DNA from: an uncultured Lentisphaerales bacterium
GTDB lineage: Bacteria > Verrucomicrobiota > Kiritimatiellia > RFP12 > JAAYLN01
Length of the DNA: 64,000 nucleotides
Reading direction: 5' to 3'
Assembly (NCBI GenBank): GCA_964592855.1
Contig: CAZQKI010000001.1
Span: 23,175-87,174, forward strand
Positions 1 through 64,000 of this stretch are shown piece after piece (position 1 is the stretch's first letter; every line of letters begins with the position of its first letter). A program made the position numbers and the translations under genes. The notes under the pieces were generated by a model. It searched no databases. It was given only the letters and a program-made list of their open reading frames with translations, and was not told the DNA's origin.

Positions 1-437
1 ATTCGTCTGTTTCCCCGCTCAGCCCGACCCCCTTCTTCGCCACCGTCAGGCGCCAGCCCTGTTTCATGCGGGTCTTTTTAGCGGGCGCATCGAACGCCTC
101 GACCGCCAGGGCGCCGATCAGGATCGGCACCCGCTTGTCACCGGCAACGGGCGCATTCGTGGCGATTTCGATCGTGGCGCCGGACATCTTTCCGAGGTAA
201 TGGGCCAGATCGGTCACCGAGTCCCTCAGTCGCTGGCGTTTGACCTCCAGGTCGCGGGCCGGATTCTTCATCCACTGAAAATCGGAAGGATTGGCCGCCA
301 TGACGCCGGCCGGCACGACAATGACCGCCAGGGCGCGGCCCTCTTTCACCAGCGTCACGTCCGCGCAGACCGCTCCGCCCGCCATGACCAGCCCCACAAA
401 ACACCCGATCCCCGTCTTACGCCGATTGCTCATGAAA
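1..437 (-). CDS. Secreted protein, N-terminal part only (start codon at 435-437; the gene runs off the window start). Signal peptide MSNRRKTGIGCFVGLVMAGGAVCA followed by an alpha/beta N-terminal domain like that of the glycoside-hydrolase-like proteins at 5498 and 60531
   Basis: Manual reverse-complement translation of 1-437 gives an uninterrupted frame (MSNRRKTGIGCFVGLVMAGGAVCADVTLVKEGRALAVIVVPAG...ATIEIATNAPVAGDKRVPILIG...). It is not in the ORF track because it has no in-window stop. Hydrophobic signal peptide present. Confidence 0.5.
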
Positions 438-514
438 ATGCCCCTTCCTGAAATTACCTGTGTTGTTGATGGATTGCTCAATGAAGCTCACGCTTGCATA
501 TCGACGCGACGGCG

Positions 515-1597
515 TCAAGCGCAAGTTCCGGGAATTCGCTTGCCGGACGAAGCGACTAGGCCGCCGTACCGGTAGGCTTCATCGAACAACGCGTCCAGAC
601 TGGCCAGAGGCGTGTCCCCCGTGATCATATTTCCAGCCGTAAAGATCAGGCGCCCCTCCGGTCGGTAATAAGTGTCCATGAGATGTCGCACCTCTTTCCT
701 CACATCCTCGGGAGACCCGAAAGGAATGGTTTTCTGCACGTCGAAACCGGCCCAAAACGTGATCTTCCCGCCATATCGCCGGGCAACGTCCACCTCGTTC
801 ATGGCATACTTCTGGATCGGATGCAAGACGTCCAGCCCCAGATCGATCAGCTTCGGCAGCAGCGGCTCGATATTCCCGCAAGTGTGCATCCAGTAGTGCA
901 TGCCGAGTTCATGAATGCGCTTGAAAATCTCGCTATAATACGGCGCGAAAAAGGCGTCGAAGATTTCCGGCGAGAAAAACGGGGCTGTCTGCATTCCCAG
1001 GTCGTCCGTGGCATATACGGCATCGGCATGGACTTCGAATTTCGCCCGTTCAATGACGCGAAGGTAAAAAACGGTCAGGGCGCGATACAAGTGGTGGACG
1101 TCGTCCGGATTCGTATAAAAATCCATCAGCGCATTTTCCATCCCCCGTAACTGCCAATGGCGTTCAAAGAGGGTAAACCACCAATGCGCCACCCGGTATC
1201 GGCCATCGGGCGCAGGAGGATTGGGGAAAAGGCCCGGATAATTGGGGTCGGGAAAATCCGCCAAAACGGCGTCCAGCATCGCCCAATCGCTCAACGGGAC
1301 CTGGGCGTCCAGCGCGGCCGACATCTCCTGCCGGGGCATCGTGGAGGGCATCCAGCAATAGGACGGATCGTCCGCCGGCGCATCATACAGCGTGACATTC
1401 CTCCAGGGAATCAATTGCGCATCGCAGGGATAGGCGTCGAGAATGGCCCTCACCTGCGCCTGGGTCTCGGCGCCATTAAACATCTCGGGGTAGGTCAGAA
1501 AATGCAGCACCACCGGCACGCGTTTCGCGGCCCCGCGACCCTCCACCACCCTGATCATCTCTTCGCGCGTTATTGGTGCAATCGTTTGATGTGCCAT
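515..1597 (-). CDS. Uroporphyrinogen decarboxylase (URO-D)/MtaA-like family protein, paralogue 1
   Basis: 360-aa frame with URO-D-family length and sequence pattern, similar to the paralogues at 9380 and 49586 (e.g. C-terminal ...TFWAGFDVQKT... versus ...TFWCPVDIQKT...). Start trimmed to the ATG at 1597 (MAHQTIAPITREEM). Lies directly downstream of the GH51 gene. Confidence 0.8.
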   Translation of the reverse strand: MAHQTIAPITREEMIRVVEGRGAAKRVPVVLHFLTYPEMFNGAETQAQVRAILDAYPCDAQLIPWRNVTLYDAPADDPSYCWMPSTMPRQEMSAALDAQVPLSDWAMLDAVLADFPDPNYPGLFPNPPAPDGRYRVAHWWFTLFERHWQLRGMENALMDFYTNPDDVHHLYRALTVFYLRVIERAKFEVHADAVYATDDLGMQTAPFFSPEIFDAFFAPYYSEIFKRIHELGMHYWMHTCGNIEPLLPKLIDLGLDVLHPIQKYAMNEVDVARRYGGKITFWAGFDVQKTIPFGSPEDVRKEVRHLMDTYYRPEGRLIFTAGNMITGDTPLASLDALFDEAYRYGGLVASSGKRIPGTCA

Positions 1598-1651
1598 ACG
1601 TCCCCCCATCCGAAGGGCCGGCCCCGGGCCAGCCGGCGAATGATTCCCCAA

Positions 1652-3187
1652 TCATATCGTGAATTCAATTAACGTCAAACTGGCCGGCGGGAAGGTGATG
1701 GTGTCGGCCAAGGGCAACACTTGCGTCATCAACCCGACGCGGTCCGGGCGCTCCAGCGTATTTTCGGCCAACAAATCGTTTCCGCCGGTCAACCGATGCA
1801 GAATCATCGTTTGACCGGATGGCGAAATCCCGTTGAACGTCAAGCGGGTATCCAGCGACTCGCGTTCCGATTTGTTGATGACGGATACGGTCATCCGTTT
1901 GGCCGCATCGTCGATGCTGACCAGCACATCCAGCGCCGGAACAGCGGAAAAATGAATGAGCGAAGGCAGGGATTCGTCCCGGGCCCTTTCCGGGTCGACG
2001 ATGCCGCAGAAGAACCGTTCGTGCTTGGCGGAGAAAGCCGGCCCGTCCGCAACCGTTTCGACTACGCGCCCGGCGTGCTTTCGGCTGAGCAGGACATGGG
2101 GATAATAAATGGTTTGCCGCACGCAGCGGTCCCGGTCGGTGCGCAAGACACCCAGGACATTGGCCAATTCGGAAATGTTTGCCATCTTGATGGAATCGGC
2201 GTTGCGGAGGATGACATGAATCAACGAGGCGGCCGTTAACGCATCGGTATAGTTGTAGACCTCTTCCACGACCTGATGGGCCAGGTGTTTCTCGCGATAC
2301 CAGATATTCCATTCATCAAAGGCCAAACCCGGGCGGGCGGCAATGCCCAGATGCGCGTCCAGCGCTTCCGTTACATTCATGTTGGCCTGCTCGATCATAT
2401 GCTCGCAGACACAACTGGCCGCCATGCTGTCGCGGAAGATGGGGCGGCCGAAATAGTTGTGCACCGAAATGAGGTCGATGCGGTCGATCAGGCCGTTGAG
2501 CACCGTTCGATCCCATTGAGGGCCTGGCCGGCCGAGGCCGCAGACGATCGTCTTGATGGCCGGGTCGACCAGCTTCATCTGGTGAATGGCTTCCCGGCAC
2601 CACCGGACGTATTCGTCCGCCGTTTTGACGCCGGGCTGCCAATCGCCATAGATTTCGTTGCCCAGCCCGAAATACTTCACGCCATAGGGCGCTTCCCGTC
2701 CATGCGCCCGCCGTAAATCCGCCCACTTCGTGCGGGTGGTTCCGTTCAAATATTCAACCAGGTTGGCGGCGTCTTCCGGCGTCTGGGTGTGGGCATTCAC
2801 GGTCAGATAGAGTTCGGTCCCCAATTCCCGGCACAGCGCCCAGGCTTCGGGAATGCCGAAGGCTGGCGATTGACTGGACCATTTTTCCCGGAAATACTTG
2901 GCTCGGGGGCGTTCGCTGACAGGCCCGACCAGCTCCTGCCAATCGAAGTAGGCCACCGCACACCCGCCGGGATAGCGGAGATACGACGGCCGCAATTCCC
3001 GCAGCGCCTCCAGAACATCGGTTCGCAGCCCGTCGGAACGCGACCAGGGACTCGTCGGATCGTAAAGCCCGCCATTGATGCAGCGTCCGGTCAATTCAAT
3101 GAATTGCCCGAATAATAAATCGTGAATGACCCCTTGAGTCTTACGGGCAAAAACCGTTATCTCGGCACGATTAGACGATAGGTCCAT
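1652..3187 (-). CDS. alpha-L-arabinofuranosidase, GH51-like
   Basis: 511 aa; N-terminal beta-sandwich plus TIM-barrel pattern typical of GH51 (..GGLYDPTSPWSRSDGLRTDVLEALRELRPSYLRYPGGCAVAYFDWQ..). RBS-like gagagga upstream of the ATG at 3187. Confidence 0.8.
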   Translation of the reverse strand: MDLSSNRAEITVFARKTQGVIHDLLFGQFIELTGRCINGGLYDPTSPWSRSDGLRTDVLEALRELRPSYLRYPGGCAVAYFDWQELVGPVSERPRAKYFREKWSSQSPAFGIPEAWALCRELGTELYLTVNAHTQTPEDAANLVEYLNGTTRTKWADLRRAHGREAPYGVKYFGLGNEIYGDWQPGVKTADEYVRWCREAIHQMKLVDPAIKTIVCGLGRPGPQWDRTVLNGLIDRIDLISVHNYFGRPIFRDSMAASCVCEHMIEQANMNVTEALDAHLGIAARPGLAFDEWNIWYREKHLAHQVVEEVYNYTDALTAASLIHVILRNADSIKMANISELANVLGVLRTDRDRCVRQTIYYPHVLLSRKHAGRVVETVADGPAFSAKHERFFCGIVDPERARDESLPSLIHFSAVPALDVLVSIDDAAKRMTVSVINKSERESLDTRLTFNGISPSGQTMILHRLTGGNDLLAENTLERPDRVGLMTQVLPLADTITFPPASLTLIEFTI

Positions 3188-3564
3188 GATCGTATTTCCT
3201 CTCTAAATTGTTCCAGGGAGCGCAACATGTCATAACACTCCGAGAAAGTCCAGCGGGATTTATGTTTGAGCGTAAGGTGACCGTTCTGACCTCCTGTTAT
3301 GAAGATCTCAACATATTATTTTCTGCGAATGGTGGGGGGGTAGACAAGCTCATAGGAAAGTGCAAGAATAGTCCAATCATTTTTTGACGTGGCATTTTGC
3401 CACGCAGAAAACGAGTGGCGAGGACGGAAGGTTCAGCTTGCCCGTGTCGGGGTTCGATGACTTTTCAACAGGCAAAACGCCACGCCAAGCAAGCCGTCAG
3501 GCGCAGCTTGAAAGTGGTTTTTGCAAGAGACTCAAATGATCGAGGAATCAGAATAAGGAGCATC

Positions 3565-5166
3565 ATGAGGACGAAACACGCGTGGGTAAAAGCCGGATTC
3601 GCGATCGCCTGCCTGGCCATGCCGGTGCTGGGCAATGTCTGGGATGACGACAGCAACGACCACCTGTGGGACACCGCCGCCAACTGGAACCCCGCCGCCA
3701 AGCCCGGCCTTGGCAACTATGCAGAGTTCAACGACACCAAGGTCGGCCTCAGTATCGTCAGCACGGACTCCTCCGCTTGGGGGCTTGTTATCGAGAATAC
3801 GACCGGCGCACATGAAATGCAAATCGCGCCCGGTGCCACCGTGTCTGTCGGACCTAACGGCATCCGATTGGGCTATAACCAGGGCGTCAACCTCACCATG
3901 AACGGGGGAGGCGGGTTGCAAGGCGCAAGCGGCTATACGACCCCCTTGCGGGTGGGGCACCGTGAAGCCTTCATACAAAACGTTTACACCACCACCGTCA
4001 CGATAGCCAATTGCCGCCTGATTCTTGACCGTGTTTCCGAAATCACCGTCGGTTTCAATGGCGTGACAGGCTGGGGCGGGATCAGGAGCCTGCTTGATGC
4101 GAGCGGCGCCTCCTTCGTGTCGGGCTCGGCATCCAACCTGGTTCGCGTGCCCGTCATCAGTATCGGAAAAAACAATAATGCCAAAGGCACGTTGAAGCTC
4201 AATCCGGCTGTCACGAACATCACCGTCGACACGCTCGAAATGGGCAACCAATTCGGCACACAATCAGGCACCCTGGATTTGGGCGCCAATTCGCAATTAA
4301 AGACCCTGTCGGTCTCGAACAACCTCCTGCTCCCCTACGCCTACATCCTGTGCTACGACGGCTCCGGCACCTGCATAACGGGGTTCCCGGGGAATGTCGC
4401 GTTCAAGATGGGCTCTTCCAGCCAGCGCGCCGGAACATGGAGCATTGCGATTGGTGGCTTAGTGGATCCGACCGTATATTCATTCGGGCCGGGAATCAAG
4501 AGCGTCGAAGCCTATATCACCGCCCTGACGGTGGGCGATAATTCCAATACGCCAGGCCATTATCGGCACGGCACGCTCGATCTGCGGAAAGCGACAATCA
4601 ACAAGCTGGATGTCTCCGGCGCCGTGAAACTCGGCGGCAATAGCGGGTATGGCAAGCTGTATTTGCCCACGGGACGCGCCACCTGCGCCAGCCTGGATCT
4701 CGGCGTGAGCCTTGTCACCCATTATGGGCTGTGGGCATCAGGCCTGCTCTCCCTCAGCAACACCGAATTCGTGGTGTCGGGAAATGTGACCGTAGGCATG
4801 GGCGCAACCGATCCCTGGAGCACCGGAAAGATCGAAAGCCTGACCGACGGCAAGTCGTCCGGACTCGACATGACCAACCTGACCGCCACGCTGACCCTCG
4901 TGAACGCCGCCAATAAAATTGAGTTGACCTTTGCCGGTCCGCCCGCGGATCCCTTCAAGCCCTATTGGGGCTTGAGGATGGCCGGCAATACCTCCAGCCA
5001 GCTTACGACCCTGAACACCGCCGGAAAGCTGACGTGGACCATGCCCGGACTTACGAGCGAACAACAGGCAAAATGCGGCATCCACTACGACCCCGTCGGG
5101 AACGTCACGTATGTCGGGCTCCCGGCGGCGACGAAGCCTCCCGGCACGGTCGTTGTCGCACGGTGA
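3565..5166 (+). CDS. Secreted Gly/Thr/Asn-rich beta-helix or passenger-repeat-like protein
   Basis: ATG at 3565 preceded by aaggag. Signal peptide MRTKHAWVKAGFAIACLAMPVLG, then repetitive G/T/N/S-rich segments (..GTLDLGANSQLKTLSVSNN.., ..HGTLDLRKATINKLDVSGAVKLGGNSGYGKL..) typical of parallel beta-helix or autotransporter-associated repeats. Confidence 0.65.
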   Translation: MRTKHAWVKAGFAIACLAMPVLGNVWDDDSNDHLWDTAANWNPAAKPGLGNYAEFNDTKVGLSIVSTDSSAWGLVIENTTGAHEMQIAPGATVSVGPNGIRLGYNQGVNLTMNGGGGLQGASGYTTPLRVGHREAFIQNVYTTTVTIANCRLILDRVSEITVGFNGVTGWGGIRSLLDASGASFVSGSASNLVRVPVISIGKNNNAKGTLKLNPAVTNITVDTLEMGNQFGTQSGTLDLGANSQLKTLSVSNNLLLPYAYILCYDGSGTCITGFPGNVAFKMGSSSQRAGTWSIAIGGLVDPTVYSFGPGIKSVEAYITALTVGDNSNTPGHYRHGTLDLRKATINKLDVSGAVKLGGNSGYGKLYLPTGRATCASLDLGVSLVTHYGLWASGLLSLSNTEFVVSGNVTVGMGATDPWSTGKIESLTDGKSSGLDMTNLTATLTLVNAANKIELTFAGPPADPFKPYWGLRMAGNTSSQLTTLNTAGKLTWTMPGLTSEQQAKCGIHYDPVGNVTYVGLPAATKPPGTVVVAR

Positions 5167-5497
5167 TATTACATGAGGCTCATGCACCCCCCACCGAACG
5201 CTGCGCCAAACGGTCGCGTGGCGGGCGGCCGTTGCCACGCCAGCGGTAGACGAACGCTCCGAAATGTGGGATACTTATTTCGTTCGTTTTGGGCGCGGTG
5301 TGTTGCCACGCAGAAGACGATGGGGCGTAGGTTGGGGAGTCAGGCGAGACCACGGTGGGCAGCCGGGTGCTTCAATTTACAAAACGTCCCGGTCGCAAGC
5401 CGGTCTGTATGTCTATACAGGCAGACAGGACAGTCGGCGCAGCGACCGGGGGGTTTTGCTGGAGCCTCGTCTGTTTAGTCATCGGAGGTTGCTTTCC

Positions 5498-8400
5498 ATG
5501 TCACGAGCGAAACGTCTTTCTCCCGGCCGCTACATGGCGGTCTTGGGGAGCGGTCTTTTTCTGATTGCCGCAGGGTGTGCGAGGGAAACGAAGCTTGGGC
5601 CGGCCAAAGGTATTGAGCCGGCCGCCAATCTCCTCCACTTCGTGGCCGCCTCCCCCGAACCAGGCTTCGCACTGCCGCAAATCGTGCTCCAATACGACCC
5701 GGTGGCAAAAACCGGATCGGATGGGGCCCCGGCGTTGCAGTTTTGGGATGTCACGCCGCCGTTCATCATGAGCCGCGCCGCCTGCTACCTGCGCGAGGGA
5801 CTCCTGCGCATGACCGGTCGGTCGTTCACCATTATCAGCACAAACGACCTTTCGAAAGGCATCGTGCTCACGCTGCTCAACGGGGCGGACGCGTCGATCC
5901 GCAACGACCCCGACGTGCAGTCGGCGCTCCGGGCAGATCCGAAGGACGTCTATGCCAGCCAGGAGGCCTATTTCATCCGTTCGGAATCGAACCGCCTGCT
6001 GATCGTGGCCAACACCCCGGCGGGGCTGGCCAGCGGCGTCGTCGAACTGCTTGAATCGGTCGAATACGAAGTGCTCGGAATGGGGCCGGACTGGATCCAC
6101 GTGCCGGACTACCGCAACAAGCCCCTGGCGTTCGCGATTCGCCGCTCGGGCCGGCCAAGTTTCTATATCCGCGGGCTCATCGCCACCAGCGGACAATGCT
6201 ACGGCGTCGGCACGATCGTGTCCGGCCTGACCGATCCGGCGGACGAGCCCGTGACCGACAGCTACTGGCGCTGGCAGATCGGGGCGCGGCTCTTCGGAAC
6301 CTCGATGCCCGGCTTTCCCGGCCATGCGCTGCAGACTTATCACATCCCGGTCATCGACTATATGCGGACTAACAACGTGACCGAGGGCTTCCTCGCCCCC
6401 GGGACGATCATCACCCCCGAAGCCCGGCGGCCCGCCGCGGCCGCCGGAAATAATGGCTGGCTCTGGCTCGACTCGAAAAAAACGGCAGCCTGTTCCTCCG
6501 ACGGCAAAACGTGGGTGGCCAACGACTTGAACAACATCGCCTTCAACCTGGACCTGTCCATGCCCTTTGTCCGGGAGATCATCTTCCGGTCCCTCGCAAA
6601 CATGGCAGAGGCGGCCTTCGAAAAGGAGCCGGATGCGCTCGTGGTTTTTCCCATGGACGCCGAAGATGGTGCCGGCTACGGGAGTCTCGACACGTTGATG
6701 AAGAACAAGACCTGGTATCCCGATTACCTGGCTCATTCGGGCGCGGCCTTCGGCAAGCCCTATGTGCTGCATGGACATAACGGGCTGAATCAGCCGGTCG
6801 AGATCTGGGACCCGGCGGCCGCCAGCGACACGATGTTCGGCTTTGGCAACTATCTCCTGCGCGAATACGATAAATGGATCGACTCCCTTCCGGCGGAGAA
6901 GCGGATCACCGCCTCCGGCAAATCGAAAAAGGACCGGGTGCGCGCCAGCTTCTACAGTTACAACTATCACGACGTGCCGCCGAACTTCAACGTGGACCCC
7001 CGCGTTCGGGTCATGATCGCCAGCTACCCGAAGCACCGCGGCCAGGGCAAGTGGGAAAAATTCGCCTCGCAGGAGGACATGGCCCGCGCCTTCAAGGTCA
7101 TGCTGCCGCGGGAACCCTCCGGCGACTATCGCATCCTGACGCTTTCCTATTACCTCGATCCCGGGCCGGCCAACATCCCCGCCGCCTGGAGCGCGGCGCC
7201 GGCCGCGATCGCCGCCGACTACCGGCGGGCCTATGACGCCGGCTACCGCGCGATCAACTGCGAAACCGATTTCAACTTCGGCCGCTACGGACTCGCCTAT
7301 TACCTCATCGCCAAGTTCCTGTGGAACGCCGACCTGAAGCCGCACGAACTGGACCTTATCCGCGACCGCTGGTTCCGCCGCGCCTTCGGCGGGGCCTGGC
7401 GGGAGATGAAGGTCTACTATGACTTCATGCTGACCGACAACTACCCCGTCAACGGCCCCAACACCTGGGCGCAGGCCATCCGGCTGCTCGATGCCGCCGA
7501 CCGGAAACTAAATGGTGCACAGGAGCCGGCCGCCCAGAAACGCATCGATGACTGCAAGCAGTTCTGGTACCACCACTACCTGATGGACACCGGGCTCTAC
7601 ACGGTGGCGTCGCCCGAGGTCCGGGAATACCTGTGGAAGGGGCAGATGTCGTATATGGTCGCCCTGCACGTGCTGTGCCGGCGCGATTTCGGGAAGGACT
7701 CGGTGCTGGAGGCCCTCGGGCCGGAGGGCGCCAAGGGCCCCGCGCACTACACGCACGCCGAGACCCAGGTCTGGTGGGCGAAGATTCTGGCCCATTGGAC
7801 CGTCACGCCGGTAACCGAATGGACCGAGGCCAAGCTGGCCAATGGCAAGCCGGCGCGATCCGTGGACCTGAACGACCTGGTCAGGGTCAGGGAATTCCAG
7901 AGCGAAAAGAGCGATGCGCCCTTCTACTGGAACAGCGGCTTCATGAAGCCGGTCCCGTTCGTCACGATCGCGCGCCGCAAGGACGATATCGTTGGCTTCA
8001 AGCTCGTCTGGCCTTTCAACCCGAAGGACAGCTACTACATCGCCAAGAAACTGCCCTACGGCGTGGATATCTGGAATCCGGGGACAAAGGCGTGGGACGC
8101 CTGGGTCGACAAGACCATGATCGTCCAGCCGTCCGTCGAGATCACGAATGCTCAGGGGACCGCCATGCAGTTGGTGGATGTCCGGCTCAAGGCGCCGCGC
8201 CCAGGCACGTATCGCTTCGACCTCGGATATGGCGGAAATGCAAGCTTCCTGTCGAGCGTCGCCTACGATCCGGTGACGCAGACCTACACCAACGCCGCGC
8301 CGTTCACCTACACCACCTGCGCCGAAGGGCACACTCAGTCGGAGGTCTATTTCTACATTCCGAAGGGCGTTCAATCCCTTGACCTCGAAGTATGGGATGC

Positions 8401-8662
8401 GGCCCGCGGCAAGCAAATCACGTTTTACAAGGGGTTGCCGGACTGCAAACCCGAAGTTTCGCGCCGCGTAGACGTAACCGGAATGGGAACACACCGGGTG
8501 GCGTTGCAGGCCGGAGAGGACGGCACGGTGGTTTCCCTCTACGGGGACGGGTTCAGCTTTCCTTTCCTCTACTCCGTGCCGACCCTCTGGGCCAAGTCAC
8601 CCGGTGCCCTGCTGGTGCCGCGGGCCGTGGCCGAGGCTGACGGTCTGACGATCCTTCTTTAA
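5498..8662 (+). CDS. Large secreted lipoprotein (about 1054 aa) of unknown function; N-terminal alpha/beta domain resembles GH20/GH67/GH115-type N-domains; possibly DUF4838-like (low confidence)
   Basis: ATG at 5498 with ggaggtt RBS. Lipoprotein-type signal (MSRAKRLSPGRYMAVLGSGLFLIAAGCA). Long conserved-looking frame. The ORF track start at 5264 is probably too early. Confidence 0.7.
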   Translation: MSRAKRLSPGRYMAVLGSGLFLIAAGCARETKLGPAKGIEPAANLLHFVAASPEPGFALPQIVLQYDPVAKTGSDGAPALQFWDVTPPFIMSRAACYLREGLLRMTGRSFTIISTNDLSKGIVLTLLNGADASIRNDPDVQSALRADPKDVYASQEAYFIRSESNRLLIVANTPAGLASGVVELLESVEYEVLGMGPDWIHVPDYRNKPLAFAIRRSGRPSFYIRGLIATSGQCYGVGTIVSGLTDPADEPVTDSYWRWQIGARLFGTSMPGFPGHALQTYHIPVIDYMRTNNVTEGFLAPGTIITPEARRPAAAAGNNGWLWLDSKKTAACSSDGKTWVANDLNNIAFNLDLSMPFVREIIFRSLANMAEAAFEKEPDALVVFPMDAEDGAGYGSLDTLMKNKTWYPDYLAHSGAAFGKPYVLHGHNGLNQPVEIWDPAAASDTMFGFGNYLLREYDKWIDSLPAEKRITASGKSKKDRVRASFYSYNYHDVPPNFNVDPRVRVMIASYPKHRGQGKWEKFASQEDMARAFKVMLPREPSGDYRILTLSYYLDPGPANIPAAWSAAPAAIAADYRRAYDAGYRAINCETDFNFGRYGLAYYLIAKFLWNADLKPHELDLIRDRWFRRAFGGAWREMKVYYDFMLTDNYPVNGPNTWAQAIRLLDAADRKLNGAQEPAAQKRIDDCKQFWYHHYLMDTGLYTVASPEVREYLWKGQMSYMVALHVLCRRDFGKDSVLEALGPEGAKGPAHYTHAETQVWWAKILAHWTVTPVTEWTEAKLANGKPARSVDLNDLVRVREFQSEKSDAPFYWNSGFMKPVPFVTIARRKDDIVGFKLVWPFNPKDSYYIAKKLPYGVDIWNPGTKAWDAWVDKTMIVQPSVEITNAQGTAMQLVDVRLKAPRPGTYRFDLGYGGNASFLSSVAYDPVTQTYTNAAPFTYTTCAEGHTQSEVYFYIPKGVQSLDLEVWDAARGKQITFYKGLPDCKPEVSRRVDVTGMGTHRVALQAGEDGTVVSLYGDGFSFPFLYSVPTLWAKSPGALLVPRAVAEADGLTILL

Positions 8663-8691
8663 GCAACATGGATTCGTGGCCAACTGGCGGC

Positions 8692-8940
8692 ATGATGACG
8701 AAACGCGCGTGGGGAACGGCCGGATTCGCGATCGCCTGCATGGCCCTGCCGGTGCTGGGAAACGTGTGGACCGACGGGGGCGACGCGACACCCGGTACCG
8801 TCACCGTGAACGGAGGGGGAATCCTGCAAGTCGGCGGCGCCGCCCGAAGTCCGGGAATACCTGTGGAAGGGACAGATGTCCTACATGGTTGCCATGCACG
8901 TGCTGTGCCGTCGCCACGGCAGTTGAACTGGCACAAGCGC
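8692..8940 (+). pseudogene. Chimeric gene remnant: a paralogue of the N-terminus (signal peptide plus about 45 codons) of the 3565 gene, fused to an approximately 85-bp duplicate of an internal segment (7601-7690) of the upstream 5498 gene
   Basis: MMTKRAWGTAGFAIACMALPVLGNVWTDGGD closely parallels MRTKHAWVKAGFAIACLAMPVLGNVWDDDSND. Nucleotides 8831-8915 are about 90% identical to 7601-7690 (..GTCCGGGAATACCTGTGGAAGGG.CAGATGTC.TA.ATGGT.GCC.TGCACGTGCTGTGCCG..) but are read in a different frame, after which the frame terminates. Confidence 0.45.
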
Positions 8941-9055
8941 GAGTTCTACGGCTTTCTCCATTTCACCACCTAATGCGGGCTCCGCCCGCAACCCAATTGC
9001 ATGCCAATCTGGAACTCAAGAAGGAAAGGAGGACGACCGTAGGAAATCGTGATCC

Positions 9056-9128
9056 GTAGTCGTCGCCGTTGTCGTCCACCGGAAGGGGAAGATTCGGTCG
9101 ACGACTACGGCGACGACAACGGTGGACG
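9056..9128. repeat. Long imperfect inverted repeat (two tandem 12-mers ccgtWgtcgtcS, a 21-nt spacer, then two tandem inverted 12-mers); potential 24-bp stem hairpin
   Basis: ccgtagtcgtcgccgttgtcgtcc ... cgacgactacggcgacgacaacgg. The reverse complement of the downstream arm matches the upstream arm at 21/24 positions. Confidence 0.5.
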
Positions 9129-9379
9129 AGGGAGCGGGCTCGTGCCAGGTTCCGTCTTTCCGCCTGAGCGCGGACAGGGATCAGGAAGACGTGTTGTATG
9201 AGAAGCGCGCTCTGCGAGAGCAGTGAAACGGGGATGCGTCCGCCTCGCGACAGGCGTTCTTCCCTTGCCACGGTTGACGGGCTTCTCTATCATGTTGCGA
9301 TTACCGAGGGGATGGGCCTGCACGGAGTGATGGGTTTCTCCCTTGAGGCTTTCGACAATGAATCTGAGAGGATCTCCGC

Positions 9380-10537
9380 ATGACGAATCGTGAGCGCGCC
9401 CTGTCCGTACTTCGCTATCAACCGGTTGACCGCATGCCGCTGGTCTATTTCGGCTTCTGGCACGAAACGCTTCAGAAGTGGGCCGCAGAGGGGCACATCC
9501 GGGTGGAATTGGCGAAGGGGTGGGGGGACGGCAATGCGGCCGACTTCGAGATCGCCAAGCTGCTGGGTTTCGACTTCAACTGGCAGTCCTGCTTTTCAAT
9601 GGCCACTTTCCTGAAGCCGTATTTCGAGTCGGTGGTTATGGAAACGCTGCCGGACGGAACGCAGCACATCCGAAACGGGCTGGGTGTCACCGTCACGTCC
9701 AAGGCTGGCGCCGGCTCGATCCCCGCCGAAACCGACCATTTGCTGAAGGATCGTGCCTCCTGGGAGGAGCACTACAAACCGAGGCTGCAATGGGATCCCA
9801 GCCGCGTGGAGGAGGCCCGCGTCCGGATCGGCCAGCAACTCATTCCCTTCGGGCAGGGCGGGATGGAAGCCTTGCGGGATACGCCGCGGGACTGGCCGCT
9901 TTCGCTGCATTGCGGCAGCCTCATGGGAACCATCCGCAACATCGTGGGGATGGAGAACCTGTGCTATCTGGAAGTCGATGATCCCGACCTGTTGTTTGAA
10001 ATCATCGATACCGTCGCCGACCTGTGCTACCGCTGTGCCGAGCATGCGCTCAAGCGGGGCGGGGTCTTCGATTTCGGGCACTTCTGGGAGGACATCTGCT
10101 TCAAGAACGGACCGCTGGTCCGGCCGCAGCTGTTTGCCGAGAAGGTCGGCCCGCACTACCGCCGGATCACCGAACTGCTGAACCGGCATGGTCTGGACAT
10201 CGTCTCGCTCGATTGCGATGGTCAGATCGACGCGCTCATCCCCACGTGGCTGGACAACGGCGTCAACACGATGTTCCCGATCGAAGTGGGGACGTGGAAC
10301 GCCTCGATCGAACCCTGGCGCGCAACCTACGGGAAACGGATCCGCGGCGTCGGCGGGATGAACAAGACGGTGTTTTCCCGGGATCGGAAGGCCGTCGATG
10401 CAGAGGTGAGCCGGCTGATGAAGCTGGTGGAACTGGGCGGATTCATTCCCTGTCCCGACCACCGCATCGCTCCCGACGCGGAATGGGACAATGTCCGTTA
10501 CTACGCCGACCGGATGCGGGCGGTTCTGGGGGCGTAG
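9380..10537 (+). CDS. URO-D/MtaA-like family protein, paralogue 2
   Basis: 385 aa; ATG at 9380 with gagagga RBS; paralogous to 515-1597 and 49586-50584. Confidence 0.8.
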   Translation: MTNRERALSVLRYQPVDRMPLVYFGFWHETLQKWAAEGHIRVELAKGWGDGNAADFEIAKLLGFDFNWQSCFSMATFLKPYFESVVMETLPDGTQHIRNGLGVTVTSKAGAGSIPAETDHLLKDRASWEEHYKPRLQWDPSRVEEARVRIGQQLIPFGQGGMEALRDTPRDWPLSLHCGSLMGTIRNIVGMENLCYLEVDDPDLLFEIIDTVADLCYRCAEHALKRGGVFDFGHFWEDICFKNGPLVRPQLFAEKVGPHYRRITELLNRHGLDIVSLDCDGQIDALIPTWLDNGVNTMFPIEVGTWNASIEPWRATYGKRIRGVGGMNKTVFSRDRKAVDAEVSRLMKLVELGGFIPCPDHRIAPDAEWDNVRYYADRMRAVLGA

Positions 10538-10583
10538 CGGCTTCCTATAGGCGCATGCTATACCTCCGGTTTGTGCAAGCGGA

Positions 10584-10727
10584 GGGTTCAGGGTTCGGGG
10601 TTCAGTAAGGCCGCTGGCGGCCAGAGGCCGCCAGTTGGATCAAGGCAGAAGAACAAACTTTGTCGCGAGCTTTGTCGTGAGCTTTGTCGGCGGTGGTTCT
10701 CAGACCAGTGGGCCGTTGGATCAAGTA
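10584..10727 (+). repeat. Conserved intergenic element, copy A (about 95-bp core shared with 56023-56114); contains the triple direct repeat CTTTGTCG(c/t)gag, a duplicated ccagttggatcaag box and a GC palindrome gccgctggcggccagaggccgcc
   Basis: Direct comparison with copy B: gggttcag..gggttcagt(a/g)aggccgc..cagttggatcaa(g/c)gcag(a/g)agaacaaactttgtcgc(g/a)agctttgtc(g/t)tgagctttgtcg. Confidence 0.6.
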
Positions 10728-10893
10728 TGAGCCTTGCCGCATCGTCCTCGTCCTCATTCTCGTTCTCGAAATATCGCATCGAGGACGACGACGAGGACGA
10801 GGTCGCACTGGCCCCCGTCGTCCCCGTCGGTAGGCGAAAAAGCAGGACACAACGACGCATTTTTCACTACGGGCGAGGACGCCCGGCTCCAGA

Positions 10894-11175
10894 TCACCTT
10901 TGTCGCGATACGGAAAGAAAGTGCCCTTCTGGCTTCCAGGCGGCGCGGTCCGATACGTCCCGCGCTACTTTTACGGCCGCATTGATCCGGGCGTGAGCGG
11001 TAGAGCGGGACGTATTGGACCGCTCAAAGTCAATCGAGCGCATCCTGAACGTAAATGACTCACCACCGAGGGTCGCGCCGCGCCGCTGCATCAGTGCCAG
11101 CACATTGCGATCCCCGACATCGGTTTCATCGTTGGCGATGTCGCGAACGCCGTCGGTTCCGAACATTTTGCTCAT
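10894..11175 (-). pseudogene. Phosphoglucosamine mutase (glmM-like phosphohexomutase) N-terminal remnant
   Basis: MSKMFGTDGVRDIANDE matches the strongly conserved GlmM N-terminus (M.KYFGTDGVRGVANSE) and the active-site-proximal FGTDGVRG motif. Similarity is lost after about 40 codons and the frame stops at 93 aa. No other frame continues a roughly 450-aa mutase, and the space it would need is occupied by the convergent URO-D gene. Confidence 0.5.
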
Positions 11176-12350
11176 GGTGTGCCTGTTTCCCAGTGTCCTG
11201 CAACGGCATCCGCGATACGTTGCAGCCAGGCTGTGCCTGCCTGTCGGGCCGCCGCCGGCAGCGATTGGATGGCTTCGATATACGTTGGCTGGCGGTTGAT
11301 GGCGATTGCGGCCGTTAGTTCCTCCGGGGGGATGAAGCCGGCGGTTTTCGGGATGAAGATCATCTGCTCCAGCCTGGGGCGCAGGGCCAGCAGGCGCTGG
11401 TGCGACGCATGCGGGCCCGGGGCGTCGGCGATTTTTCCGGCCAATCTTTCCAGTTGAGTGGCGCGCTCGGCCGCCGCCGCCGCCAGCAGTTGCTGTGCGC
11501 CGCGCAGGCAGGCCTGTGCGTAGGGGTCACCGGGGGTGAGCAGGGGTCGGATGCAGGCGTACCAGGCGGCGAGCGCATGGAGGTTGCCGGCATACGTGAA
11601 ATTATTGCGGCAGACGCGGTCAATGTCGCCGTATTGATTCAGGTTGTATGGCGTCTCCGTCCGCTGGCCGCCGCCCGGTCCGCCGATGAGCAGCCCTTCC
11701 TCCACCACGTCGCGGCGCCAGACCGTCCCGGCGGCCAGCACGGTGCCGTAGGCGATCCGGACCGGCCCGACCAGCCCGCCCTGTCCGCCGAGGAAAATCG
11801 GGAGACGGTCGAGCATCACGCCGCGCGGAACATCGCCGATGAGCGAGGCGGTGGCCTTGTCCTGTCGGGCGGTGAAGTTGAAGTGGATATACGAGGACCC
11901 GACTTCGCTGTGTTCCTTGGGCCCGGTGCCGCCAGCCATCAGGCAGTCGCAGAAGTTGATCAGGCTGCCGAGCGTGACAAACGGCATCAGAATGGTCTGC
12001 TTGAGACCGACGGTATGGGCGCAGGACGCCTGCTCCTCGAGCAGGGTGCCGGGGCGGATGTGCGCACCGGAGCCGGCCGCCGCGCCGTCGAGGAACACCG
12101 CTTCCTCGGCGAAGCCGCCGCAGAAGCGCACCCCGCGGCCGAGACGGCAGTTGATCAGCGTCGCCGGCGCCTCCGCGCCGATGCGGCAGCCCGGGCCGAT
12201 GGAGGTGTCTCCGCCGCTGATGCGGCATCCGGGATGGATTTCCGCTCCGGGTGAAATCTGTTCCGGGGAAACGTCCAGCGTCACGGTTTCGGGATGGTGC
12301 ACCACCACGCCACGGTCAATGAACCACCGGTTGTCACTGGTTGTGAACAT
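11172..12350 (-). CDS. Left-handed beta-helix (hexapeptide-repeat) acyl/acetyltransferase-like protein with a C-terminal alpha-helical extension
   Basis: N-terminal hexapeptide repeats (GAEIHPGCRISGGDTSIGPGCRIG..., IRPGTLL..VGLKQTILMPFVTLGSLINFCDCLMAGG) resembling the GlmU C-terminal LbH domain; no nucleotidyltransferase domain; 392 aa. Confidence 0.7.
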   Translation of the reverse strand: MFTTSDNRWFIDRGVVVHHPETVTLDVSPEQISPGAEIHPGCRISGGDTSIGPGCRIGAEAPATLINCRLGRGVRFCGGFAEEAVFLDGAAAGSGAHIRPGTLLEEQASCAHTVGLKQTILMPFVTLGSLINFCDCLMAGGTGPKEHSEVGSSYIHFNFTARQDKATASLIGDVPRGVMLDRLPIFLGGQGGLVGPVRIAYGTVLAAGTVWRRDVVEEGLLIGGPGGGQRTETPYNLNQYGDIDRVCRNNFTYAGNLHALAAWYACIRPLLTPGDPYAQACLRGAQQLLAAAAAERATQLERLAGKIADAPGPHASHQRLLALRPRLEQMIFIPKTAGFIPPEELTAAIAINRQPTYIEAIQSLPAAARQAGTAWLQRIADAVAGHWETGTP

Positions 12351-12651
12351 ACGCCGCCTCTACTCTCCGCCGCCTTGCGGCGGCCTGCATAGCCAACAAT
12401 ACCGCACATTTCGAAAACGCCCCGATCCCCGGTCATGGTCGGCTGCTCATCGGCGACCCGATCCGCAGAAGCCCGAATCAGGTCGGAACCGATCAGCGAC
12501 ACCCATCCAAGAGCGTTAGCATGTCAAAAGCCTGTGCCGTCTGTCAAACGGGCTTTGCGATCAACGAAATCGCTTACGATGCCGAATAAGTTTTGTTATC
12601 ATGGCTGCGGTTCTGGTTGAAGAATGGATACGGACTAAGGGAGAGATTGAT

Positions 12652-13152
12652 ATGTCACAGACTGCATTCAAAGGTTCGGCCGTGCAACTTGCCGGCCAGT
12701 TTCCGCGGGTGGGTTCGCCAGCGCCGGGGTTTGCCTTGGTTGGCGGAGATCTCGGGAACTACGCCCTGGCTGACGCCAAGGGCAAGTGGACGGTTCTTAA
12801 TATCTTTCCGAGCATTGACACGGGGGTCTGCGCCCAGTCGGTCCGCCGGTTCAATGCGGACGCCACCAAGCGTCCGGATGCGCAGGTGCTGTGCATTTCG
12901 GCCGACCTTCCTTTTGCCCAGGGGCGGTTCTGCGCCGCGGAGGGGTTGGACCGCGTCAAGACGCTCTCCTGTTTCCGGTCGCCTGCGTTCGGCAGGGACT
13001 ACGGCGTTCTGATCGAGTCGTCGCCGTTGGCCGGTCTGCTGGCGCGCGCCGTGGTGGTGATGGATCCCGCAGGCGTCGTGCGCTATGTGCAACTGGTGCC
13101 GGAAATCACGCAGGAGCCGGATTACGACGCGGCGCTTCGCGCGATCCCCTGA
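12652..13152 (+). CDS. tpx: Thiol peroxidase (Tpx, atypical 2-Cys peroxiredoxin)
   Basis: 166 aa starting MSQTAFKG at the ATG at 12652 (RBS aagggagag). Tpx motifs ..SIDTGVCAQS.. and ..LCISADLPFAQGRFCAAEG.. Confidence 0.85.
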   Translation: MSQTAFKGSAVQLAGQFPRVGSPAPGFALVGGDLGNYALADAKGKWTVLNIFPSIDTGVCAQSVRRFNADATKRPDAQVLCISADLPFAQGRFCAAEGLDRVKTLSCFRSPAFGRDYGVLIESSPLAGLLARAVVVMDPAGVVRYVQLVPEITQEPDYDAALRAIP

Positions 13153-13182
13153 CGCGGATTCCTCATTTCTGGAGCGCATACT

Positions 13183-16100
13183 GTGAGTTTGATCATTTGG
13201 CAGGGCGGGGCGGCTTGCTCCCAGTTTCGTTTGGATGCCTTGTGCGAGGGGCTGGCCAGGTGTCTGCCCAAGCAGGGGAAGTTCACCGTCACCGCGGAGT
13301 TCATCTACTGTCTGGAAGCGGCGGATCCCCTGCCGGCGGCTGTCGAGAAGCGCTGCTGCGCCCTGCTGAATGCCCTTGCCCGGCCCCCGGCGGCCGGCGG
13401 ATTTCTGGTCGTGCCGCGCATGGGGACGATCTCGCCGTGGTCCTCCAAAGCGACCGTGATCCTGCAGAATTGCGGCATCACCGAGGTGCGCCGGGTGGAG
13501 CGGGGGATCCGGTATGTCGTCTCCGATCAGGCCGGGGACGTGGTTCCGCTGCCGGCGCTCGGTGCGGCGCTGCAGGTGTTTCACGACCGGATGACCGAGG
13601 GGGTCTACGAATCGCTCGATGCCATTTTCGACCACCGGCCCCCGGCCCCCGGCCGGAGCTTCGACGTGCTGGCCAGGGGACGCGCCGCGCTTGACGAGGC
13701 CAACCAGGAGATGGGCCTGGCCCTGAGCCACGAGGAAATCGTCTACCTGGCCAAGGCCTTCACCCAGGCCAAGCGCAATCCAACGGACACCGAGCTGGTC
13801 ATGTTCGGCCAGGTCAACTCCGAGCATTGCCGCCACAAGATCTTCAACTCGGCCTGGATCATCGATGGCGAGAAGCAGAGTGAATCGCTTTTCGGGATGA
13901 TCCGCAACACGCACAAGTGTCATCCGCAATACACGCTCTCGGCCTACAGTGACAATGCTGCGGTGGCGGAGGGACATGCCGCGCAAGCTTTCCGCATCGT
14001 GCCGGCCACGCATGAATATCGCTTCGAGCCGGATCAGCTCGACCTGGTGATGAAGGTCGAAACCCACAATCATCCGACCGCGATCGCCCCCTTCCCCGGT
14101 GCGGCCACCGGCGTGGGCGGAGAGATCCGCGACGAAAGCGCGACGGGGCGCGGCAGCCGGAGCAATGCCGGCCTTTCGGGGCTGATCGTTTCGAACCTGA
14201 ATGTCCCCGGCTACACGATGCCCTGGGAAAAGGAACTGGCGCCCTTTCCCGGACGTCTGGCATCGCCGCTATCCATCATGATCGACGGACCCCTCGGCGG
14301 CGCCGCCTTCGGCAACGAGTTCGGCCGACCCCAGCTCTGCGGCATCTTCCGCACCTACGAAGAACGGGTGGGGGATGTGCTGCGCGGCTACCACAAGCCC
14401 ATCATGATCGCCGGCGGCATGGGCGCGATCCGGCGGAGCCTGATCCACAAGCACGAGGTTCCGCCGGGAGCCCTGCTCGTTCAGATCGGCGGCCCCGCGA
14501 TGCGCATCGGTCTCGGGGGCGGCGCGGCCTCGTCCATGGCCTCCGGCAGCAACGCCGAAAACCTCGACTTCGACTCGGTGCAGCGCGGCAATCCCGAAAT
14601 GCAGCGCCGGTGCCAGGAGGTCATCGAGGTCTGCGTCGCCCTGGGCGAGGACAACCCGATCCACAGCATTCACGATGTCGGGGCGGGGGGACTTTCCAAC
14701 GCCTTTCCCGAACTCGTCGAGAAGTGCGGGGCCGACTTCCAGCTGCGCCAGGTCGGCAACGAAGAGCTGTCGATGAACCCCATGGAGATCTGGTGCTGCG
14801 AAGCGCAGGAGCGCTATGTGCTCGCCATCCGTCCCGATTCCCGCGCATCGTTCGCCGCCATCTGCGCCCGCGAGCGCTGCCCCGTGGCCTTCGTGGGTGT
14901 CGCCCGCGAGGACCGCCAGCTCGTGCTGGCGGACGCGCATTTCGGCAACCGCCCGATCGACATGGCGCTGGAGGTCTTCTTCGGCAAACCGCCCCGCATG
15001 CTCCGCGACGTGAAGCGCCAGAAGACGCCCCTGACCGACCTGGACTTCGCCGGCGTGACGCCGCGGGCGGCCCTGGAGCGGGTGCTGCGTCTGCCCGCCG
15101 TGGCCTCCAAGAGTTTCCTGGTCACGATCGCCGACCGCAGCGTGACGGGACTGGTGCACCGCGACCAGATGGTCGGCCCCTATCAGCTCCCCCTGGCCGA
15201 CTGCGGCGTGACGGTCACCGGCTATCAGGCCTGCGACGGAAGCGCGATGGCGATGGGCGAGCGGACGCCGATCGCGGTGATCGATGCGCCCGCCTCCGGC
15301 CGCATGGCCGTTGGCGAAGCCCTGACCAACCTGATGGGAACGGCCATCGGCCCCATCGGCCGCGTCAAGCTCTCCGCCAACTGGATGTGTGCGTGCGGCG
15401 AAGGCGGCGAGGACGTCGAGCTCTTCAACACCGTGAAGGCCGTCGGGCTGGATCTTTGTCCTGCACTGGGCCTCTCGATTCCCGTGGGGAAGGATTCGCT
15501 TTCGATGCGGACGCTGTGGAGCGGCCCAGACGGAACCGCCTACCGCCAGCATGCGCCGCTGAGCCTGATCGTGACGGCCTTTGCGGCCGTTTCGGATGTG
15601 CGGCTGACCGCGACCCCCGACCTGAAGCCCGGGAGTTCCGCCCTCCTGCTGATCGACCTGGGTTGCGGGAAGAACCGGCTCGGCGGAAGCGCGCTGGCGC
15701 AGGTCTTCAATCAGACCGGCAGCCCGTGCGTCGACCTGGACGATCCCGCGCGGTTCCGCAACCTGTTCGATGCCATTCAGGCGCTGATCGAGAACCGGAA
15801 GATCCTGGCCTATCATGACCGTTCGGACGGCGGCGCCGTCATCACGCTGGCCGAGATGGCGATGGCCGGAGGACGCGGCGTCACGGTCAACCTCCCCGGG
15901 GACCCCGAAAAACCGCTGCCCGCGCTCTTCAGCGAGGAGCTGGGCGTGATCCTGCAGGTTCTCGACAAGGATCTGGAGGAAGTCCATGTCTGCCTCGAGG
16001 CCCATGGCTTGCTGGATTGCACGCGCCTGATCGGCTCGGTGCGCGAGGATCGCGACTTCATCGTCCAGGTGGGCGGCGTGGCCGCGGTCAAGAGCAGCCT

Positions 16101-17067
16101 CCCCGCCCTCCGCGCGATGTGGTCGGAACTGAGCTGGCAGATGCAGCGGTTGCGCGACAATCCGGCCACCGCCGACTCGGAGTTCGAAATCGCCAAGGAG
16201 ACGGACGATCCCGGTCTGCAGTATCACCTGACCTACGGACCCGACGAACGCCCCGTTCCGCTGCCTTCCGCCGCCGAAGTGACGCAGCCGCCGCGCGTCG
16301 CGATCCTGCGGGAGGAAGGGGTGAACGGGCATGTCGAAATGGCCGCCGCCATGTCGCTGGCGGGACTTTGCTCCATCGATGTCCACATGACCGACTTGTC
16401 GGAGGGGCGGGCCGATCTTGCGGACTTCGCGGGGATGGTGGCCTGCGGCGGCTTTTCCTACGGCGATGTTCTGGGAGCCGGCTCGGGGTGGGCGCGCAGC
16501 ATCCTCTTCAGTGATCGGCTGTCGGCGATGTTCAAGACCTTTTTCCATCGGGCCGACACCTTCGCGCTCGGTGTCTGCAACGGCTGCCAGATGCTCTCGC
16601 AGCTCAGTGGCCTCATTCCCGGAGCCGAGCATTGGCCGAAATTCCAACGCAACGTCAGCGAGCAGTTCGAGGCCCGCCTGGCCACCGTCGAGATTCTGGA
16701 TTCGCCGTCGGTGCTGCTCAAGGGCATGGCCGGATCGCGTGTCCCCGTGGTCGTCTCGCACGGCGAGGGCCAGGCGGTCTTTGCCCGGGAGTCGGACCGC
16801 GAGACGATGATCGGCCGGCAGCTGACGGCCGTGCGCTACGTGGACGGCTCGGGCGCGGCCACCGAGCGGTTTCCGTGGAATCCGAACGGATCGTCTGGCG
16901 GGCTCACGGGATTCACGACGCGCGATGGACGCGCCACGATCATGATGCCGCACCCCGAGCGCGGGTTCCGCGCCGTGCAGGTCTCGTACCGCCCGGCGGC
17001 CTTTTTCACGGGAGAGGCGGGCCCCTGGATGCGGTTGTTCCGAAATGCGCGTGCGTTCTGCCGCTGA
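13183..17067 (+). CDS. purL: Phosphoribosylformylglycinamidine synthase, large single-chain form
   Basis: 1294 aa with PurL N-terminal, AIR-synthase-like duplicated domains and a C-terminal glutaminase domain (..[12 protein letters not shown]..); GTG start. Confidence 0.95.
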
Positions 17068-17083
17068 TCAGGAGTCAATAGCG

Positions 17084-17707
17084 ATGTTCGAAAAGAGTTT
17101 GCGGGTTGTTCAGTGCTGGGATGACGGACGGGAGCAGGATCTTCAACTGTGCGACATTCTGCGCCGCCAGGGGGCCACGGCCACGTTCAATCTGAACGCC
17201 AGCGTCCTGGATCAGCCCAACCGGGCGTGGAGCCGGAACCGCGCGGTTTACGACGACTTCACCGTGGCCAACCACAGTCTCACGCACCCGCATCTGGAAT
17301 CGATCCCGATCACGGCGGCACGGGCGGAGATCGTCGATGGACGGAAGCGCCTGCAGGATATCTTTGGACGCCCCGTGCTCGGTTTCGCCTATCCTTACGG
17401 GACGTACACGCCCGCCGTGATGGATGCGCTGCGCGAAGCCGGCCATGTCTATGCGCGGACGACGGTTCCTGTCGAGCAGTGCTTTCCGCCGCAGGAGCCG
17501 ATGGCCTTCCATCCGAACTGTCATTTTCTGGCTCCCGATTTCTGGGAGCGCTACGAACGGTCGCGGGCCTGCGGCGTATTCTACTTCTGGGGGCATTCCT
17601 ACGAGATCAAGACGGACGAGATGTGGCAGGCCTTCGAGGCGGCGATGGCGCGGATCAGCCGCGACCCGCAGGCGGCGTGGACGGAACTCGTCGATTTGTT
17701 TCGCTAG
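17084..17707 (+). CDS. Polysaccharide deacetylase (CE4 / NodB-homology) family protein
   Basis: 207 aa; ATG at 17084 with aggagt RBS; NodB-like motifs (..CWDDGRE.., ..ANHSLTHPHL.., ..GFAYPYG..). Confidence 0.7.
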   Translation: MFEKSLRVVQCWDDGREQDLQLCDILRRQGATATFNLNASVLDQPNRAWSRNRAVYDDFTVANHSLTHPHLESIPITAARAEIVDGRKRLQDIFGRPVLGFAYPYGTYTPAVMDALREAGHVYARTTVPVEQCFPPQEPMAFHPNCHFLAPDFWERYERSRACGVFYFWGHSYEIKTDEMWQAFEAAMARISRDPQAAWTELVDLFR

Positions 17708-17859
17708 CCGGCCCCGTGCGTTGCATCCGCTGTCTTCAAACGCGAAGCGTTCCGCCACGGACGTTGAAAATGTTATGGCGAAACCGGGTGAGAACGGATA
17801 ACATGAACCTGCTTTGAGTGTTTATTCATCCTGTGCGTAGCGACAAAGGGAGTTCGATC

Positions 17860-18483
17860 ATGACATTGAAAAAGTTGGACATTGCGGACGAAATGCGTAA
17901 GGGTTGGGCTCTTTTCCGGCCGAACATGGGCCTGATGATTATCGCCGGGTTGATTGCAACCTTGCTTTCGGCTGTAACCTGCGGGATTCTCTCCGGTCCT
18001 TTGGCTGCGGGCATGTTTCTCCTGGTGCGGCGCGTGATCAAGAACGACCCCGTCAAGCCCCAGGCGGGCGACATCTTCAAGGGATTCGACTTTTTTGCGC
18101 AGGCGCTTCTGGTGTCCGTCATTTGCCTGGTCGCGATCATCCTGCTGTCGATGATCCCGGTTCTTGGACAATTGGCGGGACTCGTGGTCGCCTCGGTGAT
18201 GATGTGGGCCATGCTGTTTGTGGTGCATCAGAAGATGAAGGCCATCGATGCGTTCAAGAAGGTCTTCGGATACCTGCAAACCGGGGAATTCACGATGCCG
18301 TTGCTCTTTGCCCTCCTGACCAGCGTGGTTTCGGGACTGGGGGCGATTGCCTGCGGGATCGGCGTTTTCTTCACGATTCCGCTCAGCTACTGCATGCTCG
18401 CCTGCGCCTATGAAACACTTTTTGGCGATGCGACCGAAGGGGATGCGTCCGTTCCTCCCCCGTCAGCCGACCTGCGTATGTAG
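17860..18483 (+). CDS. Integral membrane protein of unknown function
   Basis: ATG at 17860 with aaagggag RBS; several hydrophobic helices; no recognisable catalytic motif. Confidence 0.6.
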   Translation: MTLKKLDIADEMRKGWALFRPNMGLMIIAGLIATLLSAVTCGILSGPLAAGMFLLVRRVIKNDPVKPQAGDIFKGFDFFAQALLVSVICLVAIILLSMIPVLGQLAGLVVASVMMWAMLFVVHQKMKAIDAFKKVFGYLQTGEFTMPLLFALLTSVVSGLGAIACGIGVFFTIPLSYCMLACAYETLFGDATEGDASVPPPSADLRM

Positions 18484-18517
18484 AGGCCGCCCGCTGCGGG
18501 TTGCCTGTTGAAAAAGT

Positions 18518-20131
18518 ATGGCGTATGAAGTTCTAGCGCGCAAGTGGCGGCCTCGGCAGTTTGTCGATGTCATCGGCCAGGAGCATGTAACCCGCACCCT
18601 CGAGCACGCCATCGCGAGCGGGCGCGTGGCGCATGCCTACCTGTTCGTCGGACCGCGCGGCATCGGCAAGACCACGCTTTCCCGTCTCTTTGCCAAGGCG
18701 CTGAATTGCGTGAAGGGACCGACGGCCAACCCCTGCGACGAATGTGATCTGTGCCGCGAGATCATGGGCGGCAACTCGCTGGATGTCATCGAAATCGACG
18801 GCGCATCCAACAATGGCGTGGACAACATCCGCGAGTTGCGCGACGCCGTTCAGTTCGCCCCCGCCCGCGCACGCTTCAAGATCTTCATCATCGACGAAGT
18901 CCACATGCTCTCCACGGGGGCCTTCAATGCGCTGCTGAAGACCCTCGAGGAACCGCCGCCCCACGCGAAGTTCATCCTGGCGACAACGGAGGTGGACAAG
19001 CTCCCCGCCACGATCATTTCGCGCTGCCAGCGGTTTGATCTGCGCCGCATCCCCACCGCGCTGATTGTCGAGACCCTGCGCCGCATCGCGACCAGCGAGC
19101 AGGTGGCGGCCGATACCGATGCCCTCCTGGCCATCGCCCGCGGCGCGGAAGGCGGCATGCGCGACGCCTTGTCCGCGCTGGATCAGATCATCTCCTTCAA
19201 GGGTTCGCCCGTCACGGAGGCCGATGTCTTAGCCATCTTCGGCCTGGTCTCCCGCGAAAACCTCGAACGACTCGCCACGGCCATTCTGAAGGGCGACATG
19301 GGCGGCGGACTTCAGATCATCGACGAACTGGACCGCGGCGGCAAGGATCTGCGCCGGTTGGTGCTGGAGTTGCTGGAACATTTCCGGAACCTGCTGGTGC
19401 TCCAGCACCTGGGCGACAAGACGGCGGCTTTGGATGTGACCCCCGAGCAGCTGGCGGCACTCGACATGCAGGCCAGTCTAGCGGACAGCGGGCGCGTGCT
19501 GCGCGTGGCCGAGCATCTCGCCGAACTGGAGGGACGCATCCGTCACGCGCTCTCGCGGCGAACCTTGTTCGAAACGGTTTTTGTCCGCTGCTGCCGGGCG
19601 ACGACGGTATCGACCATCGACCAGTTGATCCGTCAGCTTGCCGCCCTGCAGGGCGAAACCCCCGCCGCCATGGGTTCGGCCCCGTCCCCGGTCGACGCTC
19701 CCGCGCCCGCGCCTGCTGCGGCGCCGGCGGTCGCTCAAAGTACCGCTCCGGTCCCGGCCCCCGCCCGGGCCCCCGCCGCCATGGGTTCGGCCCCGTCCCC
19801 GGTCCATGCTCCCGCGCCCGCGCCTGCTGCGGCGCCGGCGGTCGCTCAAAGTCCCGCTCCGGCCCCGGCCCCCGCCCGGGCCCCCGCCGCTGGTTCGCTG
19901 CCTGCGGCCGTTTCCACGGTTTCGGCGGCACCGGTGGTCGCACGTGTTCCCGCTCCGGCTCCGGTTCCACCCCCTCCCAAGCCCGTTGTGGCGCCCCCGG
20001 CGCCCAAGCCGCCGCCCACCGTCTCCAAGCCTGCTTCGGCGAAGCGCGATCCGCTGGAGGACAAGGGCGTCAAGGCGGCCGTCGATCTTTTCAATGGACA
20101 AGTTGTCCGGGTCGAGGAAGCCCCGGCATGA
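18518..20131 (+). CDS. dnaX: DNA polymerase III subunit gamma/tau
   Basis: AAA+ clamp-loader motifs (GPRGIGKTT Walker A, DEVHML Walker B, SRC-motif region), a Cys4 zinc module (CVKGPTANPCDECDLC), then a Pro/Ala-rich C-terminal linker. Conserved synteny dnaX-ybaB-recR. Confidence 0.9.
   Translation: MAYEVLARKWRPRQFVDVIGQEHVTRTLEHAIASGRVAHAYLFVGPRGIGKTTLSRLFAKALNCVKGPTANPCDECDLCREIMGGNSLDVIEIDGASNNGVDNIRELRDAVQFAPARARFKIFIIDEVHMLSTGAFNALLKTLEEPPPHAKFILATTEVDKLPATIISRCQRFDLRRIPTALIVETLRRIATSEQVAADTDALLAIARGAEGGMRDALSALDQIISFKGSPVTEADVLAIFGLVSRENLERLATAILKGDMGGGLQIIDELDRGGKDLRRLVLELLEHFRNLLVLQHLGDKTAALDVTPEQLAALDMQASLADSGRVLRVAEHLAELEGRIRHALSRRTLFETVFVRCCRATTVSTIDQLIRQLAALQGETPAAMGSAPSPVDAPAPAPAAAPAVAQSTAPVPAPARAPAAMGSAPSPVHAPAPAPAAAPAVAQSPAPAPAPARAPAAGSLPAAVSTVSAAPVVARVPAPAPVPPPPKPVVAPPAPKPPPTVSKPASAKRDPLEDKGVKAAVDLFNGQVVRVEEAPA
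19668..19889 (+). repeat. Near-perfect 111-bp tandem duplication (x2) inside the dnaX Pro/Ala-rich linker
   Basis: gccatgggttcggccccgtccccggtc...gcccgggcccccgcc occurs twice back to back (19668-19778 and 19779-19889) with about 3 mismatches. Encodes AAMGSAPSPV(D/H)APAPAPAAAPAVAQS(T/P)AP(V/A)PAPARAP x2. Confidence 0.8.
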
Positions 20132-20186
20132 CGTTCCGCGGCGCTGACCCTATTTATCACAACCCCCTCAGCTCAGGAGAATTGAC

Positions 20187-20510
20187 ATGGCGAATATGTT
20201 TGACCAGGTGAAGCAGGCGATGCAGATGCGCAAGGAGGCGAAGCGCATGCAGGCCGAGATCGAGAAGATTACATGCGAATATGCCAACGGCGGCATCTCG
20301 GTTGTCGTGCGCGGCGACTTCACGGTCGTTTCGGTCAAGGTGGCCCCCGAGGCCCTGACGGAAGTGATCGCCGGCAAGTCCGACCGGTTTGAAACGATGC
20401 TCTTGAACGTGGTCAACGGCGCCATGAAGTCGGTGAAGCAGAAGACCCAGGAGCACATGGCCAAGCTGATGAAAGGTTCCGACCTCGCTTCCATGCTGGG
20501 CGGCGGCTGA
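20187..20510 (+). CDS. ybaB: Nucleoid-associated protein YbaB/EbfC
   Basis: 107 aa; typical YbaB sequence and its position between dnaX and recR. Confidence 0.9.
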   Translation: MANMFDQVKQAMQMRKEAKRMQAEIEKITCEYANGGISVVVRGDFTVVSVKVAPEALTEVIAGKSDRFETMLLNVVNGAMKSVKQKTQEHMAKLMKGSDLASMLGGG

Positions 20511-20523
20511 GGTTGCGCTCTGG

Positions 20524-21123
20524 ATGGATGCGCCGCTGGACAATCTCATTCGCGTGCTGGCGCGCCTGCCCGGACTGGGCCGGCGTTCGGCGGAGCGCGC
20601 GGCGTTGGCGCTGGTGCGTCGCCCGGACGGGTTGATGCAGGAGCTGCAGTCCGCCCTGGAACAAGCACGCGCGACGGTCTGCTGCTGCAGCGTCTGTGGC
20701 GGCTTCACGGTGCGGGCGGCCAATCCCTGCCCGCTCTGCACGGATCTCCGGCGGGATGCGACGATCCTCTGCGTCGTCGAGGAGCCGGGCGACATCCTGG
20801 CCATCGAGCGCGCCGGCGTCTATACCGGCCGCTACCACGCGCTGCACGGCAAGGTCTCCGCCGCGCGGGCGACGGGTCCTGGAGATTTGCGGCTGAAGGC
20901 GCTGGTCGAGCGTCTGTCGGGCGATGCGGTGCGGGAGGTCGTCCTGGCGCTGAGCACCGACCTGGAAGGCGATGCCACCGCGGCGTATGTCCGCGAACTG
21001 CTCCGGGCGACGCCGGGCATTCGCGTCACCCGGCTGGCCTTCGGGCTCCCCGTCGACAGCGGGGTCGGGTATTCCGATCCGCTGACCCTCAAACGCGCCC
21101 TCGGCGGCCGCCAGGACGCGTAA
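20524..21123 (+). CDS. recR: Recombination protein RecR
   Basis: 199 aa; HhH motif, C4 zinc finger (CSVCGGFTVRAANPCPLC) and Toprim domain. Confidence 0.9.
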   Translation: MDAPLDNLIRVLARLPGLGRRSAERAALALVRRPDGLMQELQSALEQARATVCCCSVCGGFTVRAANPCPLCTDLRRDATILCVVEEPGDILAIERAGVYTGRYHALHGKVSAARATGPGDLRLKALVERLSGDAVREVVLALSTDLEGDATAAYVRELLRATPGIRVTRLAFGLPVDSGVGYSDPLTLKRALGGRQDA

Positions 21124-21146
21124 TTCGAAACAACAAGGACTCCACG

Positions 21147-22145
21147 ATGATCTATCAAGCCAATCCCGAACGTTACAACGCCGCCATGACCTACAACCGG
21201 TGCGGACGCAGCGGACTGCTGCTGCCCAGGCTGTCGTTGGGCCTCTGGCATAATTTCGGGGGGATCGACGCCTTCGAAAATGGGCGTGCAATGCTGCGAC
21301 GGGCCTTTGATCTCGGCATCACCCACTTCGACCTGGCGAACAACTATGGTCCGCCCCCGGGGTCCGCCGAGGAGAATTTCGGCGCCATCCTGCGCAAGGA
21401 TCTCGCGGTGTACCGCGACGAACTGGTCATCTCGACCAAGGCCGGGCACAAGATGTGGAACGGTCCCTACGGCGAGTGGGGCAGCCGCAAGTATCTGCTG
21501 GCCAGTCTGGAGCAGAGTCTCAAGCGCATAGGGCTGGACCATGTGGACATCTTCTATTCGCATCGTCCCGACCCCAAGACGCCGTTGGAGGAGACGATGG
21601 GCGCGCTGGATACCGCCGTCCGCCAGGGCAAGGCCATCTACGCCGGCATCTCCGCCTACAGTCCCGAGCAGACGCGCGAGGCCGCGCGCATTCTGCGGGC
21701 GCTCGGAACGCCCTGTCTTATCCATCAGCCCAGCTATTCGATGCTGAACCGCAAGGTCGAGGAGCTTGGTCTGCTGGATGTGCTGGAGGAGGCGGGGATG
21801 GGGGCGATCGCCTTCTGTCCGCTGGCGCAGGGCGTTTTGACCAGCCGCTATTTAAACGACATTCCCGCCGATTCGCGGGCCGGCAAGCCCGGGACGTTCC
21901 TGAAGCGCGAGGCCTTGACGCCGGAGCTGCTCGGGAAAGTCAAGGGGCTCAATGCTGTCGCCCAGGCGCGCGGGCAGACGCTGGCGCAACTGGCGTTGAC
22001 GTGGGTGCTGCGCGATGCCCGCGTGACCTCGGCGCTGATCGGTGCCAGCCGTGTCTCGCAGATCGACGAGAACGTGGCGGGTTTGGCCTGTGCGCCGCTC
22101 GGCGCGGAAGAGATCCAGGCCATCGACGCGATTCTCAAAGGCTGA
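21147..22145 (+). CDS. Aldo/keto reductase (Kv-beta / YghZ-like)
   Basis: 332 aa; AKR motifs (..FDLANNYG.., ..ISTKAG.., ..IDIFYSHRPDP..). Confidence 0.85.
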   Translation: MIYQANPERYNAAMTYNRCGRSGLLLPRLSLGLWHNFGGIDAFENGRAMLRRAFDLGITHFDLANNYGPPPGSAEENFGAILRKDLAVYRDELVISTKAGHKMWNGPYGEWGSRKYLLASLEQSLKRIGLDHVDIFYSHRPDPKTPLEETMGALDTAVRQGKAIYAGISAYSPEQTREAARILRALGTPCLIHQPSYSMLNRKVEELGLLDVLEEAGMGAIAFCPLAQGVLTSRYLNDIPADSRAGKPGTFLKREALTPELLGKVKGLNAVAQARGQTLAQLALTWVLRDARVTSALIGASRVSQIDENVAGLACAPLGAEEIQAIDAILKG

Positions 22146-23901
22146 TGCTGTTGAACACGGGGGCCAGGGCACCCGTGTTGTCCTTGTGTTCGCGAAAGCG
22201 CTCGGCGTTCTGCGCCTGCAGGGCGAGCATGCAGAAGATCGCGTGCTCGGCGGCGGTCCGGGCGTCCGGGAGCCAGCGGAGTTGTTCCGCGGCATCCAGC
22301 TTGTCGATCATGAATGAAACCGGGCGGCTGCTGCCATCGTTCGCGATGAATGCCGCCTGCAGTTCGCCGTCGGCAATGGCCTTGGGGATGATCTTGCGAT
22401 CATGTCCGAGATAGCGGATGACGATCTCCTTGCCGATCTGAGACTGGAGTCCCTTTTCAACAGCGCTCAAGGGTGTGGGCAGCGTGTTCAATGCGGTGCG
22501 GATCGCCTCGAGTTCGGCCGAGGGACGAGGGGCGGCTTTGGCCAGTTCCGTCATTTTCCGGCGGGCTTCCGTGATGTCGCCGGCGCCCAGCGCCGTCGCG
22601 ATATCCGCCAGCATCGGGTTGGACAGCGGGGAGCGTGTATCCGCTTGGGAAGAGGCATCCGACAGGGACGATCCCTCCTGAGTCGGTGTGGCCGAGGCGG
22701 GACTCGCCACGGGTGCGGCTGCCGCACCGGTTCGCGGTTGCAGCGCGGTCCGTGCACGCTGGGGTGCCCGTTGCGCCGGGGATGAAGCTGCCGGGGCGGT
22801 GCTGAACAGCGCCGGTAGTCGGATCGGGACCAAAAGTACGGCTGGCAGCCCCATCGGGTTGTTCAGCCGCCCGTTGGCCAGCCAGGTAAACCAGAGCATC
22901 AGCAGAAGCCAGAGGACAAAGTGGTCCTTCCCGCGCACGTTCTCCGCGCGGGGTCCCGGGCCCGCCGGCGGCAGCGCGGTCGGCGGATCACCGGCGCGCG
23001 GTTGCGCCAGCTTGAGGCCTCCCGCATACGCCGCGATCGTGCTGGCGGCGTGTTTTGGCGCATGGCCGGGCAGGTCCTTGTTGGCCAGCAGACGCTTGAT
23101 ATCCTTGGTCACCGCGGACCAGTCGGCATAGCGATCCTTGGGCAGCTTCATCATCAGGCGCGTGATCAGGTGGCAGACGGCATGCGGCAGCTGGTTGTTC
23201 ATGGTGCGCGGATGCGGGATCTGACCCGACACCTGCTGCTTGAGAATCTCGTTCTGGTCCATCCCTTCAAAGGGCGACTTGGCCGTCACCAGAAAATAGA
23301 GGATCGTTCCCAGCGCGTACATGTCGGAGCGGGTGTCGATCACGGGGGCCGCGCGCGCCTGCTCGGGCGAGATGTAGTGCGGCGTTCCAACGACGCTGCC
23401 GTGGTCGATGCGGGTCAGGTCGAAGCCGGGCACCATCTGCACGGCGAGCCCGAATTCGGAAATTTTCAGGATGCCCTGGGCATTGGCGCGGAGATTCTGG
23501 GGCTTCAGGTTCCGGAAGACGATCTGCGACTGCGCCCAGGCATAGTCCAGGGCTTCCGCCAGTTGTTGCACGAGGCGCAGCGCCTGCGTGGCCTTCAGGG
23601 GACCCGTTCCTGCGACCATTTCGGACAGCGAGGCGCCTTCAACATGTTCCATGACGACATACGTGCACGAAGCTTCCGTCACAATGTCGAAGGTCTGTGC
23701 GATGCTCGGGTGGCTCATTTTCGCGAGCGTCCGCGAAATGGACAGAAAGTGTTCGGTCTGTTCCGGAGGTGCGTCGTGCTGCAGGATCTTGACGTCGACT
23801 TCGCGCTGCAGCGATTCCTGAATGGCCTTCCATGTGGTGAACGTGCCGCCGCGGTTGAGGAGCGCCGTGCACTGCAGACCGGGAATTTCAGGCAGGTTCA
23901 T
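22135..23901 (-). CDS. Serine/threonine protein kinase with a transmembrane segment and a C-terminal extracytoplasmic domain
   Basis: Hanks-type kinase subdomains (..VDVKILQ.., HRNLKPQNL, ..ISEFGLA.., ..GTPHYISPEQ..); hydrophobic helix (FVLWLLLMLWFTWLA); about 230-aa C-terminal domain. Confidence 0.8.
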   Translation of the reverse strand: MNLPEIPGLQCTALLNRGGTFTTWKAIQESLQREVDVKILQHDAPPEQTEHFLSISRTLAKMSHPSIAQTFDIVTEASCTYVVMEHVEGASLSEMVAGTGPLKATQALRLVQQLAEALDYAWAQSQIVFRNLKPQNLRANAQGILKISEFGLAVQMVPGFDLTRIDHGSVVGTPHYISPEQARAAPVIDTRSDMYALGTILYFLVTAKSPFEGMDQNEILKQQVSGQIPHPRTMNNQLPHAVCHLITRLMMKLPKDRYADWSAVTKDIKRLLANKDLPGHAPKHAASTIAAYAGGLKLAQPRAGDPPTALPPAGPGPRAENVRGKDHFVLWLLLMLWFTWLANGRLNNPMGLPAVLLVPIRLPALFSTAPAASSPAQRAPQRARTALQPRTGAAAAPVASPASATPTQEGSSLSDASSQADTRSPLSNPMLADIATALGAGDITEARRKMTELAKAAPRPSAELEAIRTALNTLPTPLSAVEKGLQSQIGKEIVIRYLGHDRKIIPKAIADGELQAAFIANDGSSRPVSFMIDKLDAAEQLRWLPDARTAAEHAIFCMLALQAQNAERFREHKDNTGALAPVFNSISL

Positions 23902-23913
23902 GCGGTCGGTTTC

Positions 23914-24591
23914 CTAGTTGCCGAATTTGCAGACGGTGCAGTTCCGGCAATCGATCTGGAGCGGCGGGGGGAGGGCCTTGCCCGAGCGAACGGCGGCGCG
24001 CGCCTGCAGGTGATTCATCAGCCCCAGCAGGCAGCCCAGCGTGATGAACCCGCCTGCGGGGAGGATGAAGAGAATCATGTTGGCGTTGAGCGGGACGCTG
24101 AACTTGAGGGCGCCCCAGACCGTCAGCGTGCTCATGCCCAGGATCTCGCGGATGGCGGCGATCAGGGAGAGGGCCAGCGTAAAGCCGATGCCCATGCCGA
24201 TGCCGTCGGCGCAGCTCTGCATCACCGGGTTCTTGCTGGCGAAGGATTCCGCGCGGGCAAAGATGATGCAGTTGACGACGATGAGCGGGATGAAGATGCC
24301 GAGCCGCTCCGAGAGCGCCGGGGTGTAGGCCTGCATCAGCAGGTCGACGATGGTCACAAACGTCGAGATGATGACGACGAAGCAGGGAATGCGGATGGCG
24401 GAGGGAATCACCCGCCGGACGGCCGCGATGGCCATGTTGGACCCGCAGAGGACGAAGGTCGTGGCGGCGCCCATGCCGATGGCGTTCTCCAGCGACGTGG
24501 TCGTGGCCAGGGTGGGGCACATCCCCAGCACCAGGCGGAAGGTGGGATTTTCGCGGACAATGCCGCGGGTGAGATTCGTGTACAGGCTCAT
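23914..24591 (-). CDS. rnfE: Rnf electron-transport complex subunit E
   Basis: RnfA/E-family membrane protein (MSLYTNLTRGIVRENPTFRLVLGMCPTLA...). Its ATG overlaps the rnfG stop (ATGA). Last gene of the rnfABCDGE operon. Confidence 0.85.
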   Translation of the reverse strand: MSLYTNLTRGIVRENPTFRLVLGMCPTLATTTSLENAIGMGAATTFVLCGSNMAIAAVRRVIPSAIRIPCFVVIISTFVTIVDLLMQAYTPALSERLGIFIPLIVVNCIIFARAESFASKNPVMQSCADGIGMGIGFTLALSLIAAIREILGMSTLTVWGALKFSVPLNANMILFILPAGGFITLGCLLGLMNHLQARAAVRSGKALPPPLQIDCRNCTVCKFGN

Positions 24592-25193
24592 GGCGTGGCA
24601 GTCGCTCCCGGAGATTCCTTGAGGGTGTTGAATTGCGTCACGGCATCGCGGATGGCCTCCAGCGCCGCCCGCGACGAGATGGTCGCGGCGGTAATGGCAT
24701 CGACCTCGCCGGCGTCCTTCTTGACGAACCATTTGGTGCCGGCGGGACGTCCGCAGATTCCCGCCCGGAAGCCGGGTGAATCGATCTTGGAGCCGAGACC
24801 GGGGGTCTCCTGGGCCTCCAGGACGGCGAAGTTGAGGAGAGTGCCGTCGGCGGCGAAGCCGACCATGAGCGTGATGTCGCCGCCGTAGCCGTTGGCCGAG
24901 CGGCCCTTGACGGCTGCGGCGACGAGGTTGCCGTACGCGTCCAGCGACACGAAGTGGACCGCCTCGCCGACGGTTCGCTTTTCGGGGGCCGGCGCGTCGG
25001 CGGGGAGAACCTTGCGGACCGCGGCGTTCTCCTTTTCGGCCTTGGAGACCGCGATGGGCGCCTGGGTGACGGAGTTGACGCCGGCCAGCAGGGCCACGCA
25101 GACGGCGCAGATGAACGTCAGGATGAAGACCAGCTTGATGATTTCTCTCATAGGACGTTCAGCTCCCTCGCGAAGGTTGTGGCCGTTGGCCAA
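24588..25193 (-). CDS. rnfG: Rnf complex subunit G (FMN-binding)
   Basis: About 200 aa; N-terminal TM helix then an FMN-binding domain (..GYGGDITLMVGF..DGTL.., ..VDAITAATISS..). The true start may be the internal MREIIKL at about 25151. Confidence 0.8.
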   Translation of the reverse strand: MANGHNLREGAERPMREIIKLVFILTFICAVCVALLAGVNSVTQAPIAVSKAEKENAAVRKVLPADAPAPEKRTVGEAVHFVSLDAYGNLVAAAVKGRSANGYGGDITLMVGFAADGTLLNFAVLEAQETPGLGSKIDSPGFRAGICGRPAGTKWFVKKDAGEVDAITAATISSRAALEAIRDAVTQFNTLKESPGATATP

Positions 25194-26178
25194 ACACCCG
25201 GTTGCGGGTGGCGCGGTTGATGAGCGGCGTGAAGGCGTTCATGATGAGGATGGCGAAGCTGACGCCTTCGGGGTAGGCGCCCGACTTCACCGTGCGGAGC
25301 ACCATCGTCAGAACGCCGCAGCCGATGCCGAAGAGGATGCGGCCGCGCGGCGTGGTCGGCGTGGTGACCATGTCGGTCGCCATGAAGCAGGCGCCCAGCA
25401 TGAGGCCACCGGTCAGCAGGTGGAAATGCACGGGCATCGAGGCCGCCGGCGCGAAGAAGTGGAGCACGGCGGCGTAGAGGGCGGCCGTTGCCACGTAGGC
25501 CACGGGCGTGTGCCAGGCGATGACGCGACGGTGGAGCAGGTAGAGCGCGCCCAGCAGGATGGCGATGGCCGAGGTCTCCCCGATGCAGCCGTTCATGTTG
25601 CCGACGAAAAAGTCGACGCTGCGCGCGGCGTCCATGACCATCGGCGCCGGGGCGCCGGCCTTGAAGGCCTCCTTGACCATGCCAAGCGGCGTCGCGTGGG
25701 TCGTGGCGTCGATGAGCGAGACGCTCCAGGTCGTCATGGGCCCCGTGAAGCAGATCAGCAGGAAAGCCCGCCCGATGAGGGCCGGGTTGAAGGGGTTGTA
25801 GCCGAGGCCGCCGAAGACCTGCTTGGCGAGGCCGATCGCGAAGAGGCTGCCGACGGCGGCCATCCAGCTGGGCAGGGCGGGTGGGAGGTTGAAGGCCAGC
25901 AGGAGTCCCGTGACGATGGCGCTGTAGTCGCCCAGGCTGTTCCCGCGCCGCATGAGCCGGCGGCAGATCCATTCGGCGGCCATGCAGGCGACCACGCAGA
26001 CGACGATGAGCCGGGCCGCGTTCCAGCCGAAGAAGTAGAGGGCTGCGGCCGTGGCCGGAATCAGCGCGATCAGCACGTCCAGCATGATGCGCGCGACGCT
26101 GGCGCCGGAATGGATGTGCGGCGATGATCCCACCACCAGGGGACGCTCGGGCGGGGTTGGCTGTGTTTCCGTGTTCAA
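25159..26178 (-). CDS. rnfD: Rnf complex subunit D (NqrB/RnfD family)
   Basis: 339-aa polytopic membrane protein with NqrB/RnfD-family pattern (..SPHIHSG.., ..MLDVLIALIPA..). Confidence 0.85.
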   Translation of the reverse strand: MNTETQPTPPERPLVVGSSPHIHSGASVARIMLDVLIALIPATAAALYFFGWNAARLIVVCVVACMAAEWICRRLMRRGNSLGDYSAIVTGLLLAFNLPPALPSWMAAVGSLFAIGLAKQVFGGLGYNPFNPALIGRAFLLICFTGPMTTWSVSLIDATTHATPLGMVKEAFKAGAPAPMVMDAARSVDFFVGNMNGCIGETSAIAILLGALYLLHRRVIAWHTPVAYVATAALYAAVLHFFAPAASMPVHFHLLTGGLMLGACFMATDMVTTPTTPRGRILFGIGCGVLTMVLRTVKSGAYPEGVSFAILIMNAFTPLINRATRNRVFGQRPQPSRGS

Positions 26179-26190
26179 AGATTTCTCCCG

Positions 26191-27543
26191 TTACTTCTTC
26201 TGCTGCGCGGCGCGGCGGCGTTGCGTGATGATCGCCTTCGCGCGGCGCATGTGCTGCACCAGCGGGCGGTGGGCGGGACAAAGGTAGGCGCAGGCGCCGC
26301 ATTCGAAGCAGTCCATCACGTTGCGCCGCTCCGCCTCCTCGATGTCGTCGGCCTCGATGGCCTGGCTGAGTTCGGTCGGCATCAGCCGCAGGGGGCAGGC
26401 GTCGACGCAGCGGCCGCAGTTGATGCAGGCGTGCGAACACCAGGTGGCGATGCGCGCGGCCGAGAGCAGCAGCAGGCCGGAAGAGGTCTTGCTGATGGGA
26501 ATGTCGAGCGAGGGCTGCGCAAAGCCCATCATGGGACCGCCGGCCACGATTTTGGCGAGTTCCCCCCGGATCCCGCCCGAGGCCGCCACGAGATCGGCAA
26601 AGGTCGCGCCGACGGGGGCGATCCAGTTGGCCGGCGCGTTCACGGCGTCGCCGGAGACCGTGATGGCCCGCGTGGTCAGCGGCCGGCCGTTGACCACGGC
26701 ATCCCAGATGGCGTAAGCCGTGCCGGCATTCTCGACCACGCAGCCGACATCCATTGGCAGCCCGCCCATCGGGACGGTGCGCCCGGTGACCGAGAAAATT
26801 TGCTGTTTTTCGCTGCCCTGGGGGTAGAGCGTCTTCAGGATGTGAAGCTGCGTGTCGCCAGCCGCGTCCTTCAGGGCGGCGAACATCGCGGCGCCGGCCT
26901 GCGGCTTGTTATCCTCGATGGCAATGCACAGGGTCTTGGCACCGAGAATCTTCCGGATGATCTCGCACCCCTCGCGGATTTCGGCGGCATGCTCGATCAT
27001 CAGCCGGTTGTCTCCGTTCAGGTAGGGCTCGCATTCGGCGCCGTTGAGGATGACGGTGTCGATCGGCTTGTCGCTGGGCGGCGAGAGTTTGACCTGAGTC
27101 GGAAAGCCGGCCCCGCCCATGCCCACGATGCCCATCTCGGCGATGCGAGCCACCAGCGTCTTGGCATCCTGGGTGCGCCAGTCCGGCATCGGCTTGCAGG
27201 TCTCGTCGCGCGCGGTCTCGTCACGGTTGGTCTCGATGACGATGGCCGGCGCATCGCGTCCGGTCGGCGTCGGCGCCGCCTGGATCGCCACGACGGTGCC
27301 CGACGCGGGCGCGTGGACCGTGGCCGAGATGAAGCCGTTGGCCTTGGCGATCAACTGACCGGCAAGCACGCGGTCGCCAGGTTGCACGCACGGTGTGGCG
27401 GGGGCGCCCAGATGCTGCAGCGTCGAGATGACGAGGCGCGCGGGGACGGGGAGCGGGCGCAGCGGGGTGTCCGCCGTCGCCTGCTTGAACCCGGGCGGGT
27501 GGGTGCCGCCTTTGAAGGCGAAGAGTGCCGCAGAGACTTTCAT
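26191..27543 (-). CDS. rnfC: Rnf complex subunit C (NADH-binding, 2x[4Fe-4S])
   Basis: 450 aa; RnfC N-terminal barrel-sandwich region and a C-terminal tandem ferredoxin motif (CINCGRCVDACP ... CFECGACAYLCP). Confidence 0.9.
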   Translation of the reverse strand: MKVSAALFAFKGGTHPPGFKQATADTPLRPLPVPARLVISTLQHLGAPATPCVQPGDRVLAGQLIAKANGFISATVHAPASGTVVAIQAAPTPTGRDAPAIVIETNRDETARDETCKPMPDWRTQDAKTLVARIAEMGIVGMGGAGFPTQVKLSPPSDKPIDTVILNGAECEPYLNGDNRLMIEHAAEIREGCEIIRKILGAKTLCIAIEDNKPQAGAAMFAALKDAAGDTQLHILKTLYPQGSEKQQIFSVTGRTVPMGGLPMDVGCVVENAGTAYAIWDAVVNGRPLTTRAITVSGDAVNAPANWIAPVGATFADLVAASGGIRGELAKIVAGGPMMGFAQPSLDIPISKTSSGLLLLSAARIATWCSHACINCGRCVDACPLRLMPTELSQAIEADDIEEAERRNVMDCFECGACAYLCPAHRPLVQHMRRAKAIITQRRRAAQQKK

Positions 27544-27544
27544 G

Positions 27545-28333
27545 CTAGACCTTGTGAATGCATTTCCCGGGACATTTCCCGATGACGGCTTCGTTTTCCA
27601 GCGGCAGGTCGTAGTTCACGACCGCCAGTGCGCCGTCCATGGCAATGGCGCCATCCGAGAGCTTCATGCAGATGCGGCAACCGATGCAGCCGACGCTGCA
27701 GAGCTTCCGGACGACTGCGCCCGGATCCTTCGAACTGCAGAGGACATGGATGGTGCGGCTCGTGGGAACCATGCGGATCACGCGCCGCGGGCAGTTGGCG
27801 ACGCACTTGCCGCAGCTGATGCAGCGGTCGGGATGAATGCGCGCGATGCCGTCCTGGATGGCGATGGCGTTGACGGGGCAGATGCGGACGCACGAGCCGT
27901 AGCCCAGGCAGCCGTAGCTGCAGGCCTTGTCGCCGCCGCCCACGGATGCGGCTGCGGCGCAGTCGATCAGCCCGTCGTAAGCGAAGCGCTTGCGCGCCTG
28001 GGTGTCGGTCCCCCCGCAGAGGACTATGGCCACCTGGCGATCGGCCGCGGCAACGGCGGCAATGCCGAGCACGCCTGCGATCTTTGCCGATGCGTCCGAC
28101 GCACAGGAGGGACAGCGGCCCGCCGGCGCCGAGCCGGCGACGAGGGCCACGGCGTAGCCGGCGCAGCCGGCAAAGCCGCAGGCGCCGCAGTTGGCCCCCG
28201 GCAGCAGCTGCATCACGGTTTCGACGCGCGGATCCTCCGGCACGCAGAAATATTTGTCTCCGAAGGCCAGGGCCAGTCCGCAGACCAGGCCGATGGCCGC
28301 GATCGAAAAAATGGCGATAAGTATCAGTTCCAT
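27545..28333 (-). CDS. rnfB: Rnf complex subunit B (polyferredoxin)
   Basis: 262 aa; N-terminal TM helix, CGACGFAGC cluster and multiple CxxCxxCxxxCP ferredoxin motifs. Confidence 0.85.
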   Translation of the reverse strand: MELILIAIFSIAAIGLVCGLALAFGDKYFCVPEDPRVETVMQLLPGANCGACGFAGCAGYAVALVAGSAPAGRCPSCASDASAKIAGVLGIAAVAAADRQVAIVLCGGTDTQARKRFAYDGLIDCAAAASVGGGDKACSYGCLGYGSCVRICPVNAIAIQDGIARIHPDRCISCGKCVANCPRRVIRMVPTSRTIHVLCSSKDPGAVVRKLCSVGCIGCRICMKLSDGAIAMDGALAVVNYDLPLENEAVIGKCPGKCIHKV

Positions 28334-28340
28334 GGCGTGC

Positions 28341-28919
28341 TCACTTGACCAGGCCGCTAAAGCCCATGAAGGCCAGGCTCAACAGCCCCGCCGTCACCAG
28401 GGCGATGGCGACGCCGCGGAAGGCGCGAGGCGGGTCGGACCGGTCGATCTTCTCCCGCAGCCCCGTGAAGATCGATAGCGCCAGCGCAAAACCAAGCCCG
28501 GCGGAAAAGGAAAAAAGCACGGACTCGAAAAAGCCGCCGTTGCGCTTGACGTTCATGACGGCCACGCCGAGCACGGCGCAGTTGGTCGTGATGAGCGGCA
28601 GGTAGATGCCCAGTGCGGCGTGCAGCGGGGGAACGAAGCGCTTGAGCAGCAGTTCGACCAGTTGGACGAAGGTGGCGATCACCAGGATGAAGACGATGGT
28701 TTCAAGGTATTCGAGGTGGGCCGGGACGAGCACGTAATGATCGAGGCACCAGGTCACGGCGGCGGCGCAGGTCATGACAAAAATCACCGCGCCGGACATG
28801 CCGAGCGATGTTTCCAGCCGTTTGGACACGCCGAGAAAAGGGCAGATGCCGAGAAAACGGTTGAGCACGAAATTGTTGACGAGGATCGCGCCAATGACGA
28901 GGAGTAGGGTTGATGTCAT
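28341..28919 (-). CDS. rnfA: Rnf complex subunit A
   Basis: Near-collinear match to RnfA (..LVNNFVLNRFLGICPFLGVSKRLETSLGM.., ..LPLITTNCAVLGVA.., ..ALVTAGLLSLAFMGFSGLVK). Start trimmed to MTSTLLL (ATG at 28917-28919). Confidence 0.85.
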   Translation of the reverse strand: MTSTLLLVIGAILVNNFVLNRFLGICPFLGVSKRLETSLGMSGAVIFVMTCAAAVTWCLDHYVLVPAHLEYLETIVFILVIATFVQLVELLLKRFVPPLHAALGIYLPLITTNCAVLGVAVMNVKRNGGFFESVLFSFSAGLGFALALSIFTGLREKIDRSDPPRAFRGVAIALVTAGLLSLAFMGFSGLVK

Positions 28920-29092
28920 GGTTGTTTTCGAGTGGAAACGATTTGTCAAAAAGCAGTTTTGTATTTTACGCCAAGGCCTGTGAGAATGCAAGGATCGTTG
29001 CAGTGCGAAATTTTCCGGGCATTTCGTGGTTCTCGTCAATTATTTGGTCCATTTCGCGGTCCATTCCGCTCGGTTCATTTCATAAATTGCTG

Positions 29093-29121
29093 TTGGATAT
29101 GGCAACGGATTCTGCTACAAT
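29093..29121 (+). promoter_or_regulatory. Candidate sigma-70-type promoter for the ompA-like gene (TTGGAT-N17-TACAAT)
   Basis: Hexamers at 29093-29098 and 29116-29121 with 17-bp spacing, about 36 bp upstream of the ATG at 29157, in an unusually AT-rich divergent intergenic region. Confidence 0.35.
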
Positions 29122-29156
29122 CACCCCGCTTTCACGTTGATCCTGGAGTTAATAAA

Positions 29157-30461
29157 ATGAAATCGAGCGATTATTGCACGCACACAATAAAGGTCCTGCT
29201 GCTAGCCGCAACCTGCTTGACGGCCCAACTGCATGCCGAGGATGAGGATTACGCCCGCTGGTACTTCAGCCCCGGGGCTGGTTTTTACCTGACCGAAGGG
29301 GATGAACCGGTTGAGGACGGGTTCATCCTGAACGCCCGTTTGGGCTATGACTACAACGAATGGTGGAGTCTTGAGGGCGGACTGCTGCTCGCTCCGAGTT
29401 TGGACGAACAATTCTATCCTGCGGAATACGGCGGCCACTCCTGCGTGGACGACAAACCGGGGGAGCGGTTCGGCAGCACCTGGATGGCCACCATCTACGG
29501 TGACGCGCTTTTCCACTTCACGCGCTGGGAGCGGCTGGACCCCTATCTCGCCGGCGGCCTGGGCTTCATCCTCTATGGAGATGACGTCCTGGATCATGGC
29601 GAGTCGAGTTCCGCTTTCGTGCTGCGCGCGGGTGCCGGACTCATGTACCATTTCAACGACGCCTGGGCCTTTCGGACCGATTGGCGCCTGCTCCTGACCT
29701 CGGACAACACCGAGTTCAACACGGTTGCCGACGTAGGCGTCGTCTGGACCTGGGGCGCCGGTGTTCCGCCGGACATCCTGGCGACGGACGGTCCGATCGA
29801 CAGCGATGGCGACGGCCTCGCGGACGATCACGAGCGTCGCATCGGCACGGATCCCTACGATCCCGACACCGACAAGGATGATTTGACCGATGGGCAGGAA
29901 GTCCTGACCTACAAGACCGATCCGCTCAATCCCGACACCGATTTCGATCTGTTGAAGGATGGCGCCGAAGTTCTGACCCACAAGACCGATCCGCTGAACC
30001 GCGACACCGATGCGGGCGGCGTCTACGACGGACATGAAGTCCTCGAAGATAATACGAACCCCCTGTACGGTCCCGACGATTTGATGATGTTCGAGCTGAA
30101 CATCAATTTCGATTACGACAAGTCGATCATCAAGCCGGTCTACTTTGATGACCTGAACAAGATTGTCAAGGTTTTGACGCGGCATCCCGAAGCCACGGCG
30201 CTGATCGAAGGGCATGCCGACCGTCTGCGGACGTCCAAGGCGGCCTACAATCGCCGTCTCTCCGAACACCGTGCCGAAGCCGTGCGCCAGTACATCGCCG
30301 GCAAGGGTGTTGGCGCCAACCGCATGCGTGCCGTCGGGTATGGTTTCGACCGTCCCAAGGCGGCGCAGAATCTGGAAACCGGAACGCCGGCCAATCGTCG
30401 CGTCGAGGTCTACATTCGCGGCATCGACCGGGCGGCCGTGCTGAATACGCTGAAGCAATAG
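29157..30461 (+). CDS. OmpA-family outer-membrane protein with thrombospondin type-3 (calcium-binding) repeats and a C-terminal OmpA/peptidoglycan-binding domain
   Basis: Signal peptide; N-terminal beta-barrel-like region; repeated D.DGDG.aDd..D.dp motifs (DSDGDGLADDHE..TDPYDPDTDKDDLTDGQE..TDPLNPDTDFD..); OmpA C-like motif (..NINFDYDKS.I..., ..ALIEGHADR.., ..NRRLSEHRAEAV..). Confidence 0.8.
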   Translation: MKSSDYCTHTIKVLLLAATCLTAQLHAEDEDYARWYFSPGAGFYLTEGDEPVEDGFILNARLGYDYNEWWSLEGGLLLAPSLDEQFYPAEYGGHSCVDDKPGERFGSTWMATIYGDALFHFTRWERLDPYLAGGLGFILYGDDVLDHGESSSAFVLRAGAGLMYHFNDAWAFRTDWRLLLTSDNTEFNTVADVGVVWTWGAGVPPDILATDGPIDSDGDGLADDHERRIGTDPYDPDTDKDDLTDGQEVLTYKTDPLNPDTDFDLLKDGAEVLTHKTDPLNRDTDAGGVYDGHEVLEDNTNPLYGPDDLMMFELNINFDYDKSIIKPVYFDDLNKIVKVLTRHPEATALIEGHADRLRTSKAAYNRRLSEHRAEAVRQYIAGKGVGANRMRAVGYGFDRPKAAQNLETGTPANRRVEVYIRGIDRAAVLNTLKQ

Positions 30462-30476
30462 CGTGTCGGACAACCC

Positions 30477-30518
30477 AAAGGCCGCGCAGGGGAAACCTTC
30501 GCGCGGCTTTTCTGTTTT
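30477..30518 (+). terminator. Rho-independent terminator after the ompA-like gene
   Basis: aaaGGCCGCGCaggggaaaccttcGCGCGGCtttTcTgTTTT: a GC-rich stem of 7 to 10 bp, a 13-nt loop, then a T tract. Confidence 0.55.
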
Positions 30519-30526
30519 CAACCCGC

Positions 30527-31657
30527 ATGAAAATTCTGCAACGCTATGTGACCAGCAGTTTTCTGGCGGCATTTCTTTTGGGAATGTTGGTTCTGACCTT
30601 CGTCCTTTCGGTGGGCTTGCTGGTCAAGGCGACAGAACTGGTCGTGCGCGGGCTGGCACCGTCGTTGGTGGCGCAGTTTCTGCTGGTCAGCATTCCGCAG
30701 TCGTTTACCTTCACGGTTCCCCTGGCGGCACTGGTCAGTGCGCTCCTGCTCTTTGGACGTCTCTCGGCCGACGGAGAGATCAGCGCAATGAAGGCCTGCG
30801 GCGTCAACATCTGGCGCGTGATGCTGCCGCTGGCCGGGCTCGGCGTGCTGATGTCCCTGCTGTCGATCTACGTCAACAACGAGATCTCGCCTCAAAGCTA
30901 TCTGGCTCGGAGAAGCCTCACGGCCATGGCCGGTTCAGGTGTCGGCTTGAAATTGCTGCAACCAGGCCATTTCATCCAGGAGTTTCCGGGAATGACTTTC
31001 TGGTTTGCGCGGCGCGAGGGCAATGAACTGTTCAATCTGCTGATCTTCGATAAATCCAAAAATAACAGCAACCGTGAGATCCGGGCCGACCGGGCGCTGG
31101 TGGAGGTCCGTGGCGAGGACATCTGGCTGGACATGCATCAGGTGCGGATCGAGCCTTTCTCCGATACGCAGCCGGGCGCGGTCACCGCTGACCGGCTGAC
31201 GCACATCATTCCCGATGCCATGAAGCCGCGGGGATACAAGCCAACCGTTGCCTCGTTCCGCTTCGACGCCTTGACGCGCAATGTCCAGGAACTTCGGGCC
31301 GAGGAGACCGCAACGGTCGTCGATGCACTGAGAAATCCAACCGAACGGGAACTGGCGCTGGCCGATGTCCGTAAGCGGCTCTCGCTGGCACGCACGGAGT
31401 TTCATCGTCGCATCGCGCTGGGGCTTGCGCCCCTCGTCTTCGTTCTGCTGGGAATGCCGCTGGGTATCCGGTCGCACCGTCGGGAGTCGAACCTCGGGAT
31501 TGCCATCAGCATGGGCGTCATGGTGCTTTACTATTCGCTGCTCATCGTGACCAAGACCCTCGCCAAGCGGCCGGAGTATTATCCGCACCTGCTGATCTGG
31601 GTTCCCACAGTCATCTGCGGCGTGCTCGCCTTCATCCTGATCCGCCAAAACCGTTAG
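30527..31657 (+). CDS. LptF/LptG-family LPS export permease (YjgP/YjgQ)
   Basis: 376 aa; N-terminal TM helices, a central periplasmic beta-jellyroll region, C-terminal TM helices; family-typical MKILQRYV... start. Confidence 0.75.
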   Translation: MKILQRYVTSSFLAAFLLGMLVLTFVLSVGLLVKATELVVRGLAPSLVAQFLLVSIPQSFTFTVPLAALVSALLLFGRLSADGEISAMKACGVNIWRVMLPLAGLGVLMSLLSIYVNNEISPQSYLARRSLTAMAGSGVGLKLLQPGHFIQEFPGMTFWFARREGNELFNLLIFDKSKNNSNREIRADRALVEVRGEDIWLDMHQVRIEPFSDTQPGAVTADRLTHIIPDAMKPRGYKPTVASFRFDALTRNVQELRAEETATVVDALRNPTERELALADVRKRLSLARTEFHRRIALGLAPLVFVLLGMPLGIRSHRRESNLGIAISMGVMVLYYSLLIVTKTLAKRPEYYPHLLIWVPTVICGVLAFILIRQNR

Positions 31658-31670
31658 TCCCGCAATGCGG

Positions 31671-32579
31671 TCAGCGGTCTTCGGCCTCGGCCCAGAGGTC
31701 GGCCAGCGTGCGGTCAAAGGGGAACCTCGGCTTCCACCCGAGCATTCTCAAACGCGAAGTGTCCAGTTCCGGCATGGCATCGGTGGGCCGGTAAAGCGAG
31801 GGATCGACGGAGACGACGGGTTCCACCGCTCCCATCGCGGCAATGCGTGCCAGCAGTTCGCCGATCTGCAGGTGCACGCCCGCCGAAATGTTGTAGATGC
31901 CGTTGATCTCGCCCTTTTGAACGAGGGTCAGATAGGCGGAGACGACATCCCGGACATCCGTGAAATCACGCTCACTCTCGAGGTTGCCGACGGCAATCGT
32001 CGCTTGCTTGCCATCGCGGAAACGGCGGATGGAGCGAATGAAGGCCGGCACCACGAATTTGGGCGACTGCCCGGGGCCTGTGTGATTGCCCGGTCGTGCG
32101 ATGATCACCGCCAATCCCTGCCGGGCGGCGCGCTCCAGAAGTGCAGTCTCCGCTTGCGCCTTGGAAATCGCGTAAGGGGATCCCGGACGCAGAGGATCGG
32201 CTTCGGTCATCGGCTCGGGACGGTACTTGTAGCCATAGACCTGGGCGCTGGAGACGAAAAGCATCCGTGCGCGGGGGGCATGGCGCAGGAGTGCGTCCGC
32301 CACATGAATCGGTCCTTTCACATTGATGGCGTTGAGCGCCGTGGGATCACGGGCCGCGTCCGGGACGAAGGCGACGCCGGCCAGGTGGATGCAGGCGTCG
32401 GGCATTAGCGCCTGCACCGCCTCGTTCACGGCGGTTGCGTCGCAGATGTCCAAGGCGCAGATCCCGGCGCCCGGATCGGCGAGCATATCCGTCAACAGGG
32501 GCTCATGCCGGTTGGCCTTGAGGACGGTTACGACATGCCGGCCCACGAAACCCGCTGCACCTGTAACCAGCACTCGCAT
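31671..32579 (-). CDS. rmd: NAD-dependent epimerase/dehydratase, probably GDP-4-dehydro-6-deoxy-D-mannose reductase (Rmd-like)
   Basis: 302-aa short-chain dehydrogenase/reductase (TGAAGFVG Rossmann motif; Y..xK active site in ..PYAISKAQAE..) with a near-collinear pattern to Pseudomonas Rmd; immediately downstream of gmd. Confidence 0.6.
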   Translation of the reverse strand: MRVLVTGAAGFVGRHVVTVLKANRHEPLLTDMLADPGAGICALDICDATAVNEAVQALMPDACIHLAGVAFVPDAARDPTALNAINVKGPIHVADALLRHAPRARMLFVSSAQVYGYKYRPEPMTEADPLRPGSPYAISKAQAETALLERAARQGLAVIIARPGNHTGPGQSPKFVVPAFIRSIRRFRDGKQATIAVGNLESERDFTDVRDVVSAYLTLVQKGEINGIYNISAGVHLQIGELLARIAAMGAVEPVVSVDPSLYRPTDAMPELDTSRLRMLGWKPRFPFDRTLADLWAEAEDR

Positions 32580-32584
32580 GGTCG

Positions 32585-34503
<1,919 letters not shown>

Positions 34504-34523
34504 CGGGCCCCCGGCGGGAAATA

Positions 34524-34565
34524 TGGAAAAGGAAAAGGCTCTCAAGAGACTTGCTCAAGAGAGCC
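34524..34565 (-). terminator. Rho-independent terminator downstream of rpsU
   Basis: On the minus strand: GGCTCTCttgagcaagtctcttGAGAGCC followed by TTTTCCTTTTCC. Confidence 0.5.
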
Positions 34566-34589
34566 CGGGCGTTCGTGCTTTCGCAAACG

Positions 34590-34787
34590 CTAGACCACTG
34601 CGCGACGGGACATGTTGCGGGAGCGGGCTCGTGCCGACTTGCGGCGCTGCTTCTCGCTGGGCTTCTCGAAATAGCGGTTGGCGCGAAGTTGCTTCATCAA
34701 ACCCTCCTTGTCGAGGATCTTCTTCAGCCGCTTTAGCCCGCGATCAACCGTCTCGCCACGTTTTAACCGGATCTGGATCACTACCAT
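34590..34787 (-). CDS. rpsU: 30S ribosomal protein S21
   Basis: 65 aa; MVVIQIRLKRGETVDRGLKRLKKILDKEGLMKQLRANRYFEKPSEKQRRK... is a typical S21. Confidence 0.9.
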   Translation of the reverse strand: MVVIQIRLKRGETVDRGLKRLKKILDKEGLMKQLRANRYFEKPSEKQRRKSARARSRNMSRRAVV

Positions 34788-34932
34788 TCACCCCCTTAGG
34801 GACAGCGTTGCAGCCTGCACGCGCAGATTCTGCCTTAGAGCTGTAAAAAGAGAATGTATCATTTAAAATGGCCGCCTGTCAAACGGCATTCTTGAAGAAT
34901 CGAAATTGGGGGTCGTCAACCTCTTGCGTTTT

Positions 34933-36681
34933 TCAGATCCGTTCGGGGGTGGCGATTCCGAGCAGGTCGAGCCCCTCGTGCAGCACCTGCGCCACAAGGG
35001 TGCAAAGATGGGCGCGGCTGTCGCGGATGGCGGCGTCGGCTTTGAGGATGGGAAAGCGCTGGTAAAAGCTGCTGTAGAGCTGCGCGAGGGCGAACAGATA
35101 GTCGGCCAGCACGCTGGGCTTGAACGCCTCGGACGCGCGGACGACGGCGGACGCATACTGCAGGATGTGGAGGGCCAGTTGCTTCTCGACCGTTTCGTCG
35201 AGGAGCAGCGGGGCGCTGCGGGGATCTTGGCCGGGGTGGGCCGCGCGGTACTTGTCCAGGAGGCTGCGGATTCGCGCGTAGGCGTACTGCAGGTAGGGGC
35301 CGGAATTGCCGTCGAGGGCGAGGGCGCGGTCCCAGGTGAAGACGATCATGTTCTGGGGGTCGTGGCTCAGGTCGGCATATTTCACCGCGCCGATGCCGAT
35401 GTCGCGGGCGAGGGATTGCTGCTGTTCGGGCGGCATTTCGGGCGAGGACTCCTGAATGATGGCGAGCGCACGGCGCTCGGCTTCGTCCAGCAGGGCTTCG
35501 AGCTTGATGACATTGCCCTGGCGTGTCGAGAAGGTCCCCTCCGGCAGACGCATCAGCCCGAACCAGACATGTTCGAGCCGCGTGGTGCAGCCGATCTTCT
35601 TGCAGACTGTGAAGAACTGCCTGAAATGGAGCTGCTGGCGCTCGTCGGTCACGTAGATGATGCGGTCGGGCTTGAACTCCTCCTCGCGGCACCGCACGGT
35701 GGCGATGTCGGTGGTGGCGTAGTTGAAGCCGCCGTCGGACTTGCGGACGATGCAGACGGGCATCCCCTCGTCCTCCAGCGGCACGACGATCGCCCCTTCG
35801 CTCGCCTTGGCCAGCCCCTGTTTTTCAAGGAGGTCGACCGTTTCCGCGAGGCGGCTGTTGTAGAAGCTCTCGCCGCGGTAGAGGTCGAAGTGGACATTCA
35901 GCCGCGTGTAGATGCGCGCGAACTCGTTCAGGCTGAGGTCGATGAACTGGCGCCACTGGGCGAGGTTCTCCGGGTCGCCCTGCTGGAGCTTGACCAGTTC
36001 GGCGCGGCAGGCGTCGATCCAGGTGGGGTCGGTCTTGGTGCGATTGTAGCTTTCGACGTAGACGCGCTCGAGTTCCTCGATGGGCGACTCCTTCAGGCGG
36101 TCGGGGTTGGCGAAGTTGCGGAAACCGAGGATGAGGATGCCGAACTGGGTGCCCCAGTCGCCGAGGTGGTTGTCGGCGATGGTCGTGTAGCCGAGGGCTT
36201 TGTAGATGCGGTAGAGGGCGTTGCCGATGATCGTCGAGCGGATGTGGCCGATGTGCATGGGCTTGGCGACATTGGGGCTCGAGTAGTCGATGATGATCGT
36301 GCGCCCCTGGCCGAGGTCGGGGAGGCCCGTGCGGGGGAGGGCGGCCACGGCGGCCAGCTGCTCCGCCAGCCAGCCGGGCGAGACGACGAGGTTGATGAAC
36401 CCGGGGCCGGCGACGGTCGCGGTGGCGATGGCGATGGCGGGGTCGGTATCGAGCGCCTCGACGATCCGGGTGGCGATGACGCGCGGCGGCAGGCGCAGCA
36501 CTTTGGAGAGCCCCATGGCGTCGTTGCATTGATAATCGCCAAACGCGGGATCGGTGGAGGGGACGACGCGGAGTCGCGTTTCGCCGCCGGCATCGCCAAA
36601 GGCCTTCTGGAAGGCGGCTTGCAGCCAGGCGGTCAACTGGGTCTCGTTGTTTTCAGGGGATGATGGCGGAATGCTTGTCAT
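34933..36681 (-). CDS. argS: Arginine--tRNA ligase
   Basis: 582 aa; class-I HIGH-type motif (..PNVAKPMHIGHIRSTIIG..), anticodon-binding DALR domain; N-terminal Arg-tRNA-synthetase additional domain. Confidence 0.9.
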   Translation of the reverse strand: MTSIPPSSPENNETQLTAWLQAAFQKAFGDAGGETRLRVVPSTDPAFGDYQCNDAMGLSKVLRLPPRVIATRIVEALDTDPAIAIATATVAGPGFINLVVSPGWLAEQLAAVAALPRTGLPDLGQGRTIIIDYSSPNVAKPMHIGHIRSTIIGNALYRIYKALGYTTIADNHLGDWGTQFGILILGFRNFANPDRLKESPIEELERVYVESYNRTKTDPTWIDACRAELVKLQQGDPENLAQWRQFIDLSLNEFARIYTRLNVHFDLYRGESFYNSRLAETVDLLEKQGLAKASEGAIVVPLEDEGMPVCIVRKSDGGFNYATTDIATVRCREEEFKPDRIIYVTDERQQLHFRQFFTVCKKIGCTTRLEHVWFGLMRLPEGTFSTRQGNVIKLEALLDEAERRALAIIQESSPEMPPEQQQSLARDIGIGAVKYADLSHDPQNMIVFTWDRALALDGNSGPYLQYAYARIRSLLDKYRAAHPGQDPRSAPLLLDETVEKQLALHILQYASAVVRASEAFKPSVLADYLFALAQLYSSFYQRFPILKADAAIRDSRAHLCTLVAQVLHEGLDLLGIATPERI

Positions 36682-36721
36682 GCGTGAAAATTAGCTTTTA
36701 CAGCGGCGAAAGGCAAGTGTT

Positions 36722-38239
36722 ATGCTTGATCGCATGCTTTACGCGATCATCTCCGATATTCATGCCAACCTCCCCGCGTGGAAATCTGTGCTGGCCGATT
36801 TGACGAGCCTGGGTGCCCAGCGCATCATCTGCCTGGGGGACGTCGTGGGCTATGGACCCCAGCCGCAGGAGGTGCTGGCCTCGTTGTACCGTCACGTGGA
36901 TGCTTTTGTCATGGGCAATCACGACGCCGTGGTTTGCGGGAAGATGACCCCCGAGCGTTTCAACAAGCAGGCCCGCGTCCTGGTGGAGTGGAGCACCGAA
37001 CAGGTTTCGCGCAAGGGGAAGGAGTTCCTGGCTGCGGCGGCGCTTTCGATTACGGGCGATGGCTTCACCTGCGTGCATGGCGAAATGGGGCAGCCCGAAG
37101 CCTTCCGCTACATCGTCGGACCGGAGGACACGCAGCAGACGTGGCAAGCGACTCCGGTCCCGATCGTTTTCGTCGGCCATACGCACCGTGCGTGCATGTT
37201 CGTCCGCGGCGCCAGCGGCGTCCCGCACCCCCTGCCGCCCGGGGATTTTGTGCTGGAGGATGGCAAGCGCTACATCGTCAATGTCGGCTCGGTCGGCTAC
37301 CCGCGCGACGGCGACCCCCGCGCGAGCTATTGTCTCTACGACACCGAGGACCAGGTCGTCCGCTTCCGACGCGTACCCTTCGACTACGAGGCGTTGCGCC
37401 TCGCGGTGCAGGCGGCGGGACTGGAAACGAAGACGATGCCGCTGCTCAACCACGATCCGCTGCAGATGCACCGGCCGGTCCGCGACCAGTTGGAGTTCGA
37501 TCCCGCCGACACCGATGCGCAGATGGCCAAGGGCGTGACGGTCTCGCGCGATCTGATGCGGCTGCGGAAGAGCAATCGCCGCTGGCGCAAGGTGGCGGTG
37601 GCGGGCATGGTCCTCGCCGCACTGATGGCGGGGGTCGCGGCGGCGTTTGCCCTGCACCGGTCCACGGTGGCCGAAACGGCCTTCCCCGACAAGCCGCTGC
37701 CGGTCCGCGAGGCCGTAGTCCCCTCGGATGTCTCCGGCAATCTTCTCCCGCCGCTTCCCTACGGCCTGTCGGGCAGGCTGGTGGCAGGGTGGCGCTACAG
37801 CTTCAATCGGCCGGACGACCAGAACCTGACGATCGAGAGCGACTTCTCGGGGCCTTCGCCACGCGTGCAGCTCGTCCATGTCAAACGCGCCCAGTTGCGT
37901 CTGGAGGCCCCCGAGTGGGTCCTCAACAACACGGCGGACGGACGGCTGCGAGCGACCATCAATGCCTGGCGCGGCGAAGACTTCGTCGGCACGGTGAAGA
38001 TCGTCGTGGTGGTGGATGAGCGCCTGGCCGCCACGGACAAGCATCCGCGCGAACGCGTCGTGTTGAACTTCGATCTGGCCTTGAACCGGAAGGCGTCCTG
38101 GGAAGAGACCAAGCGGATCATGGACATCAAGAAGCCCGCAATCTCCGGCAAGACCGAACGGGTGCGCTACCGCGTCGAGGCGGACTTCACCGGAACGCTC
38201 TCCCTCGCCGACCTCTCGCTCGTGCTGAGCAGGGAATGA
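36722..38239 (+). CDS. Metallophosphoesterase (calcineurin-like, YfcE/MJ0936-type) with a transmembrane helix and an uncharacterised C-terminal domain of about 190 aa
   Basis: N-terminal ..YAIISDIHANL.., ..LGDVVGYGP.., ..GNHD.., ..GHTH.. metallophosphatase motifs; hydrophobic helix (VAVAGMVLAALMAGVAAAFAL); the C-terminal region has no recognisable motif. Confidence 0.75.
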   Translation: MLDRMLYAIISDIHANLPAWKSVLADLTSLGAQRIICLGDVVGYGPQPQEVLASLYRHVDAFVMGNHDAVVCGKMTPERFNKQARVLVEWSTEQVSRKGKEFLAAAALSITGDGFTCVHGEMGQPEAFRYIVGPEDTQQTWQATPVPIVFVGHTHRACMFVRGASGVPHPLPPGDFVLEDGKRYIVNVGSVGYPRDGDPRASYCLYDTEDQVVRFRRVPFDYEALRLAVQAAGLETKTMPLLNHDPLQMHRPVRDQLEFDPADTDAQMAKGVTVSRDLMRLRKSNRRWRKVAVAGMVLAALMAGVAAAFALHRSTVAETAFPDKPLPVREAVVPSDVSGNLLPPLPYGLSGRLVAGWRYSFNRPDDQNLTIESDFSGPSPRVQLVHVKRAQLRLEAPEWVLNNTADGRLRATINAWRGEDFVGTVKIVVVVDERLAATDKHPRERVVLNFDLALNRKASWEETKRIMDIKKPAISGKTERVRYRVEADFTGTLSLADLSLVLSRE

Positions 38240-38314
38240 CATAATTGTGTTCCCTCGTGCGCGAAAAGGACGTAAGATGTTGTGTACTTTAATGATGGAA
38301 TCGGGAGACTGAAT

Positions 38315-38716
38315 ATGAAACGCGATAAAAGTGATGAAAGCCGTCGCTCACGGGTTGGTTTCACCTTGGTGGAACTGTTGCTGGTCGTCACGATTCTGGG
38401 CATTCTGGCCGCCGTGGTGGTAGTCAATTTCGCCGGACAGGGCGAGGAGACGCGCCGCAACACGACACGGGCCAGCATCGCGGCGATCGGCACGGCGATC
38501 CAGGCCTACGAAGTGCGGATGGGCCGCTACCCGGAGAACCTCGACGACCTGACGGTCGCCACGGAATCGATGGCCCCGTTGCTGGACAAGAGCCGCCTGG
38601 CGGACTCGTGGGGTGTGGCCTTCCAGTACAAGAAGACGGGCAAGTTCGAATTCGAAATCCGTTCGGCGGGGCCGGATGCCCAGATGAACACCGAAGATGA
38701 CATCACCAGCAAATAG
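38315..38716 (+). CDS. gspG: Type II secretion major pseudopilin GspG-like
   Basis: Prepilin N-terminus (RVGFTLVELLLVVTILGILAAVV) and GspG-like C-terminus (..AIQAYEVRMGRYPENLDDL.., ..DSWGVAFQYKKTGKFEFEIRSAGPD..). Confidence 0.8.
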   Translation: MKRDKSDESRRSRVGFTLVELLLVVTILGILAAVVVVNFAGQGEETRRNTTRASIAAIGTAIQAYEVRMGRYPENLDDLTVATESMAPLLDKSRLADSWGVAFQYKKTGKFEFEIRSAGPDAQMNTEDDITSK

Positions 38717-38785
38717 CCCGGGTCTCCGCCGGTCCGCTCCGGCAATGAACCTGGCAGAACGAACTGCCGACGCGAAAAGAGCCAG

Positions 38786-39439
38786 ATGACGTTAGTCTCG
38801 AACCGGCTGAAGCAAGGGTTCACCCTCCTTGAACTGCTGATGGTGGTGATCATTCTCGGCGTGATCACGGCCGTGCTGGTGCCTCAAATCGGTGCAGGCC
38901 TGGCCAGCACGCGGCTGGCCGCCGCGGCGCGGACGTCGATTCAGGCGGCCCGCTATGCCCGGACGATGGCGTTGCTCAATCAGGCCGAGACGGATCTGAT
39001 CCTCGGCCTGAAAAGCGGCGGGATCACGGTCATGGCCGCCGAGCGCACGGGAGAGAACGCCGTTCCCGCGGGGAGCGGCCTGCCGCAGACGACGCTCGCC
39101 GGCGATCCGGGTGCGGCGGAGAGCTCGGGAGAGACAGAGGAGGACGCAAGCCGCACCAACCGTCCCGCCGCCGTAGTGACTGCCCAGAATTTTGCCGACG
39201 AACTCAAGGCGGAATACCAATGCGAAGGGGTTCAGTTCCGCTTCCTCGGCTATGCCGACAGCCTGGATGCAAAGGACTTGCCGGTGATGGACGACGAGGC
39301 CGTGGAGGCCCGGATCCGCTTCAGGAGCAATGGCACCTGCCGTCCGTTCAAGCTCCGCGTGCTGTTCGACGAAGAGGAATGGATGGACGTTGAGTTCGAT
39401 GTGACCGGCTCCGGAAAGGTTCTGGAAGATGCGAACTGA
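38786..39439 (+). CDS. gspH: Minor pseudopilin, GspH-like
   Basis: Prepilin-type N-terminus (QGFTLLELLMVVIILGVITAV); size and order consistent with GspH. Confidence 0.6.
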   Translation: MTLVSNRLKQGFTLLELLMVVIILGVITAVLVPQIGAGLASTRLAAAARTSIQAARYARTMALLNQAETDLILGLKSGGITVMAAERTGENAVPAGSGLPQTTLAGDPGAAESSGETEEDASRTNRPAAVVTAQNFADELKAEYQCEGVQFRFLGYADSLDAKDLPVMDDEAVEARIRFRSNGTCRPFKLRVLFDEEEWMDVEFDVTGSGKVLEDAN

Positions 39440-39842
39440 CGGTCAGGGAAAATCGGGGATGACCTTGATCGAGGTCCTGCTTGCCGCAACCATTCTGGGG
39501 CTCGGACTGGTGACGCTGCTGAGTGGCATCTCGAGTTGCCTGGCCGTCATGCGTGCCTCGCGCGAGTATCAGGCGGCGCAATGGGCGCTGAGCCTTGGCG
39601 AACTGACCCACCCGATGACCGAGGTGAAGGAAATCGATGATGTGAAAGTCGATGCCGACGGAGGCCTGGTCGAAGGTTTCGTGTTTGAGCGCACCGTCGA
39701 TTCCAAAGAGGTCGCGGACGAACTGACGGACGATGGACTTTATGTTGTGCGGACACGCATCTCCTGGGGGACAGGTGGCGAAGGTCAAGCCGAAGAACTG
39801 GTGAGCTACCTCTGGCACAAGGGAGGCGGCAGCGTGAGATGA
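39429..39842 (+). CDS. gspI: Minor pseudopilin, GspI-like
   Basis: Prepilin-type N-terminus (GMTLIEVLLAATILGLGLVTLL); about 130 aa; the start may be the internal ATG at about 39459. Confidence 0.6.
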   Translation: MRTDGQGKSGMTLIEVLLAATILGLGLVTLLSGISSCLAVMRASREYQAAQWALSLGELTHPMTEVKEIDDVKVDADGGLVEGFVFERTVDSKEVADELTDDGLYVVRTRISWGTGGEGQAEELVSYLWHKGGGSVR

Positions 39843-40732
39843 GTACCCTGTACGACTTCCAGCCCCGGCGCCGGGGATTCACGTTGATCGAGCTGATGCT
39901 CGCGGTCACCCTGATGGCCGCCATCGCGGCGGTGACCTATTTCAGCTTTGATGCAGGCACCCGCGCCTGGCGCACCGGGACGGAACTCGCGAACAGCCTG
40001 CACCACGCCGACTATGTCCTGGAGCAGCTGGCGATGGGGCTGCGTTCGGCCTGCTACCCCGATGCCGCCACGCCGACCGGCCGTTACGGCCTGACCCTGG
40101 TGAACAACGGCGACGGTGAGCAGGCGCGCGACACGCTGGGCTGGGTGAAACTGGGGACGGCGCTTGTCGGGGCCGATTCGCCCATTGTGGGAACGCCCCA
40201 CCGCGTCGAGGTATCGGTCATGGACCCCGGCCAGAGCGAAGTGCCCGGCCAGGAAGCAGGCGGCCTGTCGGTCATCGCCTGGCGGATCGTGGCGCTGTCG
40301 GAGGATTTTGATCCGAAGGACTCGGTTAAGCCGATGATCCTGACCTCCCGCGTCATTGGGTTCAACTGCCGCGTGCTGAATCCCGAGAACAATCTGCAGG
40401 AAGGCGATGCCCCGTCGGCGGACGATGAACTGAAGTGGGACGACGAGTGGGAGAACGACTTCACGAACCGCCTGCCGTATGCCGTCGAACTGAGTCTCTA
40501 TCTCGAGCCGGCGCGCGAGCGCGAGCCTCCGCTGGAGGTGAAGCGCATCGTGGAGATTCCGCTGGCGCCACTTTCTTGGTCCGACAAGGGCGCCGCAGGG
40601 GGGCGCGCAGGCGCCGCGGGGTCGTCGGGAGGCGGTGCGAATCGCACGCGAAACGTGCGACAGGGTGCGGACGGAGCGAACGGCCAGGGGCTTTCGCCTC
40701 GGCCCCCCAAGACGGATGGCACGACCCCGTAG
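39839..40732 (+). CDS. gspJ: Minor pseudopilin, GspJ-like
   Basis: Prepilin-type N-terminus (RGFTLIELMLAVTLMAAIAAV); about 300 aa; overlaps gspI by 4 nt. Confidence 0.6.
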   Translation: MSTLYDFQPRRRGFTLIELMLAVTLMAAIAAVTYFSFDAGTRAWRTGTELANSLHHADYVLEQLAMGLRSACYPDAATPTGRYGLTLVNNGDGEQARDTLGWVKLGTALVGADSPIVGTPHRVEVSVMDPGQSEVPGQEAGGLSVIAWRIVALSEDFDPKDSVKPMILTSRVIGFNCRVLNPENNLQEGDAPSADDELKWDDEWENDFTNRLPYAVELSLYLEPAREREPPLEVKRIVEIPLAPLSWSDKGAAGGRAGAAGSSGGGANRTRNVRQGADGANGQGLSPRPPKTDGTTP

Positions 40733-40739
40733 ACGGGGC

Positions 40740-42029
40740 TCACAGCCGCTGGATGAGCACAGCCATCGTGGTGGCGTAGAGATCGCCACCGGTGGTGCGC
40801 CAGCAGTCATCCGCAAGCCAGCGAGCGCCGCCTTTGCCTGTCGTGACGCACTGCGTCGAAAGACGTTCGGAAATTTCCTCCATCGTTTGCCGGTCGTCCA
40901 TCCGGGTCGAAACGCGCGCCAGAAAGTAGTCGCGGTAGTAGTCCTCGCGCGTGGTGTCTTGCTTGGCGCGGAGCGTCCGGAGCAGGGAGGCGGCCGCATC
41001 GGCGGCGGGTTGCAGGGCGGGGTAGGTGCGTGCCGCGTCGAGCAGGGTGGCGGTGGCCATCGCGCTAAGCGTGAACCCGGCTTGTCCGGAAACGGGAACG
41101 CCCGGCGCACGATAGCCGAACTCGTGCCCGTTCGATTGCTGCTGCAACCAGGCCAGGCCGCGGCGGAGGTGGCCCTGGCTGTCCTGCCAGCCTTGCGCTC
41201 GAGCCTGCGTCAGCAGCGCGATTTGCCAGACGGTGAGCGCGGTGTTGCCGGGACCCTCGCGGTCGTAATCCCATCCGCCCTGGGCATTCTGCATGCTCAA
41301 CGAAAAGGCGATGGCCCGTTCGCGCGCCGCCTGCACCGCCGGCGACCGGGCCAGAGCCGGCGGCATGGCGAGCAGCGCGTAGGAGGCCAAAGCGTGATTG
41401 TAGAGCCGTGCGCCTTTCGTCCTGCAGAAGGCGCCCTCGTCGGTCTGCATGGCGACCAAGGCCCCGATGCCGCGCTGGATGGCACCGGCATAGTGTGCCG
41501 GCGCCTGCTGCTGCAGGGCCAGGAGCGACAAGGCGGTCAGGGCGGGACGGTAGGCGTCGTTGCCGCCCGTCTGCGAGGGTTGCCAGGTTCCATCCGTCTC
41601 CTGCTGTCCGGCGATCCAGTCGGCGGCTGCGCGGGTGTGGCGATCCAGGGCCATCGCGCGCTGCGCCGCGGTTTCCGCGTTGTGCGTGCCGATTCGCGAA
41701 AAGAGATAAAGCCCGAGCAGGACGGCAAGCGAGGCGGCCATCGCGAGGCGAACGGGGGTGAACGCCAGACGCAGGACCGGTGCCGGCCGGGCGGCCTCGC
41801 CGGGAATCGCCCGCAGGATGCGCGCGGTCAGATCCGCGCCCGGATCGCGGGTTGGAACGGCGCGCAGCGCGGAGACCGTTGCCTTCGTTGCCGCGACTTC
41901 CGCCGCGCAAACGGGGCAGGAGGACAGATGGGCCTTGAAGCGCGTGGACGCCTGAGCACCCAATGCGCCCAAAGCCCATGCCGAGGCATCGGCGCGCCGA
42001 CGACACGTTTTCGGTTGTTCGCTAGTCAT
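40740..42029 (-). CDS. Anti-sigma factor (zinc-finger, ChrR/RsrA-like N-terminus) with a TM helix and a C-terminal prenyltransferase/terpene-cyclase-like alpha-alpha-toroid repeat domain
   Basis: N-terminal HLSSCPVCAAE zinc motif; TM helix (LAMAASLAVLLGLYLF); C-terminal QW-like repeats (..QQETDGTWQPS.., ..MQTDEGAFCRT.., ..MQNAQGGWDYD..). Start overlaps the ECF sigma gene. Confidence 0.7.
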   Translation of the reverse strand: MTSEQPKTCRRRADASAWALGALGAQASTRFKAHLSSCPVCAAEVAATKATVSALRAVPTRDPGADLTARILRAIPGEAARPAPVLRLAFTPVRLAMAASLAVLLGLYLFSRIGTHNAETAAQRAMALDRHTRAAADWIAGQQETDGTWQPSQTGGNDAYRPALTALSLLALQQQAPAHYAGAIQRGIGALVAMQTDEGAFCRTKGARLYNHALASYALLAMPPALARSPAVQAARERAIAFSLSMQNAQGGWDYDREGPGNTALTVWQIALLTQARAQGWQDSQGHLRRGLAWLQQQSNGHEFGYRAPGVPVSGQAGFTLSAMATATLLDAARTYPALQPAADAAASLLRTLRAKQDTTREDYYRDYFLARVSTRMDDRQTMEEISERLSTQCVTTGKGGARWLADDCWRTTGGDLYATTMAVLIQRL

Positions 42030-42582
42030 GGCTTTCAGCTCTGGTTTCCAAGTGTTGCCGCAGTTCGCGCAGGCCGTTGAACATGCGCGACTTCACCGTT
42101 CCCACCGGTATTCTCAAGATCTTCGCCACTTCCGAATATTCCAGTTCCTGCAAGACCCCGAGCGTAATCACCTCCCGGAGGCGGGGCGACAGCCGCGCGA
42201 GCGCCTGCTGCAATTCATCCGACAAGCCGGCGGGCGCCCGGGTCTCGGCCGCTTCAGCCGCGACTTCGGCCAGCTCCGTCATCTTTTCCCGCAGCCGTTT
42301 CCGCCGTTGGCGGCGCCGGAGTTCATCGATCCAGACCTGCCGGGCCAGCAGGTAGAGAAAGGTCGTGAACTTGGCGCTTGGCCGATAGCGGTTCCGGTAG
42401 CGGTAGAGCCGTACAAAAGTCTGCTGAACCAAGTCTTCCGCATCTCTATCAACGCCGGACCGCAGGAAAAAGTTCAATAAGGGGCGTTGATGCCGACGGA
42501 CAAGGGACTCGAAAGCCTCGCGATTGCCGTCGCGGGTGAGCAGCATGAGCGAGGTGTCGTTGTCGGAAGGAGGGTCGGACAT
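42022..42582 (-). CDS. ECF-type RNA polymerase sigma-70 factor
   Basis: 186 aa; region 2 (..LVQQTFVRLYRY..) and region 4 HTH (..LEYSEVAKILRIPVGTVKSRMFNGLRELR..). Confidence 0.85.
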   Translation of the reverse strand: MSDPPSDNDTSLMLLTRDGNREAFESLVRRHQRPLLNFFLRSGVDRDAEDLVQQTFVRLYRYRNRYRPSAKFTTFLYLLARQVWIDELRRRQRRKRLREKMTELAEVAAEAAETRAPAGLSDELQQALARLSPRLREVITLGVLQELEYSEVAKILRIPVGTVKSRMFNGLRELRQHLETRAESHD

Positions 42583-42605
42583 GAGCGGGTTGGTCCGGGC
42601 TTCGC

Positions 42606-43391
42606 CTAGTTTTCGGGTTTGCGTTGAGCGAAGAACCAGGCCAGAACGGATTTGTCGGCGTAGGTCACGCCCCAGACGCCATGGCCCTGCCCCGGATATT
42701 CACGGTACTGGACCGGGGCGCCAAGCGCCTGCAGCGCGGCGTACATGTCGCGGCCGCGGCACACAGGGACGGCTCCGTCCATTTCTCCGTGAAAGATCCA
42801 GATCGGCAGATGCCTGAGCCGGGGCGACTCAGCCGTGTCGCCGCCGCCGCAAACGATCAGAGCTGCCGCAAAGCGCGCGGGATAGCGCTGGATGGCGTCC
42901 CAAGTGCCATAGCCGCCCATCGAAATACCCGTCACATAAATGCGCTGGGGGTCGACGGGCAGCGTGGCGCACTGTTGTCCGAAAAGCTCCAGCGCCAGGC
43001 GCATCGGGGCCGACGGGGTCTCGGGCATGGTATGCCGCGGCAGCGACCAGGGCGTGTCAACCCATTGACGTCCCGCGGGACATTGGGGAACGATCAGGAT
43101 CGCCGGGTCGTTGCTGATGCCTCCGTATTGAATGAGCGAAGCGATGCCATGCACGAGCTGGCTGGTGTTGTTTGTTCCGCGCTCACCCGCGCCATGGAAG
43201 AACAGCACGATCGGCAGCTTCCGACCGGGCGCGATGCCCGCGGGAAGGTAGCGGCGGAAAAGCAGCGTTTCTCCCGTCGGAGAGGTGTAGATCTCGGGGG
43301 TGGTGACCTCAGTGGGTTTTTCAGCCCGGACAGCCGTGGCGATCATGGTCAATGCTCCTAACGCCAACAGGATTCGAAAACTCGCCATCAT
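42606..43391 (-). CDS. Secreted alpha/beta-hydrolase esterase (phospholipase/carboxylesterase or PHB-depolymerase-like)
   Basis: Start trimmed to MMASFRILLALGALTMIATAVRA (aggagg RBS); GISMGG nucleophile elbow; ..LFFHGAGERG.. oxyanion region; His near the C-terminus. Confidence 0.75.
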   Translation of the reverse strand: MMASFRILLALGALTMIATAVRAEKPTEVTTPEIYTSPTGETLLFRRYLPAGIAPGRKLPIVLFFHGAGERGTNNTSQLVHGIASLIQYGGISNDPAILIVPQCPAGRQWVDTPWSLPRHTMPETPSAPMRLALELFGQQCATLPVDPQRIYVTGISMGGYGTWDAIQRYPARFAAALIVCGGGDTAESPRLRHLPIWIFHGEMDGAVPVCRGRDMYAALQALGAPVQYREYPGQGHGVWGVTYADKSVLAWFFAQRKPEN

Positions 43392-43401
43392 CCCTCCTGA
43401 T

Positions 43402-44307
43402 TTATCGTTGCTGGACCATGCGCTCGACGGCGCGCAGAGCGGGCAGACGGATGGATTCGGGTACCGTGACCACATGCTGCATGTCTTCGAGCGACCAGAG
43501 CACTTTCTCGAGGGTGATCCGCTTCATGTTCGGACAGACGAGGAGCTCGGATGCGGCAAAGAAGGTTTTGCCGGGGTTCTCCTTGCGCAGCCGGTGCAGC
43601 ATGTCGGTTTCCGTCGCGACGATAAAGGATGTGGCCGAAGATTCCTTCGGGTAGCGCAGCATGCCGCTGGTCGAAAGGACGGCATCCGCCAGCGCGACGA
43701 CCTCGGCGCGGCATTCGGGATGGGCCATCACGGCAGCTCCGGGATGGGCCTTGCGCGCGGCCACGATGTCGTCCGGTGATAGCCTGGCATGTGTCGGACA
43801 AAATCCCGGATACAGGATCATCCTGCGGCCGGTGACCTTCTGGACATAGCTTCCGAGGTGCTGGTCGGGAACGAAGAGGATCTCCCGTTCAGCAGGAATC
43901 TCCGCCACGATCTTGGCCGCATTGGCGGATGTGCAGCAGATGTCGCTCTCGGCTTTGACCTCGGCGCTGGAGTTGACGTAGGTCACCACGATGGCGCCGG
44001 GGTGCTTGGCCTTGAGCGCGCGGACGGCCTCCACGGGCGCCATGGTCACCATGGGGCATCCCGCATGCAGGTCCGGAATGAGGACGGTCTTCTTCGGACT
44101 CAGAATGGCCGCGGTCTCGGCCATGAAATAGACGCCGCAGAAGACGATGACCTCCGCATCCGTGTCGGCGGCCTTGCGGCTGAGTTCGAGCGAGTCGCCG
44201 CAGAAATCGGCGACATCCTGAACCTCGGGGATCTGGTAGTTGTGCGCCAGAATGACAGCCTTGCGGACCTGCGCGAGTTCGCGGATGCGTTCGGGAAGGG
44301 GCTTCAT
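43402..44307 (-). CDS. nadA: Quinolinate synthase A
   Basis: Start trimmed to MKPLPERIRE...; NadA motifs (..ILAHNYQ.., ..FCGVYFMAET.., ..HPECR.., ..GSTSGM..). The 77-aa upstream extension in the ORF track is basic and low-complexity, and is rejected. Confidence 0.9.
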   Translation of the reverse strand: MKPLPERIRELAQVRKAVILAHNYQIPEVQDVADFCGDSLELSRKAADTDAEVIVFCGVYFMAETAAILSPKKTVLIPDLHAGCPMVTMAPVEAVRALKAKHPGAIVVTYVNSSAEVKAESDICCTSANAAKIVAEIPAEREILFVPDQHLGSYVQKVTGRRMILYPGFCPTHARLSPDDIVAARKAHPGAAVMAHPECRAEVVALADAVLSTSGMLRYPKESSATSFIVATETDMLHRLRKENPGKTFFAASELLVCPNMKRITLEKVLWSLEDMQHVVTVPESIRLPALRAVERMVQQR

Positions 44308-44326
44308 GTAGTTTTTACGGCGGCGT

Positions 44327-45814
44327 TCACACGGGAGGCCCAGCCTCCGCGGGGGCTGCACCACCGGAAGAAACACCCTCGCCGTCAGGTGCCCGGCGCG
44401 CGTGCCGGCGTCCGCCGCGGCGCTTGCGTCTGCGGTTGTGCCCGGCAGGGGCGTCGCCCTCCGTTTGCCCGCCCTCCGCCGCTTCGGCGGGTGCGTCGTC
44501 GCGGACGACTTGTTCAGGCGTTTCCGCGTCAGGATCATCCGGGTGCGGACGCGGGTGACGACGGGGGTTTTCGCTCGGGTGGTCGGCGTGATGGTGAACC
44601 GCGGGCATCAGCGCCTGCCAGACATCCAGAATATGCATGGACTCGCCCGTCAACGCCAAACGGATGCGGGCCAGGCACAGCGCATCGGCGAACTCCGCCG
44701 CGCGCCCCGCGCGGATCCGCCGGCCGGGGGCCGGCATCGCACTGAAGCGCTGCTGGTCGTCCAGCAGATGCACGGCGTGGAAGTAAATGGCTTTGGGCAC
44801 CTTGAAGCGGGTGTTGAAATCCTCCAGGCACCGCTCGGCAATCTCCAGCTGGTTGATGTTCCGCGCGTCGGCCTTCCGGGCGGTTTCGACGGCCGCCTGG
44901 AAAATCGGATACGCCAGCACGGCGAGGTGCAGTCCGTTCGAAAAGTCCCCGCCGGCCCGCCGCTCCAGTTCGTCCATCTGGGCGAGATAGCTCCAGAGGG
45001 GCGACTTCTCCTTGCCGGACTGCTTGACGTAGCGGTCGAGATGGGGCATCAGGGCTGCCATCATGCGCGTCTCCCAGAGCAGCTTGAACGTCTTGGCGGA
45101 GGCGTTGAAGCCGAAGAGGCGGAAGATCTCTTCCAGTACGCGGGCGTCCGAGGCCTGCGCAATCTCCTGGTGATGGGTGCAGATGGCGCGATAGGTCTTC
45201 TTTTCGATAGTCAGGTCGAGGCGCGCCGCCAGGCGGACGGCCCGCATCATCCGTACGGGATCTTCACGGAAGCGGACGTTGGGATCGCCGATGGCCCGCA
45301 GCGTCCGCTGATCCAGATCGTGCAATCCACCGACATAATCGATGATGTCAAAGCTCTTGATGTCGTAGAAGAGACCATTGACGGTGAAGTCGCGTCGCTT
45401 CGCATCCTCCTCCGGGGTGCCGAAGGTGTTGTCGCTGTTCTGGTAGAGGGCGCCCGGAGCATTCTCGTCCGCAACCGTCACGGTTTCGTCGGGTTGTTTG
45501 CGGAAGGTGCTGGTTTCGATGACCTGGTTGCCGAAAATAACATGCGCCAGGCGGAAGCGGCGGCCGATGAGAAAGCAGTTGCGGAAGAGCCGCTTGATTT
45601 CCCGGGGTTGGGCGTCGGTACTGACGTCGAAGTCCTTGGGCTGCCGGCCCAGCAGGAGGTCGCGGACGCTGCCGCCGACCAGATAGCCTTTGAATCCGGC
45701 CTCATTGAGGCGGTAAAGCACCTTGAGCGCTTCGGGCGCGATGTTCTTGCGTGAAATAGGATGTTCGGCGCGTGGCCGGATGACAACCTGTTTGGGTTTT
45801 CGGAAAAATAGCAT
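44327..45814 (-). CDS. pcnB: Poly(A) polymerase I / tRNA nucleotidyltransferase-family protein
   Basis: ..GYLVGGSVRDLLLGRQPKDFDVSTDAQP.. head domain of the polymerase-beta nucleotidyltransferase superfamily; about 495 aa with a basic Arg-rich C-terminal tail typical of PcnB. Confidence 0.8.
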   Translation of the reverse strand: MLFFRKPKQVVIRPRAEHPISRKNIAPEALKVLYRLNEAGFKGYLVGGSVRDLLLGRQPKDFDVSTDAQPREIKRLFRNCFLIGRRFRLAHVIFGNQVIETSTFRKQPDETVTVADENAPGALYQNSDNTFGTPEEDAKRRDFTVNGLFYDIKSFDIIDYVGGLHDLDQRTLRAIGDPNVRFREDPVRMMRAVRLAARLDLTIEKKTYRAICTHHQEIAQASDARVLEEIFRLFGFNASAKTFKLLWETRMMAALMPHLDRYVKQSGKEKSPLWSYLAQMDELERRAGGDFSNGLHLAVLAYPIFQAAVETARKADARNINQLEIAERCLEDFNTRFKVPKAIYFHAVHLLDDQQRFSAMPAPGRRIRAGRAAEFADALCLARIRLALTGESMHILDVWQALMPAVHHHADHPSENPRRHPRPHPDDPDAETPEQVVRDDAPAEAAEGGQTEGDAPAGHNRRRKRRGGRRHARRAPDGEGVSSGGAAPAEAGPPV

Positions 45815-46024
45815 GATTGAAGGAGAGTCAAACCGTGTTAAGCGATGCCAGGACAAGAAAGATGTCCCTGGCAAAATGTGCAGACATAATAGAGCAGGGG
45901 CGCGGAAGGATCAAGAAGCGATTTTTTGCGATTGCATGAACTGCAAATGATCTTGCTCCGCCATCCGGGTATCATGCTATAGTCGTAGCGCCAAAATTGG
46001 CATGGGATAGTAGCGAGCAATTGC

Positions 46025-47044
46025 ATGGTAATTGATCATTTTCTGGCAGTCGACGCGGGGGGGACTAAATGCGAGGCGCTCCTGATGACGGCGCAGGGGG
46101 AGGCCATCGCCTTCCACGTCGTATACCCCGGTCAGGTTTCCGTGACCGGTGACTATGGGCGCGGGCGCGATTCAGCCGCATCGCTGGCGGCCATTCAAGG
46201 TGTGTTGCGGACGGCAAATCCAGCCGGGGTGATCCATTTCGTGACCGGCAACGGCGCCATGACGCATGACTTCCGGCACACCCTGAAGGCGCGTCGCGTC
46301 ACCTTGTGGCATGCCGCTGAGGCGGAGGCGGCGCAGGCCTGGGCCGGGGTCGAAGACGCGCTGGTGGCTTTGTCGGGCACCGGTGCGTTCGGCCATCTTT
46401 GCCTGGCCGGACAGAACTGGCACGCCGATGGTCTCGGCCCCCTGATGGGCGACTGGGGCGGCGCCTACCAGATCGGCCGGGAGGGCCTGCGCACCGCGTT
46501 GCGCGCCAAGGGTCCCCCCAGTCTCAATGCGGCACTGCGTGGCGCGCTGGCGCGCGAGATGGGCCTCCTCGAAGACTCAGGGCAATTGCAGAACATGATG
46601 ATCCGCGAGGGGATCCGGATCTTTGCGGACCGGACGGCGGTGGCGCATTATGCGGGGATGGTGGACCGGACGGCGCGTGCGGGCGATGCGGCGGCGGTCG
46701 GCATCCTCGAAACGGCCGCCGCTGACCTGGCGGAAACGCTGCGTTCCCTGGTCGAGCAGGCCGGCGTCGCAACGGCTGTTGCTCTGCCATTCATCGGTAC
46801 CGGTGGCGTGATTTACGGTTCGGACATCTACTGGAATCGTCTGGTGCAGTGCGTCTCAACCTTCCTGCCCAATATTCGGCCCCTGCGGCAGAATTTACCG
46901 CAGGCTGCCGGGTTGGCGCTGACAGGGTTGTGCCAGGCGGTCCACGCGGGCGAAGTGAAAGCGGATGTGGCGCGCGTCAGAGAACGGCTCTGCGCGACGC
47001 TGCCCGCCCTGTTGCAGGCATCGGATGGAAAGGGATCAAAATGA
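46025..47044 (+). CDS. BadF/BadG/BcrA/BcrD-type ATPase (N-acetylglucosamine-kinase-like sugar kinase)
   Basis: N-terminal phosphate-1 motif LAVDAGGTK; ASKHA fold length (339 aa); first gene of a five-gene operon with ATGA overlap into the next gene. Confidence 0.75.
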   Translation: MVIDHFLAVDAGGTKCEALLMTAQGEAIAFHVVYPGQVSVTGDYGRGRDSAASLAAIQGVLRTANPAGVIHFVTGNGAMTHDFRHTLKARRVTLWHAAEAEAAQAWAGVEDALVALSGTGAFGHLCLAGQNWHADGLGPLMGDWGGAYQIGREGLRTALRAKGPPSLNAALRGALAREMGLLEDSGQLQNMMIREGIRIFADRTAVAHYAGMVDRTARAGDAAAVGILETAAADLAETLRSLVEQAGVATAVALPFIGTGGVIYGSDIYWNRLVQCVSTFLPNIRPLRQNLPQAAGLALTGLCQAVHAGEVKADVARVRERLCATLPALLQASDGKGSK

Positions 47045-47784
47045 CGGCGGCATTGGATTATCTGAATACGGTCCGGGGTGTCCTGGATCATTACGAACGC
47101 ACCCAGTTGACGAACGTCGAGCGGGCGGCCGCGCTGGTCGCGGACAGCGTGTTGAACGGAGGCACGGTGCATCTGGCGGCCATCGGACACAGCAACGAGC
47201 AGGATTTCATCAACCGCGCCGGCGGGCCGGCCTTTCTGCAGCCGCTGAGTTTTTCGCTGACCCTCAATGACCCGGTTGCCGATTGTCTGAAGGCGCGGCC
47301 CCGGCCGGAGCCCTTCGACCGCGAGGTTGAGACGGTCCGGCTGGCGCTGAAGGCCGGCAACCTGCGTTCCGGCGACATCGTGGCCGTGGGCTCGGTGTCC
47401 GGCCGCAACGTCCGACCCGTCGCCATCGCGCTGACCTGCCGTGAAATGGGCATCCGGACCATCGCCTTCACCGCGCTCGCCTACACGGGCAAGGTGGACT
47501 CCGCACATCCCTCCGGCAAGAAACTGGCCGAGGTGGCCGATGTGGTGATCGACAGCGGCGCACCCTATGGCGACGCGGCCGTGACGATACCGGGCTACGA
47601 CATCGCACTCCTGCCGGTCTCGGGAGCATCGATGGTGGTGGGCGGCTGGCTGGTCTGGGGGCGGGCACTGGAACTGATGGCCGCGAAGGGCAAGCCGGCA
47701 TCGGCATTCATGAGCGTGAACCGTCCGGATGGACAGGACTACTACAACAAAAGCCTGGCGCGCTATCAGCAGCTGGGCTATTAG
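47041..47784 (+). CDS. SIS-domain sugar-phosphate isomerase-like protein 1
   Basis: 247 aa; SIS motifs (..GGTVHLAAIGHS.., ..GDIVAVGSVSGRN..); paralogous to the next gene. Confidence 0.7.
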   Translation: MTAALDYLNTVRGVLDHYERTQLTNVERAAALVADSVLNGGTVHLAAIGHSNEQDFINRAGGPAFLQPLSFSLTLNDPVADCLKARPRPEPFDREVETVRLALKAGNLRSGDIVAVGSVSGRNVRPVAIALTCREMGIRTIAFTALAYTGKVDSAHPSGKKLAEVADVVIDSGAPYGDAAVTIPGYDIALLPVSGASMVVGGWLVWGRALELMAAKGKPASAFMSVNRPDGQDYYNKSLARYQQLGY

Positions 47785-47798
47785 CACAGGAGCGCACC

Positions 47799-48539
47799 AT
47801 GTCTGCGGATGTCTATTTTAAAGAAGCGGCGGCGGCCTTGGCTCGCGTGGCGGAGACCCAGCGCGACGCGATCAGCAAGGCCGCCGGCTTGATGGTGGAT
47901 GCCATCCTGGCGGATCGGTGCCTCTTTTCCTTCGGCGCCACGCATTCATTCATTCTCACCGAGGAGCTGGTCTACCGCACCGGCGGACTCATGCTGATCA
48001 ATCCGATCTACCCGCACGGCATGAACCTGTCGGTGCGCCCCATGACCCAGACCTCGCGATTCGAACGCATCCCGGGGCTGGGCGCGGAACTGCTGGCGGG
48101 AACGCCGGCGAAGCGGGGCGACGTGCTGATCCTCGCCTCCACGTCGGGACGCAACGCCGTCACGATCGACATGGCGCTTGCGGCGCGGGAAAAAGGCCTT
48201 CGGACGATCGGCATTACGGCCATGGCTTACACGCTGGCGGTCGCCAGCCGCCATTCGTCCGGCAAAAAACTGGTCGACCTGTGCGATGTGGTGATCGACA
48301 ACGGCGCACCCTATGGCGACGCCGCCGTGGACATCCCGGGTTTTCCGCAGAAGGTGGGCCCCCTGTCCTCGCTGACCGGAATCGCGATCGTCAACGCCCT
48401 GGCGGCCGAGACGGCAGCGCGGCTCATGGCGGCAAATGTCACCCCGCCGGTCTTCATGAGCGCCAATGTGGACGGCGGCGACGCGCACAACGCCGCACAA
48501 CTCAAGGCCAATGCGCACCGCATCCACTACATGAGCTGA
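47799..48539 (+). CDS. SIS-domain sugar-phosphate isomerase-like protein 2
   Basis: 246 aa; ..RCLFSFGATHS.., ..GDVLILASTSGRN..; shares the ..SGKKL.(E/D).(A/C)DVVID.GAPYGDAAV.IPG.. block with SIS-1. Confidence 0.7.
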   Translation: MSADVYFKEAAAALARVAETQRDAISKAAGLMVDAILADRCLFSFGATHSFILTEELVYRTGGLMLINPIYPHGMNLSVRPMTQTSRFERIPGLGAELLAGTPAKRGDVLILASTSGRNAVTIDMALAAREKGLRTIGITAMAYTLAVASRHSSGKKLVDLCDVVIDNGAPYGDAAVDIPGFPQKVGPLSSLTGIAIVNALAAETAARLMAANVTPPVFMSANVDGGDAHNAAQLKANAHRIHYMS

Positions 48540-48683
48540 GCGCGCTCTTTTGGAATGTCCTTTTGGGCTTGACGCTGGGCCGCGGCTCAATTACGGTTGT
48601 CGGCTCGCGGGCATGCTCCGTCACGGTGACGGTGGGTGCTTTCGCATGGAATCAGCGTGCGCGCGGAAAAAGAGAAGGCAATC

Positions 48684-49526
48684 ATGAAGTCTTTCAAGAT
48701 CGGTGTCATGTCGGATGGTTTTCGCCTCCCTCCTCTGGAGGGTATTCGAAAGGCCGCTGAAATCGGCGCGCAGGGCGTCCAAATCTACACCGTCCGCGGA
48801 CCCATGGGGCCCGATGAGATGACGGTGGCGAGGCGCGCCGAGCTGCGCAAGCTGGTCGCCGACCTGGGCATGGTGATTTCCGCGTTGTGCGGCGACCTGG
48901 GCGGCGGTTTCCGCGATGCCGCGAAGAACCCCGAGAAGGTTGCGCTCTCGAAGCGCATCGTCGATCTGGCCGCCGATGTCGGCACGACCGTCGTGACCAC
49001 CCACATCGGCGTAACCCCCGAAGACCGCACCTGCCCGACCTACAAGACCATGCTGGCGGCGTGCCGCGAGCTGGCCGACTATGCCGCGAGCCGGAAAGTC
49101 ACCTTTGCCGTCGAAACCGGCCCGGAGACGGCCTCCGTGCTCAAGCAGTTTCTCGATGACATCGACAGCAAGGGCCTGGGCGTCAACCTGGATCCGGCGA
49201 ACCTGGTCATGGTTTCGGGCGACGACCCCGTGGCGGCGGTGCACACGCTCAAAAAGTACATCGTCCACACCCATGCGAAGGACGGCATTCAAATCAAGCC
49301 CGGCAGCGTCGAGGCGGTCTACCATGGCGCCGCGGCCAGCTCACAGCCCGCCGCCAAGTTCAAGGAAGTCCCCCTCGGCGAAGGCCAGGTCGACTGGCCC
49401 CGCTACCTCGATGCGCTGGAGCAGATCGGCTACAAGGGATTCCTGACGATCGAGCGCGAAGTCGGCGCCAATCCCGCGGCGGACATCGCCAAGGCGATCG
49501 AGTTCCTGCGCGCGAAGATCGCCTAG
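48684..49526 (+). CDS. Sugar phosphate isomerase/epimerase (xylose-isomerase-like TIM barrel)
   Basis: ATG at 48684 (agagaagg RBS); ..AVETGPE.., ..NLDPANLVM.., ..HTHAKDG.. TIM-barrel metal-site pattern. Confidence 0.75.
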   Translation: MKSFKIGVMSDGFRLPPLEGIRKAAEIGAQGVQIYTVRGPMGPDEMTVARRAELRKLVADLGMVISALCGDLGGGFRDAAKNPEKVALSKRIVDLAADVGTTVVTTHIGVTPEDRTCPTYKTMLAACRELADYAASRKVTFAVETGPETASVLKQFLDDIDSKGLGVNLDPANLVMVSGDDPVAAVHTLKKYIVHTHAKDGIQIKPGSVEAVYHGAAASSQPAAKFKEVPLGEGQVDWPRYLDALEQIGYKGFLTIEREVGANPAADIAKAIEFLRAKIA

Positions 49527-49585
49527 TTGCGACGCCAGGCCCGGTCGGTCGGCTCTGCTTGTTTCCGTCATCATTGGGGAGTATC

Positions 49586-50584
49586 ATGACATCCAGGGAT
49601 ATCATTCGCCACACGCTGGAGTATTCGGGACCGGAGCGGGTCGCCCGGTCGTTTGGCGACTCGGACTTCCGCGGTGCCGGCTGTACCGTCAAGACCCATG
49701 CCACAGAATGGCAGGAGGTCGGCGGCGGACGCTGGGAGCGGATCGACGAGTGGGGCAACACCTGGGCGCGTCTCGAATCGACTTCGAAAGGCGAGGTGGT
49801 CAAGGGCGTCCTCGCCAGCATGGACGACGCACGCACGTACCGGTTTCCCGATTACTCGAATCCCGCCGACTACGCCGTCGCCGTGGAGAACCGGGCCAAG
49901 TTCGCCGACAAGTGGCTGATCGGCAGCATGCCCGGCTTCACCTTCAACATCGCCCGGAAAATGCGGAAACTGGACCAGTATCTCGTGGACCTCCTGCTGG
50001 AGCCGGAGGCGATGCATGCCTTCCATGACCGGATCGATGTGCTGCTGGGGGACATGATCCGCAACTACGCGGCCGCCGGCGTCGATGCCGTCATGTTCCC
50101 CGAGGACTGGGGCACCCAGACGCAGACGCTCGTCAGCCCCGACTTGTGGTGCGAGGAGTTCTTCCCCCGCTTCGTCAAGCTGTGCGGCCTGGCCCACGAC
50201 CTCGGCATCAAGGTGTTCATGCACTCCTGCGGACAGATCGAGGCGATCGTCCCGGGGCTGATGGAGGCCGGCATCGACCTGCTGCAGTTCGACCAGCCCG
50301 ACCTCCATGGCATCGACATCCTGGCCGGGCATCAGGAGCGGGGCAAGATCACCTTCTGGTGTCCGGTCGACATTCAGAAGACCCTGCAGCAGCGCGACGA
50401 GCAGGTGATCCGCGCCAAGGTCCGGGAGATGCTCGACAAGCTCTGGCGCGGCCGGGGTGGGTTCATTGCGGGCTTTTACGGCGACAATGTCTCGATCGGC
50501 CTTGATCCGAAGTGGCAGGAAATCGCCTGCGATGAGTTCACGAAGGTCGGGCTAGCCGCGAATTACGTGGAACGTGATGCGTGA
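49586..50584 (+). CDS. URO-D/MtaA-like family protein, paralogue 3
   Basis: 332 aa from the ATG at 49586; URO-D-family pattern (..AGVDAVMFPEDWGTQ.., ..HSCGQIEAIVPGLMEAGIDLLQFDQP..); last gene of the kinase-SIS-SIS-TIM operon. Confidence 0.8.
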   Translation: MTSRDIIRHTLEYSGPERVARSFGDSDFRGAGCTVKTHATEWQEVGGGRWERIDEWGNTWARLESTSKGEVVKGVLASMDDARTYRFPDYSNPADYAVAVENRAKFADKWLIGSMPGFTFNIARKMRKLDQYLVDLLLEPEAMHAFHDRIDVLLGDMIRNYAAAGVDAVMFPEDWGTQTQTLVSPDLWCEEFFPRFVKLCGLAHDLGIKVFMHSCGQIEAIVPGLMEAGIDLLQFDQPDLHGIDILAGHQERGKITFWCPVDIQKTLQQRDEQVIRAKVREMLDKLWRGRGGFIAGFYGDNVSIGLDPKWQEIACDEFTKVGLAANYVERDA

Positions 50585-50627
50585 ACTCCAAAGGTAGGGC
50601 GAGGCGTCCCCGCCGAGCCGCATGCGG

Positions 50628-51845
50628 TCAATCAATGGTCGCAAGAAATCCCGGGGCCAGCCTCGCCGCGAAAACCTGCGGGATGCCGTGCGGGGCGGAG
50701 TTGTAGATCACGTAGCGGTTGTCGGCGGTCAGATAGGGGTGCGTGTGCGTGCATTGGTTGCCGCCTCCCACACACCCGACATCCTCGACCAGGGTCCGGA
50801 ATTTGCCGTTCTCAAGATTGCCGATCACCAGCGAGGCCGGCTTGCTCTGGCCGTTCTCGAACAGACCCGTTCCGGTGTGTGAATCGGCGATGAAGTAGCG
50901 TCCGCACCGCGACGCGCTGATGTGGTTGAACCGGTGCTGGGGCGCCTCGAACACCGTCGGCTTGCGGTCGCCCGGCTTCGCCGTGAACAGGTTGCCTTGC
51001 GGATGCAGCGGACTGTGCCGCCAGTCGTACTGGCTGTGATGAACCCACCCGGCTGAGAACAGGACGCGCCCCGTGTCGGCGACGAAGCATTCATGCCCGG
51101 TGACGCCGTGCGTGACCGGGGGGCCCGCCGGAACGAAGCGCTGGTTCCTGCCGTCCTGATCAATCACGAACAGCTTGCACCCCGCCGTCTGGTAGGCGTC
51201 CCGCGAGCCGTCCTTCTTCAGCCGGATGCCGGCGTTGTTCTGCACGAGGATCTGCCGGCCGTGCACGGGGTTGAACTGCAGATGCGGGTTGCAGATCTCG
51301 GGATGCTCGAAGATCACCTCGCGGATCTTCTTCTCGAGGTCGAGGCGGAGGATCTGGAACACCGGCGCCCCTTTGCCTTTTAAACGGGGGTTCATCCAGA
51401 TCATGTAGCGTTGATCGGGCGAGATGGAACTGCCGCCGCCGCCGACCGGAAGGGGGGCGTCCGGATCATCCTCGGCATAGACTTCCTTCTGCTCCAGTGT
51501 CATCAGCGAGAGCTGCATCAGCCGCCGCTCGGGCGTCCAGTAGTACATCAGGCCGCTCCACGCGGAGGTGCAGACGGTCCGCACGCCCATGGCCCGCCGC
51601 ACGACCATCGTGATGGCCAGCCGGTCCAACTCGTGCACGAGCAGCGCACCCTCCGTGTCCCAGCAGAAATCCTGGCAGCGGGCGATGATGATCCGCTTGC
51701 CGTCGGGCGAGGTGTAGGGCTGCTCCCCGTAGATGTTGTTGCTGATCGCGGCCGCGCTGGTCAGCTGCTGGATCCGCGCGCCGCTGACGGGATCGTCCCG
51801 CAGGTCGGCCGATTCGTGTGCCCATTGGATTGGCTGGTTGCTCAT
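50628..51845 (-). CDS. Oligogalacturonate lyase-like (PL22-like) beta-propeller protein
   Basis: About 405 aa; TolB-like propeller pattern with an N-terminal ..RIQQLTS..NNIYGEQPYTSPDGKRIIIAR.. resembling PL22 Ogl; start provisionally at MSNQPIQW (51845) to avoid overlap with the giant gene stop. Confidence 0.5.
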   Translation of the reverse strand: MSNQPIQWAHESADLRDDPVSGARIQQLTSAAAISNNIYGEQPYTSPDGKRIIIARCQDFCWDTEGALLVHELDRLAITMVVRRAMGVRTVCTSAWSGLMYYWTPERRLMQLSLMTLEQKEVYAEDDPDAPLPVGGGGSSISPDQRYMIWMNPRLKGKGAPVFQILRLDLEKKIREVIFEHPEICNPHLQFNPVHGRQILVQNNAGIRLKKDGSRDAYQTAGCKLFVIDQDGRNQRFVPAGPPVTHGVTGHECFVADTGRVLFSAGWVHHSQYDWRHSPLHPQGNLFTAKPGDRKPTVFEAPQHRFNHISASRCGRYFIADSHTGTGLFENGQSKPASLVIGNLENGKFRTLVEDVGCVGGGNQCTHTHPYLTADNRYVIYNSAPHGIPQVFAARLAPGFLATID

Positions 51846-51864
51846 ATTCCCCGCTTGCCGCAGA

Positions 51865-54800
51865 CTACTTTTCCGCGAATTTGTCATGTGTGATCAGTTC
51901 AAACGCCCGGGAAGGCTTGGATTCCCGTTTCTCGGCATTCACCGTCGTCATAAATAGATACATCTTCGTCTCTGGCCGCAGCCCCGTGATCGACTGGTTG
52001 TCCTTCAAGCCCTTGGCCAGAAGGTCGGCGCCGCGTCCGTCCGCATACCGGCTGAGATAAAGGTTGTAGGTCAACGCCGGGTCTTGATCGAACCGGATCA
52101 GCATGTTCCGTCCGTCGTTGAAGTGCTGTGGCTCCTCGAACCGCTTGATCGCCGGCGCGTTCCCCATCCCTTCGGCGGAGAGCCGGGCGATCGGATTCTC
52201 CGACGGGCCCGTCCACTCGGGCATTGGCGTGCGAAGGCGGCTCGTGGCAACAGCCGGGTCGGCGGCCTGTTCTTCCGACGCATACTCTGCGACCAGGCCG
52301 GCCAGCGTGTAGCTACGTTCCTTCACGAGCTGCATGACGCCAAGCACCGGCACTTCGTTGCGGGCCTCGACGATGATCTTCTCCAGCTTCAATGGCAGAT
52401 CGACCGCGCCATCGCCACCCCGCGAACCCCACCAGGTGGTCTCCAGGTCGCGCGCACCGTCCCCGGGCTTGCTGCCGGGCAGCGGAAAACGCACGTAACG
52501 CCAGCCATCGAAGCTCACGTACGACCAGGCATGGGTGTCGTCGCAGTTCCAGTCGTTGCGGGTGCCCACGGATGTCCAGACTTCGCCCTTGGCGTCGCGG
52601 CACTGGTACACGATACGGCCCCACGAGGAATTGCCTTTGATCCAGACCCCCAGCGCCTCGGCCTTGCCGGGGATCGTGACGGGCTTCTTCAACTTCAACT
52701 GTCCGTAGCGCGTGGCCATCGGCCGGTCGCCCGGTTCGACGGGCAGCGTGACGGCCACCGCATCGGCATGTCCCGCCTCGCCCGGGCCGAACTCGGCTTT
52801 CAAGTTCGGGTCCGTGATCCGCCGCATCGCAAAATGATTCTCCGCATACTCCTTGTCAGCCGATCCGTCGTAGACCCACTGCCCGGCGGTGAAGGGGGCC
52901 AGCGGACGCGTGACCGCGGCGGGCGCCTCGGTGTACCGCGACGGCGCGAGCGTGATCGCTTCGATCACTCCGGCCCCCGTGAGCCAGACCGGCAGGGAGG
53001 TGAGCGTGATCGTGAAGGCGCCTTCCTTGACGGGGCAGGGGACGGCATTGCCCATGGAGTCGGTGACGACCGGCCGGGCCCCGTTCATCGTGACCGTCGC
53101 CTCGCTGGTGCCGTTGACCCGCCACATGGCGTAGATCATCGCCTGATCCGCTGTCCGCTTGAATGCCAGGCAATAGGCCGTCAGGGATCCGGTGTCCACC
53201 GGGCCGACGACATCGGCGCCGCAGAGCATGGCGGTGGCGGTGGCCACGGCGGCCACGGCCGGCTTCGGATTCTCCAGGGGCCGGCGATGGAAGATGCCGG
53301 CGCCGTAGTGCTCGGCCCCGTAGTAGTTCCCGGCGTCCTGCGGCACAATGCCGGCCTCGAACTGCTCGACCCCGTAAGCCAGCGCAAGAAGCGTGTAGCG
53401 GATCTGGTACTCGGCCTGCTCACGCTCGGTCAGTGCTCCGGGCTGCGTGGGAAAAAACGGCCCTTCGCACCAGGCAATCGGCAGGTTCGGCCAGCCCAGC
53501 TTGGCGGCTTGCTGACGCAACGCCCACAGCAGATTGATCGACCCGGTGACGTTGGAAATCTCTGGCAGCAGCTCGAATTGCGGCGCGTCCATGCCGTATA
53601 GGTCGACCAGCTCCTTCGGCATGCCGGCGCGCATGTAGGCGATCGTCCCCTGCGGCGCTCCCCATTGCAGGACCAGCCGGGTTTCGGGACGCTTCGCACG
53701 GACACCCTTGCCGATGGCCGTGAAGATCTTCACGTGCCGCCCGGCATTGGCCTGCTCGATGTCGGTCAGCCCCCGGTCGCCTTCGTCCGTGTAGGCCGGC
53801 CACGGCGCGTACTGCACCGCTTCGCTGATGGCCCACTCGCCGCCGTAGAAGTAGGAAGTGCCGGTGAAATTGGAGGCGATGCTGGCTACTTCGCCGGCAA
53901 CGGCCTCCGCCATGGCCGCGCCATCCACGGTGCCGTCCGGCAAGACCGTCTTGCTGAACTGGTTGCCGACCGTATGGGGTCCGTTGGGGATGAAATCCAG
54001 CCGCTTGAGCAAGCCGGCATTGACAAAAGATTCATGTAGGCTGGTGCGGCGCAGCCCGAGGCGGCGGTACAACGCCAGCGTCCGCTCGTTCGCTGCAAGA
54101 TCGCCGGCCTTCATCGCGGCGTAGTGGCCGAACAGTTCCCAGATGCCAAAGCGTGTTTCATTGGCCGCGTTTCCATACGTGCGGCGGTTGGGCGGCAACA
54201 CGACCAGGCTCAGATCGGCTTCGCGCTTGACGCCGGCCCCTTCGACCTCGACCTTGAGCCCGTGCCAGCCCAATGTCTTCAGGTCGAACGTCAGCGCGAC
54301 GTTCTCCGCCCGGCCGGGCTGGACAACGGCACTCGCCTTGACGGTACGCGTTTCGGTCCCGTCATAGCTGCTCGATGTCACCCGGACCTCCGCCTGGATG
54401 GCCTTTGTCGTCGTATTGGTCACGGCGATGTCCAGAACCGGCTTTTCGGGGCTTTCAAACACAAAATGCGTCTGCCGGGGCGTGACCTGGAAACCGAAGG
54501 GCGCCTCCTCCAGCGTGATCCCGACGATGTGCAGCGAACTGGGAAGCCCGGCGGGATGGTAGCCGTAGTAGATCGGGTCCGGGTAGCTACGGCCCAGTTC
54601 GACCGGCTTGCTCAGTTCGAACTCCAGGAACTGGTCGGCCATGTCGCGCATGCCGTACAACCCCGCCGTGTTCACCGGCACCCGGATCAGATAGAGCGGC
54701 TTGCCGTCCGCCGTCTGCTTCGCCAGCTTCTTCACAAGGCCTTTGCGAATGGCCTCGTCGGTGATCTCCAGATCGGTGCTGGTGGGAAAACCCGCATGCT

Positions 54801-55839
54801 CCTTGAAAAACCGCAGCGTGCCTCTGGGTACCGTGTCGGGCCGTGCCTCGCTCCAGGCCAGCAGCCAGATGTTCTGGTAGTTCCGGTACGGCACGCGGAA
54901 GGTCAGCGAAGCGGGGTCGGCCTGAAATGAACCGGGCCAGGAACACTGGCCGTTCACATACCCGACATCGGGGCCGCTGCCATGGGTGAGTCGGTAGCGG
55001 TAGAGCGAATCGCCGAGGTTGATGTCGGGTGTCCCCGTTTTCGGCAGACGCAGGGGAATCGACTCCACCGTCTCTAGCGTGCTCGCGGGCCGGGCCGCCT
55101 GCGCCTGGCGGGCGTGGCTGTAGGCCTCGAGCGGCAGGGGGAGGAAGCGGCCGTGGTCCGGCGGTGCGGAGAATCCGGCCGAGAGCAGGCTGGCCGTCCC
55201 GGTGAGTTGAACCACCCACCGCACCGGATGCTCCGCGGCGATCCGCTCCTCCGCCACCAGCCGGTCATCCAGCCAGATCTGGCGCGTGTCCCGGGTCAGC
55301 GTCATCCGTACCGTAAACACCTTCTCCGCGAACGGCACGCACGCGGCGTAGGCCGAGCCGATCTCCCGGAGGTCGCGTTCGTCCCAGAGGTTCTTCACTT
55401 TCGGGAACCGCCAGCGATAGGCGATCGCGCCGCCCTTGTCGTCCGGCGTTCCCCAGAATCGGCTGGAGACCGCATCGGTTGCCATGAGTCGCCCCGCCGC
55501 GTTCGCCCGGACGGACGCCTGATTGGGGCCGGTTGGCCGGAACACGCACTCCAACAGCGGCTTGGGCTCATTTGTCGGCCCGACCGCACGGAGCGTGAGT
55601 AGATCGCCATCCGCGGCACGGAGGCGGAAGACCGCCTCGACCGGCAACGGCATTGCCACCTTCGTCTGGAGTTCAAGCGGTGCGCCCCCCTTCGCCTGGA
55701 CAACACGACCCGTTTCGGTCTGGCCTTTGACGACGGTCCATCCCTCCGGCGCGAAGGTGTTCTCAAACGATGGCGGCGCCGCAGGAATGGCCGTAGCCAC
55801 CAATGCCGCTGCAAGTCCGATAATCAAGCGCACGTTCAT
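51865..55839 (-). CDS. Very large secreted protein (about 1324 aa) of unknown function, paralogue A; C-terminal FN3-like module
   Basis: Start trimmed to MNVRLIIGLAAALVATAIPAAPP (ATG at 55837-55839 with aggaga RBS). Shares conserved blocks with the 56398 gene (..SLYRYRL../..SLYRYRM..; ..GYHPAGLPSSLHIVGITLEEAP../..GYQAGGLPSSVRIYGLTLEEAP..). Confidence 0.75.
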   Translation of the reverse strand: MNVRLIIGLAAALVATAIPAAPPSFENTFAPEGWTVVKGQTETGRVVQAKGGAPLELQTKVAMPLPVEAVFRLRAADGDLLTLRAVGPTNEPKPLLECVFRPTGPNQASVRANAAGRLMATDAVSSRFWGTPDDKGGAIAYRWRFPKVKNLWDERDLREIGSAYAACVPFAEKVFTVRMTLTRDTRQIWLDDRLVAEERIAAEHPVRWVVQLTGTASLLSAGFSAPPDHGRFLPLPLEAYSHARQAQAARPASTLETVESIPLRLPKTGTPDINLGDSLYRYRLTHGSGPDVGYVNGQCSWPGSFQADPASLTFRVPYRNYQNIWLLAWSEARPDTVPRGTLRFFKEHAGFPTSTDLEITDEAIRKGLVKKLAKQTADGKPLYLIRVPVNTAGLYGMRDMADQFLEFELSKPVELGRSYPDPIYYGYHPAGLPSSLHIVGITLEEAPFGFQVTPRQTHFVFESPEKPVLDIAVTNTTTKAIQAEVRVTSSSYDGTETRTVKASAVVQPGRAENVALTFDLKTLGWHGLKVEVEGAGVKREADLSLVVLPPNRRTYGNAANETRFGIWELFGHYAAMKAGDLAANERTLALYRRLGLRRTSLHESFVNAGLLKRLDFIPNGPHTVGNQFSKTVLPDGTVDGAAMAEAVAGEVASIASNFTGTSYFYGGEWAISEAVQYAPWPAYTDEGDRGLTDIEQANAGRHVKIFTAIGKGVRAKRPETRLVLQWGAPQGTIAYMRAGMPKELVDLYGMDAPQFELLPEISNVTGSINLLWALRQQAAKLGWPNLPIAWCEGPFFPTQPGALTEREQAEYQIRYTLLALAYGVEQFEAGIVPQDAGNYYGAEHYGAGIFHRRPLENPKPAVAAVATATAMLCGADVVGPVDTGSLTAYCLAFKRTADQAMIYAMWRVNGTSEATVTMNGARPVVTDSMGNAVPCPVKEGAFTITLTSLPVWLTGAGVIEAITLAPSRYTEAPAAVTRPLAPFTAGQWVYDGSADKEYAENHFAMRRITDPNLKAEFGPGEAGHADAVAVTLPVEPGDRPMATRYGQLKLKKPVTIPGKAEALGVWIKGNSSWGRIVYQCRDAKGEVWTSVGTRNDWNCDDTHAWSYVSFDGWRYVRFPLPGSKPGDGARDLETTWWGSRGGDGAVDLPLKLEKIIVEARNEVPVLGVMQLVKERSYTLAGLVAEYASEEQAADPAVATSRLRTPMPEWTGPSENPIARLSAEGMGNAPAIKRFEEPQHFNDGRNMLIRFDQDPALTYNLYLSRYADGRGADLLAKGLKDNQSITGLRPETKMYLFMTTVNAEKRESKPSRAFELITHDKFAEK

Positions 55840-56022
55840 GTCAAGGGTTCTCCTCTTGGACGATCCGGCCCCGGCCCGCGCCGGCGAGGTCGCAATTTCG
55901 TGTCGGGACGATGCGGTCGAAAAAATTGTCGACCGGAAAAACTCATACAGTATGCTGAATTGCAGCCGGGTCGTCAATCTGCGCGGCAAAAAAGACGCGT
56001 CAACTTCGTTGCCACGCCCCAA

Positions 56023-56114
56023 GGGTTCAGGAAACAGGGTTCAGTGAGGCCGCCAGTTGGATCAACGCAGGAGAACAAACTTTGTCGCAAGCTTTGTCTT
56101 GAGCTTTGTCGACC
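56023..56114 (+). repeat. Conserved intergenic element, copy B (see 10584-10727), between the divergent giant paralogues
   Basis: aagggttcaggaaacagggttcagtgaggccgccagttggatcaacgcaggagaacaaactttgtcgcaagctttgtcttgagctttgtcgacc, about 90% identical to the core of copy A. Confidence 0.6.
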
Positions 56115-56397
56115 TATTGCAGGCCGCCGCGCGGACCGCCTACGATCGATCATTCGCAGCTTCCTGCAAAAGACGCATGGGCAGGCTTTCTAAGCGTCGC
56201 ATTGTAGTCCTTACACGGAATATCTGAATAATCCTGTAAATCCTGTAATCTTGTCTGAGACAATTTCAAGACGCTTGGACTCTAAATAATCCGCTTGTCA
56301 CCCATTCACAGTCGGCATACACTCGCCGCACGCGAGATGAAACGCCATTCGTAGTGGACCGCACCCGGACGCGCAGATCCGGGCAAAGGACGATGCC

Positions 56398-59300
56398 ATG
56401 ATACGCAGGACGACGACGATTGCAGGGTATGCCTTGATGGCGGGATTGGCCGCGTTCGCCGCGGAACGCCGCGCGCCGGTGGCCGCGCTGCCGATGGAGC
56501 CGGCCGCCGTGAGCGAAGCCTGGGTGGTCAACGATGAAACCAGCACCTTCGCCCTGGGCGTGATCCGCGACGACCTGCTGGCCCGCCCGGTGTTGGAGGT
56601 CGCGTCGCGCAACCTCGACACGCGCGCGGTGCGCAACAAACAGCATGAATACCGGCTCACCTCCCGGGCGACCGCCAAGGGCGCTTACGTCGTCGAGGCG
56701 CTGCTGCGGTTTCCCGATCTGCCGCGGCTGGATGAGCGCGGACGCCCGGTGCGAGCCCGACCCCGTGCCAGCCTGTCGGTCGGATTGCTCACCAACGACC
56801 TGCCCGCCTTTGTCCTGGAGGGGGGGACGGGCGTTTCGCCGCTGTTCATCTGGTCGGTGAAGCGTGGCGACGACCCGCCGAAGGCGAAGCCGGTTTCCGG
56901 GAGCCTGAAGGCGAATGTCACGCCCGACATCTCGCCGCTCTCGCCAGAAGCGTTCCGGTTGGAATCGGAAGCCGAACTGGCCCGCATGCCCCGGCCGGAG
57001 AACTGCTGGATTCCGGTGCGCATCGAGGTCGGTGCCTCCCACCTGCGCTTTTACTTCAACGGCTGCCTGGCGCTGGAACGGCTGCGTGAAGCCGGTACCG
57101 ACGGCCCCGTCACGCTGACCCTGCGCGACCGCGTCCGCATCGCCTCGCTGGAGGTGCGCCCGCTGCCCGGCGACAACGCCCCCTTCGTCACCGTCCCGCT
57201 CGACTCCCGCTGCAATGCCGCGGCGACGCTCGCCTCAGACGCCCTGGCTGCCGTCCGCCAGACCGGCGCCGTACACGGTGTCCCCTTTGTGTTCCCGGCC
57301 ACCGTGCCGTTTGACCACGTCGACGTCGGGCAGAGCCTCTACCGCTACCGGATGGGCACCTCCTATACCGCCGACTACGATCCCCGCATCACCGCGCCCA
57401 GCCCCGCCGAGTTCGAGCCGGGGCGCATCCTGCTGACCGTGCCGAAACGCGCCTACCGGCGGGCCTGGCTGCTGGCCGGCGCCGACGGCCGGGAACACCA
57501 CGTGCCGCTGGTCACGCTGCGCTTCTACAAGCCGTTCACCGGTTGGTCCACCGACACCGCGGTGACGGTCCCCGCCTTCGCATCCAGAGATGGCGGGACG
57601 GCCAAGCCCGTCGCGGTGCGGGATGCCGCCGGCCAGGCGGTGAACCTCTGGCTGGTTCCGGTCGATCTCGACGCTGCGGCACTGGCCGCCGACTTCACCG
57701 GCGATGTGATGCACATCGAACTGACCAAGGCGGTCAAGCCGAACCTCGCCTATCCCGATCCCGCGAACTACGGCTACCAGGCCGGAGGACTGCCGAGTAG
57801 CGTGCGCATCTACGGCCTCACGCTTGAGGAGGCGCCGGTGCAGGCCGTCGCCTCGGGCGACTTGTTCGGCAACACCTACACTGACCCCGAGCAACTGGTC
57901 TGGCAGGTCACGGTACAAAATCGGACGGCCGACACGCTTCCCGTCGAAATCACGGTCGCGGCCACCGATCCCTACGGACTAGCCGCCGCGCCGACGGTCA
58001 AGCGGCTGGCGCTCAAGCCGGGCGAGACGCAGGTGCCGGCCTTTCCCTTGAAGCCCGCCGTCCTGGGCCTCCATGCGGTTCGCACCACCGTCAAGGCCGG
58101 CGACTGGAGCCAATCCCGCGAGGGTTACTTCCTGCGCCTCCCGGCCTTCGCCCGCCGCGAGACCGGCGTCACCAGCCCCTGGGGCGTGTGGAACTGGGGC
58201 GGCACGCACGCCACGCATGGCGACCTCGACGACAACGGCCGGCTGCTGAAGGCTGTCGGCGCCATCAACAATCACGATCTGACGGCGTCGCCCGCCCGCG
58301 GCCAGCCCGCCGTCAATCTCAACGAGTTCAGGAAAAAATGGGGGCTGGGGGCGACGCATGACCGCATCATTCCGCGCGATCCGCCACTCTGGGCCGCCAA
58401 GGATCCGGTCGATCCGGCCGAGCGCGAAGCCTACAAGGAGGTGATCGGAAAACGGGCCCGGCAGTTGAAGGACGACCATCCCGACTTCCAGTACGTCAAC
58501 TGCTTCGCCGAGAATTCCGTCTCGCTTCGCTTGACCCATGGCGTCCGCGCCTCGGCCTTCGGCCTGCCGGAATACGAATTCAACGAGAAGGAACTGGCCC
58601 GCTTGCGCCACCTGCTGACCGCCGCACTGGCGGGGGCCGAGGGCGTTCGCCAATACGCTCCCGAGGTCAAGTTCATCTTCGGGCACGGCGCCGCCAATTT
58701 CGCATGGCCCTTCTTCACGCAGCCGGACTGGAACTTCGACCTCTTCGCCGGCATCGGACTCGATCTGCCGCAGTTCGAGCGGATGCCGGAACGCCAGCCG
58801 CGCGCGACCGAGCCGAGCCTCCTCTATTTTCTCCGGGAGGAACTGAAGGCGCGCGGCCAGATCGACAAGGAACTCGTCCATCTCGAATCCTACTTCCCGG
58901 GAAGCCACGAACTGGCGCTGGGACTCCGGGGACAGGCCGACAGCATCGTCCGCACTGCAGTCCTCTCCCTGGCGCTGGGCACGACCAAGTTCATGCATAC
59001 GTGGAGCCTGCAGGACTGCGCCGACCGCTGGGGCAGCCAGCACTACGGCGGATGCGGGCTCTACGCCCGCATCCCGGAGAGCAATCCCAAGCCCGCCGCG
59101 GCCGCCTTCGCCACGATGACCCGCGTGCTGGACCGGGCCCGCTTCGACGGCTGGATCGATACGGGCAGCCTCAGCACGTTCTGCATCCGCTTCAAGGGCG
59201 AAGACCGGCTGGTCTACGCCGTCTGGACCATCCGCGGCACGCGTCCGCTGGAGGTCGTCGTGAACGCCGGGTCGGCCGGGATTGAACGGATTGATGATAA

Positions 59301-60516
59301 CGGGAACACCTTCCCGGTTGCCGTTGCCGGCGGCAAGGCCGTCGTGCCACTCGCCCCGACACCCTGCTGGATCGTGGTCCGGGGTGGTGCGCTGGCTTCG
59401 GCGGCGGCCGGCGAACCGGTGCATGCCGAGGCGCCCGGCGAGCGCGTCGTGATGCTTGACGACTTTGAAACGCGCGACTGGCAATATGCACCCGGCGCCT
59501 ATGATCGTTACGGCAGCAACAGCTGGGACATGGCCCGCGAGCCGACCGTCCTGGAACAGTCCCGCGTCCGTTCGGAAGTGCGCGGCTCGACCGTCTGGCG
59601 CGTGAGCGCCCGCGCGCTCAAGCTCGACCGTCCCTGTGCCGGACAGTACGGCGTCTTCACGCCCCCCCGGCCGATCCCGATTCCCGGGCAGGCCAGGGCC
59701 ATTGGCATCCGCGGCAACGGCCGCTCGCAATGGTTCCGCCTGGTCTACGAGCTGCAGGACGCACGGGGCGAAACGTGGATCAGCTGCGGGCCGAAGGATG
59801 CCTGGAATTCGGACGACATCCACTCACGCTCCTTCATCAATCACGACGGCTGGCGCTACATGGAGTTCCCGCTGCCTGCCAGCGCCCCGGGCGACAACTA
59901 CCGGGAGATCGGCTGCTACTCGTGGGGCGGTTCGGACGACGGCATCGTCGACCTGCCGCTGAAGCTGACCCGGATCATCGTCGAGATGCGCAGCCATGTG
60001 GTCTACGCTAACGAGATGCTCCCCGTTCCGCCGGAGGACTGGACCCTTGAGCTGGATGATCTGGTCGCCGTCTACGAACGGCCGGAAGATCAGACGGATG
60101 CGCCGGTGAAGCTACAGGCGACGACCAAGGACGTCTGGCGGCCCCGCCGCGTCGATTTGGACCTGCCGAATCCGATCGAGCGGCTGCGTGAGGCGGGCGT
60201 CGGGAACGCCGCCGTCATCGAGAAGATCTATCCGCCCGAGGTGATGGCCGGCGGCGACCAGGTGTATGTCCGCATCCATCCCGTCGCGGATGCGCAGAAG
60301 TATACGGTCTATGTCTCCGCCTACGAAAATGGCACGGGCGCGCAGGTGACGGGGCAGATGCAGAGCAAGGACGAGCCGTCGACGATCTGGGTCCGCAAGC
60401 TGCAGCCCGCGATACCGATGTACTTCTTCGCCACGTACACGGACAAGGACGGCAAGGAATCCAAACCGTCGGTTGTCCGCAAGACGATCTTGCGCGACGA
60501 ATTCCCGTTCAAGTAG
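56398..60516 (+). CDS. Very large secreted protein (1372 aa) of unknown function, paralogue B; C-terminal FN3-like module
   Basis: Signal peptide MIRRTTTIAGYALMAGLAAFAA; collinear conserved blocks with paralogue A; C-terminal ..YTVYVSAYENGTG...SKPS.. FN3-like end. Confidence 0.75.
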   Translation: MIRRTTTIAGYALMAGLAAFAAERRAPVAALPMEPAAVSEAWVVNDETSTFALGVIRDDLLARPVLEVASRNLDTRAVRNKQHEYRLTSRATAKGAYVVEALLRFPDLPRLDERGRPVRARPRASLSVGLLTNDLPAFVLEGGTGVSPLFIWSVKRGDDPPKAKPVSGSLKANVTPDISPLSPEAFRLESEAELARMPRPENCWIPVRIEVGASHLRFYFNGCLALERLREAGTDGPVTLTLRDRVRIASLEVRPLPGDNAPFVTVPLDSRCNAAATLASDALAAVRQTGAVHGVPFVFPATVPFDHVDVGQSLYRYRMGTSYTADYDPRITAPSPAEFEPGRILLTVPKRAYRRAWLLAGADGREHHVPLVTLRFYKPFTGWSTDTAVTVPAFASRDGGTAKPVAVRDAAGQAVNLWLVPVDLDAAALAADFTGDVMHIELTKAVKPNLAYPDPANYGYQAGGLPSSVRIYGLTLEEAPVQAVASGDLFGNTYTDPEQLVWQVTVQNRTADTLPVEITVAATDPYGLAAAPTVKRLALKPGETQVPAFPLKPAVLGLHAVRTTVKAGDWSQSREGYFLRLPAFARRETGVTSPWGVWNWGGTHATHGDLDDNGRLLKAVGAINNHDLTASPARGQPAVNLNEFRKKWGLGATHDRIIPRDPPLWAAKDPVDPAEREAYKEVIGKRARQLKDDHPDFQYVNCFAENSVSLRLTHGVRASAFGLPEYEFNEKELARLRHLLTAALAGAEGVRQYAPEVKFIFGHGAANFAWPFFTQPDWNFDLFAGIGLDLPQFERMPERQPRATEPSLLYFLREELKARGQIDKELVHLESYFPGSHELALGLRGQADSIVRTAVLSLALGTTKFMHTWSLQDCADRWGSQHYGGCGLYARIPESNPKPAAAAFATMTRVLDRARFDGWIDTGSLSTFCIRFKGEDRLVYAVWTIRGTRPLEVVVNAGSAGIERIDDNGNTFPVAVAGGKAVVPLAPTPCWIVVRGGALASAAAGEPVHAEAPGERVVMLDDFETRDWQYAPGAYDRYGSNSWDMAREPTVLEQSRVRSEVRGSTVWRVSARALKLDRPCAGQYGVFTPPRPIPIPGQARAIGIRGNGRSQWFRLVYELQDARGETWISCGPKDAWNSDDIHSRSFINHDGWRYMEFPLPASAPGDNYREIGCYSWGGSDDGIVDLPLKLTRIIVEMRSHVVYANEMLPVPPEDWTLELDDLVAVYERPEDQTDAPVKLQATTKDVWRPRRVDLDLPNPIERLREAGVGNAAVIEKIYPPEVMAGGDQVYVRIHPVADAQKYTVYVSAYENGTGAQVTGQMQSKDEPSTIWVRKLQPAIPMYFFATYTDKDGKESKPSVVRKTILRDEFPFK

Positions 60517-60530
60517 CCGCGTGATAAACT

Positions 60531-62165
60531 TTATAGCGGTGGACGGACACACGGTTCGGCGCGCTGGGCGTGGTAGAGCGTGATCAACTCGGCAAAGGTC
60601 CGGTTGCAGGTCGCGTTCGGCTTGCCCCCGTTCAGCTTGAGTTCGGCGTCCAGCAGCGCCCGCAGGTAGAGCTGCCGCCAGCGCCAGGAGTGGCGGGCCT
60701 GGGGTGTCAGTTGCGCATCGACACGCTGCAGGGTCGCGTAGGCCGCCTCCGCGCCGGCGTCCTCGCGGGGCGCCGCATTGCGCGACGGGAACCAGTTCAG
60801 CGGCAGGACCACCCCGTCGAGTTTGCCCGGCCACCAGCGCATATGGTGGTTCCGCTCCAGCGTCTCCACCACCTGGAGCACCGGTTCGACCGCCGCCGGC
60901 GCAAATTCGAAGGCGATGTACTCCCGCACCGTTTCGACGGCCGGCCGGCCGCTCCAGTAGAACTGGCTGTAGACGGCCTTCGTGAGGTCTTCGTAGATGC
61001 CTTCGGAATAGGGGAAGCCGCCGGCGCTGAGGTGCTTGACGTCGTCCCATTGCCGCTGCGCCCGGCCCGTCAGCGGCGTGGCGCCAAACCCGCCCCAGGG
61101 GAAGGTCTCGTGCATGCTGATCTCGGGGAAGCCGACCATCGGCAAGCCGCCGGGCGTCGGGCGCTTCGTCCCCTCCGCCAGGATATAATCGACGAACGGC
61201 TTTTCCGCCGCAAAGGCCTGATCGAGACCCTGCCGTTCAGCCTCGTTGAAAAACCAGGTCGAGAGGATCAGCCGGCAATCGGCCAGCTTGCGCCGGGCCA
61301 GATCGGCGACCGACTCGGCGAGCTTTAAGAATCCATTGTTTCCCCAAGGCTGGCAGGCGGCGCAGCCGCATCCGCCCTGATCGTAGGGCCAGATCGCCAG
61401 GTAGCGGGGGTGAAGATCGGCCGCCCAGTCGAACAACTGGCCGATCAAGTTCAGTATGTAGGCCTTGCCCCCGGGAACGCTCGGGCAGACCGTGCAGTCA
61501 TACCAGCCGCCGCGCCGGGCACTGGGATCGGCCCGCAAGGCCGTCGGCGAGTTGTTGTAGGCCTCATTGGCGAGCGCGAAAAACGCGACATCCAGGCCGA
61601 TGCGCCGCGCCGCGCTGCAGATCGCGTGCAACCGGGTCCGGTACGCAACGGCTTCGGGATCGTCGAATCCGTTGAAGTGGTGCATGTCGTTCCACACGGC
61701 CAGGACATTGAAACCCCAGAGACCCAGATCCTCGACGTAGTGCTGAACCTCCTCGACCGGAGCGTCGTGGTAGAAGTTGTGGAAGTGCGTGGCGAGGTAG
61801 ATGCCTCGCACGGGCTTTTCCGGGACGGATGTTCCGCGCCATGTCCCGGCGGTGACGTTTCCCTGATCGCCGCGCGAAGTCCGGAGGAACTTGCCCACGC
61901 CGTAAAGCACGCCGCGCTCGCCGTCGCCCGCGATCCGCACGCCGCCGCCGGGACGATCCTCGATGAGGAAGCCGTCGGCGCCGATGCCCGATGCGAGCGT
62001 CAGTTCCACCGTCAGCGGCGCATCGCCGGCGAAGACAACCTCCACCGGGCCCCGCTCCGTCAGTTGCCGCGCCAGCAACGCCGCGATCGTTTTCATGACC
62101 GCCGATGCGTCGTTCTCCATCACGATCCTGACGCGGTTCACCGGGACAAGTTTTGCAGTTTTCAT
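60531..62165 (-). CDS. Putative glycoside hydrolase-like protein (N-terminal alpha/beta domain plus TIM-barrel-like region; GH20-like fold or DUF4838-like, unconfirmed); no signal peptide
   Basis: 544 aa; N-terminal ..AVMKTIAALLARQL..VEVVFAGD..TVELTLASGIGADGFLIEDRPGGGVRIAGDGERGVLYGVGKFLR.. domain typical of GH20/67/115-type N-domains; Cys cluster CGCAAC. Confidence 0.55.
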   Translation of the reverse strand: MKTAKLVPVNRVRIVMENDASAVMKTIAALLARQLTERGPVEVVFAGDAPLTVELTLASGIGADGFLIEDRPGGGVRIAGDGERGVLYGVGKFLRTSRGDQGNVTAGTWRGTSVPEKPVRGIYLATHFHNFYHDAPVEEVQHYVEDLGLWGFNVLAVWNDMHHFNGFDDPEAVAYRTRLHAICSAARRIGLDVAFFALANEAYNNSPTALRADPSARRGGWYDCTVCPSVPGGKAYILNLIGQLFDWAADLHPRYLAIWPYDQGGCGCAACQPWGNNGFLKLAESVADLARRKLADCRLILSTWFFNEAERQGLDQAFAAEKPFVDYILAEGTKRPTPGGLPMVGFPEISMHETFPWGGFGATPLTGRAQRQWDDVKHLSAGGFPYSEGIYEDLTKAVYSQFYWSGRPAVETVREYIAFEFAPAAVEPVLQVVETLERNHHMRWWPGKLDGVVLPLNWFPSRNAAPREDAGAEAAYATLQRVDAQLTPQARHSWRWRQLYLRALLDAELKLNGGKPNATCNRTFAELITLYHAQRAEPCVRPPL

Positions 62166-62291
62166 AACGATGCCTTTTTGACAGGAGGAACGTTACGAGG
62201 CGGCGGTGTGAAAGTCAATCGCCGTCGTAGGGCGGTGCTCCGCGCCGCCTATTCCCCGACTGGCCTCAAAGAAGCGGCGCCGGCGGACTTG

Positions 62292-62756
62292 CTACGTCCT
62301 ACGGACTTCGCTGCGTCCAAAATGCGCGAGTTTCGGCGCGAGAATGTCATCCAGGCGCGACTTGTCCTCGGGATAGAGCGAGATCAGGCGTTTGCCTGCA
62401 TGCATATAGAGATCCTGCTTGAGATACATACCCGCTTTGTAGCGGGGGGTGTCCATCCCCCAGTACTCGATATAGACGTCGTACTCAGGCAGGTAGAAAT
62501 CGGGGCGGATCTGGAAGCCCTCGATGATACGCAGGCGGGCGTCGTAGCGGTAGACGATGCCGTGCGACGCGAACCACTCGGTGATGCGGCGCTCACCGTC
62601 GGACTGCACGAGCGTGCCGTCCACGGTGCGAATATGCTTTTGGTCCTCGATGCGGGTCTCCTTGTTGACCAACTCCGGCAAGGCGCCCGCTTCGGCGCTC
62701 TCGCCCAGTTCCTTGGCGCGAGCTGCCAGTTGTTTTTCTGTGGCATAGAGCATGGT
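62292..62756 (-). CDS. Small hypothetical protein with a possible Vsr/DUF559-like PD-(D/E)xK nuclease fold
   Basis: ATG at 62754-62756 with aaggag RBS; ..RPDFYLPEYDVYIEYWG.. resembles the (PD)..(I/V)E.DG motif of Vsr/DUF559-family endonucleases; weak. Confidence 0.4.
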   Translation of the reverse strand, partial: TMLYATEKQLAARAKELGESAEAGALPELVNKETRIEDQKHIRTVDGTLVQSDGERRITEWFASHGIVYRYDARLRIIEGFQIRPDFYLPEYDVYIEYWGMDTPRYKAGMYLKQDLYMHAGKRLISLYPEDKSRLDDILAPKLAHFGRSEVRRT

Positions 62757-62930
62757 CACTCCTTGTTGCGGCTCGTTTCGTCCGGCGGACTCCACCGCGC
62801 CGCCATGGCGTCCGTAGGGAGTCCGAAGGACGAACCGCAGGACACGTGCCGTACTTCGCCCCCGCCCAACACCCAGCATACTAATTGAAGCGACTAAGCG
62901 TGAGATCAAGTGTGGCGAAAAAATGTGCTC

Positions 62931-64000
62931 CTACCCCATTGGTGTCGCGGCCTGGCACAGGCGGTACATGGCGAGCAAGGGCGCATGGCCCAGATAATCG
63001 CGGCAGGGGCCGGTGGGGGAGCCCTTGCGGCCCAGGGGTTCGATGGCCGCGCCCGTGGAGTTGTAAAACTCGAAGATGTGTCCGTAGGTCTGGAAGGCTT
63101 CCGCCGACCGCTTGAGCGCTTGCTGCCCGATCGTCGCCGCCGCGTCGGTGAACCCGTAATCGGCCAGGGCGCGCATGATCCAGTAGGTCATGGAGTTCCA
63201 CGCCGGACCGCGCCAGCAGTCGAGCTTGAAGGTCGCTTCGTTGACCGCGACCGTGGCCAGTGGGTGATAGCTGAAGAAGGTGCGCGGATCGAGCGCATGG
63301 TCGCGGAGGCGGCGGGCCTGTTCCGGGGTGGCCAGATGCGCCAGCAGCGGGAAGAACCCTTCGAAACTGAAGATGGGTTTCACACGCCCGTCAGTCATCC
63401 ATGTGTCGAAGAAGAAACCGAGCCGCTCATCCCACATCGTGTTCCGGACCAGGCTCTCCGCCGCCCGGATGTCCCCCCGCAGATCGACGGTGGGATCGCC
63501 CAGGGTGTCAGCCCAGCGCTGCAGGTGAATCATCATGCCCGCCAGGTGGCTCGTGGCGTCGACACAGGCGCAGGGCTCGGCCGGCGCCTGGATGAAGCGG
63601 ACGCCGTCATCCACGCCGCTTTCCCACAGCCGCCGGACGATATCGAAGTAGAAGAACCCGCCATCGGGCGTGCCCCGCCGGCTTTTCCACCAGGCCAGGT
63701 TCTTCAGCCCCTGCTTCAGACAAAAGGCCAAAAAGGTCCGGTCCTTCGTCTGCGCATAGTAGTCTTCGACCAGATGCGGCCAGAGCGGCGGATGCGACCA
63801 CTGGCGCGACCAATGGCAGCCGTCCCGCTCGTACCAGAGCGCCGGATCCCACGTCTGGTTGGCGCCCAGGGCTTTCGGCCCGTAGACGGTTCCCGGCATC
63901 TGGCCGTCCTCCCCGATGAATGACAGGTACATCTTGAGTTGCTGCCGGACCATCTCCGGGGCGTATGGGAGGAGATTGAGGCATTCATGGATCAGGTCCC
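62931..64000 (-). CDS. Six-hairpin (alpha/alpha)6 glycosidase, GH63/GH37-like; N-terminus beyond the window end
   Basis: ..LDCWRGPAWNSMTYWIMRAL.. and overall (alpha/alpha)6-barrel pattern; the frame remains open upstream of the first in-window Met (manual translation to position 64000 shows no stop). Confidence 0.65.
   Translation of the reverse strand, partial: DLIHECLNLLPYAPEMVRQQLKMYLSFIGEDGQMPGTVYGPKALGANQTWDPALWYERDGCHWSRQWSHPPLWPHLVEDYYAQTKDRTFLAFCLKQGLKNLAWWKSRRGTPDGGFFYFDIVRRLWESGVDDGVRFIQAPAEPCACVDATSHLAGMMIHLQRWADTLGDPTVDLRGDIRAAESLVRNTMWDERLGFFFDTWMTDGRVKPIFSFEGFFPLLAHLATPEQARRLRDHALDPRTFFSYHPLATVAVNEATFKLDCWRGPAWNSMTYWIMRALADYGFTDAAATIGQQALKRSAEAFQTYGHIFEFYNSTGAAIEPLGRKGSPTGPCRDYLGHAPLLAMYRLCQAATPMG

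Follow-up and report, generated by a model that had tools for sequence, protein, structure and literature searches.

Two large genes, referred to as A and B in the following, lie side by side in a 64,000-nucleotide stretch of DNA from an uncultured Lentisphaerales bacterium (the window; Table 1). They are divergently transcribed and, as the first-pass annotation had proposed, their products appear to be secreted paralogs. The open reading frame of A extends across 51865-56022 on the minus strand, with a sensible start at the ATG at 55839; translation from this start yields a Sec-type signal peptide (aa 1-21, MNVRLIIGLAAALVATAIPA), and B likewise begins with a predicted signal peptide (aa 1-22, MIRRTTTIAGYALMAGLAAFA). 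BLASTP aligns 1142 residues of the two proteins at 30% identity (E = 8e-126), collinearly from A226/B257 through the C-termini. The blocks SLYRYR[LM] and GY[HQ][PA]GGLPSS..[VI].G[IL]TLEEAP, by which their kinship had first been noticed, are found in both, and the guess of a C-terminal FN3 domain turned out to be correct. Sequence searches of Pfam, NCBIfam and the PDB gave no significant match for either protein, in keeping with the initial impression that they could not be named.

Table 1. Features of the locus. Positions refer to the window, amino acid (aa) numbers to the respective protein.
Feature	Position	Strand	Description	Basis
Gene A	51865-55839	minus	1324 aa, A-type paralog, putatively secreted	ORF and translation
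Gene B	56398-60516	plus	1372 aa, B-type paralog, putatively secreted	ORF and translation
PL22-like gene	50628-51887	minus	oligogalacturonate-lyase-like protein, 419 aa, without signal peptide	
Divergent intergenic region	55840-56397	.	558 bp, lower GC	
Dispersed element, ~95 nt	56020-56111	plus	2x GGGTTCAG, 3x CTTTGTC at 12-nt spacing	
N-terminal domain, B aa 35-255	56500-57162	plus	probably CBM66/DUF1080-type concanavalin-like jelly roll	weak sequence matches
All-β N-domain, B aa 256-480	57163-57837	plus	holds the SLYRYR and YPDP..GGLPSS..TLEEAP blocks	
Ig-like β-sandwich, B aa 485-581	57850-58140	plus	directly before the barrel	model
(β/α)8 barrel, B aa 590-912	58165-59133	plus	clan GH-A type, putative catalytic domain	
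Post-barrel β-sandwich, B aa 915-1004	59140-59409	plus	as in GH39, GH30 and GH51	model
Jelly roll, B aa 1015-1225	59440-60072	plus	resembles CBM11, CIA30 and FlaA1	
FN3 domain, B aa 1274-1372	60217-60513	plus	ends in conserved tail ...LRDEFPFK-COOH	
B Glu705 codon	58510-58512	plus	candidate general acid/base, directly following barrel strand 4 (YVNC-FAE)	
B Glu798 codon	58789-58791	plus	third invariant Glu, P-E-[RQ]-Q loop after strand 6	
B Glu830 codon	58885-58887	plus	candidate nucleophile, end of barrel strand 7 (ELVHLE)	
(β/α)8 barrel, A aa 559-873	53221-54165	minus	equivalent barrel	B-to-A alignment mapping, BLASTP
A Glu668	53836-53838	minus	equivalent of B E705	alignment mapping
A Glu760	53560-53562	minus	mapped from B	alignment mapping
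A Glu792	53464-53466	minus	equivalent of B E830	alignment mapping

The region between the two genes had been described as AT-rich and 556 bp long; its GC content indeed falls to 43-57%, versus 65-74% in the coding flanks, but its length is 558 bp. Promoter-like hexamers, which are consensus matches only, face A (minus strand, 55977-55949) and B (plus strand, 56295-56323). Three further elements of the first-pass annotation are physically there, but do not rise above chance: the 10-mer TTGCCACGCC at 56009, whose two copies in the window are equaled in 4 of 100 shuffles and which we therefore reject as a meaningful motif, the twofold tandem of the 9-nt unit AATCCTGTA at 56230-56247, and a CCGGA...TCCGG hairpin at 56365-56382, where the sequence folds no better than its shuffles (z = +0.44). 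The dispersed element, by contrast, is the conserved repeat that had been claimed: it has a second copy at about 10598-10689, and its 66-nt core (56046-56111) is 94% identical to 10624-10689. Its predicted RNA fold is ordinary (z = +1.48) and Rfam has no match anywhere in the window; given these values and that of the hairpin region, we reject a functional RNA or riboswitch between A and B. In public metagenomes, a first search pattern for the repeat found no match and a second found one partial match (locus L083), which has the CTTTGTC core alone in common.

A and B belong to a large family, which comprises 2645 representatives at the 50% identity level. It spans at least 80 species, nearly all of them represented by metagenome-assembled genomes (MAGs) and almost entirely from uncultured PVC, Omnitrophota, Latescibacterota and related lineages, and every member that has been named by any source is a 'hypothetical protein'. 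Orthologs of the A-type are 72-75% identical to A (loci L080, L053, L048 and L067) and those of the B-type about 60% identical to B (L001-L006), while a protein identical to B is present on JGI metagenome contigs. Compared with these orthologs, both proteins are intact and full-length, and we therefore reject a pseudogene status for either; as each is full-length and has close orthologs of its own, both are evidently under purifying selection. Since the identities between MAGs within each type far exceed the 30% between A and B, the sequences place the two in two old, anciently diverged subfamilies, and we reject a recent tandem duplication at this locus. Moreover, the divergent arrangement was found at none of the 80 related loci examined and thus does not constitute a conserved module. 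Considering the age of the two subfamilies, the notion of a locus built around the pair does not hold, while the description of A and B as uncharacterized giant enzymes was a fair guess.

What kind of enzymes they might be is suggested by their predicted structure, which is of high confidence (pLDDT 88.3, pTM 0.90). A TIM barrel, presumably catalytic, with a conserved acidic pair common to A and B, which the first-pass annotation had suggested looking for, is found in the model and in the alignment. Of the domains that precede it, the N-terminal one aligns weakly with the CBM66 of levanase (4AZZ; E = 0.08 for the family profile), and PF06439 matches weakly in 2 of 26 family members. The model places the conserved blocks of the all-β domain within or next to loops of low confidence, and the Ig-like domain shows a weak match to PF17786 (Mannosidase_ig) in A and a sub-threshold profile alignment with residues 45-81 of 5JVK.

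Of the hallmarks of clan GH-A, the predicted structure displays the (β/α)8 barrel and, judged by strand position, a pair of glutamates, one following strand 4 and the other closing strand 7. Strand 4 comprises model residues 444-447 (B699-702) and is followed by E705, a position occupied by Glu in 156 of 157 diverse representatives; strand 7 comprises model residues 570-576 (B825-831), and Glu is found at the position of E830 in 161 of 163. The Glu at position 798 is kept in all 158 representatives compared and Arg852 in 161 of 162, and alignment mapping indicates that all four residues are retained in A. The family lacks the Asn that canonically precedes the acid/base Glu in the N-E-P motif of clan GH-A; here, Ala (50), His (39), Gly (19), Pro (17) or Trp (13) take its place, with the context FAEN in B and xEP in many members. 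The roles of acid/base and nucleophile are assigned here from strand positions alone, and E798 may participate in substrate binding.

This missing Asn might be taken to mean that A and B lack catalytic activity and instead bind glycans or mediate surface adhesion, their TIM barrel having degenerated to a lectin-like relic. Such a role would fit their three to four CBM- or lectin-like β domains and the FN3 domain, as well as the fact that conservation within the family peaks in the C-terminal jelly roll (B aa 1015-1225) rather than in the barrel. However, the barrel is highly conserved, too (0.6-0.7 per column), and its two canonical Glu, the third Glu and the Arg are about 99% conserved across phyla, which is typical of catalysis and unexpected in a decayed barrel; we consider a purely binding role very improbable. 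Alternatively, E798 and Arg852 could take part in a non-hydrolytic chemistry on a GH-A scaffold, for instance transglycosylation or another modification of carbohydrates. We see little chance of this, as the best barrel matches are hydrolases without exception and additional conserved acidic or basic substrate-binding residues are common in retaining GH-A enzymes. In GH79 and GH2 glucuronidases, such extra residues recognize uronic acids.

Among these hydrolases, the predicted barrel of A and B is closest to two divergent GH39 enzymes, GH39wh2 (5JVK) and PslG, and the nearest structural neighbors are GH39 enzymes. At the sequence level, the link is confined to one segment: the family profile matches 5JVK with E-values of 3.5e-4 and 7.8e-5, but covers only helix 8 and the β-sandwich and no catalytic strands, such that B aa 915-1004 is the sole region with a significant sequence-profile match to this structure. 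The GH39 model PF01229 matches neither A nor B nor any of 24 close and 7 distant relatives, none of the 33 members scanned matches any Pfam GH model at E-values up to 5, and a search of Pfam with 26 relatives and 7 distant representatives for a transitive link returned nothing useful.

The genomic context offers further hints. As initially noted, A and B sit among carbohydrate-active genes. Support is strong for a GH63/MGH1-like neighbor (PF22422, E = 7e-30). Downstream of A, its 5' end overlapping the 3' end of A, lies the PL22-like gene, whose assignment is marginal: PF14583 reaches 31 bits, where the cut-off is 30, and matches only the C-terminal ~40-60 residues, while 3PE7 is matched with an E-value of 5e-6. 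It is the only neighbor conserved elsewhere, with 80%-identical copies adjoining the A-type gene at L080 and L048. A 544-aa neighbor (60531-62165), previously called GH20-fold-like, has no match in Pfam, NCBIfam or the PDB, and a sugar kinase, SIS isomerases and xylose-isomerase-like (TIM) proteins are encoded at 46.0-50.6 kb. The 80 related loci, too, are rich in glycan-degrading genes, including sulfatases (11 loci), DUF4838 (9), BNR_2 (at least 9) and heparinase II/III-like proteins (7), as well as GH51, GH42M-like and PL22-like proteins. However, housekeeping genes such as those for MnmA, a β-CASP RNase and an epimerase are frequent there, too, which makes the genomic context only suggestive.

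The GH39 enzyme PslG trims the Psl exopolysaccharide during biofilm matrix synthesis, and A and B could by analogy process an exopolysaccharide or envelope glycan of their own cell rather than serve nutrient acquisition. This appears unlikely, since the pair adjoins the catabolic genes just described, no glycosyltransferase, Wzx/Wzy or export gene is found among the scanned genes beside it, and the related loci are mostly degradative.

Taken together, we think it probable that A and B are Sec-exported multidomain glycoside hydrolases, anciently diverged paralogs within a large unannotated family. They are best read as secreted, retaining clan GH-A glycanases, representing either very divergent GH39 enzymes or an unclassified sister family. 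Since the predicted barrel is most like that of divergent GH39 enzymes, they would probably cleave polysaccharides by a mechanism of a known kind and not constitute a new kind of protein. Starting at the N-terminus, the predicted layout of either protein is signal peptide, probable CBM66/DUF1080-like lectin domain, all-β domain, Ig-like domain, clan GH-A barrel with its trailing β-sandwich, CBM11-like jelly roll and FN3. By analogy with clan GH-A, a β-linked or stereochemically equivalent (e.g. α-L) glycoside would be hydrolyzed by double displacement, with the Glu after strand 4 (E705 in B, E668 in A) as acid/base and the Glu ending strand 7 (E830 in B, E792 in A) as nucleophile. The additional jelly-roll modules may hold the substrate, a complex glycan that is possibly acidic or sulfated, and A and B would probably cleave related but different linkages in the extracellular space or the periplasm. 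The resulting fragments could then pass to the neighboring cytoplasmic enzymes, namely the PL22-like, GH63-like and xylose-isomerase-like proteins, the sugar kinase and the SIS isomerases.

Tentatively, and with somewhat less than an even chance of being right, one may go further and regard the family as a new CAZy-level GH family in clan GH-A, sister to the GH39wh2/PslG branch. Its distinguishing features would be the atypical motif (no Asn before the acid/base, an extra invariant Glu and Arg), a fixed arrangement of seven modules and an undescribed specificity, for instance for a glycan that carries sulfate groups or uronic acids, with A and B embodying two distinct specificities. The family points to no new biological principle. 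Nevertheless, large secreted 'hypothetical proteins' account for much unexplained coding capacity in Verrucomicrobiota, Kiritimatiellia, Lentisphaerae, Planctomycetota and candidate phyla, which degrade complex glycans in soil, sediment and aquatic habitats. For a family without a Pfam or NCBIfam model, we provide a predicted fold, a domain map and candidate catalytic residues ready for mutagenesis; if activity is confirmed, this would add a family or subfamily to CAZy and improve the annotation of carbohydrate degradation in many MAGs.

Compared with known systems, the closest counterpart is 5JVK, that is GH39wh2 (BACCELL_00856) from Bacteroides cellulosilyticus WH2, a divergent CAZy GH39 member with 14-16% identity to A and B. 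It has about 590 residues, whereas A and B have about 800 more, in the form of the two N-terminal β domains, the CBM11-like jelly roll and FN3. PslG (PDB 4ZN2), the GH39 endo-glycanase that acts on Psl in Pseudomonas aeruginosa, has 442 aa and is encoded in an EPS biosynthesis operon, a kind of operon not found around A and B. GH39wh2 and PslG are both endo-acting with an open groove, and an endo mode of action is conceivable for A and B as well. The same N- to C-terminal order of β-sandwich/jelly roll, Ig-like domain and GH-A barrel is seen in GH2, as in the β-glucuronidase of Bacteroides uniformis (6D50/5UJ6), which Foldseek aligns over ~730 columns (E ~1e-18); yet none of the GH2 Pfam domains (sugar-binding, Ig-like, TIM barrel) match, such that the domain order alone is in common. 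Finally, GH30 and GH79 also combine a barrel with a tightly packed β-sandwich, but score clearly below 5JVK and have no sequence-profile link to the family.

The two very large, divergently transcribed reading frames that the first-pass annotation had described as secreted paralogues (genes A and B) are borne out by the ORF listing and by translation. The frame of A reaches 56022, and its ATG at 55839 yields a typical Sec signal peptide (MNVRLIIGLAAALVATAIPA); B likewise begins with a signal peptide, consistent with secretion. By BLASTP, the proteins align collinearly over 1142 residues at 30% identity (E 8e-126), a stretch that includes the conserved blocks already quoted, and Pfam, NCBIfam and PDB sequence searches gave no significant match for either, so that no family is assignable by sequence. 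The observation was correct as written. The family is, in fact, dark by sequence, not by structure, and we regard A and B as likely secreted, retaining glycoside hydrolases of clan GH-A, nearest to the open-groove branch of GH39wh2 (Bacteroides cellulosilyticus WH2) and PslG (Pseudomonas aeruginosa), with several modules of carbohydrate-binding type.

The AlphaFold2 model of B256-1010, built from a 26-sequence alignment, is confident (mean pLDDT 88.3, pTM 0.90) and comprises four domains, among them a (beta/alpha)8 barrel (see table); that of B1010-1372 reaches a good pLDDT of 83.5. The structure of GH39wh2 (5JVK) is the sole significant PDB sequence match of the family HMM (E 3.5e-4 with 7 sequences, 7.8e-5 with 26), spanning helix 8 and the beta-sandwich, while the Ig-like domain is matched collinearly but below threshold. 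Because of weak family matches to levanase CBM66 (E 0.08) and, in two members, to PF06439, the sequence suggests a concanavalin-like lectin domain in the first 255 residues of B.

In clan GH-A, the acid/base follows barrel strand 4 and the nucleophile lies at strand 7. In the model, E705 and E830 of B occupy these positions: E705 lies three residues past strand 4 (B699-702), and E830 at the end of strand 7 (B825-831). Both are nearly invariant among about 160 diverse family representatives, as are E798 and R852. A notable departure from the N-E-P motif of the clan is that Ala, His or Gly stands before the acid/base in place of the usual Asn. Set beside the conservation of these residues, the reading that the proteins bind carbohydrate non-catalytically appears improbable. 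One in which they carry out non-hydrolytic chemistry has a similarly small chance of being correct. As the favoured hydrolases, A and B would probably act on different linkages of a complex polysaccharide.

Coordinates of the features discussed (nucleotides of the window, or residues of B where prefixed)
Feature	Position	Strand	Remarks
Gene A	51865-55839	minus	1324 aa from ATG at 55839
Gene B	56398-60516	plus	1372 aa, signal peptide MIRRTTTIAGYALMAGLAAFA
All-beta N-domain	B256-480		AlphaFold2 model
Ig-like sandwich	B485-581		AlphaFold2 model
(beta/alpha)8 barrel	B590-912		AlphaFold2 model
Trailing beta-sandwich, after barrel	B915-1004		AlphaFold2 model
Putative acid/base	B E705		Glu in 156/157; A E668
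Conserved Glu	B E798		Glu in 158/158; A E760
Putative nucleophile	B E830		Glu in 161/163; A E792
Conserved Arg	B R852		Arg in 161/162; A R814
Tail of A	51868-51891		THDKFAEK
Tail of B	60490-60513		LRDEFPFK
544-aa neighbour	60531-62165	minus	no signal peptide
Dispersed element (~95 nt), copy 1	10598-10689		66-nt core 10624-10689
Dispersed element (~95 nt), copy 2	56020-56111		core 56046-56111, 94% identical to copy 1

The extreme C-terminus is also conserved ([LT]xDxFxx[K]-COOH): 89 representatives extend as far as the end of the profile, and of these 72 terminate at precisely that point and 72 have Lys as their last residue. This tail, modelled with low confidence, may act as a signal for sorting or anchoring, or make an intramolecular contact.

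Only 26 relatives emerged from a word-indexed search of 5.8 billion clusters; each has 1.2-1.4 kaa and lacks any Pfam domain, and those that bear a name are called 'hypothetical protein'. The family is much larger, as shown by an exhaustive search of 1.84 billion 50%-identity representatives with a profile of B250-1372 and six relatives, which yielded 2645 representatives at E<=1e-3 (980 at <=1e-10, 518 at <=1e-30). A scan of GTDB species genomes located 81 loci, all in MAGs or metagenome bins and several genomes holding three or four copies, mostly from Verrucomicrobiota (Chthoniobacterales, Opitutia, 'Spartobacteria'), Lentisphaerae, Kiritimatiellia and Planctomycetota, the remainder from Omnitrophota, Latescibacterota, Gemmatimonadaceae, Polyangiaceae and Ratteibacteria. 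The window's contig is itself carried by JGI metagenome samples 3300044990 and 3300044987.

By tblastn, A has orthologues of 72-75% identity in a PVC-group MAG (L080), a Kiritimatiellia locus (L053) and loci L048 and L067, and B has orthologues of about 60% in loci L001-L006, against about 30% between A and B; sequence comparison thus places them in different old subfamilies. As each is full length relative to its own orthologues, neither is a pseudogene, a possibility that the first-pass annotation had raised, and the pair is no recent duplication. Their divergent arrangement is absent from all 80 related loci.

The PL22-like protein after A lacks a signal peptide, and its proposed assignment is marginal (PF14583 at 31 bits, 3PE7 at E 5e-6); L080 and L048 likewise keep it next to their A-type genes (80% identity). 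Still further to the left, the plus strand encodes a URO-D-like protein, a xylose-isomerase-like TIM protein, two SIS sugar-isomerase-domain proteins and a NagK/BadF-like kinase. To the right of B, a 544-aa protein without Pfam, NCBIfam or PDB match precedes the expected GH63/MGH1-like hydrolase (PF22422, E 7e-30); the 'ALANEAY' and N-terminal G..YG...FL motifs of the 544-aa protein are reminiscent of a GH-A barrel behind a GH20b/DUF4838-type N-domain. Clustering of neighbours across 80 related loci revealed recurrent GFO/IDH/MocA oxidoreductases (12 loci), sulfatases (11), DUF4838 (9), BNR_2 (at least 9) and heparinase II/III-like lyases (7), along with GH51, a GH42M-like protein and some housekeeping genes. 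This neighbourhood fits a glycan-degradation role and does not pinpoint the substrate; EPS processing, as another role for such loci, seems unlikely.

Elsewhere in the window, a 1132-aa ORF without Pfam match (5264-8662, plus) is distantly related (26% identity over 490 aa, E 1e-21) to DUF4838 proteins that adjoin family members in 9 other loci. URO-D-like genes (uroporphyrinogen decarboxylase/MtaA-like methyltransferase fold) occur in carbohydrate-gene contexts at 9380-10537 and 49559-50584 (both plus), and relatives of the former are found close to members of the family at loci L078 and L031 (~31% identity). The genes starting at ~3565 and ~8692 look like paralogous secreted proteins of no named family: their 5' ends (3564-3658 and 8691-8785) are 82% identical and encode a signal-peptide-like N-terminus (M.TK.AW...AGFAIAC.A.PVLGNVW). 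An 83-nt stretch is shared between 7602-7684 and 8832-8914 (89% identity). A dnaX-like gene (DNA polymerase III gamma/tau, 18518-20131) contains a 111-nt tandem duplication in perfect register (19659-19880, 96% identity), and ORF 28932-30461 a 69-nt tandem repeat (29847-29984) whose Asp-rich units (DPxDxDxD) resemble thrombospondin type 3 repeats.

The 558-bp region between A and B falls to 43-57% GC, against about 64% for the window, and carries sigma-70-like hexamers, one set facing each gene. Of the elements proposed there, the conserved repeat is real, a feature of this region with a second copy elsewhere, whereas the hairpin before the B start codon does not fold better than its shuffled versions (z +0.44), and the TTGCCACGCC motif is within shuffle range. 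Within the dispersed element, GGGTTCAG is repeated two to three times and CTTTGTC three times, spaced 12 nt apart; the RNA fold of the element is not unusual against shuffles (z +1.48), Rfam gave no match across the window, and public metagenome contigs held only a partial core match (L083). Since its other copy sits between convergent genes, just past a URO-D-like gene, it is not simply a promoter module.

These results are of moderate relevance, chiefly to CAZyme specialists and annotators of PVC genomes. The family is not categorically new. Its structural neighbours and weak profile match argue for GH39 membership, whereas the Pfam GH39 model (PF01229) finds no match. It is a candidate either for a divergent branch of GH39 or for a new family within clan GH-A.
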